Assembly (NCBI GenBank): GCA_977017575.1 | Contig: CDRNVI010000054.1 | Coordinates: 496,001-560,000, forward strand | Direction of reading: 5' to 3' | Source: Paramoeba atlantica | Taxonomy: Eukaryota > Protista > Discosea | DNA length: 64,000 nt | Shown: positions 1-64,000 of the stretch, one piece after another | How the letters are laid out: each line of letters begins with the position of its first letter | Position numbering within the stretch: the stretch's first letter is position 1 | Program-made: the position numbers and the translations under genes | The notes under the pieces: generated by a model | What the model was told of the DNA's origin: nothing | Database searches by the model: none | What the model saw: the letters and a program-made list of their open reading frames with translations, nothing else

Positions 1-2
1 AG

Positions 3-840
3 TCATAAGAGAAGCGTGCTAGGGGACGAACAAGTGTCGGTCGAAATGTAAAGGAGAAAATGGCTGACGTGCTTTCGGCAAGAATTCCCACCACCGGGTT
101 CTCGGTGCAAACAACGTCGCATCTGATCATTACCCCGGAGGTCAACCATGAACTGGTTCCCATGATCGGGACATTCGGGAAGGACCAAGAGACCGTGTGC
201 CTTCATAGATTTCTCCGCATCTTTACGATATGGAATAGCGGCAATGCTTCGACAAAGTCTCACGGAGGCGTACCCCGGACACCCTCTACAAACAGGTCAA
301 AGCTCAAGATTTCGCCACGTACGGCGAATCACATGTACAACGAATCACATGACGCTCATAATCATCCAGCTGTTGAGCTGCGTATTCGAAGGCCCCATGA
401 AACCGCGCAATGAACCTTTCCAACCATTGATAAGACGAATTTTCGTCCTCGTAAGAAAAGCCTTGACACAGACAAAAAAATGTACTCGACCTCGCCGTGG
501 GAGGTACCTTACTAGGGGTTTGCCTAAAAAGGACCAAATCTTTCTTACTGGAGGGCTGCCTTACTGGGGGGTATACGATAGTCTTCGAATTCACCACAAG
601 AGCCGTTAAAAAGAGGCGAACCATTATCCAACCCTCGTTTCGTACCTTGTCATCAGGGGGCGTCAGAAAAAAAGGATCCATTCTCACGACGTGTTGTCCA
701 CTTGATAAACCGTGGATTCAACCATTGCGCTGCATTGAAAAAATTCCAGACATGCTCGCGGCGGGGGCGTGCTCGGTGACCTCGGTTATGGTTCTTCTGA
801 AGTGATGGGCTCCGTTTGTAAGTATCCTTCGAGTTCATTC
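3..840 (-). pseudogene. Possible degraded pogo/DDE_1-type transposase relic
   Basis: Short ORFs with weak DDE_1-like motifs (RNEGWIMVRLFL; LLVLPECPDHGNQFMVD), interrupted by a MITE end at 490-578. Similarity judged by eye only. Confidence 0.25.
490..578. mobile_element. Right end of the CCGTATACCCCCCAGTAAG-TIR MITE family
   Basis: CTTACTGGGGGGTATACGA followed by TA, with internal CTTACTGG repeats; related to 33849 and 46881-47192. Confidence 0.6.
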
Positions 841-1067
841 AATGCACTCGAAAAGCGAGTCACTGTTGGAAAGGCTAGTACATCGTAAGAATGAGAACGT
901 CACAAATAGGTCCTCATTGCCTAAGGAAGCGATGCCGCTAAACCCATTGGGAATGAAATCATTCCATGTTTATGAAATTTATGAAAAGTTTTTTACAAAA
1001 AAAATGAACCTGCACCGTATACTGCCGGTGACCCTATATTTTAATCCACACAATTATCTTTACCTAC

Positions 1068-1727
1068 ATGACTTCTTTGCAAATTTTTAGCGCGTCCGAT
1101 GTCCCTGTGCGACTCGGAAGAGTCAGCGCTGCTTCTCTCCCTGAAGAGCAGCTACTGGATCGATTTCTTCAAAACATTACCTCAAAATCATACAAGTGGA
1201 TTTCGGATGTCCCGGTATGTGAGTGGCCTAGTGTAACATGTTGGGAAAACGGAAAAGTCGCTCAGCTCTCCCTCGCATGGAAAACACTGCGCGGCACGCC
1301 ACAATGGGAATATCTCCCCGCTACAATGGAGCAGCTATATCTGCACGAAAATGAGCTCTTTGGGCATATTCCACTCGCATATCTGCCTCGAACGCTCCGC
1401 ATGGCATATTTATCGCACAACCGGTTTTCCGGGGAACTGAACTTAGAAGATTTACCGCGTGATATGCGGAAAGTCCGAGCCTCGACCAACTGGCTTAGTG
1501 GAACACTAGACTTCAGCTACCTTCCACGGTCAATGGTACACTTCGTGATTGCAGAAAACAATTTTACCGAAATTCTGCATTTCGAAGATCTCCCCCGCAG
1601 TCTTGAGTTACTCTACCTACAAGAGAACAACGACCTTCAAGGCTTTTATCGGAAAAATGATCTACCGCCGGGTCTCCTTTCAGAATGTTCTTTTCAATTT
1701 GGTGGAACTGCTATACAGTTATATTGA
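1068..1727 (+). CDS. LRR protein (CxW cap + plant-type LRRs)
   Basis: ATG ORF of 219 aa; RLGRV leader, PVCEWPSVTC cap, repeated LxxLxLxxNxF/LxGxL motifs. Confidence 0.85.
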   Translation: MTSLQIFSASDVPVRLGRVSAASLPEEQLLDRFLQNITSKSYKWISDVPVCEWPSVTCWENGKVAQLSLAWKTLRGTPQWEYLPATMEQLYLHENELFGHIPLAYLPRTLRMAYLSHNRFSGELNLEDLPRDMRKVRASTNWLSGTLDFSYLPRSMVHFVIAENNFTEILHFEDLPRSLELLYLQENNDLQGFYRKNDLPPGLLSECSFQFGGTAIQLY

Positions 1728-2756
1728 CGAGTGAGTTGTGTTTCTTTCATTATTCTTTTTTTAATATGGTAGGGTTGTTCATTACCGGGAAACACAATCG
1801 TTTTTGTCTTTTTTCTCATCGATTTACTTATTTTCGATTCATATCCATCTACTATTCACAAACACTTCTTTATACGTTAGTTATAAAATTTACTACTCAG
1901 AAACACATCCTGAATACGTTGGTTCAGGAAAAGTACAAGGAAAAGTACAAAAGGTGCACTTTTTTTCTATTTTTTTCTTTTATAAACTCTCTATGCGCAC
2001 ACTCTATGAGCACACTTCGAAGTCTCGGATCAGGTACGCTGTGCCTGGTTCGCGAAGCTCATTGATCATGATCGAACACAGATCAGACTTCTCCCGATTA
2101 ATACGTGAGACGGTGCAAAAAGCGTCTTGTGTCCACAGAAGTAATTCATTTCGGTAGGGGAAGGAGGTGCAAGTGGGTTCCATACCCACCGCTCTAGATC
2201 ATTACTGTGACGCCTTGCTCGAGAAGAAAAATTTGTTGACAGAGGATAGACTGAATCTTCAATATTGTCCGAATAATCATCTTCACTTTCTGGACAGTAA
2301 TCACTCAAGTCGTCTGAGAAAACCTCGCTCATTCCAAAGGAACTTGTAATAAGAAGGAAAAAGAAGTCAACAAGGTACATAAAATGTATCCTTATCGATT
2401 TTTTATCTTTCTTTTCTTTTTACTTCAATATTATCCTGCTTACTATTGACCCTTCACCCACCTCCTTAACCTTTTCTGCTTTCCGACGTTTTAGCCATCC
2501 TCCCTGTGATGCCTCACGGAGGGTGAAATTAACTTGTGGGGGGGGGGGGGGCAAGATCACGACCCATCTATCCGCACGTGCTTCGGACCGGATCTTTCGA
2601 CCTCTCCTCGGCTTGCCTTGTTACCCATCTCTTGTTGTACGAGAAGGCGCAGGATCGGGCCCGTGCCGACAGCGGCACATGTGCTTTCCCATTGAATTCG
2701 ACAAACAGGGTTGGCAGCTGTGGGGAACACAAAAATAAATCGGTTTCTACCTTTTT

Positions 2757-3641
2757 TTACACGGCCGGGAGGTGGTCTCTGACTTGTTCGAGGGCCAGTA
2801 GCCCTGCGAGCTTCAGTTGGACCTCCCCCATGGCAATAGGCCTGTAGGAGGAGTGGTGTCCCACCGGGGCCCCAGGCTTGTTGAAAAGCTTGAGGTTTGC
2901 TCCCGTGAGAAAATCCCTCATCGTGGGGGGGAGGGAGTTGGTTAGGATCCCTTGTATGATCCAATTGATCACGTCCCTCGGGTGTCCTCCTGCAGGATGG
3001 GACCTGGAGTTCCTTGGTCCATCCGGACGGGCCTGGCGCTCTAAGCGGCGCCAGGCTTGTGGCCTTCCGGTCAACATCTGGCGCCGACGGGAGTTCTATG
3101 GGTGTTCTTGTCATAGACCAGGAGAGAATCTCGGGCCTCGATGCCTCCGCCGTCCATCCGGGTAACTGGCGAAGGGTTTCGAGGAGAGGTTAGCTGGGGA
3201 GAAAGGAGCAAAAGAAACGGTTGACGATTTCCTCAGAATAGGAGCAGGGGCTTTCGCATGAGGAGTGCTAGCTTTCTTCCGGGAGCGGCTCAGAGAGGAG
3301 AGAGAGCGGGGGTCTACGGGTCACCGACCGGTGCCGAGAGGACCTGGCTGAAAAAGCAGAGAGAGGGGAGGGATCCGGGGAGTTTGAGTCTTCGCACGCG
3401 CACAAAGATCTTTTCTGTGCTGAGCACGTAGGGACATACACTCGTCATACAAGCATATATTGCGTTTGGCGGGCACAAAAAGGAGGCCACAAAAGTCACA
3501 AGCGCGGGACTTGATTGGGGTCTTAGCGCGGACTCCTGGGTCCGGCCTCCCCTTCTTCAGCGCCTCGATAGACAGCTGGTGTAGCCCCACAGCCTCGTCG
3601 GAGAATCTGGAAATCTCCACAGAGGATTTACGAGACACCAA
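2757..3641 (-). mobile_element. CRE-like non-LTR retrotransposon fragment (N-terminus and start of RT), frameshifted
   Basis: Motifs APGPSGWTKEL and YRPIAMGEVQLKLAG resemble the CRE-clade RT N-terminal region; Cys-containing ORF at 3321-3641. Confidence 0.65.
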
Positions 3642-4619
3642 GTATAAGTGGTGTAAGTAAGAACCGCAGAAAAACTTAGATCCGACGAATATTACAAAGG
3701 GTGCTGTGGACGAATTTCAACAGAGAATTAGTGGAAGCAAAATCTTCAATTGTTGTTCTTTTCAAAAAAAACTATTCCTTTATTCGTTTTTCAGAGCTAT
3801 CTGAAGTAGGTGACCATAAAATACAAAGATCGTACAAAAAAATCCCCAAACTTAAAAAAGAGTGTTCACTTTGGCACTTTCTTGAAAAACTTTAATTTCC
3901 GTGCTTACGCTTCTGGGGGTTGCCTTTTTCGCTTGATTCCTTTATAGGATACGCTTGCCGCAGGCTTCGTAGTAGCTTTGTTATTTGGCTAAACCGGGAA
4001 TCACCCGACTGGAAAGGGGGCGGCTAGGCTAGTAAAACAGCCTATGCGGGGTCGTCGTATGCGACCGTAGCATAGGTAGAAATTTACCTCTGCAGATCTA
4101 AATATGATTCTGTATTGAATAAACACATCGCTTCATCTGCGGTGTTGAAGCCAACGTGCGCGTACATCTGTATGCCCCTTTTTCTGAACAACCGTGATGC
4201 AGTCAATTGGACCACATGAACAGTAATAATAATAAAAGTAAAAATATTAATAATAGAAGCTTATTCAATAGTAAACTGAGCTTTTGCTTCTTGGTCAGCA
4301 GCTGAAACATTAGGGAGGAGCTTGCTGACTGGTGCAGTTTTCGGCGCACAATGTGCTACATGCACAGTGCCGCGGAAAACGTTTCCTTGCTTCGAATATT
4401 GTTTTGCACGGAACACAAGATATAACGCCGTCGACAAACAAATGAACGGTAACTCCTCGTAAGTGGTTTATTGCTTTACGGCGACGTCCGTATCAGAGTC
4501 ACCGGCTCGGATACCCGTTGCGAAGTCAAAATTTACAACCGGGCACACTTTTATGTCGTTTCTCGTGTCGGGCCGCTGGACGCCCGACTTGGCAAAGAAA
4601 GCAGCACCCGTCAATTTCT

Positions 4620-7600
4620 TTTGATATATTGCATCATACATATATATTGTATATTATATATTGTACAGGCTATTATATATTGTACAGGTAATCCTGCAGA
4701 GGAAATCCTGCAGATTTATGTGGTGAAAACGCGCACAAAACGCCTTTTAGTCACCTGTTTCTATCCAGCGTCACCAAGAACGTTCTCCTCCATCCAATTT
4801 TTGTCATTGCGGTTTTGATATACTATGAAGCTCCCTCTCAGAGCCTTCACGGTCATATTGCGCAGGCACTCAGCCACCAGCTCATCGTTACCCATAAATA
4901 GAGAGTTCAGAGTTCGACCAGCACTGCTTATTTTTCCTCTCGCTCCGACTTTGAAAACGAGTAGGAAAGTGCTCGGGTTTGTGAGCTTGCGGGAATGGTA
5001 GAGATTTGTGTACTTGGCAGTTTTTCTTTCGTGTGCGTAGACAAAAGTTTCCTCCCAGGGGCACGTCAATTCTATAATATACTCCTCCCCGTTGGACAGT
5101 TTCACCCACCCATCCGGTCGCAGCTCGGTGTCGAGTTCCGTGAGCCACGGAGGGGTAGAGCGAAAGTGAGGGAGGTCAAAGTGATATAGACTGGTCCCTT
5201 GGAATTTCTGCACAGAGTTTGCGAGGGCTTGTAGCACCATGTTATGTCGCAGAGTATATCGTCCTTGCTCGAGTGCTTTTCTACACCCGGAGAGTATATG
5301 TCGCGCGGTTTGCGTTTCAGTATCGCAAATGGGACACTTGTCGCTTGTGTGTGTCGATACGCCCCATTTGCGGAGAGACACTCTAGTGGGGAGTGGCGTT
5401 TCTGTTAGTACGGAAGCCGTAAATCGTGATAGCGATTCGCTTTTGAGATTACATAGGGCGGCAGCGAAGTCCCTCGCGAGGTCTGCTTCCGTCGCTACGC
5501 GGAACCATCTTCCCGCAACTGAAGTGCGTCTTTGCACGGCTTCCGAAAGATGCCTCTCATATTCACTGTCGAGAAGTCGTCGCACGTTATTGTGAGTTGA
5601 ACCGAGTATGCCAGTCGGCGGACGAATGTACCCCGCTTTTCTCTTGTTTTCTTCCTGATGCGTTCTCGCAGGGCGTGCTGGACATCGGGATCGCGTGATT
5701 TCTCCATTTGTTCCACGGCGCTCGCGGTTGAAAGAAGCCATAGTTTGGATAAGCTCACGAGGTTCCAACCATGCTCGGAGTACAACAGTTCGCTTGTCGC
5801 GGATTTTGCTACATTTAACCATTTTCTGATTTCATTTGTAGCGCATCGCTGGAGGCGCAGAACGTGGTTAAAAGTCAGACATGAATTGCCAACAAAAGAG
5901 TAGCGAAGGCGGGAGATAATACCATTATTGGATATCCAGAGTCGGGCGGGTAGGTCGTGGGCGCTGGAAGATATGTTGCGTAACCAAGTACGGAGTCGAT
6001 TGCGTAGCTTTAGGAACAGAATTTTACCATGCTGGGCACCAGGTGCGAGAGTCATACCCAGGAATGTGCTACCATTATCGCATATTTGAGGAATAGGTGT
6101 TGCGTCAATCATTATCTGCGGGCGTCTTGTCATGTAGCCTGAGGCTTGAGTCATTGCCATGTGTTAAATCCGACATTTCTTTGCGTTCAATTTCATTCCG
6201 ATGTCGCCTAGAACTTTGACCAGTACGTTCGTGGCAATTTGCATTTCCTTTGGTGTGTTCGTGAGTATACTGAGGTCGTCAGCAAAGGCCTTCAGAAAAG
6301 TTCCTTTCCATCCCAAGTGATTCCGTACTGTGGGCAACTTGAACGGATGAAGCGAAGAACCAATTCCATTGCCAAGTTGAATAAGATCGGCGACAGTGTA
6401 TCTCCTTGTAATACTCCACGGTCGGTCTCGATCGACTTCGTAAGGCCTTCAGCACACTTGATTTGACTAGATGCTCCTTTGTACAGCTCGCTGATATAGT
6501 TAATTAGAATTGGGGAGACACGGGCCCATTTTAGGGATTGTAACAGTACTGCGTGGGGGATAGATTCGAAAGCGTTCTTGATATCGAACTGTGCCAGTAA
6601 GTATTGCCGTTTGTGACGTCGTTGGTGTTCAAGGAGCTCGCATAAGACTTGTGTATGCTCGACGGTCCCATTCATGTGTGGTAGAAATCCTTTTTGTACT
6701 GATGTATCGAGCGCATGAGAATCCAAGGAATGTTGAAGGATTCGGTGGCTCAGGATTGAATGGAAAAGTTTCCCTATGCAACTAGTTAAGCTTATCGGTC
6801 GCCAATTCTCCATAGTTGATGTAGGACCTCCTTTGTGTATGAGGCGAGTTACGGCAGATTTCCAAGTGGGGGGGCAAATCCCGAATTTAAGGATATCATT
6901 GAATACTTGAGCGATGTAGACAAAGATAGGGCTACAACGCTTGAGCAGAGCGTTGGATACAGTGTCTGATCCAGGAGCAGCGCCCGAGCGCTTGGAAGAT
7001 ACAGCAGATGCTATCATTTCGGCGTCAATGTCCGACCATGGCATGTCGATGTCAGGCCGTGGTCCCAAGAACTCGGCGGGGGGTATGCTGTGATTCTCTT
7101 CAGGTTTTGACAATGATGCCGCGAAGTTCTCAACGTCTTGAAGAGGTACTGTAAGTTAAGACGTCTCGGGTTCCTGGATTGAGTCAGTGCGATCTAGGCA
7201 TTCGCCCGCAGCTGTCCACGGGTTTCTCTGGAACCGAGTTAATGCCCATCGTCGATCGATTTCCCTCTTTGTAGATTAGCTTCCTCCACGTACAACTTCA
7301 ACGCTTTCTCTGCTTCCTTAATTTCTCCTCGCTGCTTGTTTCTCGCGGCCCCTTCATGAAGGTAAGTGCACGTTTGAGTTGGCGAACATGTGTGCGAAGC
7401 CTCTTCGTGGTACGTTCGATGGCCAAGGGCCGTGAGTTCCTTCTGGCTCTGCCAGCTCTGGTTCGCAGGAGAAAGCCGTGTGTCGGGTCGCTCTCCCGTG
7501 CGGCTTCAAAGACGGTTACGGCGAGGATCGCGGATAATGTTTTAGCTTGAGTCAGGGCATCCTCATCGTTTCGCGCTGGGTGCACGTACAAATTGCAACG

Positions 7601-9090
7601 TTCCTCAATTTTCGCAATAATATTGCCCCACTGTTCCTCTGTAAAACGTACCAGAACTCGTCCTCCCGTTATTGTGTCAAATGTTTCGAGAAGATTCTGC
7701 AGGTCAGGAATGGGATGAATGGTTGGGGCTGGGGCGTGCTGGGCTCGAGGGATTCTCTGCAGTATCGTGCGTCTGCGATTTACTTCTGGTGGGGGAGGTA
7801 AAGGTAAAGGCAAAGGCGCGGGTTCTGCTACGGATTCCATACGTGGTACAGAAGGTGAGGAATCCGGTTGCGTCTCGTGGGCTGGTGGGAAATGTCGTAG
7901 AGGGCTGGACAGTGGACTCGTGCGGGGCAGGGAGTTGGTGCGAACTGGTAGGCGGGGTGCCACGACTGGGGCGGGCGGTTCCGAAGCTTGTGAAGAAGCT
8001 GCAGCGCGTTCGGCATCACCAAGCGCAGGGAATAGAATATTTTTTCTCCGTCCAGCTTATGGCAGAGTATGCGATTTCGCCAGCTTTGAGGAGAACTCCA
8101 ACATGAATGCTTACATTTGGTTTTGTCTTTACATTTATGTGCGCAATTACGGCGAGGGACTGATTCAGGTGGGATATTGCCATCTCTACTAACATGAGGT
8201 TCCGGGGAAGTGCGTGTAGGAGAGAGTTCGTGGTTTACAGCCTGCGTACCGCTCAAGTTTCCTGTCTCGGATGGCCAGCTAGGGTGATTCTGTGGTGATA
8301 TTATGCTAGCATCAGCAGGAAATGTCCTCGTAAACAAATTCCTGAGTGATCATGTTCGATTCTGACTGTTTTCTTCGATGATCATGACCCCTGTCTTGCA
8401 ACATTGGTGTTTGCACTGAGTTTTATTGCTGCATATGTGCCGACACGGGCGATAGTTGGCCGTGTTTGCTGATATTACGGCGGACGACGGCGGATTACCG
8501 GTTGGCAGTTCCTCATACTGGGCCTCTTCGCTCGGTATGGCATCTGTCGAGACTTGCGGATCGGTTTCTATCGATGTGGCTACTGTCGGACTATGTGACC
8601 GTGTTAGTGGTGACTCCCCGAGGTGCCGTTCTGGTCGAGGATTATTTGTAGCACCCGTGATGAGGACTCCTATTTTGCAGCACTGGTGCAAACAATTTGT
8701 CTTGTCGCGGCACGTATGCTTACAGGGCCTTCTGCCGGGAGCTTGTAAACTGTCTATAGCCACGACTTCCGAAGAGGGAAGAGGGACGCTAGGATGCACA
8801 GACCTTTCGGTTTCACTTTGCAACATACGTGAAGGCACACTTTGCACATGTACTTCTTCCTTACTCATCGTACACCTCCTCATACACCTCATAAACCTCC
8901 AGTGTATGAGAGGTTTCGTGAGTCCACCCCGTGAAAAGAGGCGTTTCGTCTTCGCTAGAGTCCCTGTCGTCGGTGCGGTACCCGGATAGCATGATATATC
9001 GTCATCTGGATCCCAGTCCGGATCATCACCCTCTGAGCCCGTGGTAATGTCTACAGTATCAAACTTTTCGTGTTCTCTAAAAGTTTGTTA
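4620..9090 (-). mobile_element. HERO-type RT+RLE non-LTR retrotransposon, family A, disrupted copy
   Basis: ORF pieces 8350-8892, 7828-8337, 7298-7963, 6292-7113 (RT: WRPISL, QFDIKNAF, GVLQGDTLSP), 5495-6160 and 4761-5822 (CPIC..H..C, RPDG..IIELTCPWEE). Collinear with 38064-42749. AT-rich tail near 4640-4690. Confidence 0.92.
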
Positions 9091-10140
9091 CAGGGATTCG
9101 GAACGGAATGGGGAGTGATAAAATCATGGAGTGTTTCTTGATCTCTGCGAGAAACTAACTTCCAATGGGTGCAGCCCATTTCACGTCCGATTATCTCAGT
9201 GATACTGACAAACCACTAACCAGTATGGCGTTGCCGCCTTCCGCGGTGATAATTCCTTTTCCCGATGAAGATTTCGTCAACCTGCATCCGACCAAATTCA
9301 TATGTTCTTCTTGGTGCAGAGCAGCGTTCCCGATATCATGAATAAACTTTGACACGATTTTATGGTGCAATCTGGCAATCTGTCCGACACACATATTATT
9401 CGCGATATCCCCAAAGAGTAACAAAAGCTGGCCTGGTTGCAAAGTTGTCCTCGTGTTAACGAACGGCAGAAACTTGCTCACCTTCTCTCTGCACGGATTA
9501 CGCTCCCCATCCGCGTGAAACATGCAGATAGAGATTCCTGGTTTTCCGGGATATCCTTCATCTCCGCATCCCTATGTCGAGGACATACAGGATTCCGAAA
9601 CAGAGAGTGATTCTTCCTCCATGTCACAGCTTCTTCCCCACGGGGGACGTCATCCATACTGCGCCATGTACGTGCACCATAGAAATGCGCACCCCCCCTC
9701 AGATTATACGCATTGGCAAGTTTCGCAAATTTCCGTCTTCGGGAATTTGAATCATGCGCCAGTCAGTTTCAAGCGTGTTGTGCCACTGGGTCTCAAAAGC
9801 ACCCACAAATTTCTTTTCAAATCCATTGAGGACATTCCATAGTTGTAATGCTGAAGGTACGTTCAAATTTTTATGATGCCGTGTAGACACTCCGCATGAT
9901 TAGTGTCGTACCCATGCAGCTCTACAAACTCTTTGCTGTGATTTACCGCGTGGTAGCGGCAAAATTCCTCAATGCCGGAATATCCACGCCAACAGTCTGT
10001 TACACCAACAGACCATAGAGTGTTTCTTGATCTCTGCGAGAAATCAACTTCCAATGGGTGCGGCCCATTTCACATCCGATTATCTCAGTGATAGTGAAAA
10101 CCACCAATCATTATGGAAGGTCTTGCCGCCTTCCGAATTG
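9090..10140 (-). mobile_element. Two tandem partial Merlin (IS1595-like) transposase copies
   Basis: Minus-strand translation gives QVDEIFIGKRNYHRGRR..W..ITE..VSRRDQETL (about 9300-9130, repeated about 10135-10020) and TDCWRGY..HAVNHSKEFV..GYDTNHAE (9863-10054). Explains the diverged direct repeat at 9129/10019. Confidence 0.85.
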
Positions 10141-10521
10141 AAGACCCAATCCTCCCGTCACAAGGGGGTTAAGGAGACGTTCCGGAACCTATTGATTCAG
10201 TATGGGTTCACCCCGGATCTGGTCGAATCTAGGTTTGACAACGGACGGGGACCGGACATCTATTTCCTCCCGGGGAAGAGGCTCGTTCTAGTGGACGTGA
10301 CGGTGGTGAACCCACTGGCACATTCTTATGTGGACAAGGAGGCAGCGGAGCCCTCCTTCACCGTGATGCAGGCGGAACGCCTAAAACGGCGTACTCACGA
10401 AGAGATGGCGGGGGCCAGGGGGATCGGTTTCTTCCCTTTGGCCTTCACCACCTATGGTGTCCCCGGCCCCGAGACCCTCCAGTTTCTAAATCTGGTAGCT
10501 CGAAAGGGCAATATCAGGTGA
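10135..10521 (+). mobile_element. CRE-like RLE endonuclease 3' fragment
   Basis: [32 protein letters not shown]; homologous to 43525-44499. Confidence 0.75.
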
Positions 10522-10600
10522 CACGTATCTCTGCGAGAGCTCTCAAATGCGGTGCTAATTTTCAAAAATGGACAATTTATACGATTTTTAACCCCCCCAT
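10521..10600. repeat. Tc1-like terminal/subterminal repeat (GAGAGCTC family)
   Basis: Similar to 23195-23289, 45405-45503 (inverted) and 50297-50386. Confidence 0.6.
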
Positions 10601-10606
10601 ATTTTC

Positions 10607-11034
<428 letters not shown>

Positions 11035-11091
11035 ATCTCTTCCTCCCCTCTCTATTCCCTTCCACACCCCCATCCCCCTCCCCTGTCCCCC

Positions 11092-11562
11092 ATGTTCCTC
11101 TTCTCCTCCGACGACCCCTCCTCCTCCTCGGAACCCACCGAGGACAACTCCGTCTGGTTCCCCGCCCTCTCCCTCACCCACCGCGCCTACGGCTTCTTCC
11201 TCTGCCTCGGCGCCGGCCTGCTGCTCTCCATCTTCAGCTGGGTCGCCGTCTTCAAGCGCGAGTGGGCGCTCTACGGGTTCCTGGTGACGCTAAGCAACGT
11301 GCTCTCGCTGGTCTCCTCGGGGTTCCTGGCGGGTCCCCGGGCCCAGGCCCGCCGCATGTTCCACCGGAAGCGGGTCGTGGCCACCGCGGTGTACTTCGCC
11401 GCGATGGGGCTCACGCTGGTGACCGCGCTGGTGCTGCACAGCGGCACGCTGACCGTGCTGGCCTGCGTGCTGCAGTACGTCGCGATGGTGTGGTACGGGC
11501 TGTCGTACATCCCGTATGGGAGGACGGCGGTGGTGGCGGTGGTGAGGGGGGTGGGGAGATGA
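11092..11562 (+). CDS. SFT2: SFT2/Got1-family vesicle transport protein (4 TM)
   Basis: 156 aa from ATG 11092; [31 protein letters not shown] and [11 protein letters not shown] match the SFT2 family pattern. Confidence 0.9.
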
Positions 11563-11570
11563 GGGGGGGG

Positions 11571-11900
11571 AGGGGGGGGAGGGGGTAAAAATAAAGGAAA
11601 AGGGGAAGTAGGGTGAAAAAAGGGGGGTTGTGAAAAGGTGGGGAGAGGGGGAAGGGGAGAGGGGGAGAAAATAAAGGAGAAAGGAAAGTAGGGTGAAAAA
11701 AAAAGGGGGGGGTGAAGGGAGGGGGGGTGTGAAGGAAAGGGGAGGTTGTGTGGAGGAGGGGAGAGGGGGGGAGGGGGTAAAAATAAAGGAAAGGGGGAAG
11801 TAGGGTGAAAAAAGGGGGGTTGTGAAAAGGGGTGGGTAGTGGAAAGGGGAATGAAGGTGTTAGATAGCGCCCTTTTAGGGGGTGCGTTTAGGGGGTGTAT
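11571..11900. repeat. G/A-rich low-complexity tract with a ~60-bp duplication
   Basis: GGGGGTAAAAATAAAGGAAA..GGGGAAGTAGGGTGAAAAAAGGGGGGTTGTGAAAAGG occurs near 11581 and 11771; many G-runs. Confidence 0.85.
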
Positions 11901-12319
11901 GGTTGGGTAGGATTTCAATGTGTTTTTTCACGCATTCAATGGATACACGAGTATAGATATACACGAGTATTTGATACACTAGTACTCTAGTATTATTGCT
12001 TTTTGAATATGTTGGTGTTTATAGATTTGGGTAGAATGATGTGTGTTAGAATGTAGTGTAAAATTAGCAAAATACTTACTAAATCGGACGCACCGCGATC
12101 GTGTGACACTTTGATTTTTTGTATCCGTGATATAGAATTGACACTACACTCGGTTTTCATTTGGCAATGAACGATTTTAGAAAAGCTGATGAGTACAGAA
12201 CTTTTATCTTTAGACGCGACACAGAACACGAGCAAAAGATTGGGAAGAAGAGGTTCGTTCATTCACTTTTATTCCTTTGAATCGAAAGGGTACCGGACAC
12301 TTAAAGGCATTTGAACGCA

Positions 12320-15300
12320 ATGGACTTTTTCTTCATCGTAGTTAATACGGTGTGGTTAATATGGCTGGCTCACACTCGACTTTCGATGTATAGGTATCGA
12401 AAACGATCTCATAACGAAACTGACCATCGACCTGGTGTGTATTCTCCCTATGACAACTACGAAATTTTCGCCTCCCCTAGTTGGGTGCAATTCCGGCTTT
12501 GCATGCGAAAACACTACTGGTTAAAAAAACATCGAAAATGGCAAACGTTTCTGGAAATCGTGCTCCCATTGTTTTTGTTGCTCCCTACCCTATGGGGCTA
12601 CAAAGCGACGGGCCACGTAAAAAGTATTGCTCCTTCCCGATCCTACATTGAAGGAAATGTATACGATTTAGATACCGAGTTCTTTGGTTCAACAACCCAG
12701 GGCGGCAGAATTTGTTCCCTCCGTGACAGCTATAAGCTGTCCTCCTTCCACATAATTCCTCGCTGCCCTTCTGATGCAATTCGAAAGCCATACCCCGTAG
12801 GTCTTCGTGCAGATAAAGGTTCTGAATGGCTCACAGAGATGTTGAAGGAACTACAGAGCGGGGAGCTTTTGAATCATTTGCCCGAATTTACATCGGTCGC
12901 GAAATCAGACGGGGAGACTCAACGTACAGATGCTGCTAAGGGAACAGAAACCGCTTTGGGGAACTTACTGGACACACTAGAAACCTCAGGGGTGATGGAT
13001 GGAGTTGCCGACTGGTTTCAGAACATGACAGATGGAACGAGCCCCCTGGTAGCTTCGCCGCTCTCCGGGGAAAGAAATCATAAATCACGTCAAAAGGGAG
13101 CTACAAGGAAAAAAGGGACTCATTATGTTGAAACACGCGATGAAGACTACGCAGCGTTTCACACGAAAAATCTGCGTACGTTGCCTTGGGAACGTTTGAA
13201 AACAAGAAGGCCACAGGCGGATGGGGTATACGCCACGAAAAAGCGAAAAGCGTTTACGTTGGCCGAACGCCCTCCGAGTGATACCTTTGCATCCAAGTCA
13301 ACACAGACCAATGAGGTTGTTCTCTACTGTCTTCCTTCGCCATCGGATTTGTGTATTAGTGGAACTTTACAAGATGGTCCAGATCCACCACGATATCGAG
13401 TAAGAGGAAATGTTCCGCAACGAATCCCTTCATTGGAAGCTTTTCTCCTGCAGAAACATTTTCAACGACTTTCTCAGTTACAGCCGAGGCGACAAACGAG
13501 ACATTCGAGCCGTTTGAATGAGAATATGAATCCCGATGTTGAGCTGAAGGAACGCTTTTTTCCCAGTACAGTGTTGTGGTTTGCTTCGAACGAATCGGAA
13601 ATTGCGGAGCGATTTCAGAAATTCGTACTCCGTAGACATCCAATTGCTGCGAGCTTGTTAGGGATGCGCAACTCGAGTTCGTTCAAATGCGAGACCGCAA
13701 GTAGTGATGAACACACTGAACATCTTGACAGACCTTATACCTTTCCCTGCAATATAGAAACGACCTATTTCAACACGACATCGGACGCTCTGCAAGCTTG
13801 TGAGCGAACATCTCTTTCTGAACAAGCTGCGAATGTCAACTCACCCCCCTGCAGTGCTCAAGGCGTTGTTTGGGCTATTGTCGATTTTCGCACATTTAAT
13901 AACGAAACAGGGAAGTATGACTATGCTATTTACATGAATCACACCCGCCTGCCTCCTAGCACGCTAAAGAGGACTCCAGAGGGCATCACGGATTCATTCA
14001 AAGCAATGAGTTCTGCCCCCTGGGACACCGATGACATGGAAATGTTCCTTCCCGTGCTAGGGAGTAACGCCCCTTTTACGAAATACCTTACCAGCGGCTT
14101 TCTTGTGCTACAATCCTTGCTGGATGAGTTCGTTTGCGACGAGCAAACGCAGTATCAAAGGAAAGAGGATGTAGAAGGTTCTTCTCCTTTCTCCACAAAA
14201 CCTATTCTGGTCCGTTTCCCGGATCCGCCTAAACTTCTCTTTGATTTCTTATCCCAAATCGGACCTCATCTTCCTTTAACGCTTATCTTTGGCTTCACGT
14301 ATTTTGTCTCACATCTCACCCAAGCCCTGGTTGAGGAGAAAGAGTCCCGTACACGAGAGGTGTTGTGGATTATGGGGCTTCGAAGAACTTCTTATTATGC
14401 CTCTTGGGCTATCGCGTATGCATTTTCCTCCGCCATAAGCTCTGGACTGTTAAGCACTGCTCTCTCTCGTACGTTACTATCCCAAACTTCATTTTTTGTG
14501 CTTTTTGCGGTTCTGTTCCTTTTTTGCTTTTCCTTAATCGGATTCTCTGCGCTTTTATCCACCCTATTTGAACGTGCACAACTTGCCGCGCTGGTCACGC
14601 CGCTCATTTTTACACTGAGCACTCTTCCGGTATCCCTGATGTTACCCACAAGTCAGGATGAGGAAACGATCCAGCTCCTTGTGGCCTACACCAATCCATT
14701 CTATTGGATTCAAATTGTATGCAAGTACGTACTCCATTTTTTGAGAATCTCTCCTTCTTCAGATCCCTTGCCTAACTTTAGTGTGCTACTTGCGCTTCCC
14801 TTTTCTAGCACAAGTTTTACATTATGGATGCGTCAAATGGTGAAAAGAGAATCCAGTGGTCGTGGTATATCGGTCCTGGAAGTTCTGACAGGCGCGTCCC
14901 CGAACTGGTTTTACCAAAGCTGTTGGTTACTTCTTTTATCCATCATTTTCTCGGCGTTCCTAGCTCTATTTCTGGATCAAGTGCTACCCAACACTTACGG
15001 GATCCAGAAACCATTTTTCGAGGTTGTCAAAGACTTTACGTCTAACTTTTACAACTCACTTTTTCATCTCGTAAATCTATGGAAAGCGACGATCCCTGTA
15101 AAGACTACGACATGGTCAAAGGCAAAACGCTGCACCAACAAACCAACAGTTCCCCGTTCCGACGCTTCCACTACAATCCACCTCCAACATCTACGCAAAA
15201 CCTTTCCCGATACCTTGCCTCCTCCTCCCCAACAAAGGGCAATGCTTTCAAACGCTCACATCTCTGAAAACAACCGTCTAGAAACTGCAAATGATCGAAC

Positions 15301-18300
15301 TGCAAATGACCAAACTTCAAATTACGAAACTTCAAATTATCAAACTGCAAAGTACCAAACAGCGAACTACCAAGCGGCGAATTCCCAACTCGCACATTCA
15401 TCCCCGGTTACCCTTGCCGTGGATGACCTCTGCCTTGCCTTGCCCTCTCACAGTATCACCGTGCTGCTCGGCCACAACGGGGCAGGCAAATCCACCGTGC
15501 TTCACATGCTGACCGGAATGCTCCGGCCGAGCTCCGGGGATATTCAAATCTTTGGACAATCCCTCACACAGCAATGTGAAAGGCTACGCGATGCGGGGAC
15601 CATGGGGTTCTGTCCACAACACAATTTGCTGTGGTCCGGACTCACGGTGGTTCAGCATTTGTATTTTGTTTCCGCACTGAAACAAAGTATACGATGTGGA
15701 GATAAGGAAATCGATTTTTGGGGCAATGCTTCCACCGAAATCGAACACGAGGTGAATGAAATGATGAGAAAATTGAATCTTCTTGACAAAGCTCATTTTC
15801 TTCCCTCCCAACTCAGTGGGGGTCAGAAACGTAAGCTTTCGATTTCTATGGCGCTTTTGGGGAGTAGTCCGCTTGTGGTGTTGGACGAACCCACGGCTGG
15901 GATTGACGTTGCCTCCCGCAGGGCGCTGTGGGATTTGCTGTCGGAATACGTTGCAAGGAAAACAGGAAATGGTCAAAAAGACGGAAACTCTATTTCTGAC
16001 TTGTCTCGCCCGCGAACGTTGTTGATCTCGACGCATTATCTTGATGAGGCGGACGCGCTGGGGACACAGATTGCGATTCTTCATAAAGCTCGTCTACGAT
16101 GTGTAGGCACGCCCTTGGAGTTAAAGCAACGGTATGGAGCAGGATACATTCTGTCCTTGTCGATGTTTTCGCATAGTGTGCCTTCGCCAGATCCTAGAAA
16201 CATCTCTTCGCAGGAAAGTAAAAGTTCTAGAGAAAGTAATGCAGAAAATAATAAGAACTTTCGGACACGCGCTGAGCTTTATTCTCTGATTTCGCAACAT
16301 GTACCAGAGACCCGCATTCTCGTGGACCGCGAGGCGGAAATACAAATTTCGTTGCCCTCCACAGAGTCCGAAACGTTGGCTGTTCTTTTTGATACCTTAG
16401 AAGACCCCACCGTGCGAACCCAGTATGGCATTGAGTCCATGGGCATTCAACATACTACCCTAGAGGATGTTTTCAAATACGTTTCGAGTGAAAGAGAGAT
16501 GACACTACCTTTGAAGCCGAAGGAATTCAAAACTATGGAGCACGATCCCAACCAGGAGCCTTTTTCCAGAACAAATTCTGTAAAGGAATTACAGAACACA
16601 AATCTACGAATGAATGCTGATACGCCACGCCATGCTGACCAGACACGACGTACGATCAATGTTCAAAGCCTTCCCCCTCCCTGTTTTCATCAAACACGCT
16701 ACCGTTTACTCCTAAGTCAAGTTAAAGGCATTCTCTCTCAACGACTCTCTGTAACCCTTCGAGATCGCCGCTATCTTCTCAGCGCTACGCTTCTTCCTGT
16801 GGCACTTCTATTCATGATTTTGTGGATGCACACTCGAGCGTCGGAGGTTGCGGCTCCTACACCTTTAGAGATTTCCCCGGAAGGAGCCTTACCGTCGTGT
16901 GCAGTGCTGCACTCCAAAACACAATGGGGTTGGAGTTTTTTCGGGGAGAAGCAAGCTTCGGAGTGCTCATTTCCACTCCCTATAATTCGTCGGAAACAAA
17001 GAAATGTTGACGAAAACAAGACGGACGACCCGCCTGATTGGTGGACAACTTCTTTACCCACTTTGTTCCCACCGGAATACTGCGTAAAGGAGGTACTTCT
17101 AGAGGATACAAACCCAAATCTCCCGTTCGACTTTCACTCGATCAACCACAGAGCACTGGAATCGACCCTCTGGCCTTCACCCTCGCCACACTCCGACCCC
17201 GTATACCTCCCTGCAGCGCTCCAAATACCCTCTGAAAACTCCCACGACCCCCTCTACATCCTGTGGCACAACGCTTCAGCCCCGCATGCCCTGCCCGAAA
17301 CCCTTCGTGCTCTCCACGTGGCACAAATTCGTGCTTCCGTACAACACGCCATGGGGAGTGAAGCCCATGCGACAAATGTTTTATCCTCTCCTTTTTCTTC
17401 TTATCCATCCTCCACAAAACCTCCTATTGACTTTAGCCCTTTAAAAACGAAAACCGGGGATTACCAAACGGAGGAAAACAGAATCAAAACTAAAAGCGGT
17501 GATCACCAAAATCGAACGGAAAGAAACCAAAATCAAACGAAGGAAAAAAAAATCAAAACGAAAACCGGGGATCACCAAAATCGAACTCAAAGAGACCGAA
17601 ATCCAAACCAAGGAGACCACACTCCAACGGAGGAAAACACAATCAAACCGAATACCGGGGATCACAACAACCAAAGTGAGCCGACCCATCCGACCCCAAT
17701 CCAAACAAAAACCCCAGACCCCCAAAATCAAACAAACAACCCCCATCCACCCCCCTTGAAACCCACCCTCTTTTCCCCAACCCAACCCGGAAATCCCCCC
17801 CTCCCCCCTCCCCTCCACCTCACCCCCCTCTCCCCCCCCCTCCCCTCCCCCCCGATCTCCCCCGACCCCGCGGTCCCGGACACAGCGGCCCGCGCCCTCG
17901 TACTCGCCCCCCTCCTCCTCCTCCCCTTCTCCCTCATCCCCGGGGTCTTCGCCGGCTACCACGTCGCCGAGCGAACCGCCCGCGCCCCCCACCTCCACGC
18001 CCTCGCGGGACTCCACAGCGCGACCCGCTGGTTCGCCCACTCTCTCTTCGACCTCTCCCTTTTTCTCCTCTCTCTCCTCATGTCGCTATCCGTCTTTGCC
18101 CATTTCGCACGGGACGAGTACGTCGGGGAGTGGGGGACCCTCCTGGGGACGGGGGCGCTGGTCGGGGGGTTCGGCATGAGCAGCACCGCGGGGGTGTATG
18201 TGGTGCACCGGGGGTTTGGGTCCCCGAGTACGGCCCAGGCGGCGGTGCGGCTGTTTGCGATGCTCTCGGGGTACACGCTCACGCTGCTGTCGTTTGTGAT

Positions 18301-20239
18301 GAGGGTGGCGTACCCCGGGGGGTACGCCACGTGGGTGCGGGTCTTTCGCGTGTTTCCGGGGTTCTGTCTAGGGGAGGGGTTGATGGCGCTGGCGTGGAGG
18401 GGGGCGAAGAGGGGGGTGGTGGAGAGGTGGGGGGAGGGGGGGGAGGGGGGGCTGGGGTGGGGGGGAGGAAACGAGGAGAGCCAAAAAGGGTGGGGGGGAC
18501 TGGTGGGGAGCACGTCGCCGTTGGCGTGGGATTGTGTGGGCGCCCCGGTCGCGTACCTGATGATGGAGTCGGTTGTTTTTCTGAGTATTGCGGTTGCCAT
18601 GGATGCGCCTTGGTGGGTAGCCAAGTTGTTGCGCCCGTTGATGTGTCGAATTCCTGTCCTCTCGAGAGGCTATACGGACCTCTCTGGGTTTCCTACAACA
18701 AGCGGGACGATTTCTGCTGATCCCGATGTAGTTCAGGAAGAAAAGGAAATTATGGCTGCGTGCGGCCATCAGGGTAGCCGCCCAGATGTTTGCCCTCTGA
18801 CTTCTCGGAAGCGCTCCAAGGATCTCATCACTATTGTAAAGCTAAATAAAACGTATTCGAATGGGGTTTTATCCAAACTAAAACATGATGCGCTGAAGTG
18901 CGTCGCATTTTTCAAGAATCGTATTGCGGTCTCTCTACGCAGACTACCGACCCATTCTTTTTATGAAACAAGACATTTGGAAACGGAAACAACGAATGCC
19001 GTGAGTTCTACTGCAGTTCGCTCCCTTACCTTTGGTGTTTCTCCTGGGGAAGTCTTCGGTTTTCTCGGCGCCAATGGAGCAGGAAAAACCACAACTCTTT
19101 CCATCCTTACTGGAGCGCTTTCTCCAAGCTCGGGTTATGCCACAATTTGTGGTCATCCGCTTCCCGAGAGCGTTTTTGAGACCACTGTGATGCGATCCTG
19201 TTCCCGATCTCCCGTTCTTGGATATTGTCCGCAACTAGAAGGTTTACACGAGTTATTAACCGTGAAGGAGCATTTGCAGTTTTACGCACGACTGCAAGGC
19301 ATTCTGCCCTCCCAAATTCCCACCCAGATCGAATACTTAGTCTCTCTTCTCGAACTCTCCTCCTATTTGAACGTTTGCGCGACGAATCTCAGCGGAGGTA
19401 ATCGTCGAAAACTTGCACTCGGCATCGCACTATTGGGTTCCCCTCGAGTATTAATTCTAGATGAGGCCAGCGCGGGAATGGATCCGTTAACACGGCGGAC
19501 GTTTTGGCAACTTTTGCAACAACTTTATGGAAATCATGACAGAGAGAGCAGGTTGATGGATACCGAATTGAACGAACATAAAAAAATGGGCACCAGAAGT
19601 GCGAGAATTAAGGAGCTGAACAACCTGCCTTCTTCGGATCCTTTTCATATTGCTGTACCCATAGAGCAGGAGGTCCTGTTTTCGAATCATCAAGAAGGCT
19701 TAGCAATTTCTACAGAGCGTTCTGGAGAAGAACTAATCCCTCGTTGTGTGTTACTAAGTACCCATCACTTAGAAGAGGTCGAGGCGTTGTGTCACCGCGT
19801 CGGGATCCTGGCAAAAGGAACATTGCGTTGTCTTGGGACTCTGCCACATTTAAAAAGTAAATTTGCGGTCGGGTATGAACTTTGTTTCGGGCTTCGGAGA
19901 AAGCTACGAAAACAGAGAGTATACGCCACGTGCCAAGAAGAAATGAAGGTTTTAGCAGATCAGGGCATACATAATAAAAGTGGGGGGAGTGATGCAGATG
20001 ACGTACCTCAGCTTTGTGACGTACTCCGGATGGATATATTTCCCCAGTGCCAAGTCATTCTTCGTGAGAGACATGACACGCAACTTAGGTTTCAGATTGA
20101 AGGCGAGTTCTTGCTGTCCCACGCGTTTCGTAGATTGCAGGATCTGTGTCGCAAGCATAAGTTTGCGGTACAGGAATACAGTTTGAACAGGTGCAATCTG
20201 GAAAGCGTTTTTCTGCATCTTTCAGGTCACGAAGCGTAG
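12320..20239 (+). CDS. Full-length ABCA-subfamily ABC transporter (TMD-NBD-TMD-NBD)
   Basis: Single intronless ORF (track starts at TTG 12311; first ATG 12320). EEKESRTREVLWIMGL; NBD1 GHNGAGKST / LSGGQKRKL / VVLDEPTAG; NBD2 GANGAGKTT / LSGGNRRKL / ILDEASAG; C-terminal LESVFLHL. Confidence 0.95.
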   Translation: MDFFFIVVNTVWLIWLAHTRLSMYRYRKRSHNETDHRPGVYSPYDNYEIFASPSWVQFRLCMRKHYWLKKHRKWQTFLEIVLPLFLLLPTLWGYKATGHVKSIAPSRSYIEGNVYDLDTEFFGSTTQGGRICSLRDSYKLSSFHIIPRCPSDAIRKPYPVGLRADKGSEWLTEMLKELQSGELLNHLPEFTSVAKSDGETQRTDAAKGTETALGNLLDTLETSGVMDGVADWFQNMTDGTSPLVASPLSGERNHKSRQKGATRKKGTHYVETRDEDYAAFHTKNLRTLPWERLKTRRPQADGVYATKKRKAFTLAERPPSDTFASKSTQTNEVVLYCLPSPSDLCISGTLQDGPDPPRYRVRGNVPQRIPSLEAFLLQKHFQRLSQLQPRRQTRHSSRLNENMNPDVELKERFFPSTVLWFASNESEIAERFQKFVLRRHPIAASLLGMRNSSSFKCETASSDEHTEHLDRPYTFPCNIETTYFNTTSDALQACERTSLSEQAANVNSPPCSAQGVVWAIVDFRTFNNETGKYDYAIYMNHTRLPPSTLKRTPEGITDSFKAMSSAPWDTDDMEMFLPVLGSNAPFTKYLTSGFLVLQSLLDEFVCDEQTQYQRKEDVEGSSPFSTKPILVRFPDPPKLLFDFLSQIGPHLPLTLIFGFTYFVSHLTQALVEEKESRTREVLWIMGLRRTSYYASWAIAYAFSSAISSGLLSTALSRTLLSQTSFFVLFAVLFLFCFSLIGFSALLSTLFERAQLAALVTPLIFTLSTLPVSLMLPTSQDEETIQLLVAYTNPFYWIQIVCKYVLHFLRISPSSDPLPNFSVLLALPFSSTSFTLWMRQMVKRESSGRGISVLEVLTGASPNWFYQSCWLLLLSIIFSAFLALFLDQVLPNTYGIQKPFFEVVKDFTSNFYNSLFHLVNLWKATIPVKTTTWSKAKRCTNKPTVPRSDASTTIHLQHLRKTFPDTLPPPPQQRAMLSNAHISENNRLETANDRTANDQTSNYETSNYQTAKYQTANYQAANSQLAHSSPVTLAVDDLCLALPSHSITVLLGHNGAGKSTVLHMLTGMLRPSSGDIQIFGQSLTQQCERLRDAGTMGFCPQHNLLWSGLTVVQHLYFVSALKQSIRCGDKEIDFWGNASTEIEHEVNEMMRKLNLLDKAHFLPSQLSGGQKRKLSISMALLGSSPLVVLDEPTAGIDVASRRALWDLLSEYVARKTGNGQKDGNSISDLSRPRTLLISTHYLDEADALGTQIAILHKARLRCVGTPLELKQRYGAGYILSLSMFSHSVPSPDPRNISSQESKSSRESNAENNKNFRTRAELYSLISQHVPETRILVDREAEIQISLPSTESETLAVLFDTLEDPTVRTQYGIESMGIQHTTLEDVFKYVSSEREMTLPLKPKEFKTMEHDPNQEPFSRTNSVKELQNTNLRMNADTPRHADQTRRTINVQSLPPPCFHQTRYRLLLSQVKGILSQRLSVTLRDRRYLLSATLLPVALLFMILWMHTRASEVAAPTPLEISPEGALPSCAVLHSKTQWGWSFFGEKQASECSFPLPIIRRKQRNVDENKTDDPPDWWTTSLPTLFPPEYCVKEVLLEDTNPNLPFDFHSINHRALESTLWPSPSPHSDPVYLPAALQIPSENSHDPLYILWHNASAPHALPETLRALHVAQIRASVQHAMGSEAHATNVLSSPFSSYPSSTKPPIDFSPLKTKTGDYQTEENRIKTKSGDHQNRTERNQNQTKEKKIKTKTGDHQNRTQRDRNPNQGDHTPTEENTIKPNTGDHNNQSEPTHPTPIQTKTPDPQNQTNNPHPPPLKPTLFSPTQPGNPPLPPPLHLTPLSPPLPSPPISPDPAVPDTAARALVLAPLLLLPFSLIPGVFAGYHVAERTARAPHLHALAGLHSATRWFAHSLFDLSLFLLSLLMSLSVFAHFARDEYVGEWGTLLGTGALVGGFGMSSTAGVYVVHRGFGSPSTAQAAVRLFAMLSGYTLTLLSFVMRVAYPGGYATWVRVFRVFPGFCLGEGLMALAWRGAKRGVVERWGEGGEGGLGWGGGNEESQKGWGGLVGSTSPLAWDCVGAPVAYLMMESVVFLSIAVAMDAPWWVAKLLRPLMCRIPVLSRGYTDLSGFPTTSGTISADPDVVQEEKEIMAACGHQGSRPDVCPLTSRKRSKDLITIVKLNKTYSNGVLSKLKHDALKCVAFFKNRIAVSLRRLPTHSFYETRHLETETTNAVSSTAVRSLTFGVSPGEVFGFLGANGAGKTTTLSILTGALSPSSGYATICGHPLPESVFETTVMRSCSRSPVLGYCPQLEGLHELLTVKEHLQFYARLQGILPSQIPTQIEYLVSLLELSSYLNVCATNLSGGNRRKLALGIALLGSPRVLILDEASAGMDPLTRRTFWQLLQQLYGNHDRESRLMDTELNEHKKMGTRSARIKELNNLPSSDPFHIAVPIEQEVLFSNHQEGLAISTERSGEELIPRCVLLSTHHLEEVEALCHRVGILAKGTLRCLGTLPHLKSKFAVGYELCFGLRRKLRKQRVYATCQEEMKVLADQGIHNKSGGSDADDVPQLCDVLRMDIFPQCQVILRERHDTQLRFQIEGEFLLSHAFRRLQDLCRKHKFAVQEYSLNRCNLESVFLHLSGHEA

Positions 20240-20398
20240 GCTAAAGTGCTCAACCTGGGTAGAGCAAACATTTTGCACAACAATAAGGGCGATGTGTAAA
20301 CGTACCAAAGAAAAAGCTAACAAAACGTTTAGTACCGTTGCATTCATGTTATGAATCCTCTCTATACAGAATAGTATTTTTTCTTACACACCTACGTA

Positions 20399-21025
20399 AT
20401 GTTTGTGCGAAACGCGGACACGACATCGCTACGTCTGGGACGTGTGAATGCACATCTTCCACCTGAAAATATGTTGGTTCAATTTCTAGAAAACGTTTCT
20501 ATGCCATCTAGTTGCATTTTTAAAAACCCATTGACTCCAGCATGTGCGTGGTTCGGAGTGCATTGCAATGATGCACAAAATGTTGAAAGAATCGATTGGC
20601 ACAATATGAAATCAGCATTCTCTGACATTCTCAGGGGAGGCGATCTACGAGGTACGCTACGTTGGGAACATTTGCCCGTAACCGTACTTGCGTTGGAACT
20701 TTATTCAAATGATTTCATGGGCGAAGTCTGGTTAGACGCATTACCCAGGGATCTGCAGCGTCTTAACCTATCATGGAATAAGTTTTCAGGAACCTTGGAT
20801 TTCACTGACATGCCCAGAACACTGACTCATCTGAACTTTTCAACGAATCGCTTCCAACTGGCTTTACACTTTGAGCATCTTCCGTGCGGGATCCACGAGC
20901 TCTTTTTAAATGATAATGTAAACCTACAGGGAAGCTATGACGCGGATAAACTGCCAACAGGCGTTATAGTAGGCACGAGTACATTTTTTATTAGGGACAC
21001 AAAAATCAAATCTGTCACAGAATGA
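20399..21025 (+). CDS. LRR protein, type A copy 1 (stop just before the CaaX box)
   Basis: 208 aa; RLGRV, TPACAWFGVHC, LRRs. The stop TGA is followed in frame by RWGCLIM. Confidence 0.85.
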   Translation: MFVRNADTTSLRLGRVNAHLPPENMLVQFLENVSMPSSCIFKNPLTPACAWFGVHCNDAQNVERIDWHNMKSAFSDILRGGDLRGTLRWEHLPVTVLALELYSNDFMGEVWLDALPRDLQRLNLSWNKFSGTLDFTDMPRTLTHLNFSTNRFQLALHFEHLPCGIHELFLNDNVNLQGSYDADKLPTGVIVGTSTFFIRDTKIKSVTE

Positions 21026-21029
21026 CGTT

Positions 21030-22462
21030 GGGGTTGTCTTATTATGTAACATAATGATTTATGCATGTACATGTATATGGACTATACACTATACTACTGT
21101 AGCAGTTGTATAGATCTGTACAAGGTATACCACCATTGGTGGTGTATACCACCATTATATTGGCATAATTCTAGCAAGAAAAAGTTATAACAAACTGTGG
21201 TTCTGATAGTTGAAGGACATGAAATTAAATTTAAAGCGACATAAATCTGGCAGCGAACCCTTTTAAAACCTGAAGTTCTGTTGCATTCACAATATTATTC
21301 CTGTTCATGGACAATTTTCTTAATTTGTTTCGAGAATTGTTTTTTCGAGTAGTCTTATCTTGTTTCTTACATACCTAATGTTTGTCCAAAATGCAGACTC
21401 CTTGCCGCTACGTCTGGGACGTGTGGGTGCACATCTTCCACCGGAAACTCTGTTGGTTCAATTTCTAGAAAACGTTGATGCGCCACCAAGCAGCTTTTTT
21501 AAGACCACAAAGATTTCAGCATGTGAGTGGTACGGAGTACATTGCAACGATGCACAAAAGGTTGAGAAGATCGATTGGCACGCTATGCACTCCGCACACC
21601 AGAACTCCTCTGCTATTCTCGGTGGACGTAAGCTACGAGGTACGCTACGTTGGGAACATTTGCCCGCAACGTTACTTGAGTTGCAGCTTTATACGAACTA
21701 TTTAACTGGAGCAGTCACGCTAGACGCATTACCCAGGGATCTGCAGAGTCTTAATCTAGCTTCCAACACGTTTTCAGGAACCTTGGATTTCGCAGACTTG
21801 CCTAGAACAATGATCTATCTTAACTTTTCTTTTAATGACTTCCAACGGGCTTTACACTTTGAGTGTCTTCCACAGGCCGTTCACGAGCTCAATTTAGAAT
21901 GCAATGAAAACCTAAAGGGAATGTACGTCATAAAAAAACTGCCACGATTCGTTAGAATTTCTATTAGGGAGACAAGAATTAGAGCTATCAGAGAGCAGAA
22001 GGGGGCTTGTCTGATTATGTAGCTCAGTGATAATGTACCGCCGGCTTTCGATCACGGGTTGAAAAACTTCAGAAACTGTAAATATGCTACTTTTTGGCGC
22101 GCTATACACAAACTACTTTTTTTGCGCATTTCTATTTTTTTCGAAGAAAAAAACTTTTGTCTGATTATATCACACAATAATTCAGAGGTCCGTAAAACTA
22201 CAAAAACTGTACAAAAACTGATTTATTATGGTACTATTATTGAGGTTGAACCTTAACCGTTCAAGCACTATCTATGAAAACAATACGTGTACATATTTTT
22301 TGTGCTTTATCTTTTTGCTGGACATTAGTTACAAATTTAATTTACAGTGATAACATTACTGTCAGTTTGTTTCTATATTCTATTTATATACTGTACGCCG
22401 AAGAAGAACTGATTTTTCATTTTGCGGAAGACGAGAAAGAAGATTCTGAAGAGGAAGAAACT
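21030..22462. repeat. Segmental duplication, near-identical to ~35818-37249
   Basis: Only scattered substitutions between copies; they diverge after GAGGAAGAAACT. Confidence 0.9.
21378..22022 (+). CDS. LRR protein, type B copy 1, C-terminal CLIM
   Basis: ATG 21378; RLGRV, SACEWYGVHC, LRRs; ends QKGACLIM. Confidence 0.87.
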   Translation: MFVQNADSLPLRLGRVGAHLPPETLLVQFLENVDAPPSSFFKTTKISACEWYGVHCNDAQKVEKIDWHAMHSAHQNSSAILGGRKLRGTLRWEHLPATLLELQLYTNYLTGAVTLDALPRDLQSLNLASNTFSGTLDFADLPRTMIYLNFSFNDFQRALHFECLPQAVHELNLECNENLKGMYVIKKLPRFVRISIRETRIRAIREQKGACLIM

Positions 22463-23289
22463 TTTTTCCCTCGCAGGAATTACAGTTTTTACTAGAAAAT
22501 GCCCCAAAGGCGCGCTCGCTCGAGGACTTCCCGTGGAGTACTGAGCGATAGATCGTATTCTTCCCCCGCCCCCGTCAAAGAGAGTCACCGCATGCTTTTG
22601 GTGGCGGAATACGAGCGCACAGGATCGTACTCCGCTACGGCGCAGCACTTTGGTGTTCAAGAGAACACTTTAAAACGTTGGGTTGAAACGTTGGAATTTT
22701 TGATCAGGTTATGAAAAAGCCACGGGGCTTTCTTCAATATTTAAAGCGACATCCAGCGCCCACGATTGCCATGGACAACTGCCCGACCCACAACAAGGCG
22801 CGTGCCACGTTCCGTGATACAGGAATTTCCGTTCTCCCCTGGCTTGCAAAATCTCCAGACCTGAATCCGATCGAAAATTTGTGGTCTGTGATGGACACAG
22901 ACAAAAATCTTCTTCGACCCCGAAATCGACAGCAACTGGAAGCCGCCATTGAGGGGTCTTTCCTTAAATTGAAACAGACCCACTCTGCAACGGTTCAGAA
23001 AACGTTGAAGAGTTTCAGGAAGCGTTGTGAAATTGTTATTAGTCGGAACGGGAGGCACTGTGGTTACTAATTGTCTTTTGCAATCCAAATTACAGAAATT
23101 ATTGACATCACTAAAGTATTGCAATATGTGTTTTTGACCCTTACATGAAAGGGGGGTACCTCCCAAACCCCGGATGCTACCTATCCTAAAACATACAACT
23201 CTGTGAGAGCTATCCAATGCGCTATTATTTTCCAAAATTGGACAACTTTTACGAATTTTAGACCCCCCACCTTTAGATTCGCACCCCTG
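22463..23289 (+). mobile_element. Tc1/IS630 transposon relic with internal deletion and right TIR
   Basis: HTH-like SYSATAQHFGVQENTLKRWV (22499-22714); MDNCPTH..LPWLAKSPDLNPIENLW (22711-23070); ends CACCCCTG followed by TA at 23289. Confidence 0.85.
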
Positions 23290-23650
23290 TAGACTATACA
23301 CTATACTACTACAGCAGTTGTATAGATCAGTATACCACTATAATAGTGGCCTAAATCTAGCAAGAAAAAGCTATCAGACACTTTAGTTCTGATAGTTGAG
23401 GGTCTGCGGATGACGTAAAGCGCTGTTTCGCGGTGTTTCAACACTAGGTAAGTCAAAAAGGAAATAGTAGCTATTTTGAAATAACCAGTGAATGAAACCA
23501 GAGTAAGCACTCGAGGGGGGCAAAGTTCGGGAGAATGCAGCGGTGATCTCCATGCATAAAAAAGATTTAAATATTAATGTACTATACATTTCAAAACTGA
23601 TCTTCAGCACTCATTCGCAAATATTTAAAAAGTTGAACACATTTCAAATA

Positions 23651-23734
23651 CTGTGACCCCCTTTAACGTAGAATAATGCGTTTTGTCTCTATGATAGGGG
23701 GGTTTGGGGGGTGTATATTAAAGGGGGGTTACAG
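23651..23734. mobile_element. 84-bp MITE with TA flanks
   Basis: TA|CTGTGACCCCCTTTAA ... TTAAAGGGGGGTTACAG|TA. Confidence 0.7.
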
Positions 23735-23799
23735 TACTGTACTTAGTGCTGATCTTTTCCACTTTACACTTTCGCACTTCGTATTCCCTTTTTCGCCCC

Positions 23800-24960
23800 A
23801 TAGCGTTTTACTCGAGCTCGGGAAATCGAATGACCCTGCCCGATAGGCCCTTTGCAGGGCTTTCCACTTGGTCACTTTCAGCGCTTGCTTCGAGGGAAGT
23901 GGAAGCTTTCATGCGTTTTTGGCGCCATGCTGCGCAAGCGCGAGACCGTTGTCCCGTGATCGAGCGCCACAAGCTCTCGACAAAGTCTCCCACTTCGCCT
24001 TTTCGTCGCGGAGCATATAATGGTTGCTCCTCAAGGTAGCTTTCCATGTCTTGGGCAACCTCACCCAGAAAGTACAGTTCACGTGGACGCACATCGAGTA
24101 GGAGATGTCCTCGATGCTGTACCAGGAGAAGAACTGTGCGACGAAGGAAAGAGAAGCCAACAGGAACATTACCAATGCTCCTCTTTCCCACAGAAAAAGA
24201 TTCCAGGGCCAAGTTTTTCTTATTGTACTCTTAAGATGGTACGAAACAATGATTGGAACCTATATACCCAAGATCTCCAAGAAACATTTCGTCTTTGTGA
24301 TGATCGAAAAGTGGAGTCCTGTGGGTTGTAGTAGTACTGTAAACTATCGCATCATGGATACTTCCATTCACAGGTCCTCGAAAAAAGAAAAGAACTCCGG
24401 CCAACACCATCCAAAATTCTACTTTAAAACAATGCTCATGATGCTTTCCAGAGTAAGTTGCGTCTTTTTGCACGTACTCACCACGCGTGCTGTCCCAAAC
24501 AGTTTGCTTCTTGCGCGCTCGGCAAGGAATGGTAGTGATATCTACGATACATGTCACATCCGAAAGCCACGGAACACCATGCTGAAAAAATTTTGGGTTC
24601 ATCAGGCGCGGGGAGGAAAGTAACTTTGCTGTGCGCGAGAAATCTTCACGCAAGGTGCGGATAGAAACTGGCGGATCATTCGGGCTCGTTCAAAGCCCCT
24701 GGAGGTCATGTAATTGTTCCCATGTGCAGTTTAAAGCGCACATACATAAGGAAAATTTTAGACGCCGCATGTCTTTTCCCCTATAATGGCGCCGTGAATC
24801 CGGTGTAGCTCGGAATACACTTGATTAACCTGTTCATGGCTTATTCCGTACATTAAAAGGCCCAAGAAAGGTACATGTATATTGATACGAAGAGTTTCAC
24901 AAATAAGCCAAATATTATTGTGGTTATAAACTTTGCACATGATATGCAATCATACACGTT
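23800..24960 (-). mobile_element. PIF/Harbinger- or ISL2EU-like DDE transposase relic
   Basis: CIVDITTIP..YSGKHHEHCFKV..GPVNGSIHDA..FLGDLGY (24231-24653); downstream frames are broken. Confidence 0.72.
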
Positions 24961-25030
24961 ACCACAGAGCATAAAGGAACATAACAGACATTATTCAGTG
25001 CATGTTACGAGTATGTAGTGTTATGAGCTA

Positions 25031-26052
25031 AGAGTATACGCCACGTGCCAAGAAAAAATCAGGGGTTTAGCAGAACAGGGCATACATACTGTCCCCCCCG
25101 TACTTAAGAGTCCGCCGATTTTGGGCATTTGGACTCTTAAGTGGAGGGGGCACAATTTTTCGGACTCTTAAGTGGGGGTCAGCATTTTTTCATAAAATTT
25201 CAATATGTCCGGTTCCTTTTTTGTCTGTTTGTTTTCTCTATTTGTTTTCTCTATTTTTGTTTAATGAAGGTCGGCGTCTGTACCCGACGTGCTACTGAGG
25301 CATGTTCAAAAAAACTGTCATAAATATTCAGAATATGACCCTTGATATGCAGGAGAATATAATGATACTCGTAATGCAATACCGCGCACACTTGAGATAG
25401 AAGAGAACGAGGTTGGCTCCCGGAATGGGGTAACGGAAGGTTACCGTCATTAGGTGGGGAGATAGATTAAGGGGGTTGGTCTCGTGTGAGGAGGGTGATC
25501 GGAGAGGAGAAGAACTTCGATCAGTTCGCGAGAGAGTTGAAGGGGGTTGAGGAGGACGGTTATGTCCCATGCCTGCCCGTAGTCTGCTCCTTCCTCGGAG
25601 TACCATCAAGTATAAATAGCTTGGAAATATTAAAAACGCAATGGGCAGACAAAAAAAATCAAAAAAAATAGAAAAAAAATCAAAAAAGAAAAATCATCTG
25701 GCGCCGCAGGCATCCCGAGGCTCCGTCAAAAAGGAATCTTAAGTAGGGGGGGTACCCCGCGGACTCTTGAGCAGGGGGGGACAGTAATAAAAGTGGGGGG
25801 AATGACGCAGATGACGTAAATCAGCTTTGTGATGTACTCCGGATGGATATATTTCCCCAGTGCCAAGTCATTCTTCGTGAAAGACATGACACGCAAATAC
25901 GGTTTCAGATTGAAGGCGAGTTCTTGCTATCGCGCGCATTTCGTAGATTACAAGCTCTGTGTCGCAAGCATGAGTTTGAGGTACAGGTATACAGTCTGAA
26001 CAGGTGCAATCTGGAAATCGTTTTTCTGCATCTTTCACGTCACGAAGCGTAG
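25031..26052 (+). pseudogene. Duplicated 3' end of the ABCA gene, interrupted by a MITE
   Basis: Matches ~19915-20239 (MDIFPQCQVILRERHDTQ..LHLS.HEA), plus flank leading into an LRR-A copy. Confidence 0.9.
25089..25784. mobile_element. 696-bp non-autonomous TIR element with TA target duplication
   Basis: CA-TA|CTGTCCCCCC...GGGGGGACAG|TA-ATAAAAG. The empty site CATAATAAAAG is present in the intact ABCA gene near 19970. Confidence 0.9.
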
Positions 26053-26207
26053 GCTAAGGATCGGTGTAGAGCAAACATTTTGCACAACAATAAAGGCAAT
26101 ATGCGAATGTAGCAAAAAAATCTTACAAAATTTTGGATTCAACATTTTGCACTCACATTATTAATTTTCTCTATACAGAACAATATTTTTTCTTACACAC
26201 CTACGTA

Positions 26208-26400
26208 ATGTTTGTGCCAACGCGGACACGACATCGCTACGTCTGGGACGTGTGAATGCACATCTTCCAGCTGAAAATCTGTTGCTTCAATTTCTTGAAA
26301 ACGTTTATATGCCATCTAGTAGAATTTTTAAAAAACACTGACTCCAGCATGAGTGGTTTGAAGTACATTGCAATGAAGAAATGTTGATAGGATCGATTGG
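26208..26400 (+). pseudogene. Truncated, frameshifted LRR-A copy
   Basis: Aligns with the start of 20399 up to RIDW, with small deletions; then unrelated sequence. Confidence 0.8.
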
Positions 26401-26744
26401 ATAGCTGGATAATTCAGTGTCGTAAATCTATTTATATACGCGTTGTATACACAAGGGTACAAATCGGTCTTCAAATATTGCGCACAACTGTGACCTGCCG
26501 ACGCACCAAGCGCATCTACAGTGCTTGAATTCGGAACAATTGGTGCTACACCATGCACAGGTGCACTCACCATTGCACTAAACCGCGTCACACCAGGAAC
26601 ATCTGTAATATCCTGCAACTTAGCTGTACCAATACTTCCGTGCCAGTACAACTCCAACTGCTCAGGTTTGTTTGTTCATACTATTGCATAATAGCAGAGA
26701 GTTTTCAGGGTAAGGCCCGCATACAACGGGATAACCCTTTTTAT

Positions 26745-29729
26745 TTAGCAAGCAGAGCGGTTTTCCTCGTCCGTCCATTCAGCTTCGTTCCTCCGAGCCC
26801 AGATAATATAGCTGGCCCGACCAGCCATTAAACTCATGCTTTCTCTGCATGATCTGGCTCGTTTTCGTTCCCCTTGGAACACGGCGTCAAGATAGCGACA
26901 GGATCCGCTAGGAAGTCCCCGTGCGCCGATCTCGAACGCTAGGGCGTAGCAGTTCGGGTTCTCGATTCTGCGCTCGTGGAGAAGTAAGTTATACTTCTCT
27001 GACTTCCGCCGGTGTGCGTTTTCACAGTTCTCCTCCCACGGAACAGTTAGCTCAATGATGAACTCGGTCCCGTTCCGTAGTTTGATCCAGCCATCCGGGC
27101 GCAGTAAACTGTCGCTACTGGTGTACCACGGGGGTGGGTTCCGTTCACCCGTGAGGTCAAAGTGGCAAGCTTCGGTGGTAGGGGATTGGCGTACGTGTCG
27201 TGCGAACTCGCGGAGAACCATGTCGTGTCTTAGTGTGTACCTCCCTTTTTGTAAGGATGTGTTGCATGATGAAAGGACGTGTCTTGTTGTTTGTGGTTTG
27301 TCTCGGCATATGGGACATTTTGTATCAGAGTGATAGTTGCGACCCCATTGTGCAAGGGATACTCGGGAGGGCAGGGGGGTTAGAGTCATGACGAAGGACA
27401 TGAATCGCGAGAGTTTCTCGTTTCGGATCCCATGGATGGCAGATACAAATTCTTGTGCCATTTCTGGGTCTGACGGAAACTGCCACCAGAGGGCAGCAAC
27501 AGGAGCACGTTGTCGTAGACGTGTAATCATTTGTTCTTCGTGGGCATCACGGAGTATTTGTCGTGCGCGCTGTGGGTCGTTAAGATGATCGGTTATTTGT
27601 GCACCTGGGCGGATTTGACCTTTCGCACGCTTCCTTTGCTCTTCCTGGATGCGGAAGCGCAATGCCTTGAGCACGTTCGGGTCTCGTGATTGATGCATTT
27701 GGGTAAGTGACGTTCCGGTGCACTCGTACCAGAGTTGTGTCAGACTTTTGAGATTCCAGCCGCCGCAGGAGTATAGTACTTCTGTGCTACCGGCACGAGC
27801 CATGTTAATCCATCGTCGAATGTGTGCTGTGACTCGCTTCTGAAGCCGCAGAACTGAGCTGAAAGAGATGCAGGGGTGGATGGTAAACTGAAACCGAAGT
27901 CGGGAAATTATAGCGTGTGTGTAGATCCACAGCTTAGCCGGGAGATTATGGGCGCTGGCACTCGTGTTTTCAAGCCATCCTTTCAGCTTTGAGTTTAATT
28001 TATTGAAAAGTTCGTTTAGCTGCTGAGATCCAGGGGCGAGGGTCATACCAAGAAATGAGCTTCCGGCGTCGCAAATATGTGGAATTTTTTCTCCGTATGT
28101 GGTTACTGCAGGTCTTCTCGTCATGTACCCCGGGTGCTCTTCGCCTTTCCGCGTGCTCATACATTGGACTCGACTTTTTGTGACGTTGATTTTTAATCCG
28201 ATTTTGGAGAGCACCGTGGTTAGTGCGTTCAGCGAAGTTTGCATGTCACGGTCACTTTCGGTCAGAATGGTTAAATCATCGGCATACGCTTTCAAGAAGT
28301 TGTTATCGCCGTTGGGAAGGCGCATGCCAAAGGTTGGACACGAGAACCGAACGTATCGTAATACGATTTCCATGACTACTAAGAATATAGTGGAGGAGAG
28401 TGTATCGCCTTGTAAGACTCCCTTCTTTACATGTATGGGACGCGTTAGACCTTCGTAACATTTAACTCGTATGTGTGCATCAGTGAGGCTGTCTTTGATG
28501 TAGTCGACAACGTTGCAGGGTATGCCTGCCCAAGCTAGGGAAGCTAGTATAATGTTATGCGGGATCGAACCAAAGGCGTTAGTGAGGTCCAATTGGGCAA
28601 GACAGTACTGTCGTTTATGTCGCTGGTAGTGCTGGAGGAGGGTGCATAGAGTTTGGGTGTGCTCCAATATCCCATTGATTTCGGAAAGAAACCCTTTCTG
28701 TATTTCCGGGTCAATCACATTGTGTCCAATAAGATGTTGGGTCAGGCGATGCGATATGATTGTGTGGAACGCTTTACCAAGGGCGCTCGTCAGTGAAATG
28801 GGGCGCCAATTTTTGGGGTTTTCCGGTGCTCCGCTCTTATGTATCAGCTTAGTGATTGCAGTTTTCCATGATGGAGGGCAGGTCGAGAAAGTCATCAGAT
28901 TATTGAATACCTTAGCAAATTGATCATGCATGGATGGACATTTTTTAAGAATCAGATTGGTGATCGTGTCTGCACCGGGTGAGCTGGAGTTCCGTTTCAT
29001 ATTGATGGCTGCTGTGACATCGTCTCGCGTGATTGGGTCCCAATGCATGGGTTGGGCGGCTCCTGGTCCGAGTACATCTGGAGGAGGCAGTTGGAAGAGT
29101 TGTTCACTGGGTTTAAAGCTTGACTCGTAGTATGTCTCTATGGTGTTCCGGTCACAGGTCGGGTAAGTTGCATTCTGTACTTCATTAGCGTCAGGTTTGT
29201 CGATCGTTTCTGAAGCTGCTGTCCACGGATTTCTGGAAAATCTCTCGGAGGCCCAGTGCTGATCGAATTCTTCTCTTTGTTTCGTCGCTTCTTCCTCACG
29301 TATCCTGACTAGCTTTCGACATTCTTTGATTTGTGCTCGTAATTCGTCTCGTTCCGTCCTACTTCTCGTATAGCGTAGCGAAGTTTTCAAGGTTGTGAGA
29401 TGGTGTTTCAGTTCTTGTGCGACTCTCTCCGTGGCGAGTGGTCGATACCTTCGTCGGGCGTGTCCGGTGCTAGCTCTGATGAGGAAGCCCCTTGTCGGAT
29501 TCGCTTCCGTCGCTATTTCGCAAGCAGATACGGCTAGGGCGGCGCTAAGAAGTTCCGCGTTACGTATAGCTGTCTTCCTGTCCGTTGTATCGCTTAGAAG
29601 TTCGTTGCAACGTGCACTTGCTCTCGCTTCAACCTGTCGCCATTGCTCTTCGCTGAGTCGTATGGTAACCTTCCCGCCAAGTATTGCATTGTGCTTTTGC
29701 AGGAGTTCTACTGCTTTTTGCATACGCAA
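26745..29729 (-). mobile_element. HERO-type RT+RLE non-LTR retrotransposon, family B; open 994-aa ORF, probably 5'-truncated
   Basis: WRPISL, QLDLTNAFGS, GVLQGDTLS, AYADD; CPIC..H..C; RYTLRHD; LRPDG..IIELTVPWEE..HRRKSEKY; FEIGARG. Confidence 0.92.
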
Positions 29730-30608
29730 AAACAGTTTGTGGCAGCTGTCTCAACTACAACATACAGGGCAATACTTATGGTTATAAATTATACATACAT
29801 TATATATACATACATAGATGTATTATACATACATTGCGGTGGTTGTAAAACTACCGCTCTACACTCGATTATTGAAAAAAAAGTGAACAAAAACAGTGAA
29901 AATATAAAGGGGAACACAGTAATATAATAGAAGAAAAAAATATAAAAGGGGGCTCCGGTGGTCCAAAACTGAGAAAAAAATTTGAAAAAAATGGGGGGTC
30001 CATGGGGGGGGTCCAGGGGGGGGGGGCATGGTCGAGCAATTTTTTTCGAAAACATTAATTTTCGAAAAAAAACCGCAGAAAGGGTAGCCGGGGTCTTGGC
30101 GCGCATTTTCCACCCCCCTACCCGGGGGTGACCCCCCCGCGTATCCGCAGGACGGCTCCGCCAAGTTCGGATTTTTTCGGAAAAAAAATTTTGAAAAAAA
30201 TTTCAACTTGGCGAAAAAAATGACAAAAAAAATATTTTTCCAAAATCGTTTCCCCTATTGTATTTTGATAGTTTGGGACCTACACTAGCTTTCTACGCAG
30301 TTGTTTTCGCAAGGTATCACTTCTTCGAACTGTGGTGCGCCCCCCAAAATGACCCATTTTTGACTAAAAAAGGTGAAAAAGTATTTTCGGACCTAAAGGG
30401 GCATTTTTGTGTCGAAAGAATGGTATGGTTGGAGTCGCATTCTCTACCCAATACGTTCGGTAGGCTTTCATTCATGCCTACGAGTGATTTCCCACGCGCA
30501 AATGTCGGATTTAGTGCTCTGAGAGCAAAAATACGCAAAAATCACCCCATTTTTACCCGAAAATCCGCTATTTTTCCGTTTTCTTCAGCTTTCCAGGCCA
30601 ATTTTTCT

Positions 30609-30715
30609 TTTTTAGTCTCTTCGTTAAACGCGGTGGTAGTTTTCAACGCGAAGCGCGCAGCATGAGTGACTTCTAAGTTGAAAGCAACCACCGCGTTTAA
30701 CGAAGAGCCTAAAAA
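30609..30715. repeat. Fold-back inverted repeat, ~39-bp arms
   Basis: TTTTTAGTCTCTTCGTTAAACGCGGTGGT..TTTCAAC / GTTGAAAGCAACCACCGCGTTTAACGAAGAGCCTAAAAA. Confidence 0.85.
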
Positions 30716-30800
30716 AGTTTTATATACTTATGGTTTTAATATGTATTACATAGTATGTATTACATACTATGTATTACATACTATGTAATTTGGTATTATG

Positions 30801-32345
30801 CCGTTACCCCCCCCTACACTTATCCCCTACTTTTTGTGTCCAAAGCCATAGTTTGAGGATAAGTAAGGGGTAGGATAAGTAAGGGGGGTGGGATAAGTAA
30901 CGTCCATTTTTTCTGATGAATTAATAGGAATTATTACAACAGCATAGGAATTACAACAGCATAGTATTATAACAGTGCACCAGTACAATGCCTGAGTTTT
31001 GAACGAGCATTTTGAGACCCAACTGAAAGGTTCAAAGGAGAGATCTTGGATACTACATCCGCTTCCTGTTCGGTATCCTTCATGTACTTCACAATTACGG
31101 TAGAACGGCGAAGCTCTGTGCGAGAACCCAGTGGAAGTTCATCAAGACGTTTTTCCAGCGCGGGCAATAAAACTTCTTTGAAAGCATGTTCGTACCGTCC
31201 GGTTCCGGTTTTGCGTAGCGCCCTGGTAACACATTTAGTAATTAAGCTTCTGTTTGGACTTACTATATTGTGATGCATTGATGCCCGCCGATCAGCAAAT
31301 CGGGCTTTCAATATTTTCTTGAACGTTCGGTTCACTGCCATGTCTATAAGTTGAGCTTTAGGGGTGCAACCGCTCGGAACAGACTGGACATCAATTTCTC
31401 GTCCTTGGAAGAATGTCAATAACTCGGTTGTGCGATGCGCGGCATAAAGGTCTAGTATGAAAAGAGTTTTCTGCGGAGGATATTTTGTCTTATCGAAGAA
31501 TTCTGCTTGGGTCCATTGCATAAAAGGTTCTCCCGTGGTCCATCCGTTCGGAGTCGTAATTGCCAAGCATCCGTATTTTGATGCGGCTCGTTGTACTTCT
31601 GAAGCATCTTTACCTGAGTCTGACCTGGATTCCCATATTAAATGCGGTGGAAATATCGTATGCTCCCAAGTTTCATTTCCATTCACCCTTTTCGCAAATG
31701 ATCGGCACCAGAACCAAGCAGTAAGCGCTTTCTTTTACTTTCCTGTTGAACGAATTTTTACTCGCATTGTACCTTTAATTTCATACGTCGTGTCGCCCAA
31801 AGGCTCCCACAATGCGTCTCATCTCTCGTAACAATAACGGAATATCCTCCTCGGTCGCTGTTGCGAAGACTAGTCATGTTTAAAAAAGCGCCTAAGCGCT
31901 CTTGGAAACATTTGCATCGCCCCATTAACTCTCCGACGACAAATATTTGCGAACGTGCAAGATCTAGTCCAAACCCTTTCCTTCCGCTTTCGCTGAGGGA
32001 CTCAAAATGATCATAAATGCCACGGAAGTACTGAAACATCATCGATTTTGTAACTGGTCCAAGGGCCTCTCGGAGAAGAAGTAGATGTGACAACTTTTGC
32101 ATACAACTCCTTGTTGCATCTAGGAGGATTCCTTCATTAGGAAGTGGAGAGGACAACATGACCTGACTAGAGTTCAAACGTGACCAGGAAGGGCTCATAA
32201 AAAAGAGTAACAGGGAAAAGGTTCAAAATTTTATTTCAAAATTTTCGAAACAAAATAGATTCTGATGTCTACCCCCTACCACCCCCTTACTTATCCTCAG
32301 CGCTTCAGAATAAGTAAGGGGGTAGGATAAGTAAGGGGAGGTAAT
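30801..32345 (-). mobile_element. pogo/Tigger-type (DDE_1, CENP-B-like) DNA transposon, frameshifted
   Basis: NGWTTGEPF..W..LFILDLYAAHRT..VPSGCTPKAQLIDMAVNRTFK (30967-31686); HTH-like GPVTKSMM upstream; imperfect TIRs TTACCCCCCCCTAC..TTATCC at 30801-30830 and 32322-32345. Confidence 0.82.
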
Positions 32346-32356
32346 ATTTATTAGTA

Positions 32357-32900
32357 CTGTCCCCCCCTACTTATGCGCAACCGTTTTACCCGGCCACTTA
32401 AGCGCAATTTTGACGCATCGTTCAGAATAACAGCGCCGCAAAGCGGCGCGATTCTTTTTTTTGGTACGCATTTTTGTACAGATTTTCGTCGCTGTTGAAA
32501 TGGAGAGTCTGCAGGTCCCTTTGGGGCGTTCCACAATTATCTTTATCGATCTTTAGAGATCTCCTGTGATCCACACTGACCTCCACCGATCTGTACGGCG
32601 AGTCTGCATACTGTACTGTACTGTACATCAGTCTAAGTCTGTTTTCCAGGGCTTCTTTGCTGTCTTTATCGCAGGTACCTTGACGACCCTGATAAAAACT
32701 TCTAACTTTACGCGGAATACATCCGAAACTTTGGCTTTTGGAATCGCCGCGGTTCCAACCCATTCATGTACCTCAGACACTATCGCGCCACATAAATCAT
32801 TCTTATACATGCAACGACCCGTGTCAGAAGAATGGGACATCGCTTTTGATACAGACTTTGGAGGACTCAGACATGGTCGCTGAGCTTCACTGATGTTTCA
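32357..32900 (-). mobile_element. Second degraded pogo-like element
   Basis: Starts TA|CTGTCCCCCCC, the same TIR type as 25089; weak DDE_1-like remnants (IDKDNCGTPQRDLQTLH..YKNAY). Confidence 0.4.
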
Positions 32901-33848
32901 ACCGACGTTATCGCTGGTCACATGAAAGACTTCCTAAAGAAAAATATGGAGGGGTTTATGAGGATACGAAGAAAGATCGCGAAGTTTTGGCCCATTGGTT
33001 TAAGACCATGTGGCGAGGGTTGCGTGGCAGCAATGCCCAAGATGGTAAAGTTTACCGGGATCGGAATAAAAAATTGAAGGAGAAAGTGGAAGAAAGTGGC
33101 GCACTGAAAGTATCGCATCCGATTTTCGAAAGTTGCGAGTTGAAATAGAAGAAATGCGTAATGAAATTTCGATCCTGCGCAAAAAGGTGCTATGTCTTGA
33201 AATTCAAAATTTGAATTCGTCTGTAAAGCAGACGAACTGTGTCGAAACTGAAGCAGTTTCCAAGAAGCGAAAGCCATATGATTTAGCTGGCCTCTAATGT
33301 AGATCTTAAAGAGAAAGTTTATAAAGTTCTTATGTTTTATTAAAAGTGAAAAGGAAGCCTTATAAAGCGTCTTATAAAACGCGTTGTACGCTAGCTGGGG
33401 TAGTGGTTTGGGGAGAGATAAAAACATCGAAAAAAGAATATTTATTTTGTTCAATCATTACTTTACGCGTCATGATACCATCACTGCCTGAGGCATGCCT
33501 CCCTCTCACCGGATATACCTACGAAGTAGTACAACGACTTTCTGAACATCTTCATTGTGAGTTTCTTCTTCTTTTATGTGCACTGACCGTAGCGCACCTT
33601 AATCTGGCCCACGCACAAGCTTCTGTCGTGCTCGTACCCTAACTTCCCGATAAGTTTTCGCTTACATGGGTGTGGAGAACTTACGTCGTTCCATCGCTTC
33701 AGGCATCAAATCGTGCTGGAAATCAGGCGGCTGTGGAGAGACGCTATACCGTGCGAGAGTCGCAGTTCGTTCCATATAAGACAGAATCTTAGCAGAAAGA
33801 GAAATCGTAAGGAATTACTTGATTTTAAGCGTACTTCTAATATGGATA

Positions 33849-34110
33849 CCGTATACCCCCCCAGTAAGGTACTCCCCAGTAAGAGAGATTTGGCCCTTTT
33901 TGGGCTGACCCCCAGTAAGAGAGATTTGGTTCGGAAGCCCCGCAGGAGGTGTATAGGGGGTCGGGGGGGTGTCTGTATGTTGGGGGCCTCGGGGGTAACC
34001 CAAAGAAGCGTTTTAACACGTTTTCAGAAGAAAAAATGGCCAAAAAAAATGGGAGAAAAGAGGAAACTGGCCAAAAAGGCATACCCACCCCCTCCAGTAA
34101 GAGAGATTTT
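33849..34110. mobile_element. CCGTATACCCCCCAGTAAG-TIR MITE, left end and body
   Basis: TA|CCGTATACCCCCCCAGTAAG; body is the reverse complement of ~47030-47190. Confidence 0.7.
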
Positions 34111-34289
34111 CCCCGCCTAAAATTTTCCAAGTGTATTCCTCACCAGTACCCAATAGGGCGCCACAAAATTTGCCTGAATTTGCTTTACTCAGTTTCAGCC
34201 CTCTTACCGTGGTTTCTATTTCCTTGTTTTCTTCAAGAATTGATTCAAAATACGTTTGAATCACTTTTCACATCATTTTCAGTTTGAGT

Positions 34290-35082
34290 TTCATTTTCCT
34301 GTTACTAAAACTAATGGACGGAGACGTACCTCCAGATGACTCTATGTACACGGAAGACATTTTCATCTCCGGTGACTCTGAAGCGTACGATCGTCTGCGC
34401 TTGTGCATCAGACGTTCATTGAAGGAGACTATGCACAAGCCTTTGACTCGTGTTGAAAAGGGGTATGATTTTATGACTTTGTCTGGAGCAGAACGAAATG
34501 CGAGGAAAATCGCTCCTGATCGTTTACCGGACGCTGGTCTTCTCGAGCGCATGGAAGAAAGCGTCATTAATTTGTGTCAACTGGATTAACAATCGAAGGA
34601 AGCAGTTAAAGGATTCTCCGTGCGGTAAAGTGGTAGAGCTCTTGTGCAACGTTCCGATCGTTGCAGGTCACGAGATTGACCAACCAAATAGCTATCAATT
34701 TTTCTCCTGGCGGACAGGCCCGACGTACAACCGACACAGGCGAGAGCATGTACAGGGGAGGCCCGGAATAAACCATTCGAACCGGCAGGAGAGCAAGTTT
34801 TTAAAATTCTCCTCGACTTTGGCCCCGAGCGCTTTCTCCAAGAAGGTGGCGAGGGCCCACGCTTCGGATAAAAAGGGGTGCCTTTCGCATACATGTATGT
34901 TGGTGGCAATAGGGATGGCCATCCAGAAGGGCAATTCCCAGATCATTCAGGCGGCGGTACAAGATTGGTGCCGTCGGGTGTCAAGGGGTAGGCTTCCAGT
35001 GGCCCTAGGGGAGTGTACACTTAATAAAGTAAAGGTCTTAATAAAGGCAAAGATCTTAATAAAGGTAAAGGTCTTATTAAAA
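34290..35082 (+). mobile_element. Heavily deleted CRE-like retrotransposon with a tandem-repeat tail
   Basis: YTEDIFISG (degenerate RT motif) and AIGMAIQKGNSQII (CRE C-terminus; compare VAVKKGNAAIL in 43525-44499); tail of TTAATAAAGGTAAAGGTC-like repeats. Confidence 0.6.
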
Positions 35083-35176
35083 GTTGTCATTCAATACAAT
35101 TTGTTTCGGTCGTTACATTCAGATTATTGTTCCTTTTTACAAAAAACGTTATTCCTTTTCCTTGCACGCCTACGTA

Positions 35177-35836
35177 ATGTTTATGCGAAACTCGGATACG
35201 ACACCGCCACGTCTGGGACGTGTGAATGCACATCTTCCACCTGAAAATATGTTGCTTCGATTTCTTGAAAAAGTTGATATGCCCTCGAGCAACCTTTATA
35301 AAACCACATCGATTCCAGCATGTGAGTGGTACGGAGTACGTTGCAATGATGCACAAAATGTTGAAAGGATCGATTGGCATGATATGAACTCGGCATGCAA
35401 AGCGTACCCTGACGTTTTCTGGGGAGGTAATCTACGAGGTACGCTACGTTGGGAACATTTGCCCGTAACCGTACTTTGGTTGGAACTTTATTCAAACGAT
35501 CTCAGGGGCGAAGTCAGGTTAGACGCATTACCCAGGGATCTGCAGCGCCTTAACCTATCATGGAATTCGTTTTCAGGAACCTTGGATTTCACAGACATGC
35601 CCAAAACACTGACTCATCTGAACTTTTCAAGGAATTACTTTCAACTGGCTTTACACTTTGAGCATCTTCCGCGCGGGATCCACGAGCTCTTCTTAAATGA
35701 TAATGTAAACCTACAGGGAAAATATAATGCGGATAAGCTGCCAACAGGCGTTATAATAGGCACGGGTACATTTTTTATTAGGGACACAAAAATCAAATCT
35801 GTCACAGAACGGCGTGGGAGTTGTCTTATTATGTAA
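35177..35836 (+). CDS. LRR protein, type A copy 2, C-terminal CLIM
   Basis: ATG 35177; paralog of 20399; ends RRGSCLIM. Confidence 0.87.
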   Translation: MFMRNSDTTPPRLGRVNAHLPPENMLLRFLEKVDMPSSNLYKTTSIPACEWYGVRCNDAQNVERIDWHDMNSACKAYPDVFWGGNLRGTLRWEHLPVTVLWLELYSNDLRGEVRLDALPRDLQRLNLSWNSFSGTLDFTDMPKTLTHLNFSRNYFQLALHFEHLPRGIHELFLNDNVNLQGKYNADKLPTGVIIGTGTFFIRDTKIKSVTERRGSCLIM

Positions 35837-36164
35837 CATAATGATTTATGCATGTACATGTATATGGACTATACACTATACTACTGTAGCAGTTGTATAG
35901 ATCTGTACAAGGTATACCACCATTGGTGGTGTATACCACCATTATATTGGCATAATTCTAGCAAGAAAAAGTTATAACAAACTGTGGTTCTGATAGTTGA
36001 AGGACATGAAATTAAATTTAAAGCGACATAAATCTGGCAGCGAACCCTTTTAAAACCTGAAGTTCTGTTGCATTCACAATATTATTCCTGTTCATGGACA
36101 ATTTTCTTAATTTGTTTCGAGAATTGTTTTTTCGAGTAGTCTTATCTTGTTTCTTACATACCTA

Positions 36165-36809
36165 ATGTTTGTCCAAAATGCAGACTCCTTGCCGCTACGT
36201 CTGGGACGTGTGGGTGCACATCTTCCACCGGAAACTCTGTTGGTTCAATTTCTAGAAAACGTTGATGCGCCACCAAGCAGCTTTTTTAAGACCACAAAGA
36301 TTTCAGCATGTGAGTGGTACGGAGTACATTGCAACGATGCACAAAAGGTTGAGAAGATCGATTGGCACGCTATGCACTCCGCACACCAGAACTCCTCTGC
36401 TATTCTCGGTGGACGTAAGCTACGAGGTACGCTACGTTGGGAACATTTGCCCGCAACGTTACTTGAGTTGCAGCTTTATACGAACTATTTAACTGGAGCA
36501 GTCACGCTAGACGCATTACCCAGGGATCTGCAGAGTCTTAATCTAGCTTCCAACACGTTTTCAGGAACCTTGGATTTCGCAGACTTGCCTAGAACAATGA
36601 TCTATCTTAACTTTTCTTTTAATGACTTCCAACGGGCTTTACACTTTGAGTGTCTTCCACAGGCCGTTCACGAGCTCAATTTAGAATGCAATGAAAACCT
36701 AAAGGGAATGTACGTCATAAAAAAACTGCCACGATTCGTTAGAATTTCTATTAGGGAGACAAGAATCAGAGCTATCAGAGAGCAGAAGGGGGCTTGTCTG
36801 ATTATGTAG
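36165..36809 (+). CDS. LRR protein, type B copy 2
   Basis: Protein identical to 21378-22022. Confidence 0.87.
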   Translation: MFVQNADSLPLRLGRVGAHLPPETLLVQFLENVDAPPSSFFKTTKISACEWYGVHCNDAQKVEKIDWHAMHSAHQNSSAILGGRKLRGTLRWEHLPATLLELQLYTNYLTGAVTLDALPRDLQSLNLASNTFSGTLDFADLPRTMIYLNFSFNDFQRALHFECLPQAVHELNLECNENLKGMYVIKKLPRFVRISIRETRIRAIREQKGACLIM

Positions 36810-37608
36810 CTCAGTGATAATGTACCGCCGGCTTTCGATCACGGGTTGAAAAACTTCAGAAACTGTAAATATGCTACTTTTTGGCGCACTATACACAAAC
36901 TACTTTTTTTGCGCATTTCTATTTTTTTCGAAGAAAAAAACTTTTGTCTGATTATATCACACAATAATTCAGAGGTCCGTAAAACTACAAAAACTGTACA
37001 AAAACTGATTTATTATGGTACTATTATTGAGGTTGAACCTTAACCGTTCAAGCACTATCTATGAAAACAATACGTGTACATATTTTTTGTGCTTTATCTT
37101 TTTGCTGGAAATTAGTTACAAATTTAATTTACAGTGATAACATCACTGTCAGTTTGTTTCTATATTCTATTTATATACTGTACGCCGAAGAAGAACTGAT
37201 TTTTCATTTTGCGGAAGACGAGAAAGAAGATTCTGAAGAGGAAGAAACTTTAGAACATTCCAGAAGATTTAGACAATCAATCCTCTAATCGATTTGATGT
37301 TTTCTTTTATCCTTATATTTTTCTTTTCTTTATGAAAATTATAAGTCTTATATATAATTTTTATATCTTATTAAGATTTAATTCTATATTTGTGGTCTAC
37401 AATTCGTTTTTTAAGATACATGTATTATAGAACAAGTTATATTTCGTGCAGGTCACTATTAGGTGCACGAGAATGTTTCAATATGCGTTCAGTTGTCATT
37501 CAATACAATTTGTTTTGGTCGTTACATTCAGATTATTGTTCAGAGTTTTCAAAAATTATTGTTCCTTTTTACGAAAAACGTTATTCCTTTTCCTTGCACA
37601 CCTACGTA

Positions 37609-37985
37609 ATGTTTGAGCGAAACGCGGATACGACACCGCTACGTCTGGGGCGTATGAATGCACATCTTCCAGCTGAAATTCTGATACTTCGATTTCTTGG
37701 AATCGTTTCTATGCCGTCGAGTAGTAATTTCAAAACCACTTTGACTCCAGCGTGTGAGTGGTACGGAGTACGTTGCAATGATGCACAAAATGTTGAAAGA
37801 ATCGATTGGCATGATATGAACTCGGCATGCGAAACATACTCTCGCATTATCCGGGGAGGCAATCTACGAGGTACGCTACGTTGGGAACATTTGCCCGTAA
37901 CCGTACTTGCGTTGGAACTTTACTCAAACGATCTCATGGGCGAAGTCAGGTTAGACGCATTACCCAGGGATCTGCAGCGTCTTAA
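37609..37985 (+). pseudogene. LRR-A copy 3, 5' part, split by the HERO insertion
   Basis: Paralogy ends at CTGCAGCGTCTTAA; the gene resumes near 42850. Confidence 0.88.
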
Positions 37986-38024
37986 AGATAGCGTCTTATA
38001 AAGATACAGTTTCTTAACTTGTTG
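37986..38024 (+). other. Spliced-leader-like 39-mer at the retroelement 5' junction
   Basis: AGATAGCGTCTTATAAAGATACAGTTTCTTAACTTGTTG, compared with the kinetoplastid SL pattern ..ACAGTTTCTGTACT..TTG; 39 nt upstream of the element ATG. Confidence 0.5.
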
Positions 38025-38063
38025 AATTATTTTCAATTTTGTACTAACTTTATCTTCCGAAGC

Positions 38064-41000
38064 ATGGCCTCCAATGTCACCTCACCGGCTCCCATCGCAC
38101 ACGACGGCCCCCCTGGAGGACCTGTCAGCGCGCAGCGACATCCCCAGAGCTTTCACTTCATCCAAAGTCGAGCGATGCCCGTCAAAATCCGCCCCTCGGA
38201 CAGCGTCACATGGTCATATTTCCCAGACACGCATGCCGCAGCCATTGCCCTCACAGAACGAGAGTTCTTCTCGAGTGTCCACATGGTTGAAGCCTCGATC
38301 GGCAAATCCTTGAAGTCGGAAAGCAAAAGAAGTGATGGTCTGATAGTACAAACGTGTACCACTCAAGATGTCATTGAAAACAACGCATGTGAACACCTAA
38401 AATACCAAGAAACGGGAAACCCAAGTCGCACGTTTTGTCACGCCAGCTGGAGTTCCGCCTACAGGGATTCGTTCATGCAGCTTAACGCAGTGTACTCCTC
38501 TTCGAACGCGCTCGGCAAAGCGGTCACGAAGAAATTATGTGGTAGTGACATCCCAGGATTACGAAAATTCCAAATCACACACGTAACTCAAAAAATACAA
38601 CCCATTGAACTACTACGGGGTCACCCAGAGATCACCTACGGCGCACCCTATAGGATCCGAGATGACTCTTACAAGGTGTCACCGCCATCATATGCCTCAA
38701 AACACGCTTCCGAACCACGTGCCCCATGCGCTCATAAATGCCGGGACAAAACATCGTGTCTTCACGAATGTTGCAATGTACGACACGAAGGATCTCTTTC
38801 GCCTAACATGTCTCTTCCCTCTCCGGAGGACGTTGCCCCTATGGAACCCTCACTTACTTCTCACAGAAGACCGCGCAAACACACATGCCGCGACAAAAGA
38901 AATTGTCTGCACAAGTGTTGCAAAGTGGGGGTCCCCATTACAGATGCCCAAAGTAGTCCTCAACCAGTGCTACCCCTCGTGGAACCACCCATAGCTCGAG
39001 CAAGTAGTCCACTACCAGCAGACTTATCCATAGACACCGATCAGCATACCACACCAGACATCGGACACTTCGAAGAGGTCAGGGATCCGGAGCTCCCGAC
39101 CGCAAATCTGTCCTCACTAGCATACATGGATGACGCCGCACACCACACACAAACATCAACCAATGAAGTCAATTATCACCCCTGTCGGCGCATAAGTAGC
39201 AACAAAGCTCAGTGCAAGCATCGATGTTGCAAAAATGGTGTCATACAACCTAGCACGGAGGTTGTACTCCGCGAACCCGTCCGTACCTCTCCAGACCTGC
39301 ACACCAGCAATGACAACAACACCCCTGCCCCAACAGCGCCTCGTCGCAACTGCGCTCATAAATGTAAGGACAAGGCAACATGTAAACATCAATGCTGCCA
39401 GAAAGGAGTTCTCCTCAAAGTCGCTGAAGTAGCGTACTCTGCCATATGCTGGACCACGAGAAATATACTGTGCCCTGCAATGGGTGATGCGGAACGCGCC
39501 GCAAAAGCTTCACTACCGCCCCCTCCACGCGCAACAACCTACCCCCCAGTTCACACCAACCCCTCGAATCGCTCGAGTCCAATACTGAGCCCTGTACGGA
39601 ATGCACCACTTGTCCACGCCCCACAACATGATTCTGCTTCTGTACGCCGATCCTCACCTTCTTTACCCCTTGTGCAGTCCGCAACAGATCCCACGCCTCT
39701 GCCTTTACCTTTACCTCCCCCACCAGAAGGAAACTGCGAACACACGATATTGCAGCGCATCCCTCGTGTCCGGCAAGTCCCGGCTACCCGACCCCGCCCT
39801 GTACTGCAGAACCTACTCGAAACATTCCACACAATAAATGGAGGTCGCGTTCTAGTCCGTTTCACAGAGGAACAGTGGGAGAGTATGGTTGCGAAGATCG
39901 AGGAGCGCTGCAACTCGTACATCCACCTGGCGCGAAACAAAGAGGACGCCCTGTCGCAGGCTGAAATACTCTCAGCAATCCTCGCTGTAACTGCATTCGA
40001 GGCCGCACGGGAAAATGATCCGACGCACGGCTTTCTTATACGGACCAGAACTGGCAGATCCCGAAGAAACTCACGACCCTTAGCCATTGAACGCACAGTG
40101 AAAGTACTCAGTCAACACGTTCGACAACTTAAACGTGCGTTAACGTTCATGAAGGGTCCTGCGAGAAACAAGCAACGAGGGGAAATAAAGGAAGCCGAAA
40201 AGGCACTAAAACAGTACATGGAAGAATCCAGTATGCAGAGGAAAGAAATCGGTCGACGGTGGGCTCTTACGCGATTCCAGCGAAATCCCTGGACAGCCGC
40301 GCGCGAATGCTTAGATCGCGTCGACCCATCTACCTCAGAAACTGAGACGTCCTACCCTACAGTTCCTGTACAGGAGGTTGAAAGATTCTTTGTGGGCTCA
40401 ATGTCTAGACCAGAAGAGATACACAAGATTCCTCCCGCAGAATTTACGAAACCCATTCCCCTTGATGAGATGCAATGGTCAGATATTGACTCAGACATGA
40501 TCCCAGCAGCCGTCGCATCCAAACGCTCTGAGGCTGCCCCAGGCTCGGACACTGTATCGAACGCGCTGCTAAAGCGCTGCGCCCCTCTCTTTACTCACAT
40601 GGCACAGGTGTTTAATGATGTCCTAAAATTTGGTGTATGCCCTCCAACCTGGAAAACTGCGGTCACTCGACTTATCCACAAAGGGGGCCCCACCTCAAGT
40701 ATGGAAAACTGGCGGCCGATAAGCTTGACTAGCTGCATTGGGAAGCTTTTCCACTCAATCCTCAGTCACCGTATCCTTCAGCATTCCCTGGATTCCAATG
40801 CCCTGGATACAACAATACAAAAAGGCTTCTTGCCGCATATGAATGGGACAGTTAAGCACACCCAGGTTCTTTGCGAGCTCCTCGAGCACCAGCGGCGCCA
40901 CAAAAGGCAATACGTGCTTGCCCAGTTTGATATCAAAAACGCGTTTGGATCCATACCCCATACAATTTTATTTCAGGCCTTAAAATGGGCGCGCGTCTCA

Positions 41001-42749
41001 CCGATCCTCATTAACTACATCAAAGCGCTGTACGAACGAGCGTCTATACAAATTAAATGTGCAGAAGGACTCACGAAGTCTATTGAGATAGGTCGTGGTG
41101 TATTGCAGGGAGATACGCTTTCGCCTATTTTATTCAACTTGGCGATGGAGCTAGTTCTGCGTTTTGTCCGTTCAAGTTGCCCCGAATACGGGATCACGTG
41201 GAATGCGAAAGAAATTTTTCTAAAAGCCTTCGCAGATGACCTCACTATTCTGACAAATACCCCCCAGGAAATGCAGAATGCTACAAACGCACTCGTCAAA
41301 GTTCTAAGCGATATTGGGATGAAACTAAACGTGAAAAAATGCCGGCTGCAACACATGGCGATGACGCAAGACTCTGGATATATGACACGCCGACCACAGA
41401 TCATGATCGGCACGTCACCTATCCCACACATATGTGATAATGGTAGCATATTTTTAGGCATGACGCTCGCACCCGGTGCTCAACAAGGCAAGACACTCTT
41501 TTTAAAACTACGAACCCGTCTGCGAGCCTGGTTGCGTAATATATCTTCCAGCGCACATGATCTTCCCGCGCGCCTGTGGATATACAATAACGGAATCATC
41601 TCTCGTCTGCGGTATTCCTTCGTCGTGAACTCATGCCTTACCTTCAATCACGTACTTCGGCTACAGCGATGCCCCACACGCGAAATTCGGAAATGGTTAA
41701 ACGTAGCGAAATCAGCAACTAGTGAGCTGTTCTATTCAGAGCATGGCTGGAATCTCATGAGTCTGTCAAAACTTTGGCTTCTTTCCACTGTGGGGACAAT
41801 GGAACAAATGGATAAATCGCGTGATCCCGAGGTCCAGCACGCTTTATGTGAGCGCATCAGGCGAGAAGCGAACAAAAGGAGAGCAGGATACATTCGCCCG
41901 CCGACGGATATGCACAGTACAAGCCATAGTAACGTCCGAAGACTCCTTGGAAGCGAATACGAGCGACACCTCACGGAAGCCGTCCAACGGCGTACTGCCG
42001 TAGCAGGACGATGGTTCAGAATCGCAACGGAAGCAGACCTTGCGAGAGACTTCGCCGCCGCCCTATGCAACCTTAAGAGTGAATCACTTTCGCGGTTCAC
42101 ATCCTCAGTGCTTACCGAGACGCCGCTCCCAACCAGGGGGTCTCTTCGTAGGTGGGGCGTATCGACACATGCGAGCGATAAATGTCCCATCTGTGACACC
42201 GAGACACAAACTACGCGGCATATTCTATCTGGTTGTAGGAAATCACTCGGACAAGGGAGGTATGCCCTGCGGCATAACATGGTACTACAGGCATTAGCGA
42301 ACTCCGTACAACGATTCTCCTCCACTAGTCAATGTCACTTCGATCTCCCCCACTTCCGCTCCACCCCCGCGTGGCTCACGAACCTTGATACTGAGCTACG
42401 TCCTGACGGATGGGTGAAACTATCTAACGGAGAAGAATACATTATAGAACTTACCTGCCCTTGGGAGGAGAACTTTGAGTTCGCGCACGAGCGCAAAATA
42501 GAAAAGTACACGAGTTTATATCACTCTAGAAAACTCGACCGTCCTACCACATTCCTATTCGTCTTCGAGGTGGGAGCGAGAGGCAAACTGCATATGTCGG
42601 CCCGAACGCTCAACTCTCTCTTCATGGGAAATGAAGAAGCGGTTGCAGTGTGTCGCCCAAATATGACGACTAGCGCTCTTCGGGGAAGTTTCATAATTTT
42701 CCAGCACCGCGAGAACAAACAGTGGATGGAGGTTAGTTCTGAGGAATGA
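38064..42749 (+). mobile_element. HERO-type RT+RLE non-LTR retrotransposon, family A; intact single ORF of 1561 aa
   Basis: ATG 38064; four Cys/His fingers, RT (WRPISL, FDIKNAFGS, GVLQGDTLSP, AFADD), CCHC knuckle, RPDG..IIELTCPWEE..HERKIEKY, FEVGARG. Confidence 0.95.
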
Positions 42750-42849
42750 GTCGCTGACTGTCAGGTGATTTCAACGCGTTTTGTGCGCGTAATATGGAAC
42801 TCCCATATTCACCGTCTAATCTCTGTAGAATATTTTCTACATGATAACA

Positions 42850-43136
42850 TATATATGGCTTTCAACGCGTTTTCAGGAACCTTGGATTTCATAGAGATGC
42901 CCAGATCCTTGACTCACATGAGTTTTTCTTGGAATGACTTTCAACTGGCTTTACACTTTGAGCATCTTCCGTGCGGCATCCACGAGCTTTTTTTACATCA
43001 CAATGTCAACCTACGAGGAACATATAACACGAATACACTGCCGCGCGGCGTTGTAGTAGGGACTCGCTCCTTGTGTATTAGGGACACGAAAATCAAATCT
43101 GACACAGAAAGGCGTGGAGGTTGTTTCATTATGTAA
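42850..43136 (+). pseudogene. LRR-A copy 3, 3' part (ends RRGGCFIM)
   Basis: AFNAFSGTLDF..LALHFEHLPCGIHELFL continues the LRR broken at 37985. Confidence 0.88.
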
Positions 43137-43524
43137 GATGAATTGTTTTCTTGTCGGATCCTGTTTTTGATTCCCACCGTTTTCTGACTCAATAATTTCC
43201 AATCCGTTGTTCGTTTCACTCGAGAACATACAGTATGTGTATGTCCTGTATGAGAAATCGTTTGTGGGTACAATAGTCATGTAAGCTTTGTGGTAGTAAT
43301 TTGAATTGTGCATATTCTGTATCCCCCACACTTACACGTCATTACTTTTCGTTGAGAGGTATTATCTCCCTCACGGCGTTCACGTAGTCCGTAAGTTCGA
43401 TCCTCGCTTTTCTTTTGAATATTTTTTTTTCTACGAGCACTTATTTGAAATCCTTGTACAATTTAAAATCCTTGTGCATTGTACACCTCCGGTGGGACTA
43501 CCTAATGCGGTGTCATGAGCCAAC

Positions 43525-44499
43525 GTGTTAGCGGACAAGGCCATACAGGAGTGTGCCTCAGAGCTGCTAGGAGGCTTCGAAGACCTGGAAAAGAACCCGT
43601 TTCACAGTACTCTCATGACGGGCGACCTTTTGGGGGCGAAACCTTTTGCGCAGCAAGCAGCAACTCTGTATTCTCGCACAAAAGCTGAGGTATTAGGGTG
43701 TATGGAAAGACGACGTTCTGCCTTGACAAGATATGAAGAGTCGAAGTCAGCAGTGCGAAGAGAAACCAGCGAACTACATCACGTCCATTCACTTCAGTTG
43801 ATGGACAAGAGAACGCGCAATTGGACAGAGGCGCGTAGGAATCGGGGTGAGTACTTCATGCGCGACGCAGAATGGCAAACAGCCATGCGTATGCGATACT
43901 TGATAGCACCTACTTCGGACCCTTTCGCACAATGTGAGTGCGGAGACATCCTCTCAAACAAAGATTTTGTTGTGCACGCCCTCGACTGCAATAAAGTCAA
44001 AGGCGACACTGCGGCCACTCGCCACAAACGTGTTAAGAATGCCTTCGTGCACTTGCTACGACAGTACGGATTCACTCCTGACAATCATGAACCCCGATTC
44101 TCTGCTGGTCAGGGCCCCGACGTCTGCTTTATGCTGGGAGGGAAGATATGTCTGGTGGACGTGACCGTCGTTAACCCCCTCGCCCCTTCATATGTTAAGG
44201 CCGAATGGGTAGCGCCTGGCAACGCTCTAGAAAGGGTGGAAAGCTTAAAAGGAAAAGCGCACAGTGACGTGGCGACGAAAAGGGGTATGCATTTCTACCC
44301 CCTTGCATTTACCGTTTTTGGTGTGGCAGGGAAGCGCGCCGTACTCCTCCTAAAGGAGATCGCAAGGTACACTCATGACAGGAAAAGTTTCCTGCGTCAT
44401 GCACTACAAGCCATTAATGTTGCTGTTAAAAAAGGCAACGCCGCGATACTATCCTCCGCGGTAAAAGAGTGGAGCTGTGCTAATTTGTTGCTGTGCTAA
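43525..44499 (+). mobile_element. CRE-like non-LTR retrotransposon, 5'-truncated (zinc knuckle + RLE)
   Basis: [52 protein letters not shown]. Confidence 0.82.
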
Positions 44500-44776
44500 T
44501 TTGTTTTTACACAAAAATAATATTTTTACTATCATTATGTATATACATACATGTATGTAAAAAATAGGGGTGATCAGAAACAAACATAAAACTGTATGTA
44601 TGTTGTTTTACGATTTTTTGTATGATAGTTTTTCAACGTATTTAGGCATGGATTTCCCTATGACAGTCCATTTATGGAACATAAATGTTCAGTATAAGAA
44701 TAATAACATTTTGTCACAAAACGAAAGTACTTTCATTGGGCGCTGTCCGAATTTTCACTTTCTAAATAAACAGGCT

Positions 44777-45376
44777 ATGAGTAATAGTTTTCTGGTACAC
44801 TTCATTTGCAGAGCCGCAGATTCTCCGAAGGGTACAACGCGTGCAGGTAAGGTCAGGGGCATGTTTCTCCCTCCGGAATATGAACTTACAAAGTTTATTA
44901 GTGATGTTCAAAATGTACACGAGTCGTGGAACACGACTACACCAGCATGTGAGTGGAATGGTGTGACATGTAGTGAGGAGGGTAAAGTTAGTCGCATTGC
45001 TTGGAAAACTCGAGGACTGTCAGGTATATTGCATTGGAGTTCGATACCACGTTCTGTAACATCAATCGACCTAAGCGACAACCAATTGAGCGGGAGCGTA
45101 ATTTTTGCGTCGCTTCCTCCTGGACTTGAAAGAATGTGGCTCCAAGAGAACATGTTTACAGGTGAGCTTCAACTTGACGACCTGCCACCTACCATGCGAA
45201 CTCTGAACATCGGTGCAAATCAGTTTACTGGTTTTGTTGATCTTTCATTCATGAAGGATTCAAAGATTACTGGATTTGATATAACGGGAAATACGAATCT
45301 CCAAGGATCGATTCCGAATGGCATTCAACCTAAATCTTCTTGGTGGGGCATTCCGGCTGATTGGGTTCAGAATTGA
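44777..45376 (+). CDS. LRR protein
   Basis: ATG 44777; RAGKV, TPACEWNGVTC, LRRs. Confidence 0.85.
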   Translation: MSNSFLVHFICRAADSPKGTTRAGKVRGMFLPPEYELTKFISDVQNVHESWNTTTPACEWNGVTCSEEGKVSRIAWKTRGLSGILHWSSIPRSVTSIDLSDNQLSGSVIFASLPPGLERMWLQENMFTGELQLDDLPPTMRTLNIGANQFTGFVDLSFMKDSKITGFDITGNTNLQGSIPNGIQPKSSWWGIPADWVQN

Positions 45377-45404
45377 ACATAAGGTTTCTATCGCTCCAGT
45401 ACTA

Positions 45405-45503
45405 CAGGGGGTGGCACAAAAAGGTGGGGGGGAGCAAAATTCGTATAAATCGTCCAATTTTGGAAAGTAACACCGCATTCGAGAGCTCTAGCAGAGATAC
45501 GTG
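45405..45503. repeat. Tc1-like terminal repeat
   Basis: TA|CAGGGGGTGGCACAAAAAGGTGGGGGG..GAGAGCTC; an inverted relative of 23195-23289. Confidence 0.6.
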
Positions 45504-45957
45504 CCATCTGATATTTTGCGTTTCCCGTGTTTTTATTTTTGTTTATTTTGTACAAAAACATTGTCTTTGGAACTTGAAATTTTATTCAATTAAAATAATA
45601 TAAACTATATATTAAATTACATAATCAAATTATGTATATTATTAAATTTATTATTAAAATTCAGTTTAATCGATTTTTTCCTTCTATTTTTACCATTCCG
45701 CCTCGTTATGCAACAGAAACGGGCTTATTTCAGTAACAAGGGTGTACAGTGGATTCATGGAGTAATTTGAACTGGATGTTGTTTATGTGTTCAATGTCAT
45801 ATTTAGCCACGAACGGTCCAATATTCGTGGACTCAGTCCCATTCCTTTAGAATTCGAAAAGACAAATTCGAATCTTCTCGTCCATTTTTCTTCATATTTG
45901 TTTCTCTCAAAGCATTTTTTGCTCTGCAACATCCCTTATACTCATTTTCCCAATACA

Positions 45958-46626
45958 ATGAATATTCTCATCTCTGTGCGCAACTCCGACAGTACATCGA
46001 CTCGTCTCGGACGTTTAAATGCGCTTCTCCCACCCGAGTATTCGTTAGTTCAGATTCTTCAAAATGTTGATCTCCCACAGAGTGACATTTTCAATAGCAC
46101 ATCGACACCCGCGTGTAAATGGTTTGGAGTGAGATGTGATCATAAAGGCAATGTGGTCGGTATCGAGTGGCGTAATATGGCATCGGCACAGCAACGCTTA
46201 ACATTAACCCAAGCTTTGATTCCAAATTTTTCTAGAGCTTTTAATCTACGAGGAATTCCACGGTGGGAGTATTTGCCCTCTACGCTTATTGCCTTGGAGC
46301 TCTACGTAAATTATGACCTTTTCGGTGAAGTTCCATTAGAGGTATTGCCGACTAAACTCGAATATCTAGATATCTCGGTGAACATGTTTTCAGGCATATT
46401 AGATTTTGCGGAGCTTCCCAAAAATATAAAGACATTATATCTACATGCGAACTGCTTCGAAAGAGTTTTGCACCTTGAAGATTTTCCACAATCTATATCA
46501 CGGCTATGTATGAGCAATATTATGAGCAATATTCTACACGGAGCATCATCTCTGCGACTTCCAAATGATCAACAATTTCTTTGGATGAAGGGTGTGAACT
46601 GCTCTAACGGTACCTTTAGGCCCTAA
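45958..46626 (+). CDS. LRR protein
   Basis: ATG 45958; RLGRL, TPACKWFGVRC, LRRs. Confidence 0.83.
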   Translation: MNILISVRNSDSTSTRLGRLNALLPPEYSLVQILQNVDLPQSDIFNSTSTPACKWFGVRCDHKGNVVGIEWRNMASAQQRLTLTQALIPNFSRAFNLRGIPRWEYLPSTLIALELYVNYDLFGEVPLEVLPTKLEYLDISVNMFSGILDFAELPKNIKTLYLHANCFERVLHLEDFPQSISRLCMSNIMSNILHGASSLRLPNDQQFLWMKGVNCSNGTFRP

Positions 46627-46649
46627 ACTTTAGGGTAATGGTACAGGGA

Positions 46650-46700
46650 CGCTTCTTCCTTCTCCCTTCTTCCTTCTCCCTTCTTCCTTCTCCCTTCTTC
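46650..46700. repeat. CTTCTTC/CTTCTCC simple repeat
   Basis: Directly visible. Confidence 0.85.
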
Positions 46701-46880
46701 CTTCTTCCTTCTTCCTTTATGTACGTGTCACGCTGTATGCGACCCACCTATATAGGCGTTCGTACAGTCTAAAGTAGGGTCCGTTTACAAGGAGGATCCG
46801 TTTCTTTTTAAGTCAGTATTCATTGTCCAAAGCTTTACGGATTCTTTGCAAGGGTTAACCCATAATTCGTAACCTCATTA

Positions 46881-47192
46881 CCGTATACCCCCCAGTAAGA
46901 GAATGGGTTTTGGGACTAAATGGCCAAAACTCTCTTACTGGGGGGGTATGCTTTTTCGGCCATTTTCCTCTTTTATCCCAACTTTGACTATTTTTTTCTA
47001 TTTTTTCTTGTTAAAACGTATTAAAACGCTTATTTGAGTTACCCCGGGGGCCCCCAACATGCAGACATCCACACCCCTACCCTCTATACGCCTCCTGTGG
47101 GGCTCCAGAGCCAAATGACTTTTACTGGGGGTCAGCCCAAAAAGGGCCAAATCTCTCTTACGGGGGGGTACCCTACTGGGGGGGGTATAAGG
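46881..47192. mobile_element. 312-bp MITE with TA flanks
   Basis: TA|CCGTATACCCCCCCAGTA ... TACTGGGGGGGGTATAAGG|TA. Confidence 0.85.
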
Positions 47193-47927
47193 TATACTTT
47201 AACCCAATATACGGTGCTTAAATTAAACTAAATCTCAACCACTCCGGCGGAACTATATTGTTTACCCTGGCGCAAGAGAAATCCAAACCACAGCCTCTAG
47301 TTTATGTGTTCTATATGAACTCTTATTAACGTAAAGTGAATTAAAGTGCGTACTTTTACGTTTAAATTTTCTTCTAGTTAGAAATTATAATCCAAAATGG
47401 ATGGACTCTCAAGCCGAGTGGGGGAGCAGTTAGTCGCTCTTAAATAGTAAGTCAACGGTGTTCGTTAAACTATTCCATCTTCATGATGTATAAAGCTTTG
47501 TTATTATGGTCTGAGAGTTTTTGATGTAGCACACATTCACCACCTTTCGACTGAACGTTTCATTTGTTAGTAAAGTCGGTGAACGTTTCCTAGAACCGAT
47601 GATTTGTATTCTTTCTTGAAATGGACAAACTTACAACTACTGTATATTGTCAAAATACGTAGAAAGATTACAACGACTCACACTTAAAAGAATTTGTCTG
47701 CTTTTTAATTGATGGTGCGTCAGTTTTTTTAGCCTTAGAGGGTAAAAATGCGTTTCGGTCAATATATTTGCTTTGTAGAATGAGGTGTAAGAAATGTATC
47801 AACAACAGAAAATTTAAAGGAAATAAACCAGAGGGATCATTAGTGGTACTACTGTATCCTAGCACTGTTGTTAACATAACAATGTCTCTTGTGTCACATT
47901 CTTAATTTTCGTGTTATCATTGCACTC

Positions 47928-48893
47928 ATGAAGCATCTGAAAACTGAGCTTCGTTGTCTCATTGCAGCTGACGATGGGTCAGACCTTCGACGCGGAAAAG
48001 TAAGTCGTGAGTTAATACCTCAGGAAAATGAACTTGAAGAGTTCTTGAGAGGAGCAACAGTTCGTGACCATACATGGATCACACACAAACGGCGATTTTT
48101 TAGCGGATTTAAAAAGGTGTCCCCCTGTACATGGAGAGGCATTACCTGTGATAAAGAGCAGAATATTATCAGCATTATTGGCCACGCGAATAGTCCCATT
48201 CTTGAAGGTAATTTAAGTTGGAGTCACCTCCCCCGCAAACTAACCACATTGGTGTTACTTACTTACTTACAATTACAAGGGGACTTGCCTCTCGATCACC
48301 TCCCTCATTGCCTAAATCGGTTTCAAATATTTCAAACTCGTTTATCCGGGACGGTAAGTTTCATTCATCTTCCGCTTACGCTCAAAAACTTCAAGCTCAA
48401 TCACAGCAAGTTTTTTGGGGAGGCTGATTTGGCCACTCTACCGCACAACCTCGGATTATTGGGTTTGCGGGGTAACAAATTTACAGGATCTGTTCAACTT
48501 ACGGCGTTACCCCCGGGATTACGAACGCTCGACTTGGCCTTAAACCAGTTTACTGGACTGCTGGACTTAGGTGCGTTGCCCCAGAATTTAGTCTATTTAA
48601 ACCTTGCTTCGAATAACATGGAAGGCCCAGTAGTATTCCCCACAGCGCTTCCTGCTTCTATGGAGTACATTGGGCTTTTCGGTAATTCGTTTTCTGGGTA
48701 TCTTGACTTATCCCCAATACTTGGACACAAAATTTTAGCAAGATACTTTGATAGAGGTCATTATGGGATTAACTTAGATGAGAACGAAGTGACTGATTGG
48801 GGTCCTAAAAGCGAACGTCCTGGTTTGCCGAATGGTCTGTGGCTAGGAGCGAAGATTAATTTTGCCAAGTATCGTATACAGAGGTCGAAATAG
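47928..48893 (+). CDS. LRR protein (long type)
   Basis: ATG 47928; RRGKV, SPCTWRGITC, about 8 LRRs. Confidence 0.87.
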   Translation: MKHLKTELRCLIAADDGSDLRRGKVSRELIPQENELEEFLRGATVRDHTWITHKRRFFSGFKKVSPCTWRGITCDKEQNIISIIGHANSPILEGNLSWSHLPRKLTTLVLLTYLQLQGDLPLDHLPHCLNRFQIFQTRLSGTVSFIHLPLTLKNFKLNHSKFFGEADLATLPHNLGLLGLRGNKFTGSVQLTALPPGLRTLDLALNQFTGLLDLGALPQNLVYLNLASNNMEGPVVFPTALPASMEYIGLFGNSFSGYLDLSPILGHKILARYFDRGHYGINLDENEVTDWGPKSERPGLPNGLWLGAKINFAKYRIQRSK

Positions 48894-49029
48894 ATTTATT
48901 TGTCCAGGGGGTTTAGTTTTTGGAATGAGAACCGCATGACTTTATGGGGTAATAAAAACAAAGGCAGTTCGGGTTCTATTGCTTTTTTGTAGATATCGAG
49001 GTTGTACATAGTGGATAAGTAATGTGCCC

Positions 49030-49560
49030 CCCTACTTCATTGTCTTAACCCTAACTCCCCTGCTTATTTGTCCTTTTTGACGACGACCTGACCAGGAAGC
49101 GCCACGAAGCGGTGCCCGATTTCGTTTTTCGTAGGGAGACTCAATGTTTGTCGTACGAATGGCATATTCTGACCAAAACATCATAGCCCAACATTCAATT
49201 TCAAGAAATCGAATGATCCTACCCGATATGCCCTTCGCTTCACTTTCTTGGCGTTCTCGAATTTTCTTAAAATACAGCGTTTCGAACACCTGGAAGACCC
49301 CGTAGGGGAGCAGAGTTCTGAATCTCGCGTCTTGGCAGAGCCAACTTGCCTCATCTTCGGTAGAGGAGGTGAACCTGTAAGCCACGGATGGCGCTCTAAT
49401 GTTTCCATGATCGCTGTACCCTAGCGTGGAGAATGTTGATATGGTATCGATTTGCTGCAGAGTTTGTAGATGCGCTTCCCCCAACCATCGAATCAACAAT
49501 TCGATCGCATTCGTCGATAGATTTTTCCTTATTCTCTGCATTAACCACCATTGTAGTTGT
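49030..49560 (-). mobile_element. Relic related to the 23.8-kb element
   Basis: AKGISGRIIRFLEIE matches AKGLSGRVIRFPELE at 23808-24212. Confidence 0.4.
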
Positions 49561-50296
49561 ATTGTAGAAAAGATAAACTATACTGTCACCCCCCTTTAAT
49601 ACGCACACGTTTTTGAGGTTTCTGCATATTAAGGGGGGAAGGCATAAGAAGGGGAAGAACCCCCTTCCAGTAAATAAATCTGCTGCCTCTTCGGAGAATT
49701 CAAATTCGGAAGTGTCATCGATTTTGCCAGGCACTATTGGAATTTGTTTGATGACTTGGATTTTTGTGTACAGCACCCCATACTTCGGCAACGGGATATC
49801 ACCTTTCTCGTAGGACACTATAATAGTGTCCTAATTTAATAGCCTATTAAATTAGGATTGCCCTCATGACCATTACTTGCTTTTGGACTGCGTCGCCACA
49901 CCTGCAAGAAAAGCTGTAACTGTTTCCTTTGGATTGTTATCCACGACTTTGGGCTGCGGGCAACCAATAGGAGGAATAGTGTAGCCTTGAACTTCTCCAT
50001 TGACAAACATCGCAGTTTCCTCACCGAAGAAAGCGAAGCGATTACACGCTGAGATATTCGAAAATCTGCTTCACTGATCGCGAGGTACTGCATTCGACCC
50101 CATCTCCGCCACACACATCCATAGTGTTTTTTTTGAAGCGTTGATAGGTGTCTCCTAAAGTAGATATAAGTTTAGAAGATCATCTTGTTTTATGTCGGAT
50201 CAAATCGAGCACCATCGACTTCGTCAGTGGGCACGACAATGCAGAGGCTTGCTCACAATCACAAGATCACAAATCACAGGATCTTAATGCGCCTAA

Positions 50297-50386
50297 AACA
50301 TACTGCTCTGTGAGAGCTCTCCGGTGCGGCACTATTTTGCAAACTTGGACAACTTTTAGACCCACACATTTAGACCCACACCCCTG
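50297..50386. repeat. Tc1-like terminal repeat
   Basis: CTCTGTGAGAGCTCTCC..TTGGACAACTTTTAGACCC..CACCCCTG. Confidence 0.55.
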
Positions 50387-50798
50387 CATGTCTCTTTGCG
50401 TTTTCAAAAAAATCTTAGCAACATTCGTCCTTGGGCGAATAATTTTCCTTCTTTGCGGCAAGTTTGCGGGTTCAGAGGTAGGTTTCAGAGGAAATATTAT
50501 TCCGACTATAACATATTCAATACGTTAGTATAGTCGTTTCCTAGAACCGATGATTTACTTCGTTTAGCCAAATAGACACACTTGTAACTTTCTTGAAAAG
50601 GACAAACTTGTATTACCAAAAGACCTAGACAGATTGCAAAGACTCAAACTTTAATATGTAGATAGAGAAAATGAACTTGTCTGCTTTTTAATCGATCGAA
50701 TGGAAGTTTTTAAATGATGACTTGTTATGACCATATCATTCGTACAATACACGTAAGGAATTATCTGTCAACATTCACAAATTTTCAGCTCCTTCGAA

Positions 50799-51575
50799 AT
50801 GAACACAACAACCCAATCTCGAGTTGGCAAAGTAAGCAAAGCGAGCTTCCCCCATGAATATCATTTAAGCCGATTAGTCGAAAAAGTTGAAAATCGGTTA
50901 TCTAGCTGGGCTGAGTCCAATCAGGCACGCTACTGGAGTGGCATTGGATCTGTGCCTCCTAATAAAGTCAACTCAATTCGTTGGGATCACCGCGATCTAC
51001 GCGGCACCTTAAACTGGGCATTTCTTCCTCCTACGACCACTCAATTCGATGTAACGAATAATGCGCTCTCTGGTACGGTCTCGTTTGAACAAATTCCCTC
51101 TACGCTTCAGTCACTGAATCTGAGTGAAAATAAATTTTCAGGTGTCCTCATGTTTGAGCACCTTCCTCCTGGGCTTGTGACGTTAGACCTGCGAGAGAAT
51201 AAGTTTGAAGGTGAAATAGAGATGAGCACATTGCCACGTAGTTTGTGTCAACTAATTTTGACGAGGAATTACTTTATCGGTCCTGTCGATTTGGCATCCA
51301 TGCCGCGTGGAATGCTTGATCTTCTCTTAAATAGCAACGCTTTCTTGGGTACGCCTGATTTGGGAAACCTTCCTACAAATCTGCGTCACCTTCGACTTGA
51401 TGAAAATCAGTTTTCTGGCGTGCTCCAATTTAACTTCCTCCCTCCGTCGTTGCGTATACTAACGCTACAATACAACCATGACCTCGGAGGAACCATTGAA
51501 AAGGGTAACATGGCTGCAATTCCAACCCAGTTCGTGTACGACAATACAAAAATTGTTTGCAAGTCGTATTTTTAG
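50799..51575 (+). CDS. LRR protein
   Basis: 258 aa; RVGKV leader and about 7 LRRs; the Cys cap is absent. Confidence 0.87.
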   Translation: MNTTTQSRVGKVSKASFPHEYHLSRLVEKVENRLSSWAESNQARYWSGIGSVPPNKVNSIRWDHRDLRGTLNWAFLPPTTTQFDVTNNALSGTVSFEQIPSTLQSLNLSENKFSGVLMFEHLPPGLVTLDLRENKFEGEIEMSTLPRSLCQLILTRNYFIGPVDLASMPRGMLDLLLNSNAFLGTPDLGNLPTNLRHLRLDENQFSGVLQFNFLPPSLRILTLQYNHDLGGTIEKGNMAAIPTQFVYDNTKIVCKSYF

Positions 51576-52448
51576 ACTACAATGAAAGCTGTACTGTAAG
51601 ATACGATTAAACCATTCCAAAAAAGGTCAATTTTTCGGTCTAAAGGGACTTTTTTCCCCAAAAAACTTTTAGCTTCGTACTTCACTTAATAAAATATACC
51701 AAACAAGAAAATGTATTAGCTCTATCTTGGTTCTGAGCCTGGACAATAATTTCGAATTCCTTAAACAGCGGATTACAAGAACTCTTTAATTCACATCGTA
51801 CGGTACAGGCTTCTATCATCACGTCATCCAAGGTTCCCAACTACAAAAAGTGATACTGTCATACATTTTACAGCCTGTGCAAAGAAAAAACATAGAGAGG
51901 AGTCGTGTACGTAACAAAAATACGATGCTTAATCACTCGTTTGGATAATACTGAAATTTTGTTTGAGAAACCACCGAGAAAAAAATTCAAGTTTTTTTCT
52001 GGGGAAAAAAGTCCCCTTTCACCAATTTTTCTTCAAAGGTCAATATTCCCCCCCACCCCCCCTTCCAGGAAGAGAGACTTGGCTATTTTGATCCAAAACC
52101 TGTTCTCTTCCTATCAGGTGATCTAAATTAGTATAAAGGATCTAGACCTTTCTGTGGTATTTTATAGTATTCCACATTCCAAGATTTGTTCCTCTACCCT
52201 CGCGTCGAATTCGACTAATTCTGTTACGCGTATGATCCCCGTTTCCTCAGGTCACTTTAGAGGTTTATTTCTCCATGTACGAACAACACTGTTTCATATA
52301 TATAATATTTAGGGCGTAACTGTTTATTTACGCCCATGTTTTGTCGAAAAAAATGGTCATTTTTTGCGTCGCAATCCATCAAAGATTTCAAATTTACGTT
52401 CCTTTCGAAATTACTATTTTCCTTTTAAATAACCTCATTCTTTCCCTC

Positions 52449-53079
52449 ATGGCCCTTCGTACGAAGCGCTGACGTTTCCCAAAGTCGTCTTGGCCGCGTT
52501 AGTGCCGCCCTACCTCAGGAATACACCCTCGTTGAGTTTTTGAAAAACATTCGGTCCGAACCTGTCGCGAACTTCAACACACTTTGGACCCCTGCGTGCC
52601 AGTGGTACGAAGTCGAATGTGACGAGCACGGAATAGTGGTCGGGGTCTTCTGGTCTTGTTTTGGACACAAAGCTTTCGCCCAGGCATTCACACTCCGTGG
52701 TATTCCGCGATGGGAGCATCTCCCCGGGACGCTCATCTCCTTGCTTTTGTACAACAACGCACCTGAGGGCACGGTGCCCTTCCAAAGCCTTCCTGCAGGT
52801 TTACTCCAGCTGGAACTCTCGACGAACTGGTTTTTCGGCATACTCGATTTCTCCACCTTACCGCGGGACCTCAGGGCGGTGGGGCTCTCACATAACCAGT
52901 TTAACAAAGCGGTTCGGTTTGAGTCGCTGCCGCCAGGGTTAGAACAACTGAACCTGGGTTCGAACCCCCGATTGTGCGGCGTGTACGCCTCAAGGCATCT
53001 CCCCGCCTCGCTGGTCGGGGGTCAATTCTCCGTTGAACACACACAGATTACCCAACAAGGTCGGTGTTGTGTAATGTAG
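52449..53079 (+). pseudogene. LRR-CaaX gene with a +1 frameshift right after the ATG
   Basis: ATGGCCCTTCGTACGA: removing one C gives MAFVRSADVSQSRLGRV, in frame with ORF 52540-53079, which ends GRCCVM. Confidence 0.75.
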
Positions 53080-53995
53080 TTAAATAGCACAGTGAAATTC
53101 ACACAAATGGTTTTTCGAATCCCTGCAACGTCATCAAGGTTAATCTATCTTTACAGCTGAATGACGCAACGTAAACCCCCTCCCCGTTTAATATACGTAA
53201 AGGGGGGGTTCGTCTATTATTAACAACCATATATTATTAACAATGGTATGTGGAGTTACATGTTGAGCTTTTCCTTTCACACTGACCATGTGTTGAACCT
53301 CTTTTGCTTCCGGATTTACATCATAATTTGCTTCAAGTCTTCGTTGTTCCACAGATAATTCTGCAAACACATGGACTTTTTACTACTGGAGAACGGTAAA
53401 ATCATTTTGTCTCTCTAGCGTGGAAAATTGGGTGATTTCATTAGAACTTTTACAACCACTGCCTTTGGATTACGCTCCCTCTTCATTCATCGAATGGACA
53501 GATCCAGAGTTCGAAGGACTAGAATCTCTTTTACCCTCCCGGTGAATTCCAAGAAAAAAATCTAATCCGCATTGCACCACCAGTTGAAGATTTAACCTCG
53601 TCCAAGGAAGTATTTTTCTTATGTTTGGAAGCTAAATGCATTGAACGCCTTCTTGAATCTACTTCAATATCACGGGGCATATCACATGGCGTTGCACTGT
53701 GCTTGGAAACATTCATGGCCACTTTTAGCTAAAAGTGATCCTGTTGAAGGAGCGGGATCGGAGGATGTACTACTTTTCTGATTTTTCGAAGACAAATGCC
53801 GTGATAGCCTTCTTGAATCTACCGAAACACCGCACACGTGAAGTGTATAAAATCTCCTTTGACTAAGAAACAGCTGACACCACTTTTGGAAATAATACGT
53901 TTCAGACGTCGAGCTTTCAATCGAAGCATAATCAAAATTAAGATGTTGGTATTGAACTGAACTATTGGTATAAAACTAAACTATAAAACTAAACT

Positions 53996-54067
53996 TTCGG
54001 CGGGCGTAGTTGGCAGACAGTGGGCCTTGCAACCTGCAGGTTGGGGGTTCGATTCCCGCTGTCGACA
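53996..54067 (+). tRNA. Degenerate tRNA-like sequence (pseudogene or SINE head); identity unclear (loop CCTTGCAA)
   Basis: Acceptor TTCGGCG/TGTCGAC, A-box-like GGCGTAGTTGG, anticodon stem GTGGG/CCTGC with an 8-nt loop, T-arm GGGGG-TTCGATT-CCCGC; several mismatches. Confidence 0.5.
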
Positions 54068-54775
54068 AAACTTGCAACCTGGCGGCCTCAATACGAAGGG
54101 AAGGCGATCAGGAGTGCCTTCAAGGCCCACATCCAAACCCCGCTCCCCTGGAGGACCGACTCGGAACCGCCAAGCTGAACCAGGCTCTAGCGCAGCCGCT
54201 GAATTTTCGAGCTGCTTACGCAAAAAATGTAGCCTCGAAAACGGTCTTATAAATTTTTTCCCCAATTACAGTTGCCCGTCCTCTACGCAGTATATTTATC
54301 ATACGGAGAATCTGCAGAGCTTTATTAAAGGGAGTACCAGAAAATGTTTTCTTTATCCGCGCACACAACTCGTTTAATTCTTTTTAAGCAACGTTTGAAT
54401 TAGGGTCATGCACCCAGTTTATATCATCGCGGTGTTGAAAAATTATGAAACTTCCTAGCAGCGCGCTTTGAATCATACTTTGCCGGGCATGCCTCTAAGA
54501 GGCTGTTATTCACCTCAACAAGAGAGTTCAGGGCCCGAGCTGAGCTGTGGAACCAAAACTATGTTATTATTGATATCATACATGCCACCTACCCCCAGAT
54601 TGGATATTGATAATCTTTTGTTGGTTTATTTTTTTGATCATTTGTTTATGGATGATCATTTGGCAATTTTTCTATTTTAGTCTCTTCGTTTTATTGTAAA
54701 ATAAAGTGGATTCGCAAAAAAAACTTTCTTTTGCTTCGTTACACTTTCTTGTCTCCCCCAAGATAGTTGGGAACG

Positions 54776-55606
54776 ATGTTGAGTCCTTTTTTATGTTTCA
54801 CGATCGACCCTTCACCCGTACTTCCTAGCAAAGTCCGGGGCGCCCACCTTCCCCAGGAATACGCACTTGCGCGTCTTATACAGGACATTGAACCCCCTCA
54901 CGCCTCGTGGAGCACATCTACTCCGGCCTGTGAGTGGAAAGGTGTGTCTTGCGACAAGCAGAAACGAATTACTAAACTTCACTGGTATAGCGGTGCCACA
55001 AAACTAATATCAAGGGTAGAGATGGAACAGCGATTCCTAGGGTCCCTTCGGTGGGTTTGGATACCTGAAAGTCTTTTGTTTTGTAGTGTCGCGTACAATC
55101 GTTTGAGTGGGACTGTACCAACGGATGCGCTTCCTCCTCGCCTCACGTACTTGTTTCTGAACCAGAACAAGTTTACAGGAGAATTAGACTTGGCGCATTT
55201 GCCACAAGGACTAAAAGAACTGAACGTTTCGAACAATTTTTTTGAAGGTACACCTGACATGACTAGACTGCCTCATAGCTTGCTGCAGTTGGATATTTCT
55301 ACGAATCTTCTCTCGGGTAATGTTGAACTTAAGTTCTTACCGCAGACGATGAAAATTATCAAGTTATCGGCCAATAAATTTACAGGACCCCTTTCCTTGC
55401 AACACTTGCCGCCCTGCCTTACGGTGCTCTCCCTCGGTGAAAATGCATTTGCCGGCCCCTTGCTGCTTCGTAATCTTCCTCAGGGATTGAGCATGCTCGA
55501 TGTCTCTTGTAACACCGAACTGACGGGCCATTTCGTGCGCTCTGAGTTACCCGGGTCGCTATGGACGTTCAGTATTTGGAATACTGAAATAGAAGTAAAA
55601 TTTTAA
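54776..55606 (+). CDS. LRR protein
   Basis: ATG 54776; PSKVRG, TPACEWKGVSC, about 7 LRRs. Confidence 0.87.
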   Translation: MLSPFLCFTIDPSPVLPSKVRGAHLPQEYALARLIQDIEPPHASWSTSTPACEWKGVSCDKQKRITKLHWYSGATKLISRVEMEQRFLGSLRWVWIPESLLFCSVAYNRLSGTVPTDALPPRLTYLFLNQNKFTGELDLAHLPQGLKELNVSNNFFEGTPDMTRLPHSLLQLDISTNLLSGNVELKFLPQTMKIIKLSANKFTGPLSLQHLPPCLTVLSLGENAFAGPLLLRNLPQGLSMLDVSCNTELTGHFVRSELPGSLWTFSIWNTEIEVKF

Positions 55607-56737
55607 TAGCACCTAGATTACCGCATAGGAGAGTCGGTAAAACTGCTTTTCTGAAAGTCGGATGCGGGCTCGTGTGACCTCCAGTTACTGCCAAGATTCC
55701 GGGTACTGATGACAGTTACAGGGAAAGCCACTATTCTGAGAATTGTTAGTTGAACGTTGACACAATAATCTGTTTTGCTCATAGTTTCTGTACCTTAATA
55801 CATTTTACTGGCTCATCTTTTTTCTCCCGGAAACGGGCATACTTTTACTATTTTAATGCCCGCTTCCGGATGGCGTTAGGGAGGGAACTGTCCCTCTTGT
55901 TATAAAGTAGTGGTGCGCCTCCCTTCCATCATCTCCCACCACCCCGATCGGAACACGGTTCCGAGTCCCCATGCGCTGAGGGATCCTTCTACGGGAGCAC
56001 GCCGCCTGCCTTCCCACTAACGCGACACCGGTGCTGCGCGCATGAGGCTTTTTCCATATACCGGAAGTCTCTCACACGGCGAGTAAACACAGTATACAGT
56101 ATGTGTGTTCTAGAGGATGTTCTATGCACCTCTCTTGCTCACCAGGCGTGGCGGATTCTGTGGGACCCTGATGCCCATGATGCATCATGAACCATGACTC
56201 CATTAGCCAGAATGCATCCATGGCCCTGACTATGTTGTATCATGAACCATTGAAGTCATCAATATTTAAATATTTTATGTACATTCCATCATTCTTTGAT
56301 CATCTTTCCAGTGTTATCAACCACTACTTACCAAGAATATACCAAGAACGGATTTACTGGAAGCGTGCGTTAGTAATTCGAATGTACTTATATGTTATAT
56401 GTGAATTAAGTTATAGTGGAAACTATATTATTAGAGGAACATATGCAAAACGAAAACAATTTGGGCGGGACGTGCGACGCGAAACTTTGGATATCCCAGT
56501 CCTAAGTTATAGGATGTGTGGAGGCAGGGGGGTGAAAAGATATGCTGAGTAAATAGGGGTCCAATGTTTCGATATGGATTTGTTATGAGGGTTGAGGAAT
56601 GCACGGGTGTTATTAAATAGGTAACATTATATAGATTGAGTAAACATGTTTTCTATATACTGTTACATTACATGAGAATTACAAAAGAAATAGATTACGT
56701 ACAACGCAAGTGTATTCTTGAGTTTTTGGTTCTTTTC

Positions 56738-57355
56738 ATGTCATTCTACTCCACGGCTTCTACGCGCGCATCTGACGAAACAACTCTTTCCGGTTCTCGG
56801 ACAGGAAAGGTCAAAGGGAATGCCTTACCCTTAGAGTATGACTTGGTGAGATTCATAGACAATGTTGAAAATCAGCACAACTCGTGGAATACGCACACTC
56901 CAGCGTGTGAGTGGGAGGGTAACAATTGTGAGGAAGACGGCACCTTATGGCGTCTCTTTTGGTGTGTGCGTAAGTTACGTGGTACACCCACTTGGGAGTA
57001 TGTGCCGACAACCTTAACTCAACTCCTGATGCGTGCGAACAATCTTTCTGGTGAACTCCCGCTTGAGCTTTTTCCCTCCCCTTTGCGAGTAGTTTTGCTT
57101 AATCAAAACAATTTTAGTGGAGAGCTTAATTTTCTACACCTACCAACTTCAATTCAAGTTCTAGACTTAGACTACAACGAATTCGAAAACATTATCCATT
57201 TTTTCTCACTTCCTCAGTCACTACGTAGTGTGGGGCTAGCGAACAATCCTGAGTTACGGGGAACGTTGGATGCGGAATCGTTATCGAAGTCCATGCGCTA
57301 CAATGTTGAATCCACACGCATCATTGTAAAGAATGGTCCGATGATTCGCGAGTAA
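56738..57355 (+). CDS. LRR protein
   Basis: ATG 56738; RTGKV, TPACEWEGNNC, LRRs. Confidence 0.83.
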   Translation: MSFYSTASTRASDETTLSGSRTGKVKGNALPLEYDLVRFIDNVENQHNSWNTHTPACEWEGNNCEEDGTLWRLFWCVRKLRGTPTWEYVPTTLTQLLMRANNLSGELPLELFPSPLRVVLLNQNNFSGELNFLHLPTSIQVLDLDYNEFENIIHFFSLPQSLRSVGLANNPELRGTLDAESLSKSMRYNVESTRIIVKNGPMIRE

Positions 57356-57819
57356 TCGTAATAACATAACATCGGTTACGACGAATACTGTTTATTATAA
57401 ACAGTACAAAGCACCGGTATAAATTATACCGGTGCTTTGTTCGTTTTTTGGATATGTAGTATCTTCGATGATTTCGGTCATCGAACGGTTCATGTCATTG
57501 AACGGTTTTACAGGTGATTTCGAAAAATTAAAATTCAAACAAAAAATTGAAAATACTAACATCAAACTATTTTCTCGGCCAGTGTACCACAACTGACTTC
57601 AGAAGACTGTATCGGGAGGAGGAGGAACAAGGCAAAATGCAGAAACGTTTTTGAGGATGACGATTTCCTTGTATGAAATGCTAGGATCTGCTTCGGAAGT
57701 ACGGGAGTGAGAGGAGGCGATCCGGTAGAGTATGTTTTTGCTGGTTGCACGCATGCAACGTGAATACCGCAGCCAGTTCATCAAGCTTGCCGTGGTCCAT
57801 CGGACTATGCGGGTTCCTC

Positions 57820-58139
57820 TCCTCGATTCCAGATCACGTAGCTTCCGAAGATCGCACTTCGCATTATTTGTTGTAGACAAGATGATGTGGCTTCTTCATC
57901 CCCGTCGAATTGTGGACGAGTTGAGATGCCGTTGTGTTGGGCATTCCTCTCGCACCAATCTCAAATGCGATAGAGTGACATGGGTCATTGTCCGGGCGAT
58001 GCTTGTATAACAGTTCGTTGCGCTTACCGCTTTTACGATGATGATCCCCCATAAGGTTCTCCTCCCACGGTGCGGTAAGCTCTATAATATGCTGACAAAC
58101 ATTTCTTAGTTTAACCTAGCCGTCGGGTCGCAATAATGA
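57820..58139 (-). mobile_element. HERO family-B-like 3' RLE fragment, truncated by the TIR element
   Basis: Minus frame SLLRPDG*VKL..IIELTAPWEEN..RKSGKR..FEIGARGMP, then GSYVIWNR after a frameshift. Confidence 0.8.
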
Positions 58140-59892
58140 GGGAGTTGCTATGCCCTGTCCATGGTATCATGTTCAGGGGAACAGCAACTCCCCATTACCT
58201 CGGCGTAGTAAACACGCCTTGGCTTGCCTGGCACTACGATTGCCGAAAAAAATATATTTTCGGTTCATTTCGCAGCCCAGTCGCTTCCCACTTAAGGGGC
58301 CCGCTCCCACAACCGAGTAATCTCCCCGGCAGCACGGTTTTACTCATGCGTCGAGAAGGCTGGGGTGTGAGACCAGGGTGCATTTATAGAAAATTTTCGG
58401 AAGAAGAAATACGAAGGAAATTTTACTGCATAATGGAGTAGAAAACTTTGAGTGCAATAGAACAAAGGGTTGGCGTAAACCTTTGGTTAACGTTTTTTCT
58501 TTTGGGGGGGATTTACTTTCTTTGCCATTCCTCATGCTATCCACTCATAAATTTTACTAATTACTCTAGATTCGTGTGTTTGTTTCCTCCAGTTACGCTT
58601 TCTATAATTCTTACATAGGGTCTACATGTACATCGCCAGTTCTTAGAGCTGAGTTCAGGAGTGCTTCTTTTATGTCATAATTATGCCCTTCTCGAGTCAA
58701 CCCGTCTGCTGGGTTTTCTTTAGATTTAATATGGAAAATTCGAAAAGAATGTCCATGTTTCCCTATCTGTTCATCCATTTCCGTGATCTCATTACACATC
58801 GATCTCCTAACTGATGTACGCCCCGATTCTGATGGTATTTCACTCTGGTGAAACCAGTGTCGCATATCAGCGGATAAAAAGTTTACGTTGGGGAAATTCT
58901 CTATTACATGGATAATTTCAGCGATAGCTGGAAAATTCAAGCAAGGAGGGCGATTGCACATCTCATTTAGTGGTGTTCCATCCGCAATACTTCTTGACAA
59001 TTCCTCCCCTTTTGATGCCTCAAAGTAACGTAAATATAAACGTGATGATGATCGAGAGTCGTGTGCCACACGTAGCACCCCGCATTCCACGAGTTCTAAT
59101 AAATGTTGTAACCAAACCCCGGAGGATAGTTTCCTTATTTTCCCGTGAAAAGGGGGACAATTTATCCATTCAATAAAATTTTGGGTACTTTTCAATGCCG
59201 TGCAACATTTGATACCCCATGGTAAACCATGTTTTAGGTGTGTTGATGTAAAGAATCCAAGTTGTTCCTTCAGCATTTATGAATCTTCGTTAACAAAGAA
59301 ATCGGGTATAAATGCATCAAGCAAAGCAACCGTTTGCTTTTTTTTTCTAGTTTTCTTTTTTTTTCTCCACCGAATAACACTAACGCGTTCACTATCGTCG
59401 GTCTGAATTTCTGATTCAATATTCCTACTAGGCGAGATATCCTGAAAAGCCGTATTCCGAGCGTCAACCCGAGACGTCCGGTGTGTGCCTCGATACTTCC
59501 GTATGGGGGGATCTATAACGCACCAACAATACTCCCCCCCTTTGTTTTCTCTCCCCCGAACACTCCATATTTTTCAACTTCATATTCGTATTTCGAGCGT
59601 CAACCAGAGACGTCCGGTGTGCCTCGATACTTCCATATGGGGGGATCTATAACGCACCAACAATAGTCCCCCCCTTTGTTTTCTCTCCCCCGAACACTCC
59701 ATATTTTTCAACTTCAAATCTTCTTAGGGGGGAGGACTCCCGTTACCATGCCTCAAGTGAGGATTAAGGAACTAAGTTTTTTTTTTCGGCAATCGTAGTG
59801 CCAGGCAAGCCAAGGCGTGTTTACTACGCCGAGATAATGGGGAGTTGCTGTTCCCCTGAACATGATACCATGGACAGGGCATAGCAACCCCC
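58140..59892 (-). mobile_element. 113-bp-TIR element carrying a deleted LTR/DIRS-type RT-RNase H
   Basis: TIRs at 58140-58252 and 59780-59892 (2 mismatches). ORF 58611-59276 has YFEASK..SRSIADG..LNEMC..PP..FP..ADMRHWFHQ (RT N-half) joined to FHIKSKENPADGLTR (RNase H C-terminal motif). Confidence 0.75.
59451..59716. repeat. Tandem duplication, 2 x ~133 bp, inside the TIR element
   Basis: CGTATT.CGAGCGTCAACC.GAGACGTCCGG...CCATATTTTTCAACTTCA at 59451 and 59587. Confidence 0.9.
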
Positions 59893-59904
59893 TCATTATC
59901 ACTC

Positions 59905-59937
59905 CTTCGTAAGCACCATGTTACCGGGACCAAGCCC
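59905..59937 (+). ncRNA. Degenerate 5' half of a twister ribozyme
   Basis: CTTCG TAA GCAC C ATGTTA CCGG GACCAAGC CC aligns with the complete twister and shares its TCATTATCACTCCTTCGTAA leader; the 3' core is missing. Confidence 0.5.
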
Positions 59938-60050
59938 TAGGTGCCAGGCATGCCATACCACGTCACAACTCCCCACCCTCTCCCTTCTGTTTTTATTCTG
60001 TTTTCACTTTATTGTAAAAAAACATGCCGGAGAGGAGGGTGTATAACGCA

Positions 60051-60785
60051 AATGCAACGGCAAGTGAGCCCCGAAGGACACGGAACCCATGGGCCTCCCA
60101 GCACGAATGCTGGGGCGGTGGTACCCCGAAGGGTACGGAGCCCATGGGCCTCGTTACAGAGGAATAAATGCAACGGCAAGTGTGTCCCGAAGGACACGGA
60201 GCCCATGGGCCTCCCAGCACGAATGTTGGGGCGGTGGTACCCCGAAGAGTACGGAGCCCATGGGCCTCGTTACAGAGGATGAATATATAAATGCAACGGC
60301 AAGTGTGTCCCGAAGGACACGGAGCCCATGGGCCTCCCAACACGAATGCTGGGGCGGTGGTACCCCGAAGGGTACGGAGCCCATGGGCCTCGTTACAGAG
60401 GATGAATATATAAATGCAACGGCAAGTGTGTCCCGAAGGACACGGAGCCCATGGGCCTCCCAGCACGAATACTGGGGCGGTGGTACCCCGAAGGGTGCGG
60501 AGCCCATGGGCCTCGTTACAGAGGATGAATATAAATTATATTTATAAATGCAACGGCAAGTGTGTCCCGAAGGACACGGAGCCCATGGGCCTCCCAGCAC
60601 GAATGCTGGGGCGGTGGTACCCCGAAGGGTGCGGAGCCCATGGGCCTCGTTACAGAGGATGAATATATAAATGCAACGGCAAGTGTGCCCCGAAGGACAC
60701 GGAGCCCATGGGCCTCCCAGCACGAATGCTGGGGCGGTGATACCCGAAGGGTACGGAGCCCATGGGCCTCGTTACAGAGGATGAA
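60051..60785 (-). repeat. Tandem array of 6 units (116-134 bp, mostly 123), each with three UUCG-loop hairpins
   Basis: Units start at 60051, 60167, 60290, 60413, 60547 and 60670 (AATGCAACGGCAAG). Minus strand carries GTACCC-TTCG-GGGTAC, CCCAGCA-TTCG-TGCTGGG and GTGTCC-TTCG-GGACAC; GCCCATGGGC palindrome twice per unit. Confidence 0.95.
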
Positions 60786-60943
60786 GTACTGCCAGGCCGG
60801 GACCAAGCGAATTGATGCGTGACATTTTCAGGCGTGTAAGATTGTTTAGGTAAATGGAGCTAAATGTAGTAGTTCTACTGGATACTAGAAACAAGTAGTT
60901 CAATTATATTTAGTTTATAATCGTGCTATAGATGTATTGAAAT

Positions 60944-61012
60944 CTTCACCCTCACACTCCGCCGAATATGGCGGTGCCGGGCTTGGGACCGGTAACAAGC
61001 GTGTTTACGAAG
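60944..61012 (-). ncRNA. Twister ribozyme, P1-type with P5
   Basis: Minus-strand RNA: CUUCG UAA ACAC GC UUGUUA CCGG UCCCAAGC CCGG CA CCGCC AUAUUC GGCGG A GUGU GAGGG UGAAG. Helices P1, P2, P4, P5 and pseudoknots T1 (CCC/GGG) and T2 (GC/GC) can all form. Confidence 0.82.
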
Positions 61013-61691
61013 GAGTGATAATGAAGTATCACTCGATATCCCGCGCCCTTCACTGCGTCCCCACGGAAGGCGAAGAGGTCCAGCAGGGAGCGTTGATTGT
61101 GCCTACCCCTGCTGGCCCTAAATATCTCTGGCGGTCTTGCCCTGCATGACAAAACTACTATCAGAACAAGGTGTTGAACTTTGACAGATCCTCTTTTGGG
61201 TCAAATATGAATTCTCATTTCAAAAACAAGATTAACTGGGTTGAACTCCAACGCTTCACCCCTCACTTCAGTTGACTTCGTCCTATTTCTAGTTATCCTG
61301 ACCTCCAGTGACTTCCAGCGACTGTCACCATCGCCAGCGACTGTCAGCGACCTCCAACTACTGTCTACATAATCTCCATAGATACTAAGTAAATAATATT
61401 TATAATGTGAAGAATAGAAGATTTATAATGAGGAGAACCATCGCTAGTACATTAAGCCTGCAAGTTTGTAGTACATTAAGGTTGTACTGTAAGTACTGTG
61501 CTGTAAGTACTTTACTGTACATTAAGGCTATACTGTAAGTTGAATAAGCTGAATGAGAGATTTGCTAAGATGGATTTACTACCCTAGGGCATTGATCTAC
61601 ACCTGGGGCATTATGGGGTACTACATTGCACAGCTAATTTACAAAGTTGTAACTTAAATTTCGAATTGGACAGCCCTACTCACCATCGGGA

Positions 61692-62637
61692 ATGTTTCTT
61701 AACTTCGAGCGTCATGCTTTCAACGGTGCGGACGACGGATCCCACCTTAAGTGCGGCAAAGTACGCCTCGACTTACTCCCTCAGGAGCACTTGTTAGAAA
61801 CCTTTCTCCTCGGGGCCACCGTTCGCGACCCCTCCTGGGTGACCGAAAAGCGGAGCCTCTTCGGAGAGGCAAAAAAAAATCTCCCCCTGCACGTGGCGCG
61901 GCATTACCTGTGATACCCACCAAAACATTTTCACCCTCCTCGGGCGTGCGGGATCCCCCCAACTCGCCGGAAACCTCTCCTGGGGGGCACTTCCCGCGAC
62001 CCTGGAGCAACTCCAGCTCCACAGCTACCCCACGATTCTGGGGGATGGCTTCACCCTTTCCCATCTCCCCAGGTCACTCCGTAGGGTCGATGTGGTGCGC
62101 ACCGGGTTATCGGGTTATCCCCTACCCCGTAAAAGTTCACATCACCCGCAGCTCACGGAGCTACGCCTCCAGGAGGCGAAATCCTCTGGGGCTCTTGATC
62201 TCTCCGCCCTTCCGGTGAGTTTGCAGCAACTCGGGCTGCGGATGAATCGATTTACCGGGCCCCTTTTTCTTACGAAAGGGTTACCCCCGTCGCTCTGTCG
62301 GCTCGACCTGTCAAGGAATAAGTTTACGGAGGGGCTGGAGTTAAGCGGGATGCCGTCGTCTATGGTCCTGTTGAATTTATTCGGCAACGCGCTCTCGGGG
62401 TCGGTGACCTTTCCGGGTGATTTTCCCCCCTCGATGCTTTATGTGGATTTGCGGAGGAATGCGTTCGAAGGGGTTGTGGATTTTGGGGAAGTTCAGGAGC
62501 ACAAGATGCTGTATATGGAATGGAGCGAGGATAATGGGGTGTTGCTGAGGGGGAATAAGTTTACGGATTGGGTTCCGAAAAAGAAATTTCACGGAAGGCT
62601 CCCTCGAGGTGTTGATTTATACTGTGGTTTCCATTGA
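61692..62637 (+). pseudogene. LRR gene (paralog of 47928) with one frameshift in an A-run
   Basis: KCGKV leader in 61692-61913; shifting frame at the A9 run near 61872-61880 gives SPCTWRGITC.., continuous with 62092-62637. Confidence 0.78.
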
Positions 62638-63093
62638 ACTTTCCCCTCCGCGGAATTTTGAGTTTTTTTGCCCGTTTTAGCTCATTTTTGTTGCAAACGA
62701 GAGATTTCGTTCCCCCAGTCATCAAACGCAATGAAAACAATCCATAATTCGAGAGAAAGTAATTTGACAAAGCGTAAACAAACAAAGTGCAGAAATATTT
62801 TATACGTTCCAGAAAAATGACCCAAGAAAGCATGTGTTTTGGTCCCAGGGGGTATGGGAGGGTCCCTACAAAAAAAGGGCAGCAATGTTCTTCACCAGGA
62901 AAATGAGATCTATCAAATGCTGCAAAAATGAGAAAAAATGAATAAAAGAACTCAAAATTCCGCGGGGCGGAAGATATCTTGAAACCACTGTAGGTAGTTC
63001 GAGCTGGACGTAGGAGGATTTGTATTTCTGTCTTTAGACGCTCAAATCGAAAAGGAGTTCTTGTGTCTTTTGGCACTCAAATTTTCGAAGCAG

Positions 63094-63391
63094 TGAGCTT
63101 GAAATTGGTTGTAGCCGAATTGGCAATCCGTGGTTGAGAACTGTGCGATTTCTTCTTCCTTCTTCATCGGCCTTCATAGAACGAGGAGGTAATCTTCAAC
63201 GTGAAGGGAACATTGTGGAGGTACTGTTTTGTTTGAAGTTCTCACGAAAAATCACACAAAACAGCACCTTCATAATGTTCCCTTCACGTTGATTACCTCC
63301 TCGTTCTATGAAGGCCGATGATGAAGGAAGAAGAAATCGCACAGTTCTCAACCACGGATTGCCAATTCGGCTCCAACCAATTTCAAGCTCA
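63094..63391. repeat. Long near-perfect inverted repeat (~137-bp arms, 23-nt spacer)
   Basis: 63094-63232 is the reverse complement of 63256-63391, with a few transitions and one 3-nt indel. Confidence 0.92.
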
Positions 63392-63567
63392 ACCAAAAAT
63401 TAACATATCATGATTTCTTTGCATTTTAGTTACTGGGGTGGGGACACCTTGAACTGCACTGTGGTTTTGTCTTGTTTTCAGAGAGCTGTACACAGATACA
63501 GCTGTATCTCTACTGTAGTTCAGCTCTCTGGATACATTACTGTACATTCCTTTTATATTTTGACTTC

Positions 63568-64000
63568 ATGAGATTTACGGTAGTTCTGTCCGATGCTGAT
63601 GCACCGCCACGGAAGCGGCAAAAGCAATCTGCTTCTTCAAACACTGCCACGTTCCCCTCGCGTACATCCAAAGTACGAGGCGCTACCCTGCCACAGGAGT
63701 ATGAGTTAGCTCGATTTCTTACAAACATTACCTCTGGCATGGAATCTGGACCTTCCGTATTTGGAAATACATCATTGCCTGCGTGTGAGTGGGAAGGTGT
63801 GAAGTGCTCTGGTGCTGATAAAATCATCGCTATCATGTGGGATAACCGAAAACTATGTGGTACGCCGCAATGGGAATATTTGCCACAGACTCTTACAGGC
63901 TTTTTTGCGAACAGCAACCGACTCGGGGGAAAACTGCCACTCGACGTCGTGCCTCGGAATTTGACGTGGTTGGACCTTCATAATAATGTGCTCACAGAGG
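63568..64000 (+). CDS. LRR protein, runs off the window end
   Basis: ATG 63568; TSKVRG..LPQEYEL, LPACEWEGVKC, LxxLDLHNNxL. Not in the ORF track because no stop falls inside the window. Confidence 0.82.
   Translation, partial: MRFTVVLSDADAPPRKRQKQSASSNTATFPSRTSKVRGATLPQEYELARFLTNITSGMESGPSVFGNTSLPACEWEGVKCSGADKIIAIMWDNRKLCGTPQWEYLPQTLTGFFANSNRLGGKLPLDVVPRNLTWLDLHNNVLTE

Follow-up and report, generated by a model that had tools for sequence, protein, structure and literature searches.

The minus strand between 61023 and 58137 of the window (the whole 64-kb stretch of DNA that was analysed) very probably carries a single defective, trans-mobilised copy of a DIRS-like tyrosine-recombinase (YR) retrotransposon, which is headed by a type-P1 twister motif lying in its first ~85 nt. 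Its parts follow in the order of twister, spacer, tandem array, internal complementary region (ICR), deleted RT/RNase H ORF and 3′ terminal repeat (Table 1). A DNA search of the genome itself recovered the whole repeat unit at about 10 other loci, and in the copies with unrelated flanks the homology began at 61023 and stopped at 58133–58137. Both element ends were common to all of the eight sequenced copies having different flanks. The initial annotation had allowed that the RT lies next to the ribozyme-bearing block by coincidence, which is contradicted by the joint movement of the twister, the array, the "half twister", the arms and the RT remnant at ~10 independent loci. Target-site duplications (TA, TWA or longer) were absent from the flanks of at least eight copies, and CA was present at both ends of these copies, often with further microhomology (e.g., TCATTAT in the window copy). 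No disrupted gene was found at the insertion site of the window copy, which is oriented antisense to the neighbouring LRR ORFs, thus its read-through transcription is not assured. Since this copy is devoid of gag and YR and its RT is gutted, it depends on full-length relatives, and the earlier description of a ribozyme-bearing, non-autonomous retroelement that needs an RT in trans fits the internally deleted RT of the window.

Table 1. Features of the element in the window (positions of the window) and of an autonomous relative, L078 (positions of its own contig)
Feature	Position	Strand	Basis
Whole element, ~2.89 kb; probable non-autonomous copy of a twister-headed DIRS-like tyrosine-recombinase retrotransposon	58137..61023	-	Own-genome DNA search
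5′ tip/leader CATTATCACTCCTTCGU, including the 5′ strand of P1	61007..61023	-	Sequence; repeat boundary
Type-P1 twister motif with P5 stem; predicted cut U61007/A61006	61012-60944	-	Covariance model, fold, covariation
AT-rich spacer, conserved among subfamily-1 copies	60786..60943	-	Alignment by eye and own-genome search
Six tandem 123-nt units, copy-number-variable leader array	60050..60785	-	Repeat detection, fold
Leader segment from array to ICR, conserved among copies	59939..60049	-	Copy comparison
ICR part L′, inverted copy of the element 5′ tip	59896..59938	+	Inverted-repeat and copy comparison
ICR part R′, inverted copy of the 3′ terminal ~110 nt, ending CCCTCA	59787..59895	+	Arms, 98%
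Tandem repeat, 134 bp x 2, between ICR and ORF	59451..59716	-	Tandem-repeat detection
221-aa ORF, internally deleted RT/RNase H	58611..59276	-	Homologue alignment
3′ terminal repeat, ending ...AGCAACTCCCTCA	58137..58252	-	Inverted-repeat arms and copy comparison
Autonomous copy L078: twister, 78-nt array, ICR, ORF1, putative YR, RT, 3′ repeat	twister 6404-6493; ICR 7874-8064; YR 10001-10882; 3′ repeat to 13662

The motif at the 5′ tip was not reported by Rfam, as no match was obtained in the window at the gathering thresholds, and permissive scans returned only sub-threshold twister matches, among them Twister-P5 (RF02684) with 22.5 bits (E 0.08) against a cut-off of 37.6. Low scores were general in this genome: the best match to RF03160 reached 39.1 against the threshold of 67.2, and the twister of L078 scored 37.4 bits (E 1.8e-5), likewise below the gathering threshold. 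The Rfam cut-off does not describe a structural property and was curated on other lineages. When a covariance model was derived from the genome's own twisters, the motif scored 79.3 bits (E 3.5e-21) as the sole match in the 64-kb window, upholding the complete minus-strand twister proposed earlier; at least 139 twister copies are present in the genome. The minimum-free-energy fold recovered helices P1, P2, P4 and P5, and the motif retains the conserved core, i.e., U^AA at the cut, GC, the P4 loop UCCCAAGC and the 3′ GAGGG, all of which are invariant or nearly so in 15 twisters of the genome. The fold was backed by covariation over at least six lineages. In the twister alignment, 91.6% of the cells were paired compared with 36–47% when slid, and this pairing score was reached by none of 500 shuffles. 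Sixteen of the 24 pairs, including ones of P2, P4, P5 and pseudoknot T2, were changed on both sides (by helix, 4/4 in P2, 5/5 in P5, 5/6 in P1 and 1/4 in P4). Pseudoknot T1 (GC/GC) is invariant and uninformative for covariation, while T2 was 100% paired and showed one compensatory change (CCC/GGG to CCA/UGG) in lineage F. In the element lineages, the twisters were always found at the extreme 5′ tip on the sense strand. Judged from these sequence features, the segment is a type-P1 twister ribozyme motif of Rfam clan CL00120, predicted to cleave itself. The cut already predicted between 61007 and 61006 coincides with the U^A step in the twister consensus; it would give a minus-strand RNA that begins at this point and extends into the array, and the cleaved RNA would lose the leader, which lies upstream of the cut.

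Two inverted repeats had given the region its appearance of several separate blocks: one of 24 nt (59893-59916 and 61001-61024, 96% complementary) and one with 120-nt arms (58133-58252 and 59780-59899, 98% complementary), which enclose the 221-aa ORF. Both are accounted for by the segment 59787-59938, which is the reverse complement of the 3′ terminal ~110 nt followed by the ~43 nt of the 5′ tip and is a DIRS-type ICR, by definition a region whose sequence complements both the beginning of the left end and the final part of the right end (PMC6681497). Its part R′ joins L′ directly, forming a circle-junction sequence where the complements of the 3′ tip CCCTCA and the 5′ tip TTATCAC meet; the reverse complement reads ...GCAACCCCCTCA|TTATCACTCCTTCGTAAGCACC..., i.e., 3′ tip, then 5′ tip. 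The same tip-junction ICR was shared by subfamilies 1 and 2 and by the autonomous copy L078. The 120-nt arms consist of the 3′ terminal repeat on one side and the complement of this repeat, located in the ICR, on the other, so they pair the 3′ repeat with the ICR, not end with end. The true ends of the element show just a weak inverted match of 25 nt with 76% identity (58193-58217 and 60999-61023). Consequently, while the arms do adjoin the twister-bearing block and the ORF between them is homologous to RT, as had been noted, they do not represent TIRs belonging to a separate transposon.

The decayed plus-strand "half twister" of the initial annotation corresponds to the 5′ tip of the element as copied in the ICR: an inverted copy sharing the leader is indeed present, but it is not a twister. 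This partial copy gave no match to the own-genome twister model even at E ≤ 10 and no stable fold (z +0.5), and in all subfamilies it is without P2′, P5 and GAGGG. Compared with the 5′ twister, L′ carries the 17-nt leader exactly and the differences begin at +3 after the predicted cut. The leader of the twister equals that of the ICR copy within each of three subfamilies (CACTCCTTCGT, CACAGACTTCAT and CACAGGCTTCAT), and the fixed differences, which start at the same +3 position, are common to all subfamilies.

The six structured tandem units proposed previously were recovered as an array with a period of 123, 6.0 copies and 92% matches. On the minus strand, each unit contains three C(UUCG)G hairpins and two GCCCAUGGGC palindromes, and folds with −57.5 kcal/mol (z −4.9), compared with −48.8 (z −2.6) on the plus strand. 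The 123-nt period and the 78-nt period of L078 are multiples of 3, and ORFs do traverse the arrays. Array size varied from 1 to ~25 units between copies, and haplotig pairs differed as well. The leaders of autonomous and subfamily-2 elements contain different arrays, whose UUCG hairpins and palindromes likewise lie on the same strand. Among the 123-nt units, no double compensations were found, only G-C/G-U and U-A/U-G changes. The array is an unstable minisatellite of the 5′ leader RNA, a leader repeat whose copy number varies between copies of the element, rather than the integrated multimer of a small replicating RNA that had been considered earlier. Its interpretation as coding sequence was rejected because unit lengths of 116–134 nt break the frame and the Pfam matches are low-complexity noise. 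As the design of hairpins plus palindromes recurs in other subfamilies, one may speculate about a role in packaging or dimerisation. The 134-bp tandem repeat downstream of the ICR coincides with a homology breakpoint at query positions 1714/1716 of the own-genome search.

The 221-aa ORF showed no match to Pfam, and a k-mer protein search found only near-identical proteins, thus an exhaustive HMMER search was needed, which revealed RVT_1/RVT_3 proteins of 550–700 aa as homologues. Residues 16-150 align to the N-terminal RT part of these RT/RH proteins and residues 151-220 to their C-terminal end; the ORF is open in five other copies. Through the contigs encoding the homologous proteins, full-length relatives of 7.3 kb were found that contain a twister, an array, an ICR, a gag-like ORF, a putative tyrosine recombinase gene and an RT/RH ORF (567–599 aa) with RVT_1 and RVT_3 domains. 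One of them, L078, runs sense within a same-strand gene run. Its YR ORF matched Phage_int_SAM_4 (E 4.7e-4), Phage_integrase (E 8.4e-3) and Phage_int_SAM_1 (E 0.015). These domains are correctly ordered, all of them scoring below the Pfam cut-offs, and the YR of a further copy, L077, matched Phage_int_SAM_4 at a similarly sub-threshold level (E 0.001). The consensus of the YR alignment retains LRSCE...HTLRHGG...KHY. Comparison with PDB sequences gave no matches, and an AlphaFold2 model of the YR reached a pLDDT of 48 with an unusable catalytic half (pLDDT <50). These sub-threshold Pfam matches and motifs weakly suggest that the autonomous members encode a tyrosine recombinase. The order of twister, YR and RT on one strand recurs at C30, C19, C43, C54, C45, C29 and C16. 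Subfamilies 2 and 3 occupy one fixed position inside the spliced-leader (SL) sequence, while the window copy, belonging to subfamily 1, is not within it.

The observed arrangement could also be explained by a retrozyme- or viroid-like system, as suggested initially, in which a small structured RNA lying between two ribozymes is excised, circularised and maybe replicated as RNA, with an RT supplied in trans. A real twister motif does face a highly structured array, an inverted twister-like sequence lies beyond the array and the element is non-autonomous here. Nevertheless, each unit has one functional-looking ribozyme, the second copy being on the opposite strand, incomplete and without any model score, which speaks against the retrozyme class; ribozyme-bearing direct repeats are absent, the array units contain no ribozyme, the unit copied between loci is the whole 2.9 kb rather than the 1.1-kb block, and the family has full-length members encoding YR and RT. 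This explanation is therefore very improbable. We see hardly any chance at all for two unrelated, MITE-like TIR transposons lying side by side and mobilised by a DDE transposase, one being the block within the leader inverted repeats and the other that within the 120-nt arms. Although inverted repeats bound both blocks and a related copy, L032, includes a DDE_Tnp_4 ORF, this ORF, the sole DDE ORF seen, is part of a nested, foreign PIF/Harbinger element that has TIRs of its own (GGACCC), shows a 3-bp duplication (AGT) and is missing from the sister copies, so a Harbinger origin of the 120-nt arms was rejected. Moreover, target duplications were found around neither the blocks nor the whole unit, all copies and subfamilies share an identical junction of the blocks, the internal ORF is what remains of an RT, and either block alone with target-site duplications was not met among ~40 loci.

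A non-LTR insertion of Perere-3 type was likewise rejected, since duplications are absent and the autonomous members appear to encode YR, not endonuclease; the 5′-truncated copies that could have been taken as a non-LTR sign turned out to be haplotig variants or copies that had diverged or been interrupted. It is also conceivable, though unlikely, that the element is a YR retrotransposon whose twister is not used for 5′-end formation, being a fossil or having a role in antisense or host transcripts, and that transcription starts at an internal promoter instead. DIRS-1 sets a precedent, as it has an internal transcription start and an ICR but no ribozyme (PMC7192593). On the other hand, compensatory changes keep the twister in several lineages, always at the 5′ tip on the sense strand, the exact identity of the twister and the ICR copy ends 2 nt after the predicted cut, and polycistronic transcription makes an RNA-level 5′-end former useful.

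The preferred assignment to a DIRS-like YR retrotransposon places the element close to several known systems. With DIRS-1 and DIRS1-like elements of Dictyostelium and others, it shares gag-like, tyrosine recombinase and RT/RNase H ORFs, the ICR complementary to both joined tips, the lack of target-site duplication with a short sequence common to both ends and, as it seems, the rebuilding of the full element from incomplete RNA (PMC7192593, PMC6681497). In contrast to DIRS-1, which has an internal start site and an ICR beside the right repeat, the element described here has a twister at the 5′ tip with the RNA 5′-end predicted by self-cleavage, an ICR that precedes the ORFs in the 5′ leader, weak long ITRs and large structured tandem leader arrays; the ICR position and the weak ITRs count against the DIRS-like assignment. 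VIPER/TATE elements (with the short derivative SIRE) are similar in the order of gag-like, YR and RT/RH genes, in the lack of target duplications and in having non-autonomous short derivatives (PMC12278014, PMC6681497), and their kinetoplastid hosts belong to the same group as the genome studied, judged by its spliced-leader sequence. However, they bear split direct repeats (A1...B1A2B2) instead of an inverted circle-junction ICR, and no ribozyme on them was reported in the literature searched. Perere-3 also has a 5′ twister on a retrotransposon, which is co-transcribed and suggested to release the element RNA (PMC8501958), but it is a non-LTR element using target-primed reverse transcription, where the target duplication supplies the 5′ P1 strand, whereas the element described here appears to be YR-based, makes no duplication and has a spare of the lost P1 strand in the ICR. 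Retrozymes are alike in non-autonomy, in carrying a ribozyme and in using RT in trans (PMC4918200); they differ by hammerheads in direct LTR-like repeats and circular RNAs from the single twister and the putative YR-type partners found here. SLACS/CZAR/CRE elements are spliced-leader-specific like subfamilies 2 and 3, but they are non-LTR elements of trypanosomatids with a restriction-like endonuclease, and the window copy lies outside the spliced leader. The L1Tc Pr77 ribozyme, cited in PMC12278014, is a comparison case for RNA-level 5′-end formation.

These features suggest a cycle in which the element would be transcribed within a longer RNA, either polycistronic or read-through, and the twister would cut between U61007 and A61006, giving a 5′-OH element RNA that is shorter by the 17 nt at its start. 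While this RNA is reverse-transcribed, the ICR could rewrite the lost tip and draw the ends together by analogy with DIRS-1, for which such a role in restoring incomplete transcripts was proposed and partly tested (PMC7192593), and the YR might then insert the circle at the short CA core. In this view, each cycle would start with the ribozyme removing its own 5′ P1 strand, a loss that the element would survive solely through the rewriting of the 17 nt by its DIRS-type splint. In the subfamilies residing at the SL site, the twister may trim a leader-derived 5′ piece off borrowed spliced-leader transcription. The combination of a self-repairing twister–ICR pair, SL-site subfamilies that borrow SL transcription and arrays acting as a dimerisation/packaging domain is offered tentatively, as we give the three together somewhat less than an even chance. 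If true, the self-repairing pair would explain why it is possible for a P1-type twister to stand at the head of a retroelement, and the architecture predicts that the leader upstream of the cut is recopied from an internal spare every cycle.

Considering the element as a whole, the inward-facing "ribozymes", the hairpin array and the "TIR" element are explained as one ordinary defective family copy, and reading them as a single element should keep the parts of the window from being annotated as separate novelties. No description of a twister on a tyrosine-recombinase retrotransposon was found in the literature searched. Genomes of kinetoplastid type are transcribed polycistronically, and the genome studied here is kinetoplastid-like; because this protist transcribes its genes polycistronically, the making of 5′-ends at the RNA level would be useful. 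To our knowledge, twister ribozymes are widespread and their role was demonstrated in just one setting, the Perere-3 elements of Schistosoma. This genome offers a second, mechanistically different setting, where the twister would be the first part of tyrosine-recombinase retrotransposons.

All four parts described in the initial annotation, that is, the twister, its partial inverted copy, the array and the abutting element, were present in the sequence, the partial copy forming a 24-nt inverted repeat with the twister end (59893–59916 versus 61001–61024, 96% complementary). When 57300–61300 of the minus strand was compared with the genome (45.7 Mb, 248 contigs), homology with other loci began exactly at 61023 and stopped at 58133–58137, and the repeated span took in the whole stretch from the twister and spacer through the array and "half twister" to the two arms. 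Complete units in unrelated surroundings were located on C21/C32, C54:334k, C26, C67/C185, C39, C28/C37, C2/C12 and on C99, which is a haplotig of the window. Since 61023 to 58133–58137 is repeated as a whole between unrelated flanks, the twister block and the RT element constitute one element, and their adjacency, initially considered possibly coincidental, is not so because both recur as one unit elsewhere. The element begins with (CA)TTATCACTCC... and ends with ...AGCAACTCCCTCA. Comparison of the flanks of the copies revealed no target-site duplication of any length; only CA was common to both ends, sometimes with longer microhomology (TCATTAT in the window copy). Just beyond the 5′-end, 61035–61158 is 81% similar to C70:221962–222085 and C44:784219–784342, which lie approximately 600 bp past the 3′-ends of subfamily-2 copies in opposite orientation.

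Features of the window element and of its relatives (L032 and L078 are fetched sequences; ICR, internal complementary region)
Feature	Position	Strand	Remarks
Twister, type-P1 layout with P5 stem	61012–60944	minus	read from sequence
Array, six 123-nt units	60050–60785		Tandem Repeats Finder, 92% matches
Two 120-nt arms, 98% complementary	58133–58252 and 59780–59899		directly adjoin the twister/array block
ORF221, 221 aa	58611–59276	minus	internally deleted RT/RNase H, by homology
L078 twister	6404–6493
L078 ICR	7874–8064
L078 3′ repeat	end at 13662
Nested PIF/Harbinger element	L032:2159–4894		within ICR arm of a subfamily-2 copy

The "half twister" and one arm form the ICR. In reverse complement, 59787–59938 reads ...GGACAGGGCATAGCAACCCCCTCA|TTATCACTCCTTCGTAAGCACCATGTTACCGGGACCAAGCCC..., so that the final ~110 nt of the element are joined directly to its first ~43 nt; such a joined-ends region was reportedly termed an "internal circle junction sequence" in the title of a 1985 paper by Cappello. 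The same junction occurs in subfamily 2 (~80%-diverged) and in a full-length copy. In each of three subfamilies, the internal leader copy tracks the leader of its own twister (CACTCCTTCGT, CACAGACTTCAT and CACAGGCTTCAT), and the two are identical until two bases beyond the predicted cut. From +3, they differ in a manner fixed in all subfamilies (AAACACGC versus AAGCACC; UCCCAAGC versus GACCAAGC). The tip and its internal copy evolve in concert, as would be expected if each cycle rewrote the 17 nt preceding the cut from the internal copy and the remaining sequence were inherited through RNA. Because of the leader identity up to the cut and the fixed differences downstream, the "half twister", previously taken for a decayed one, proved to be conserved, and it is not a ribozyme. 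Inverted partial copies of the 5′ tip, spanning the leader through P2 and GC, were also located downstream in other twister lineages (L061:1020–1066/2301–2347, L065:2193–2231/3086–3124, L072:993–1039/1179–1225), thus the tip-plus-spare design is general in this genome.

ORF221 had no Pfam match and a k-mer protein search returned only near-identical proteins, while an exhaustive HMMER search detected 170 relatives, mostly 550–700-aa proteins with RVT_1 and RVT_3 domains. Residues 16–150 align with the N-terminal RT part of these proteins and residues 151–220 with their C-terminal end; since the two segments match opposite ends of the longer proteins, ORF221 is an internally deleted RT remnant. 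Its reading frame is open in five other copies. In the genome, full-length RT ORFs (587–599 aa) each follow a family-A twister of the same strand at a distance of 4–10 kb, and a ~293-aa ORF lies between the two. Two full-length copies were obtained from ENA contigs of this or a very near genome. The order in L077 is arm, ORF1 (329 aa), 299-aa ORF, RT/RH (567 aa) and inverted arm, while L078 (~7.3 kb in total) contains the twister, a 78-nt array, ICR, ORF1 (347 aa), 293-aa ORF, RT and 3′ repeat, and lies in sense orientation within a same-strand run of host genes (helicase, glutathione synthetase and an EF-Tu-like gene). The L077 299-aa ORF matched Phage_int_SAM_4 (E 0.001) and the L078 293-aa ORF matched, in that order, Phage_int_SAM_4 (E 4.7e-4), Phage_integrase (E 8.4e-3) and Phage_int_SAM_1 (E 0.015), all scores being below the Pfam cut-offs. 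The alignment retains LRSCE...HTLRHGG...KHY, which fits the R-H-R-Y pattern of tyrosine recombinases. Assignment of these ORFs as tyrosine recombinases is therefore good but not airtight, given the sub-cut-off scores, PDB sequence searches without matches and an AlphaFold model whose catalytic half was unusable.

One subfamily-2 copy (L032) carries a DDE_Tnp_4 ORF at 3518–4699. Relative to a sister copy, L032 has 2.7 kb of inserted sequence, bounded by GGACCC/GGGTCC ends of its own and accompanied by a 3-bp duplication (AGT); the ORF sits in this nested PIF/Harbinger element, which rules out a Harbinger origin of the arms. Three twister lineages are each followed, at 1–2 kb and on the same strand, by a Tc1/mariner-type transposase ORF with DDE_3 + HTH_Tnp_Tc3_2 (L065:1097–1738(−), L067:2225–3097(+), L072:1956–3011(+)); these ORFs are probably nested insertions as well.

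The window twister reads CUUCG-U^AA-ACAC-GC-UUGUUA-CCGG-UCCCAAGC-CCGG-CA-[CCGCC AUAUUC GGCGG]-A-GUGU-GAGGG-UGAAG. It had no Rfam match at gathering thresholds, the Twister-P5 match (22.5 bits, E 0.08) being below the cut-off of 37.6. Its 111-nt region matched the genome 40 times, and RF03160 gave 47 genomic matches at E ≤ 1. The fetched copies parse into at least six lineages with a constant core and differing helices: P1 (CUUCG/UGAAG, CUUCCA/UGGAAG, UUAC/GUAA and others), P2 (ACAC/GUGU, CUCC/GGAG, CCCU/AGGG) and P4 (CCGG/CCGG, CCAG/CUGG, CCUG/CAGG) vary, P5 stems are unrelated, and in one lineage the pseudoknot between the loop CCC and the 3′ GGG is changed to CCA and UGG. In an alignment of 15 twisters, standard pairs occupied 91.6% of the cells versus 36–47% with the partners slid, both sides had changed in 16 of the 24 pairs, and none of 500 shuffles reached the covariation score. 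The same alignment served to build an own-genome covariance model, with which the window motif scored 79.3 bits (E 3.5e-21) and at least 139 full-length matches were obtained genome-wide at E ≤ 0.001, a lower bound in an assembly that includes haplotigs; even at E ≤ 10, the window yielded no second match. The predicted minimum-free-energy fold contains P1, P2, P4 and P5. On the basis of these statistics, the model score and the computed fold, the structure of this predicted ribozyme is well supported.

The 123-nt array comprises 1 to ~25 units among the copies. Probable haplotig pairs with identical flanks differ in unit number (2 versus 3 in L038 and L041, six in the window versus more in L048), thus the array is polymorphic within the sequenced strain. 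Unit lengths of 116–134 nt exclude a maintained reading frame and hence a coding array. The computed folding energy of one unit is −57.5 kcal/mol (z −4.9) on the twister strand versus −48.8 (z −2.6) on the other; the twister-strand fold shows three C(UUCG)G hairpins, and its two GCCCAUGGGC palindromes pair together. Among 36 distinct units, G-C/G-U and U-A/U-G alternations, tolerated on the twister strand only, were observed, with no double compensations. In subfamily 2/3 leaders, this place is occupied by other arrays, one with a 78-nt unit (GGUCC-UUCG-GGACU hairpin and CCUCGAGG palindrome) and another with an 83-nt unit in up to 46 copies; CTTCGG occurs 254 times in sense and 9 times in antisense orientation in family-A leaders. 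Across the subfamilies, the array is a regular part of the leader, but a variable one. Our interpretation is that the element's 5′ leader RNA contains it as an unstable repeat; a function in packaging or dimerisation is conjectural.

Every subfamily 2/3 copy sits at the same site, ...ACGATAAAGATA[CA]GTTTCTGTACCTTGTTG, in a sequence that reads ...ACGATAAAGATACAGTTTCTGTACCTTGTTG when uninterrupted (L033:1022–5355 and flanks of L031, L032, L034, L035 and L058). Genome-wide, there are 838 occurrences of the uninterrupted 22-mer and none of the reversed control; the core of the 22-mer, CAGTTTCTGTAC, is the core sequence conserved in kinetoplastid spliced leaders. These subfamilies therefore integrate site-specifically into spliced-leader sequences. 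Their targets include leader-gene-like contexts (followed by GTAC) and contexts of leader plus other sequence. The window copy (subfamily 1) lies outside such sequence. A copy of CAGTTTCTGTAC at ~37995–38026 heads the first of two LINE-type RT ORFs of the window (38019–42749 (+) and 26745–29729 (−)). The window also contains an intron-less ABCA-type transporter ORF (12311–20239 (+), 2642 aa) and a 101-nt, 98% complementary inverted repeat (63094–63194/63291–63391, arms 96 nt apart) next to a 41-nt pair (63196–63236/63252–63292), an arrangement resembling that of a small foldback or MITE-like element.

DIRS-1-like elements share the ICR logic and genes, but their ICR adjoins the right repeat, and no ribozyme was reported for them in the literature searched. 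Kinetoplastid VIPER/TATE elements agree in host group and gene order but have split direct repeats (PMC12278014, PMC6681497). In Schistosoma Perere-3 T-variants, a twister likewise heads a retroelement, which is, however, non-LTR, with P1 supplied by target duplication (PMC8501958), while retrozymes carry hammerheads in direct repeats and produce circular RNA, in contrast to the single twister here (PMC4918200). A full-text search of an incomplete collection returned no paper linking twisters with tyrosine-recombinase elements or Euglenozoa.

We propose that the element would be transcribed inside longer RNAs, in which the twister is predicted to cut at U61007^A61006. The cleaved element RNA would lack 17 nt, which the ICR may restore while joining the ends, as in the model for DIRS-1, whose ICR is essential (PMC7192593), and the recombinase would integrate the element at the CA core. 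The window copy, antisense to the adjoining LRR ORFs, contains neither gag nor recombinase and therefore depends on its full-length relatives.

Follow-up and report, generated by a model that had tools for sequence, protein, structure and literature searches.

A hairpin-rich tandem array in the leader of a defective, probably DIRS-like retroelement of Paramoeba atlantica, and its possible role as a cis-acting RNA signal

The minus strand of the window, the whole stretch of 64,000 nucleotides from Paramoeba atlantica that was analysed, carries a tandem array of UUCG-capped hairpins. The array is very probably a leader repeat of a transposon. A fuller statement can be drawn up, in which the array is a VNTR in the leader of a defective DIRS-like retrotransposon and acts as an RNA signal in cis. 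Taken as a whole, this statement is plausible, if somewhat less than probable. The function by itself, that of a reiterated cis-acting RNA signal, is put forward tentatively. A neutral satellite borne by the transposon is nearly as likely.

The array and the element that carries it

The array resides in a putative retroelement, whose parts are as follows.

58133..61024, minus strand: host element, a defective twister-headed element of the tyrosine-recombinase type ("N family"), 2892 bp
60944..61013, minus strand: twister-like ribozyme (P1 type with P5 hairpin), from a weak Rfam match and a core read from the sequence
60786..60943, minus strand: A+T-rich spacer from ribozyme to array, read from the sequence
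60050..60785, minus strand: tandem array, 6.0 units of 123 nt (Tandem Repeats Finder)
59780..59937, minus strand: internal complementary region (ICR), from inverted repeats with both termini
59451..59716, minus strand: second internal tandem repeat, 134 nt x 2.0, present in other copies too
58611..59276, minus strand: 221-aa open frame, RT/RNase H deletion remnant
58133..58252, minus strand: 3' terminal segment, partner of the ICR

From 5' to 3', the order is twister-like ribozyme, spacer, array, ICR, RT remnant and 3' end. The ends come from a comparison between the window and 20 loci taken with their flanks. They are 61024 (or 61023) on the 5' side and 58133 on the 3' side, and both recur at independent loci (L035, L037, L040, L045, L036 and L043/44). 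Outside the ends the sequences are unrelated between copies, and the 5' flanks differ. The 123-nt unit has 131 matches at at least 20 loci of the genome (45.7 Mb, 248 contigs). At every locus compared with its flanks, the array is inside one dispersed element. About 15 element heads in the genome are more than 91% identical. The window also contains microsatellites, LINE-type reverse transcriptases, a frame of 2642 aa for an ABC transporter, and LRR genes.

The ICR matches both termini. An inverted repeat of 120 nt (98%) joins 58133-58252 at the 3' end to 59780-59899. Contiguous with this match, 59893-59937 forms an inverted repeat with 60979-61024, which makes it the complement of the outermost ~45 nt at the 5' end. 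Within these, the ICR reproduces the initial 20 nt without a mismatch and diverges after them; the stretch matched by this arm includes the predicted cleavage site. No terminal inverted repeat was found between the 58133 and 61024 ends; only the ICR pairs with each end. Complementarity of an ICR to the joined termini is one mark of the DIRS order. As far as sequence comparison can tell, it is present in both the window copy and L052, a long relative described below.

Residues 16-155 and 151-221 of the 221-aa frame match sites about 1.1 kb apart in frames of 482-587 aa, at 48-53% identity. The frame is apparently composed of N-terminal and C-terminal pieces of the RT/RNase H frame of the relatives, fused by a deletion. 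It has no Pfam match. A close autonomous parent with the 123-nt array was not found, the best RT match being 53%. Based on the order of the parts and on this remnant, compared with relatives such as L052, the window element is a deleted, non-autonomous copy with its sense on the minus strand.

The ribozyme at the element head is predicted to cut between U61007 and A61006, 18 nt inside the 5' end. Its core elements are UAA at the cut, ACAC/GUGU (P2), CCGG-UCCCAAGC-CCGG (P4/L4, with UCCCAAGC as L4 between the P4 arms) and GAGGG, the pseudoknot element. An inserted hairpin, CCGCC...GGCGG, corresponds to P5. Its sequence differs between the N family and the family of long relatives (A family), yet it pairs in both. 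A genome search for the 16-nt core CCGGTCCCAAGCCCGG, one mismatch allowed, gave 112 occurrences, and a control gave 0. According to Rfam, the window copy matches Twister-P5 at 22.5 bits (E 0.12), below the gathering score of 37.6. The relatives match twister-P1 at 33-37 bits (E 7e-5 to 9e-4), below the gathering score of 67.2. At gathering level, the whole window and eight related loci gave no Rfam match. The element head appears to keep a conserved twister core and its stems, with scores under the Rfam threshold. The final 26 nt of the spacer (60790-60815) are partly complementary to the twister P4/L4, and the MFE fold pairs this block with the twister. The block is invariant among relic copies.

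Relaxing Rfam to E up to 10 brought up nothing but the head twister and, outside the array, a chance match to RAGATH-25. It is very improbable that the array is a free-standing structured ncRNA, a viroid-like multimer or a self-cleaving repeat. The strong predicted folds described below are in favour of such an RNA. Nevertheless, all arrays examined with their flanks sit inside the same element, no Rfam family lies within the units at E up to 10, no unit has a ribozyme, and the sole self-cleaving motif is the head twister. A retrozyme or viroid-like multimer, which has a self-cleaving motif in each unit, was rejected on the same grounds. A search for tRNA genes found none.

Tandem Repeats Finder reports for the array a period of 123, 6.0 copies, 92% matches, 4% indels and a score of 1240, as well as a sub-period of 55 nt inside it. 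The start-to-start spacings of the units are 116, 123, 123 and 134 nt. The unit is composed of a 55-nt half (palindrome, H1 and H2) and a 68-nt half (palindrome, H3 and A+U-rich linker). A 43-nt core, consisting of a palindrome and a hairpin, occurs 12 times in the array, which corresponds to two half-units per unit. On the minus strand, the order in the unit is linker, GAGGCCCAUGGGCUCC, H1, CACCGC, H2 (in general CCCAGCA-UUCG-UGCUGGG), AGGCCCAUGGGCUCC, H3 and the A+U-rich linker. One unit is given here as an example.

60283-60405, minus strand: example unit
60376..60391, minus strand: near-palindrome 1, GAGGCCCAUGGGCUCC
60360..60375, minus strand: hairpin H1, GUACCC-UUCG-GGGUAC
60336..60353, minus strand: hairpin H2, CCCAGCA-UUCG-UGUUGGG
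60321..60335, minus strand: near-palindrome 2, AGGCCCAUGGGCUCC
60305..60320, minus strand: hairpin H3, GUGUCC-UUCG-GGACAC

Predicted folds, strand and a second array

H1 and H3 are of the c(UUCG)g type, in which C-G closes UUCG on a Watson-Crick stem, and H2 is a(UUCG)u. On the minus strand of the array, 13 of the 13 hairpins with a stem of at least 5 bp and a 4-nt loop have the loop TTCG. By the same criteria, the ~122 kb that make up both strands of the window outside the array have 6 TTCG hairpins. The mean there is 4.2 per loop across the 256 loop sequences, and TTCG is about average.

A single unit of the minus strand has a predicted MFE of -59.2 kcal/mol (z -5.3), or -61.0 kcal/mol (z -5.9) in another register. 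For the plus strand, z is -2.0 and -4.1 in two registers. In the MFE fold of the single unit, the near-palindromes pair with each other and enclose H1 and H2, with H3 beside them. The helix that closes this fold is UGUAACG with CGUUGCA. For the array as a whole, the predicted energies are -363.8 kcal/mol (z -12.2) for RNA of the minus strand and -332.1 kcal/mol (z -6.5) for RNA of the plus strand.

An earlier note, made from the letters of the DNA alone, had described units of ~123 nt with three TTCG stems each on the minus strand, two of them as C-UUCG-G. It had also stated that the near-palindromes could pair into a junction and that unique spacers are lacking. All of this agrees with the hairpin count, the predicted fold and the contiguous repeats reported here. 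The reading as a CRISPR array was ruled out, since the units are contiguous without unique spacers and the genome is eukaryotic.

The same note had held that the strand cannot be told from substitutions among units, and the counts bear this out: 10 variant types pair on the minus strand only, 7 on the plus strand only and 11 on neither. It had also offered a single-stranded DNA form, the C-GAA-G mini-hairpin. The register of the hairpin stems is that of a C-G-closed loop of 4 nt, the stable RNA form, and c(UUCG)g hairpins are among the most stable known in RNA. The DNA form, on the plus strand, needs a register shift of one base, which breaks the stems covarying around the 4-nt loop, and it found no support. 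The minus strand is likely the functional RNA strand of the array, because it is the strand of the twister-like ribozyme 190 nt upstream and the sense of the enclosing retroelement. The strand question, left open in that note, is settled insofar as this context can settle it.

In relatives of ~7 kb, the frames follow one order: Gag-like, then tyrosine-recombinase-like, then RT-like. In L052 (6.95 kb), the order is twister, a 17-nt repeat, a 78-nt array, ICR, a 347-aa frame, the recombinase-like frame, the RT-like frame and the 3' end. The 347-aa ORF1 (2729-3772) has an Arg/Gly-rich basic C-terminal tail. The recombinase-like frame matches Phage_int_SAM_4 (E 7e-4) and Phage_integrase (E 9e-3), and the frame at 5594-7351 matches RVT_1 (E 8e-5) and RVT_3 (E 2e-3), all below the Pfam cut-offs. 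The ICR layout of L052 matches that of the window element. Between the A and N families, the head, the ICR and the 3' end are 78-80% identical, and the remaining leader is not alignable.

The 78-nt array of the A family has 2 to 12 units, and each unit contains two c(UUCG)g hairpins (Ha and Hb) and the palindrome CCUCGAGG. The stems of Ha and Hb, GGUCC/GGACU and GGUUC/GAACU, differ by one compensatory pair. At 12 of 13 loci, a twister core precedes this array on its own strand, and the array starts 321-384 nt further downstream. The sole significant similarity between the 123-nt and 78-nt units is the 12-mer GUCC-UUCG-GGAC, the core of H3, and 5 of 500 shuffles score as high. The genome has 131 copies of this 12-mer, almost all of them within these arrays, and 2 of a control. 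The 78-nt unit folds no better than shuffles (z -0.9 to -1.8). In the A family, G.U pairs favour the sense strand, with -27.2 kcal/mol against -18.0 kcal/mol on the opposite strand. Another twister-linked array (67 nt; L036 and L046) is located upstream of its ribozyme and has no UUCG loops.

The unit lengths of both arrays are multiples of three, 123 nt being 41 codons and 78 nt being 26 codons, and sense-strand frames are open across the two arrays. A protein-coding repeat is still the least probable of the explanations considered. Either strand has open frames, in several phases; arrays of 119 nt, of 121 nt and of higher order break them, and there is no Pfam match at cut-off.

The palindromes permit a reading at the level of DNA. 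In the 123-nt array, every half-unit contains GCCCATGGGC, a palindrome of 10 bp without mismatch; the palindrome of the long relatives is CCTCGAGG. These might be double-stranded sites for a dimeric protein (the recombinase, a host protein or a chromatin protein), or the units might be promoter or enhancer monomers, as the tandem 5'-UTR monomers of mouse L1 have promoter activity. We consider this improbable. The palindromes are wholly different between the two families, whereas the ends that the recombinase would bind are 78-80% alike. A double-stranded site does not require the constant, strand-asymmetric UUCG seen in five stem types. Besides, a promoter located 3' of the ribozyme would yield RNAs without the 5' end of the element, and neither ribozyme nor ICR would then serve a purpose.

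Another improbable role is that of an insulator. A fast-folding block could part the twister from the ICR, so that the ribozyme cuts before the competing pairing forms; alternatively, and with as little probability, it could compact the loop when single-stranded cDNA folds back on the ICR. The array is always between the twister and the ICR in both families, and the ICR arm is complementary to the first ~45 nt, that is, the 5' half of the twister with its cleavage site. DIRS-1 follows a single-stranded cDNA route, and the ICR is the only feature shown to be essential (PMC7192593). On the other hand, any sequence could serve as a spacer. The UUCG loops and the palindromes are left unexplained by an insulator. 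The distance from twister to ICR varies several-fold with the number of units, so its length is not constrained.

Conservation, satellite behaviour and possible function

The array varies in copy number and organisation as a satellite or VNTR does, inside a mobile element. Among element copies, it consists of 1 to 22.3 units, with unit lengths of 119, 121 and 123 nt. The 55-nt and 68-nt halves are able to repeat separately, and higher-order periods of 178, 191, 265, 314 and 437 nt are seen. The window and L031 represent one insertion with the same flanks (97-99% identity over 57427-63294), and their arrays have 6.0 and 10.3 units, respectively. The array length therefore changes after insertion. 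The most diverged units are those at the array edges. The biggest arrays are in defective copies, which need no translation. Metagenome contigs scanned with a 24-base pattern from the 123-nt unit gave 0 matches.

A test for covariation was performed within the family, on 37 distinct units with 96% column identity. Of the cells, 97.7% pair; 0 of 38 pairs are changed on both sides, and shuffles do equally well. That no covariation signal appears is due to the units being 96% identical. Variation affects 26 of the 76 stem columns, 3 of the 12 loop columns and 14 of the 35 other columns; stems and loops within the family are no better conserved than unpaired columns. In one array, a chimeric H1/H3 hairpin, its stem only 3 bp long, has multiplied to 7 copies. 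H2 and both palindromes are gone from six relic copies (77-78% identity). Diverged single units on two contigs (C36 and C41) were tried as informative homologues and rejected, being decaying relics beside helicase and eEF1A genes. The earlier note had named covariation and loop conservation among diverged homologues as checks of its idea; within the family, the former is absent and the latter is not in excess.

Comparison between hairpin types gives another picture of the design. H1 and H3 are clear paralogues, two compensatory pairs apart. Over the five stem types, the UUCG loop is invariant and 92.7% of the cells around it pair, compared with 63.8 +/- 5.1% after shuffling; since the segments were picked as being hairpins and H2 is possibly not homologous to the others, this figure describes a design and is not strict covariation. 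The non-alignable 78-nt array, its same position in the leader and the compensatory differences between paralogues suggest that the hairpin design may have been kept across the families. The idea of a selected RNA scaffold in place of a plain satellite thus fared unevenly. The richness in hairpins and the recurrence of the design in the 78-nt array are in its favour; the satellite behaviour, the location inside an element and the missing covariation within the family are not.

These data are compatible with a neutral, transposon-borne satellite, to which we give about one chance in three. A segment with a hairpin and a palindrome would have arisen by chance and been duplicated, with no role in the life cycle. 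It would grow and shrink by slippage and unequal crossing-over, events that palindromes and hairpins favour. The range of 1-22 units, the higher-order periods, the diverged edge units and the two lengths at one insertion are as such a satellite would leave them. So are the absence of covariation and of excess stem or loop conservation within the family, the spread of a weakened chimeric hairpin and the decay of the relics. Against a neutral satellite speaks the second array of the long relatives, which is non-alignable and combines c(UUCG)g hairpins with palindromes in the same way, at the same place in the leader and on the same strand. The compensatory pairs that separate paralogous hairpins speak against it too, and TTCG hairpins are no general feature of this genome.

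The cis-acting signal is the reading we favour, because the design is present in two families, the loop is strand-specific, palindromes accompany it, the leader position is before the Gag-like frame, and large arrays occur in defective copies. The Arg/Gly-rich basic tail of ORF1 in the long relative is a further point for it. Points against it, besides the results within the family, are that the 78-nt unit folds no better than shuffles and that the 67-nt array linked to a twister is free of UUCG loops and placed upstream. It can be speculated as follows. The host element would be a DIRS-like tyrosine-recombinase retrotransposon, defective and presumably mobilised in trans. The array would be transcribed within the element RNA and retained downstream of the twister cut. 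Its RNA may fold into rows of hairpins capped by c(UUCG)g and G+C-rich palindromic helices. These modules could be a reiterated cis signal, for recognition, dimerisation or packaging, used by the Gag-like and RT proteins of the element. Since the modules would act in cis, defective copies would retain them and could multiply them. Copy number would drift through unequal crossing-over, slippage or template switching. A more specific version, more doubtful, regards the arrays as packaging or dimerisation arrays of a ribozyme-headed lineage. There, defective elements would amplify the signal and out-compete autonomous relatives for the Gag-like and RT proteins.

If this reading is true, DIRS-type elements would gain their first defined cis-acting RNA signal, and the array would be a multimerised hairpin tag of natural origin. 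A c(UUCG)g leader module on the ribozyme strand, in two diverged subfamilies, is a concrete and testable candidate for such a signal. The array is also a clean case of a satellite-like repeat arising within a mobile element. If it has no function, the question is closed all the same, as it is not a new RNA gene.

Comparison with known systems

Tandem repeats in the leaders or UTRs of retroelements are already known, and the array is not new in kind. Examples are the 5'-UTR monomers of mouse L1, the Su(Hw) sites in the gypsy leader, and the UTR repeats of plant LTR retrotransposons that seed satellites. Like the array, these are head-to-tail, non-coding leader blocks with variable copy number and can be nurseries of satellites. 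Unlike the array as read here, they act, or are thought to act, as DNA, in the form of promoters or protein sites. The array differs from them also by its position behind a predicted 5' self-cleaving ribozyme and by its c(UUCG)g hairpins and palindromes on the sense RNA.

Retroviral leaders contain RNA signals at a similar place. Moloney MLV Psi has PAL palindromes and the GACG-tetraloop hairpins SL-C and SL-D, and HIV-1 has the DIS. These leaders share with the array the location between the RNA 5' end and gag, and the G+C-rich palindromes beside hairpins of one tetraloop. Their signals are single-copy and of a different tetraloop class, whereas the array has 1-22 units; the resemblance is an analogy and not membership. 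To our knowledge, the selection and handling of RNA by tyrosine-recombinase retrotransposons are very poorly understood.

Ribozymes at the head of retroelements have been described. According to the available part of one report, twister variants head the Perere-3 non-LTR retrotransposons of Schistosoma mansoni (PMC8501958). There, as may be the case for the host element, the head twister frees the element RNA from an upstream co-transcript. Perere-3 is a non-LTR element, and in that part of the report a hairpin array behind the ribozyme is not mentioned. Literature searches joining twister with tyrosine-recombinase or DIRS elements found nothing relevant. Ribozymes and leader hairpin arrays are not mentioned in the papers on DIRS-1 (PMC7192593) and VIPER/TATE (PMC6681497).

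The host element also resembles the DIRS elements, for which the geometry of the ICR has been described (PMC6681497, PMC7192593). The host element shares with DIRS-1 and the DIRS-like and VIPER/TATE elements (PMC7192593, PMC6681497) an ICR matching both termini and, in its long relatives, Gag-like, recombinase-like and RT/RNase H-like frames, of which the recombinase and RT matches are under the Pfam cut-offs. It differs from DIRS in that the ICR is in the 5' leader instead of near the right end, long inverted terminal repeats are absent, and a twister-like ribozyme is placed at the 5' end.

The block between the ribozyme and the array

60790-60815, minus strand: block GCUUGGUCCCGGCCUGGCAG, immediately 5' of the array
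L047-L050, on contigs C36 and C41, antisense to genes: six relics of ~190 nt each, among them L049:2520-2689 and L049:5930-6098

The block at 60790-60815 is complementary at ~10/12 positions to the P4/L4 segment, a helix and loop of the twister-like ribozyme. In the minimum-energy fold of 60786-61024, the ribozyme is paired with this block. Because of this predicted pairing, the block may act as an attenuator of the twister.

Each relic corresponds to one array unit plus the block, and the block is the best-conserved part of these copies. The identity of the six relics to the 123-nt unit is 77-78%. They are located in intergenic DNA among tandem helicase/eEF1A genes, in the orientation antisense to those genes. 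Neither a twister nor an internal complementary region (ICR) adjoins any of the six.

Copies and repeats of the element

59451-59716: a second tandem repeat inside the element, 2.0 units of 134 nt, 95%

The 134-nt repeat lies between the ICR and the reverse transcriptase remnant, and it is found in other copies of the element as well. The insertion with its flanks (57427-63294) has a second assembly copy, L031 on contig C99, with 97-99% identity. This pair represents either a haplotig or a segmental duplication, and its two members differ in array length, with 6.0 units in the window copy versus 10.3 in L031. Further duplicate pairs of a similar kind are L038/L039 and L043/L044.

Elsewhere in the window, a 101-nt inverted repeat at 63094-63391 (98% complementary, arms separated by 96 nt), in which a second inverted pair of 41 nt is nested, resembles a foldback or a MITE-like structure. 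Two long reverse transcriptase frames of the non-LTR type, 26745-29729 (minus) and 38019-42749 (plus), both contain RVT_1, and one additionally contains zf-RVT. There are also an ABC transporter frame of 2642 aa (12311-20239) and a (TCTA) microsatellite of ~108 units (10608-11038).

A 67-nt array at a variant twister

L036:4642-5301 and L046:19-678: 67-nt tandem array, distinct from the 123-nt array

At both loci the palindromes CACGTG and CTGCAG are abundant in the 67-nt array, and TTCG loops are absent from it. The variant twister core CCGGTCCAAAGCCCGG is positioned 65-100 nt downstream. The 67-nt array is probably part of another ribozyme-linked element family.

Follow-up and report, generated by a model that had tools for sequence, protein, structure and literature searches.

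Twister ribozymes are widespread, but to our knowledge the only ones with a demonstrated biological role are variant twisters of a single flatworm LINE. L1Tc of Trypanosoma cruzi is likewise grouped with the retroelements that are processed by self-cleaving RNA.

The closest experimentally supported precedent for the locus described here is the twister variant of Perere-3, an RTE-clade non-LTR retrotransposon of Schistosoma mansoni, the 5′ end of which is processed by twister T-variants (PMC8501958). Perere-3 resembles the element reported here in that a retrotransposon begins with a twister-type ribozyme, is transcribed together with the RNA upstream of it, and has its 5′ end defined by cleavage; in our case both the co-transcription and the cleavage are predicted. 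The HDV-like ribozymes of R2 and the hammerheads of Penelope-like elements and retrozymes are also self-cleaving RNAs that process retroelement transcripts made from host promoters (PMC8501958), although they represent another ribozyme class and another retroelement class, and none of them stores a second, internal copy of the part that is cut away. A ribozyme-processed retrotransposon is already known as a kind, and the motif described below is set in a mobile element and is not a host antisense ribozyme.

Another group of described systems is formed by the tyrosine-recombinase retrotransposons, including elements of the DIRS-1 type (PMC6681497) and the kinetoplastid elements VIPER and TATE (PMC6681497, PMC12278014). 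The word "ribozyme" is absent from the first of these papers and occurs only 2 times in the second, a mobilome paper. No paper that joins a twister with DIRS-type or other tyrosine-recombinase elements was found in the searchable literature, and none on twisters in kinetoplastids or Euglenozoa, which supports an earlier note on this DNA in its remark that it knew of no twisters described from kinetoplastids.

The window (the whole 64,000-nt stretch of DNA that was analysed) carries a twister-class motif that is probably the first module of a family of tyrosine-recombinase (DIRS-like) retrotransposons, the window copy probably being a non-autonomous member that has lost internal sequence and is inserted in the orientation opposite to an array of LRR genes. 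A canonical twister would be a fixed, selected module of a whole recombinase-retrotransposon family in a protist. Moreover, the predicted cut lies inside the element, and the piece that would be lost is stored again downstream.

Anatomy and class of the motif

All coordinates are positions in the window, and both the element and the motif are read on the minus strand, the motif from 61012 to 60944. Every block that the earlier note had listed for these 69 nt was found again when the sequence of 60944-61012 (minus) was re-read, from P1 and UAA through P2, GC, P4 with its loop and P5 to GAGGG:

61012-61008, minus strand: 5′ strand of P1, CUUCG, by sequence reading
61007-61005, minus strand: UAA, by sequence reading
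61004-61001, minus strand: 5′ strand of P2, ACAC, by sequence reading
61000-60999, minus strand: GC after P2, followed by a 6-nt linker, UUGUUA
60992-60989 / 60988-60981 / 60980-60977, minus strand: P4 CCGG / loop UCCCAAGC / CCGG, followed by CA
60974-60959, minus strand: P5 hairpin, CCGCC-AUAUUC-GGCGG, an optional stem of the twister class, followed by A
60957-60954, minus strand: P2′, GUGU, by sequence reading
60953-60949, minus strand: GAGGG, in which the first G, G60953, is the putative catalytic G
60948-60944, minus strand: P1′, UGAAG, by sequence reading

The nested pairs are standard throughout (5/5 in P1, 4/4 in P2, 4/4 in P4 and 5/5 in P5, or 18/18), as are those of the two pseudoknots, T1 between L4 and L1 (CCC:GGG, 3/3) and T2 between L4 and L2 (GC:GC, 2/2). 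Counted together, nested and pseudoknot pairs are standard in 23/23 cases. The T1 and T2 complementarity is retained in all intact copies of the motif, and the three-dimensional pseudoknot is predicted. The bond predicted to be cut is U61007/A61006, by homology with dU6-A7, the cleavage site in the crystallised O. sativa twister (PMC6154101); the earlier note had placed cleavage at this same U/A step.

Across the whole window, no Rfam model matched at its gathering threshold. In E-value mode on a 79-nt slice, however, the Rfam twister-P1 model (RF03160) aligned over its full length (model positions 1-68 of 68) with 28.2 bits (E 8.5e-5), a sub-threshold score, since the gathering score of RF03160 is 67.2 bits. 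The covariance-model check that had been proposed for the motif was, in this respect, only half borne out, by a full-length match below the threshold and not by one at the gathering score. In the alignment, UAA, GC, CGGUCCCAAGCCCG and GAGGG are all matched, and the L4 loop UCCCAAGC lies within CGG...CCG. The sole departure from the consensus is GCU for GCC, the third letter after P2 being U and not C. The model's P3 hairpin is deleted and a 14-nt insertion accommodates P5, and the low score is due to these two differences. Annotated twisters have P3 in 78% of cases and P5 in 1% (PMC6154101), and the motif is accordingly a rare architecture of the twister class and not a different fold. It follows that the Rfam twister-P1 threshold misses members that lack P3 and have P5. 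A Twister-P5 match on a 251-nt slice (22.5 bits) was rejected as mis-registered; the P1 model appeared only on the tight 79-nt slice.

Compared with type-P1 twisters in general (RF03160, clan CL00120; O. sativa Osa-1-4, PDB 4OJI), the motif has the common block order P1-UAA-P2-GC-P4(UCCCAAGC)-P2′-GAGGG-P1′, and both pseudoknots and the U-A cleavage site are likewise predicted for it. It differs in lacking P3, in having P5, in reading GCU for GCC after P2, and in having CA-P5-A in place of the UAAA strand between P4 and P2′. By its anatomy the motif is a twister, scoring below the Rfam threshold and with catalysis predicted, and the evidence supports a complete twister-class motif of type P1 with P5 and without P3. 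The claim of completeness in the earlier note is upheld by the full-length alignment to the P1 model, in which all conserved single-stranded blocks are matched, and by the retention of the motif, with compensatory changes, in the relatives considered below. It is also reasonable to regard it as probably active, cleavage being a prediction from sequence.

The element and its relatives

The motif belongs to a bounded element, in which it is set back by 17-18 nt from the 5′ end. The parts of the element are as follows:

58133-61024, minus strand: the whole element, a ~2.9-kb non-autonomous tyrosine-recombinase-type retroelement of subfamily A, bounded by the ICR (internal complementary region) arms and the ends of sister-copy similarity
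61007-61024, minus strand: the leader that the predicted cut would remove, (U)CAUUAUCACUCCUUCG plus U61007, 17-18 nt, conserved in copies with unrelated flanks
60050-60785, minus strand: a tandem array of 6 x 123 bp, each unit giving UUCG-capped hairpins on the element strand
59780-59937, minus strand: the ICR, an inverted copy of the joined ends, from an inverted-repeat search and alignment
58611-59276, minus strand: a 221-aa ORF, the N-terminal part of an RT, from exhaustive protein search and the same ORF in sister copies
58133-58252, minus strand: the 3′-terminal 120 nt, ending ...AACUCCCUCA(UU), complementary to the ICR and conserved in three sister copies (L001-L003)

The ends of the element are also the points at which L001-L003 stop matching the window, and contigs of other copies break off at 61012/61023. 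The last 5 nt of the leader before the UAA block (61012-61008) are the 5′ strand of P1. The hairpin array lies between the twister and the ICR, and a 134-bp duplication and the 221-aa ORF lie downstream of the ICR. Compared with subfamily B, its 3′-terminal region is identical at 96/112 positions. The sequence that immediately precedes the element (window 61035-61190) is itself repeated in the genome, and several contigs from three runs begin matching at 61035 and end at 61129 or 61187, so that the insertion was probably into another repeat.

The 123-bp unit of the hairpin array reaches a summed word depth of ~50,000-60,000 in run X4, where most of the remaining stretch has tens to hundreds. 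It is hugely over-represented in the DNA contigs and must therefore exist far beyond the element family or in huge arrays. A word search for further copies with the ORF of the hairpin array gave 1 match. Five sequencing runs were used, four of them DNA-type contig sets and one a doubtful RNA set. The RNA set gave a single 45-nt match, in the hairpin array, and no match on the twister. It is conceivable that the window copy, which is antisense to its neighbours, is never transcribed.

The 221-aa ORF has no Pfam match and no match in a PDB sequence search. Exhaustive protein search found 170 relatives, of which the long ones (500-700 aa) match only query residues ~15-150, and most of the long relatives that were scanned have weak RVT_1, RVT_3 or RT_RNaseH_2 Pfam matches. 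When the ORF was compared with the 690-aa RT/RNase H ORF that a recombinase element from a metagenome carries, similarity was confined to residues 79-152 and stopped right after motif A, DMRHWFHQ. Because the match ends just there, the ORF is taken to be an RT N-terminus whose core has been deleted, and by eye it appears to be fused to a short RNase H-like tail (..KENPADGLTR). The window element also lacks a Gag-like ORF and a tyrosine-recombinase ORF. Without a recombinase, it is a non-autonomous derivative; without the Gag-like ORF, the recombinase and most of the RT, it could move only in trans. In fact, the same 221-aa ORF was found at the three loci L001-L003 in ENA assembly ERZ24900291, so this deletion derivative was amplified after the deletion, that is, mobilised in trans. 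The window copy is antisense to its neighbours and has none of the enzymes. Even with a competent motif, it is doubtful that this copy is active today.

Full-length relatives were reached in ERZ24900291 by way of the protein matches. They are 7.0-7.3 kb long, begin with the same twister, and encode a Gag-like protein, a tyrosine recombinase and RT/RNase H. The representative locus is:

L010, full-length, 7256 bp: twister at 6416-6488, ICR at 7900-8063, 3′ end at 13658
L010, ORFs: 347-aa Gag-like, 293-aa recombinase, 480-aa RT

In L010, an unrelated 78-bp array occupies the same position between twister and ICR. The layout of L007 (~7.0 kb) and of L013, which is interrupted by another element, is the same as that of L010. 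The recombinase ORFs of L006, L007, L010 and L013 share ALRSCE..HTLRH and a C-terminal HY, and one recombinase ORF has a weak Phage_int_SAM_4 match.

A custom covariance model built from six twister heads recovered nine heads from the loci retrieved, each of them on the 5′ side of such an element. They fall into four subfamilies:

Subfamily A: window, L001, L002
Subfamily B: L007, L010, L013
Subfamily C: L009, L011, both decayed
Subfamily D: L012, 3′ part lost

L006, L008 and L009 have no intact twister head, being truncated or decayed. No twister was detectable in L004 and L005, two distant recombinase elements from metagenomes, and on this account the association between twister and recombinase element may be lineage-restricted. 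L005 (metagenome contig SXGS01590882.1) is at 1118-5726 an apparently intact recombinase retroelement with ORFs of 405, 298 and 690 aa. None of these has a Pfam match, and RT motifs (LPMGWSHSP, YDN) and recombinase motifs are visible in them by eye; Pfam seems to be blind to this clade.

The leader and the internal complementary region

The inverted-repeat search found 59780-59899 to be complementary to 58133-58252 (pair I1, 120 nt at 98%). Immediately beyond, 59893-59937 is complementary to 61024-60979, which comprises the nucleotides upstream of the cut and the first half of the twister; the pairs that involve the 5′ end are I2 (24 nt at 96%) and I5 (19 nt at 89%), and in the ICR the stretches paired with the two ends are contiguous. 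The ICR, ~1.1 kb downstream, thus mirrors the 3′-terminal 120 nt followed by the first ~45 nt, which comprise the leader and the twister's 5′ half. On the plus strand, the block reads as the 3′ end followed by the 5′ end of the minus-strand element, as in an ICR of the DIRS type, and the circle-junction sequence that it holds is ...CCCUCAUUAUCAC.... In the window copy, the leader as held in the ICR is identical over 20 nt and is joined directly to the 3′ end. The ICR layout is the same in L007, L010 and L013, and an equivalent ICR in L003 scored 22 bits with the custom covariance model.

The leader, (C)AUUAUCAC..., is present and conserved in copies with unrelated flanks, and integrated DNA therefore contains what the ribozyme would remove. 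Folding with longer context gives alternative pairings between the leader and GAGGGUGAAG.

The 3′ half of the twister (P5, P2′, GAGGG and P1′) has no copy in the ICR. The ICR's copy of the other half carries fixed differences that are common to subfamilies A and B: G replaces A at +3, and GA replaces UC in the loop. The head alone is kept as a twister, and the ICR copy is not. A second ribozyme at 59893-59937 was considered and rejected, since this is where the ICR copy lies, in which the loop reads GGGACCAAGCCCUAGG and the 3′ half is missing. The loop copy in the ICR always reads CCGGGACCAAGC and not the exact complement of the head (window 59924-59935; ICRs of L002, L003, L007, L010 and L013), and the hexamer GGUCCC thus occurs in sense orientation on the element strand at both head and ICR. 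A second copy of this ICR-loop 12-mer is found at 60797-60808, beyond the hairpin array. Array-less variants seem to exist, to judge by one contig in which 59911 is joined to 60753. At position 5503 of L007, A replaces the U that is 5′ of the predicted scissile bond, and the ICR of L007 itself keeps U; this is a post-insertion change that separates the head from its stored copy.

Several likenesses to the DIRS-1 type are evident, including an ICR complementary to the joined ends and, in full-length members, a tyrosine recombinase with RT/RNase H (PMC6681497). No fixed-length target duplication was seen in copies of the window family. What the element ends do share is 2-7 nt of variable length (CA, CATT, TCATTAT) in four copies. 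Unlike DIRS-1, the family has no long inverted terminal repeats, the only inverted pairs that involve the ends in the window element and its relatives being those with the ICR. Its ICR lies in the 5′ leader region, upstream of the Gag-like ORF, and the missing 5′ end would come from the ribozyme and not from promoter position. With VIPER and TATE the family shares the gene order Gag-like, recombinase, RT/RH and the setting of a protist with a spliced-leader-like sequence. Those elements have split direct repeats (A1 ... B1-A2-B2), whereas a search for split direct repeats of the Ngaro/VIPER type found none here, the only direct repeats being the internal tandem arrays, which stand beside the ICR. 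Because it has neither long terminal inverted repeats nor split direct repeats, the layout is neither classical DIRS-1 nor VIPER/TATE.

The spliced-leader (SL)-like sequence (..CAGUUUCUGUACCUUGUUG) occurs in the window, in L007 and in L013, and we take it to resemble the kinetoplastid spliced leader. A kinetoplastid spliced-leader pattern had no match within 2 mismatches when the window was scanned. The copies at L013 (6338-6352 and 18421-18447) and L007 (5461-5490 and 12437-12460) lie inside SL-like sequence, which reads ..GAUAAAGAUA, then CA, then GUUUCUGUACCUUGUUG.. across the insertion; these two copies within SL-like sequence are subfamily-B members. The same SL-like sequence heads another retroelement in the window (~37990-38025). 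There may be a target preference for SL-derived DNA, or the insertions may have been into SL-headed retrocopies.

Transcript processing and rival explanations

The arrangement of leader, twister and ICR lends itself to a model of the element's life cycle. The element has no evident promoter and would be transcribed within longer host transcripts. The twister would then fold co-transcriptionally and, by homology to characterised twisters, cut between U61007 and A61006. Such a cut would free the element RNA from the upstream host RNA and would at the same time remove the element's own first 17-18 nt. The shortened RNA would presumably be reverse-transcribed, and the ICR, if the DIRS-1 model can be transferred, could serve as the splint or template for rebuilding the lost end and closing a circular cDNA. 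Finally, a recombinase supplied in trans by full-length relatives would integrate the circle at sites that share 2-7 nt with the junction. Put briefly, the retrotransposon would use a canonical twister to remove its own leader, and the inverted circle-junction copy to rebuild it. With a 5′ end that repairs itself in this way, a recombinase element that has no promoter could free itself from the long polycistrons of a protist with a spliced leader. We hold this reading tentatively, with confidence a little short of an even chance.

In Perere-3, it is the target-site duplication that provides the 5′ strand of P1, and the first nucleotide of the copy is the one next to the cut, whereas in the window family the P1 strand and the 12-nt leader are the element's own and are mirrored in the ICR. 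Perere-3 needs no spare copy of the upstream strand (PMC8501958). Furthermore, Perere-3 is an APE/TPRT element with a variant core, and the window family is recombinase-based with a canonical core. The self-repair model is testable both for how promoter-less elements obtain defined RNA ends in genomes that are transcribed as long polycistrons and for how DIRS-type elements regenerate their termini. If it is true, a canonical twister would for the first time have a function in a recombinase retroelement, and the splint model long proposed for DIRS elements could be approached directly.

Another way in which the motif could act is to cleave for a purpose other than end definition and ICR repair. 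Cleavage would yield an uncapped 5′-OH RNA whose translation or stability is aided by the folded twister, and the uncleaved fraction, which keeps the leader, would be the template for the RT. The presence of the leader in all integrated copies would be explained equally well by uncleaved templates. This explanation does not account for an ICR that holds the junction with exactly the leader, nor for the defined 5′ end of a read-through RNA beside unrelated flanks, and we consider it unlikely.

A third possibility is that the conserved sequence is a signal for nucleic-acid recognition or pairing, such as a terminal inverted repeat formed with the ICR and bound by the recombinase or the RT, and that twister catalysis is irrelevant or has been lost. 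The inversion of the motif's 5′ half in the ICR (pairs I2 and I5) would fit such a signal. So would the core helices, as helices that never vary are expected of a protein or DNA site too.

Conservation between subfamilies nevertheless speaks for selection on the twister as an RNA structure. P2, P4, T1 and T2 are invariant in intact copies, and P1 has one-sided changes. Between the window and L010, which represent subfamilies A and B, the motif without P5 is identical at 50/53 positions. Similarity over the next 100 nt is at the level of shuffled sequence, and the RT remnant in the window has 48% identity with the nearest subfamily-B RT ORF.

The behaviour of P5 is of a different kind. It differs by subfamily (CCGCC/GGCGG, UCGUCUU/AAGACGA, UCGUCG/CGACGA and UUCUCGUG/CACGGGAA) and always pairs. 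In 5/5 cases the P5 pairs are changed on both sides, and 100% of cells are paired against 32-46% in slid controls, these pair counts being drawn from few, related sequences in an alignment fitted by the covariance model. Pairing that is kept through double changes is the signature of an RNA helix and speaks against a recognition signal. The covariation is confined to P5, and the invariant core is neutral on the fold but strong evidence for constraint. Two more points tell against a recognition signal: the 3′ half of the motif is as conserved as the 5′ half and yet has no counterpart in the ICR, and the ICR copies in both subfamilies have the fixed UC to GA change, which destroys the loop that the head keeps. 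Overall, we regard a recognition signal without catalysis as improbable.

The window copy agrees with the subfamily-A consensus wherever L001 or L002 differs, and its twister looks intact for that reason. Core mutations are found in the sister copies L001, L002, L009, L011 and L012, so many copies are dead.

The motif might also be a ribozyme that stands alone or has been domesticated by the host and that controls transcripts antisense to the LRR genes, in keeping with its strand, which is opposite to that of the flanking LRR ORFs. The earlier note had described it as antisense to a gene cluster, and this holds insofar as LRR genes lie on the plus strand on both sides of the element, but the motif itself belongs to an inserted retrotransposon as its 5′ module. 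It lies 17-18 nt inside a bounded mobile element with other copies in unrelated places, and nothing links it to the LRR genes, which makes a host function very improbable indeed. Last, chance resemblance to the twister consensus, on the side of which stand the sub-threshold Rfam score and an MFE folding z-score of just -1.06 (uninformative alone), can in effect be dismissed, because the 16-mer CCGGUCCCAAGCCCGG around the loop occurs 1 time in the window where 0.01 would be expected even with 2 mismatches allowed, the whole descriptor would arise by chance ~9e-9 times per window (a simple analytic estimate, taken as the product of fixed letters, pairing odds and positional freedom), and the motif recurs at the homologous position in diverged elements.

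Two minor observations concern the L001 locus. A second, divergent twister-like stretch at 7180-7274 (minus strand) scored 13.9 bits with the custom model; it has a P1 of UCCUU/AAGGA, UAA, CCGG-UCCAAAGC-CCGG and a P5-like CCCAC/GUGGG, with GAUGG for GAGGG, and could either be what is left of a head from another family or match in part by chance. At 3930-4186, a few kb from the sister copy, there are two tandem 5S rRNA genes (98.7 and 53.1 bits).
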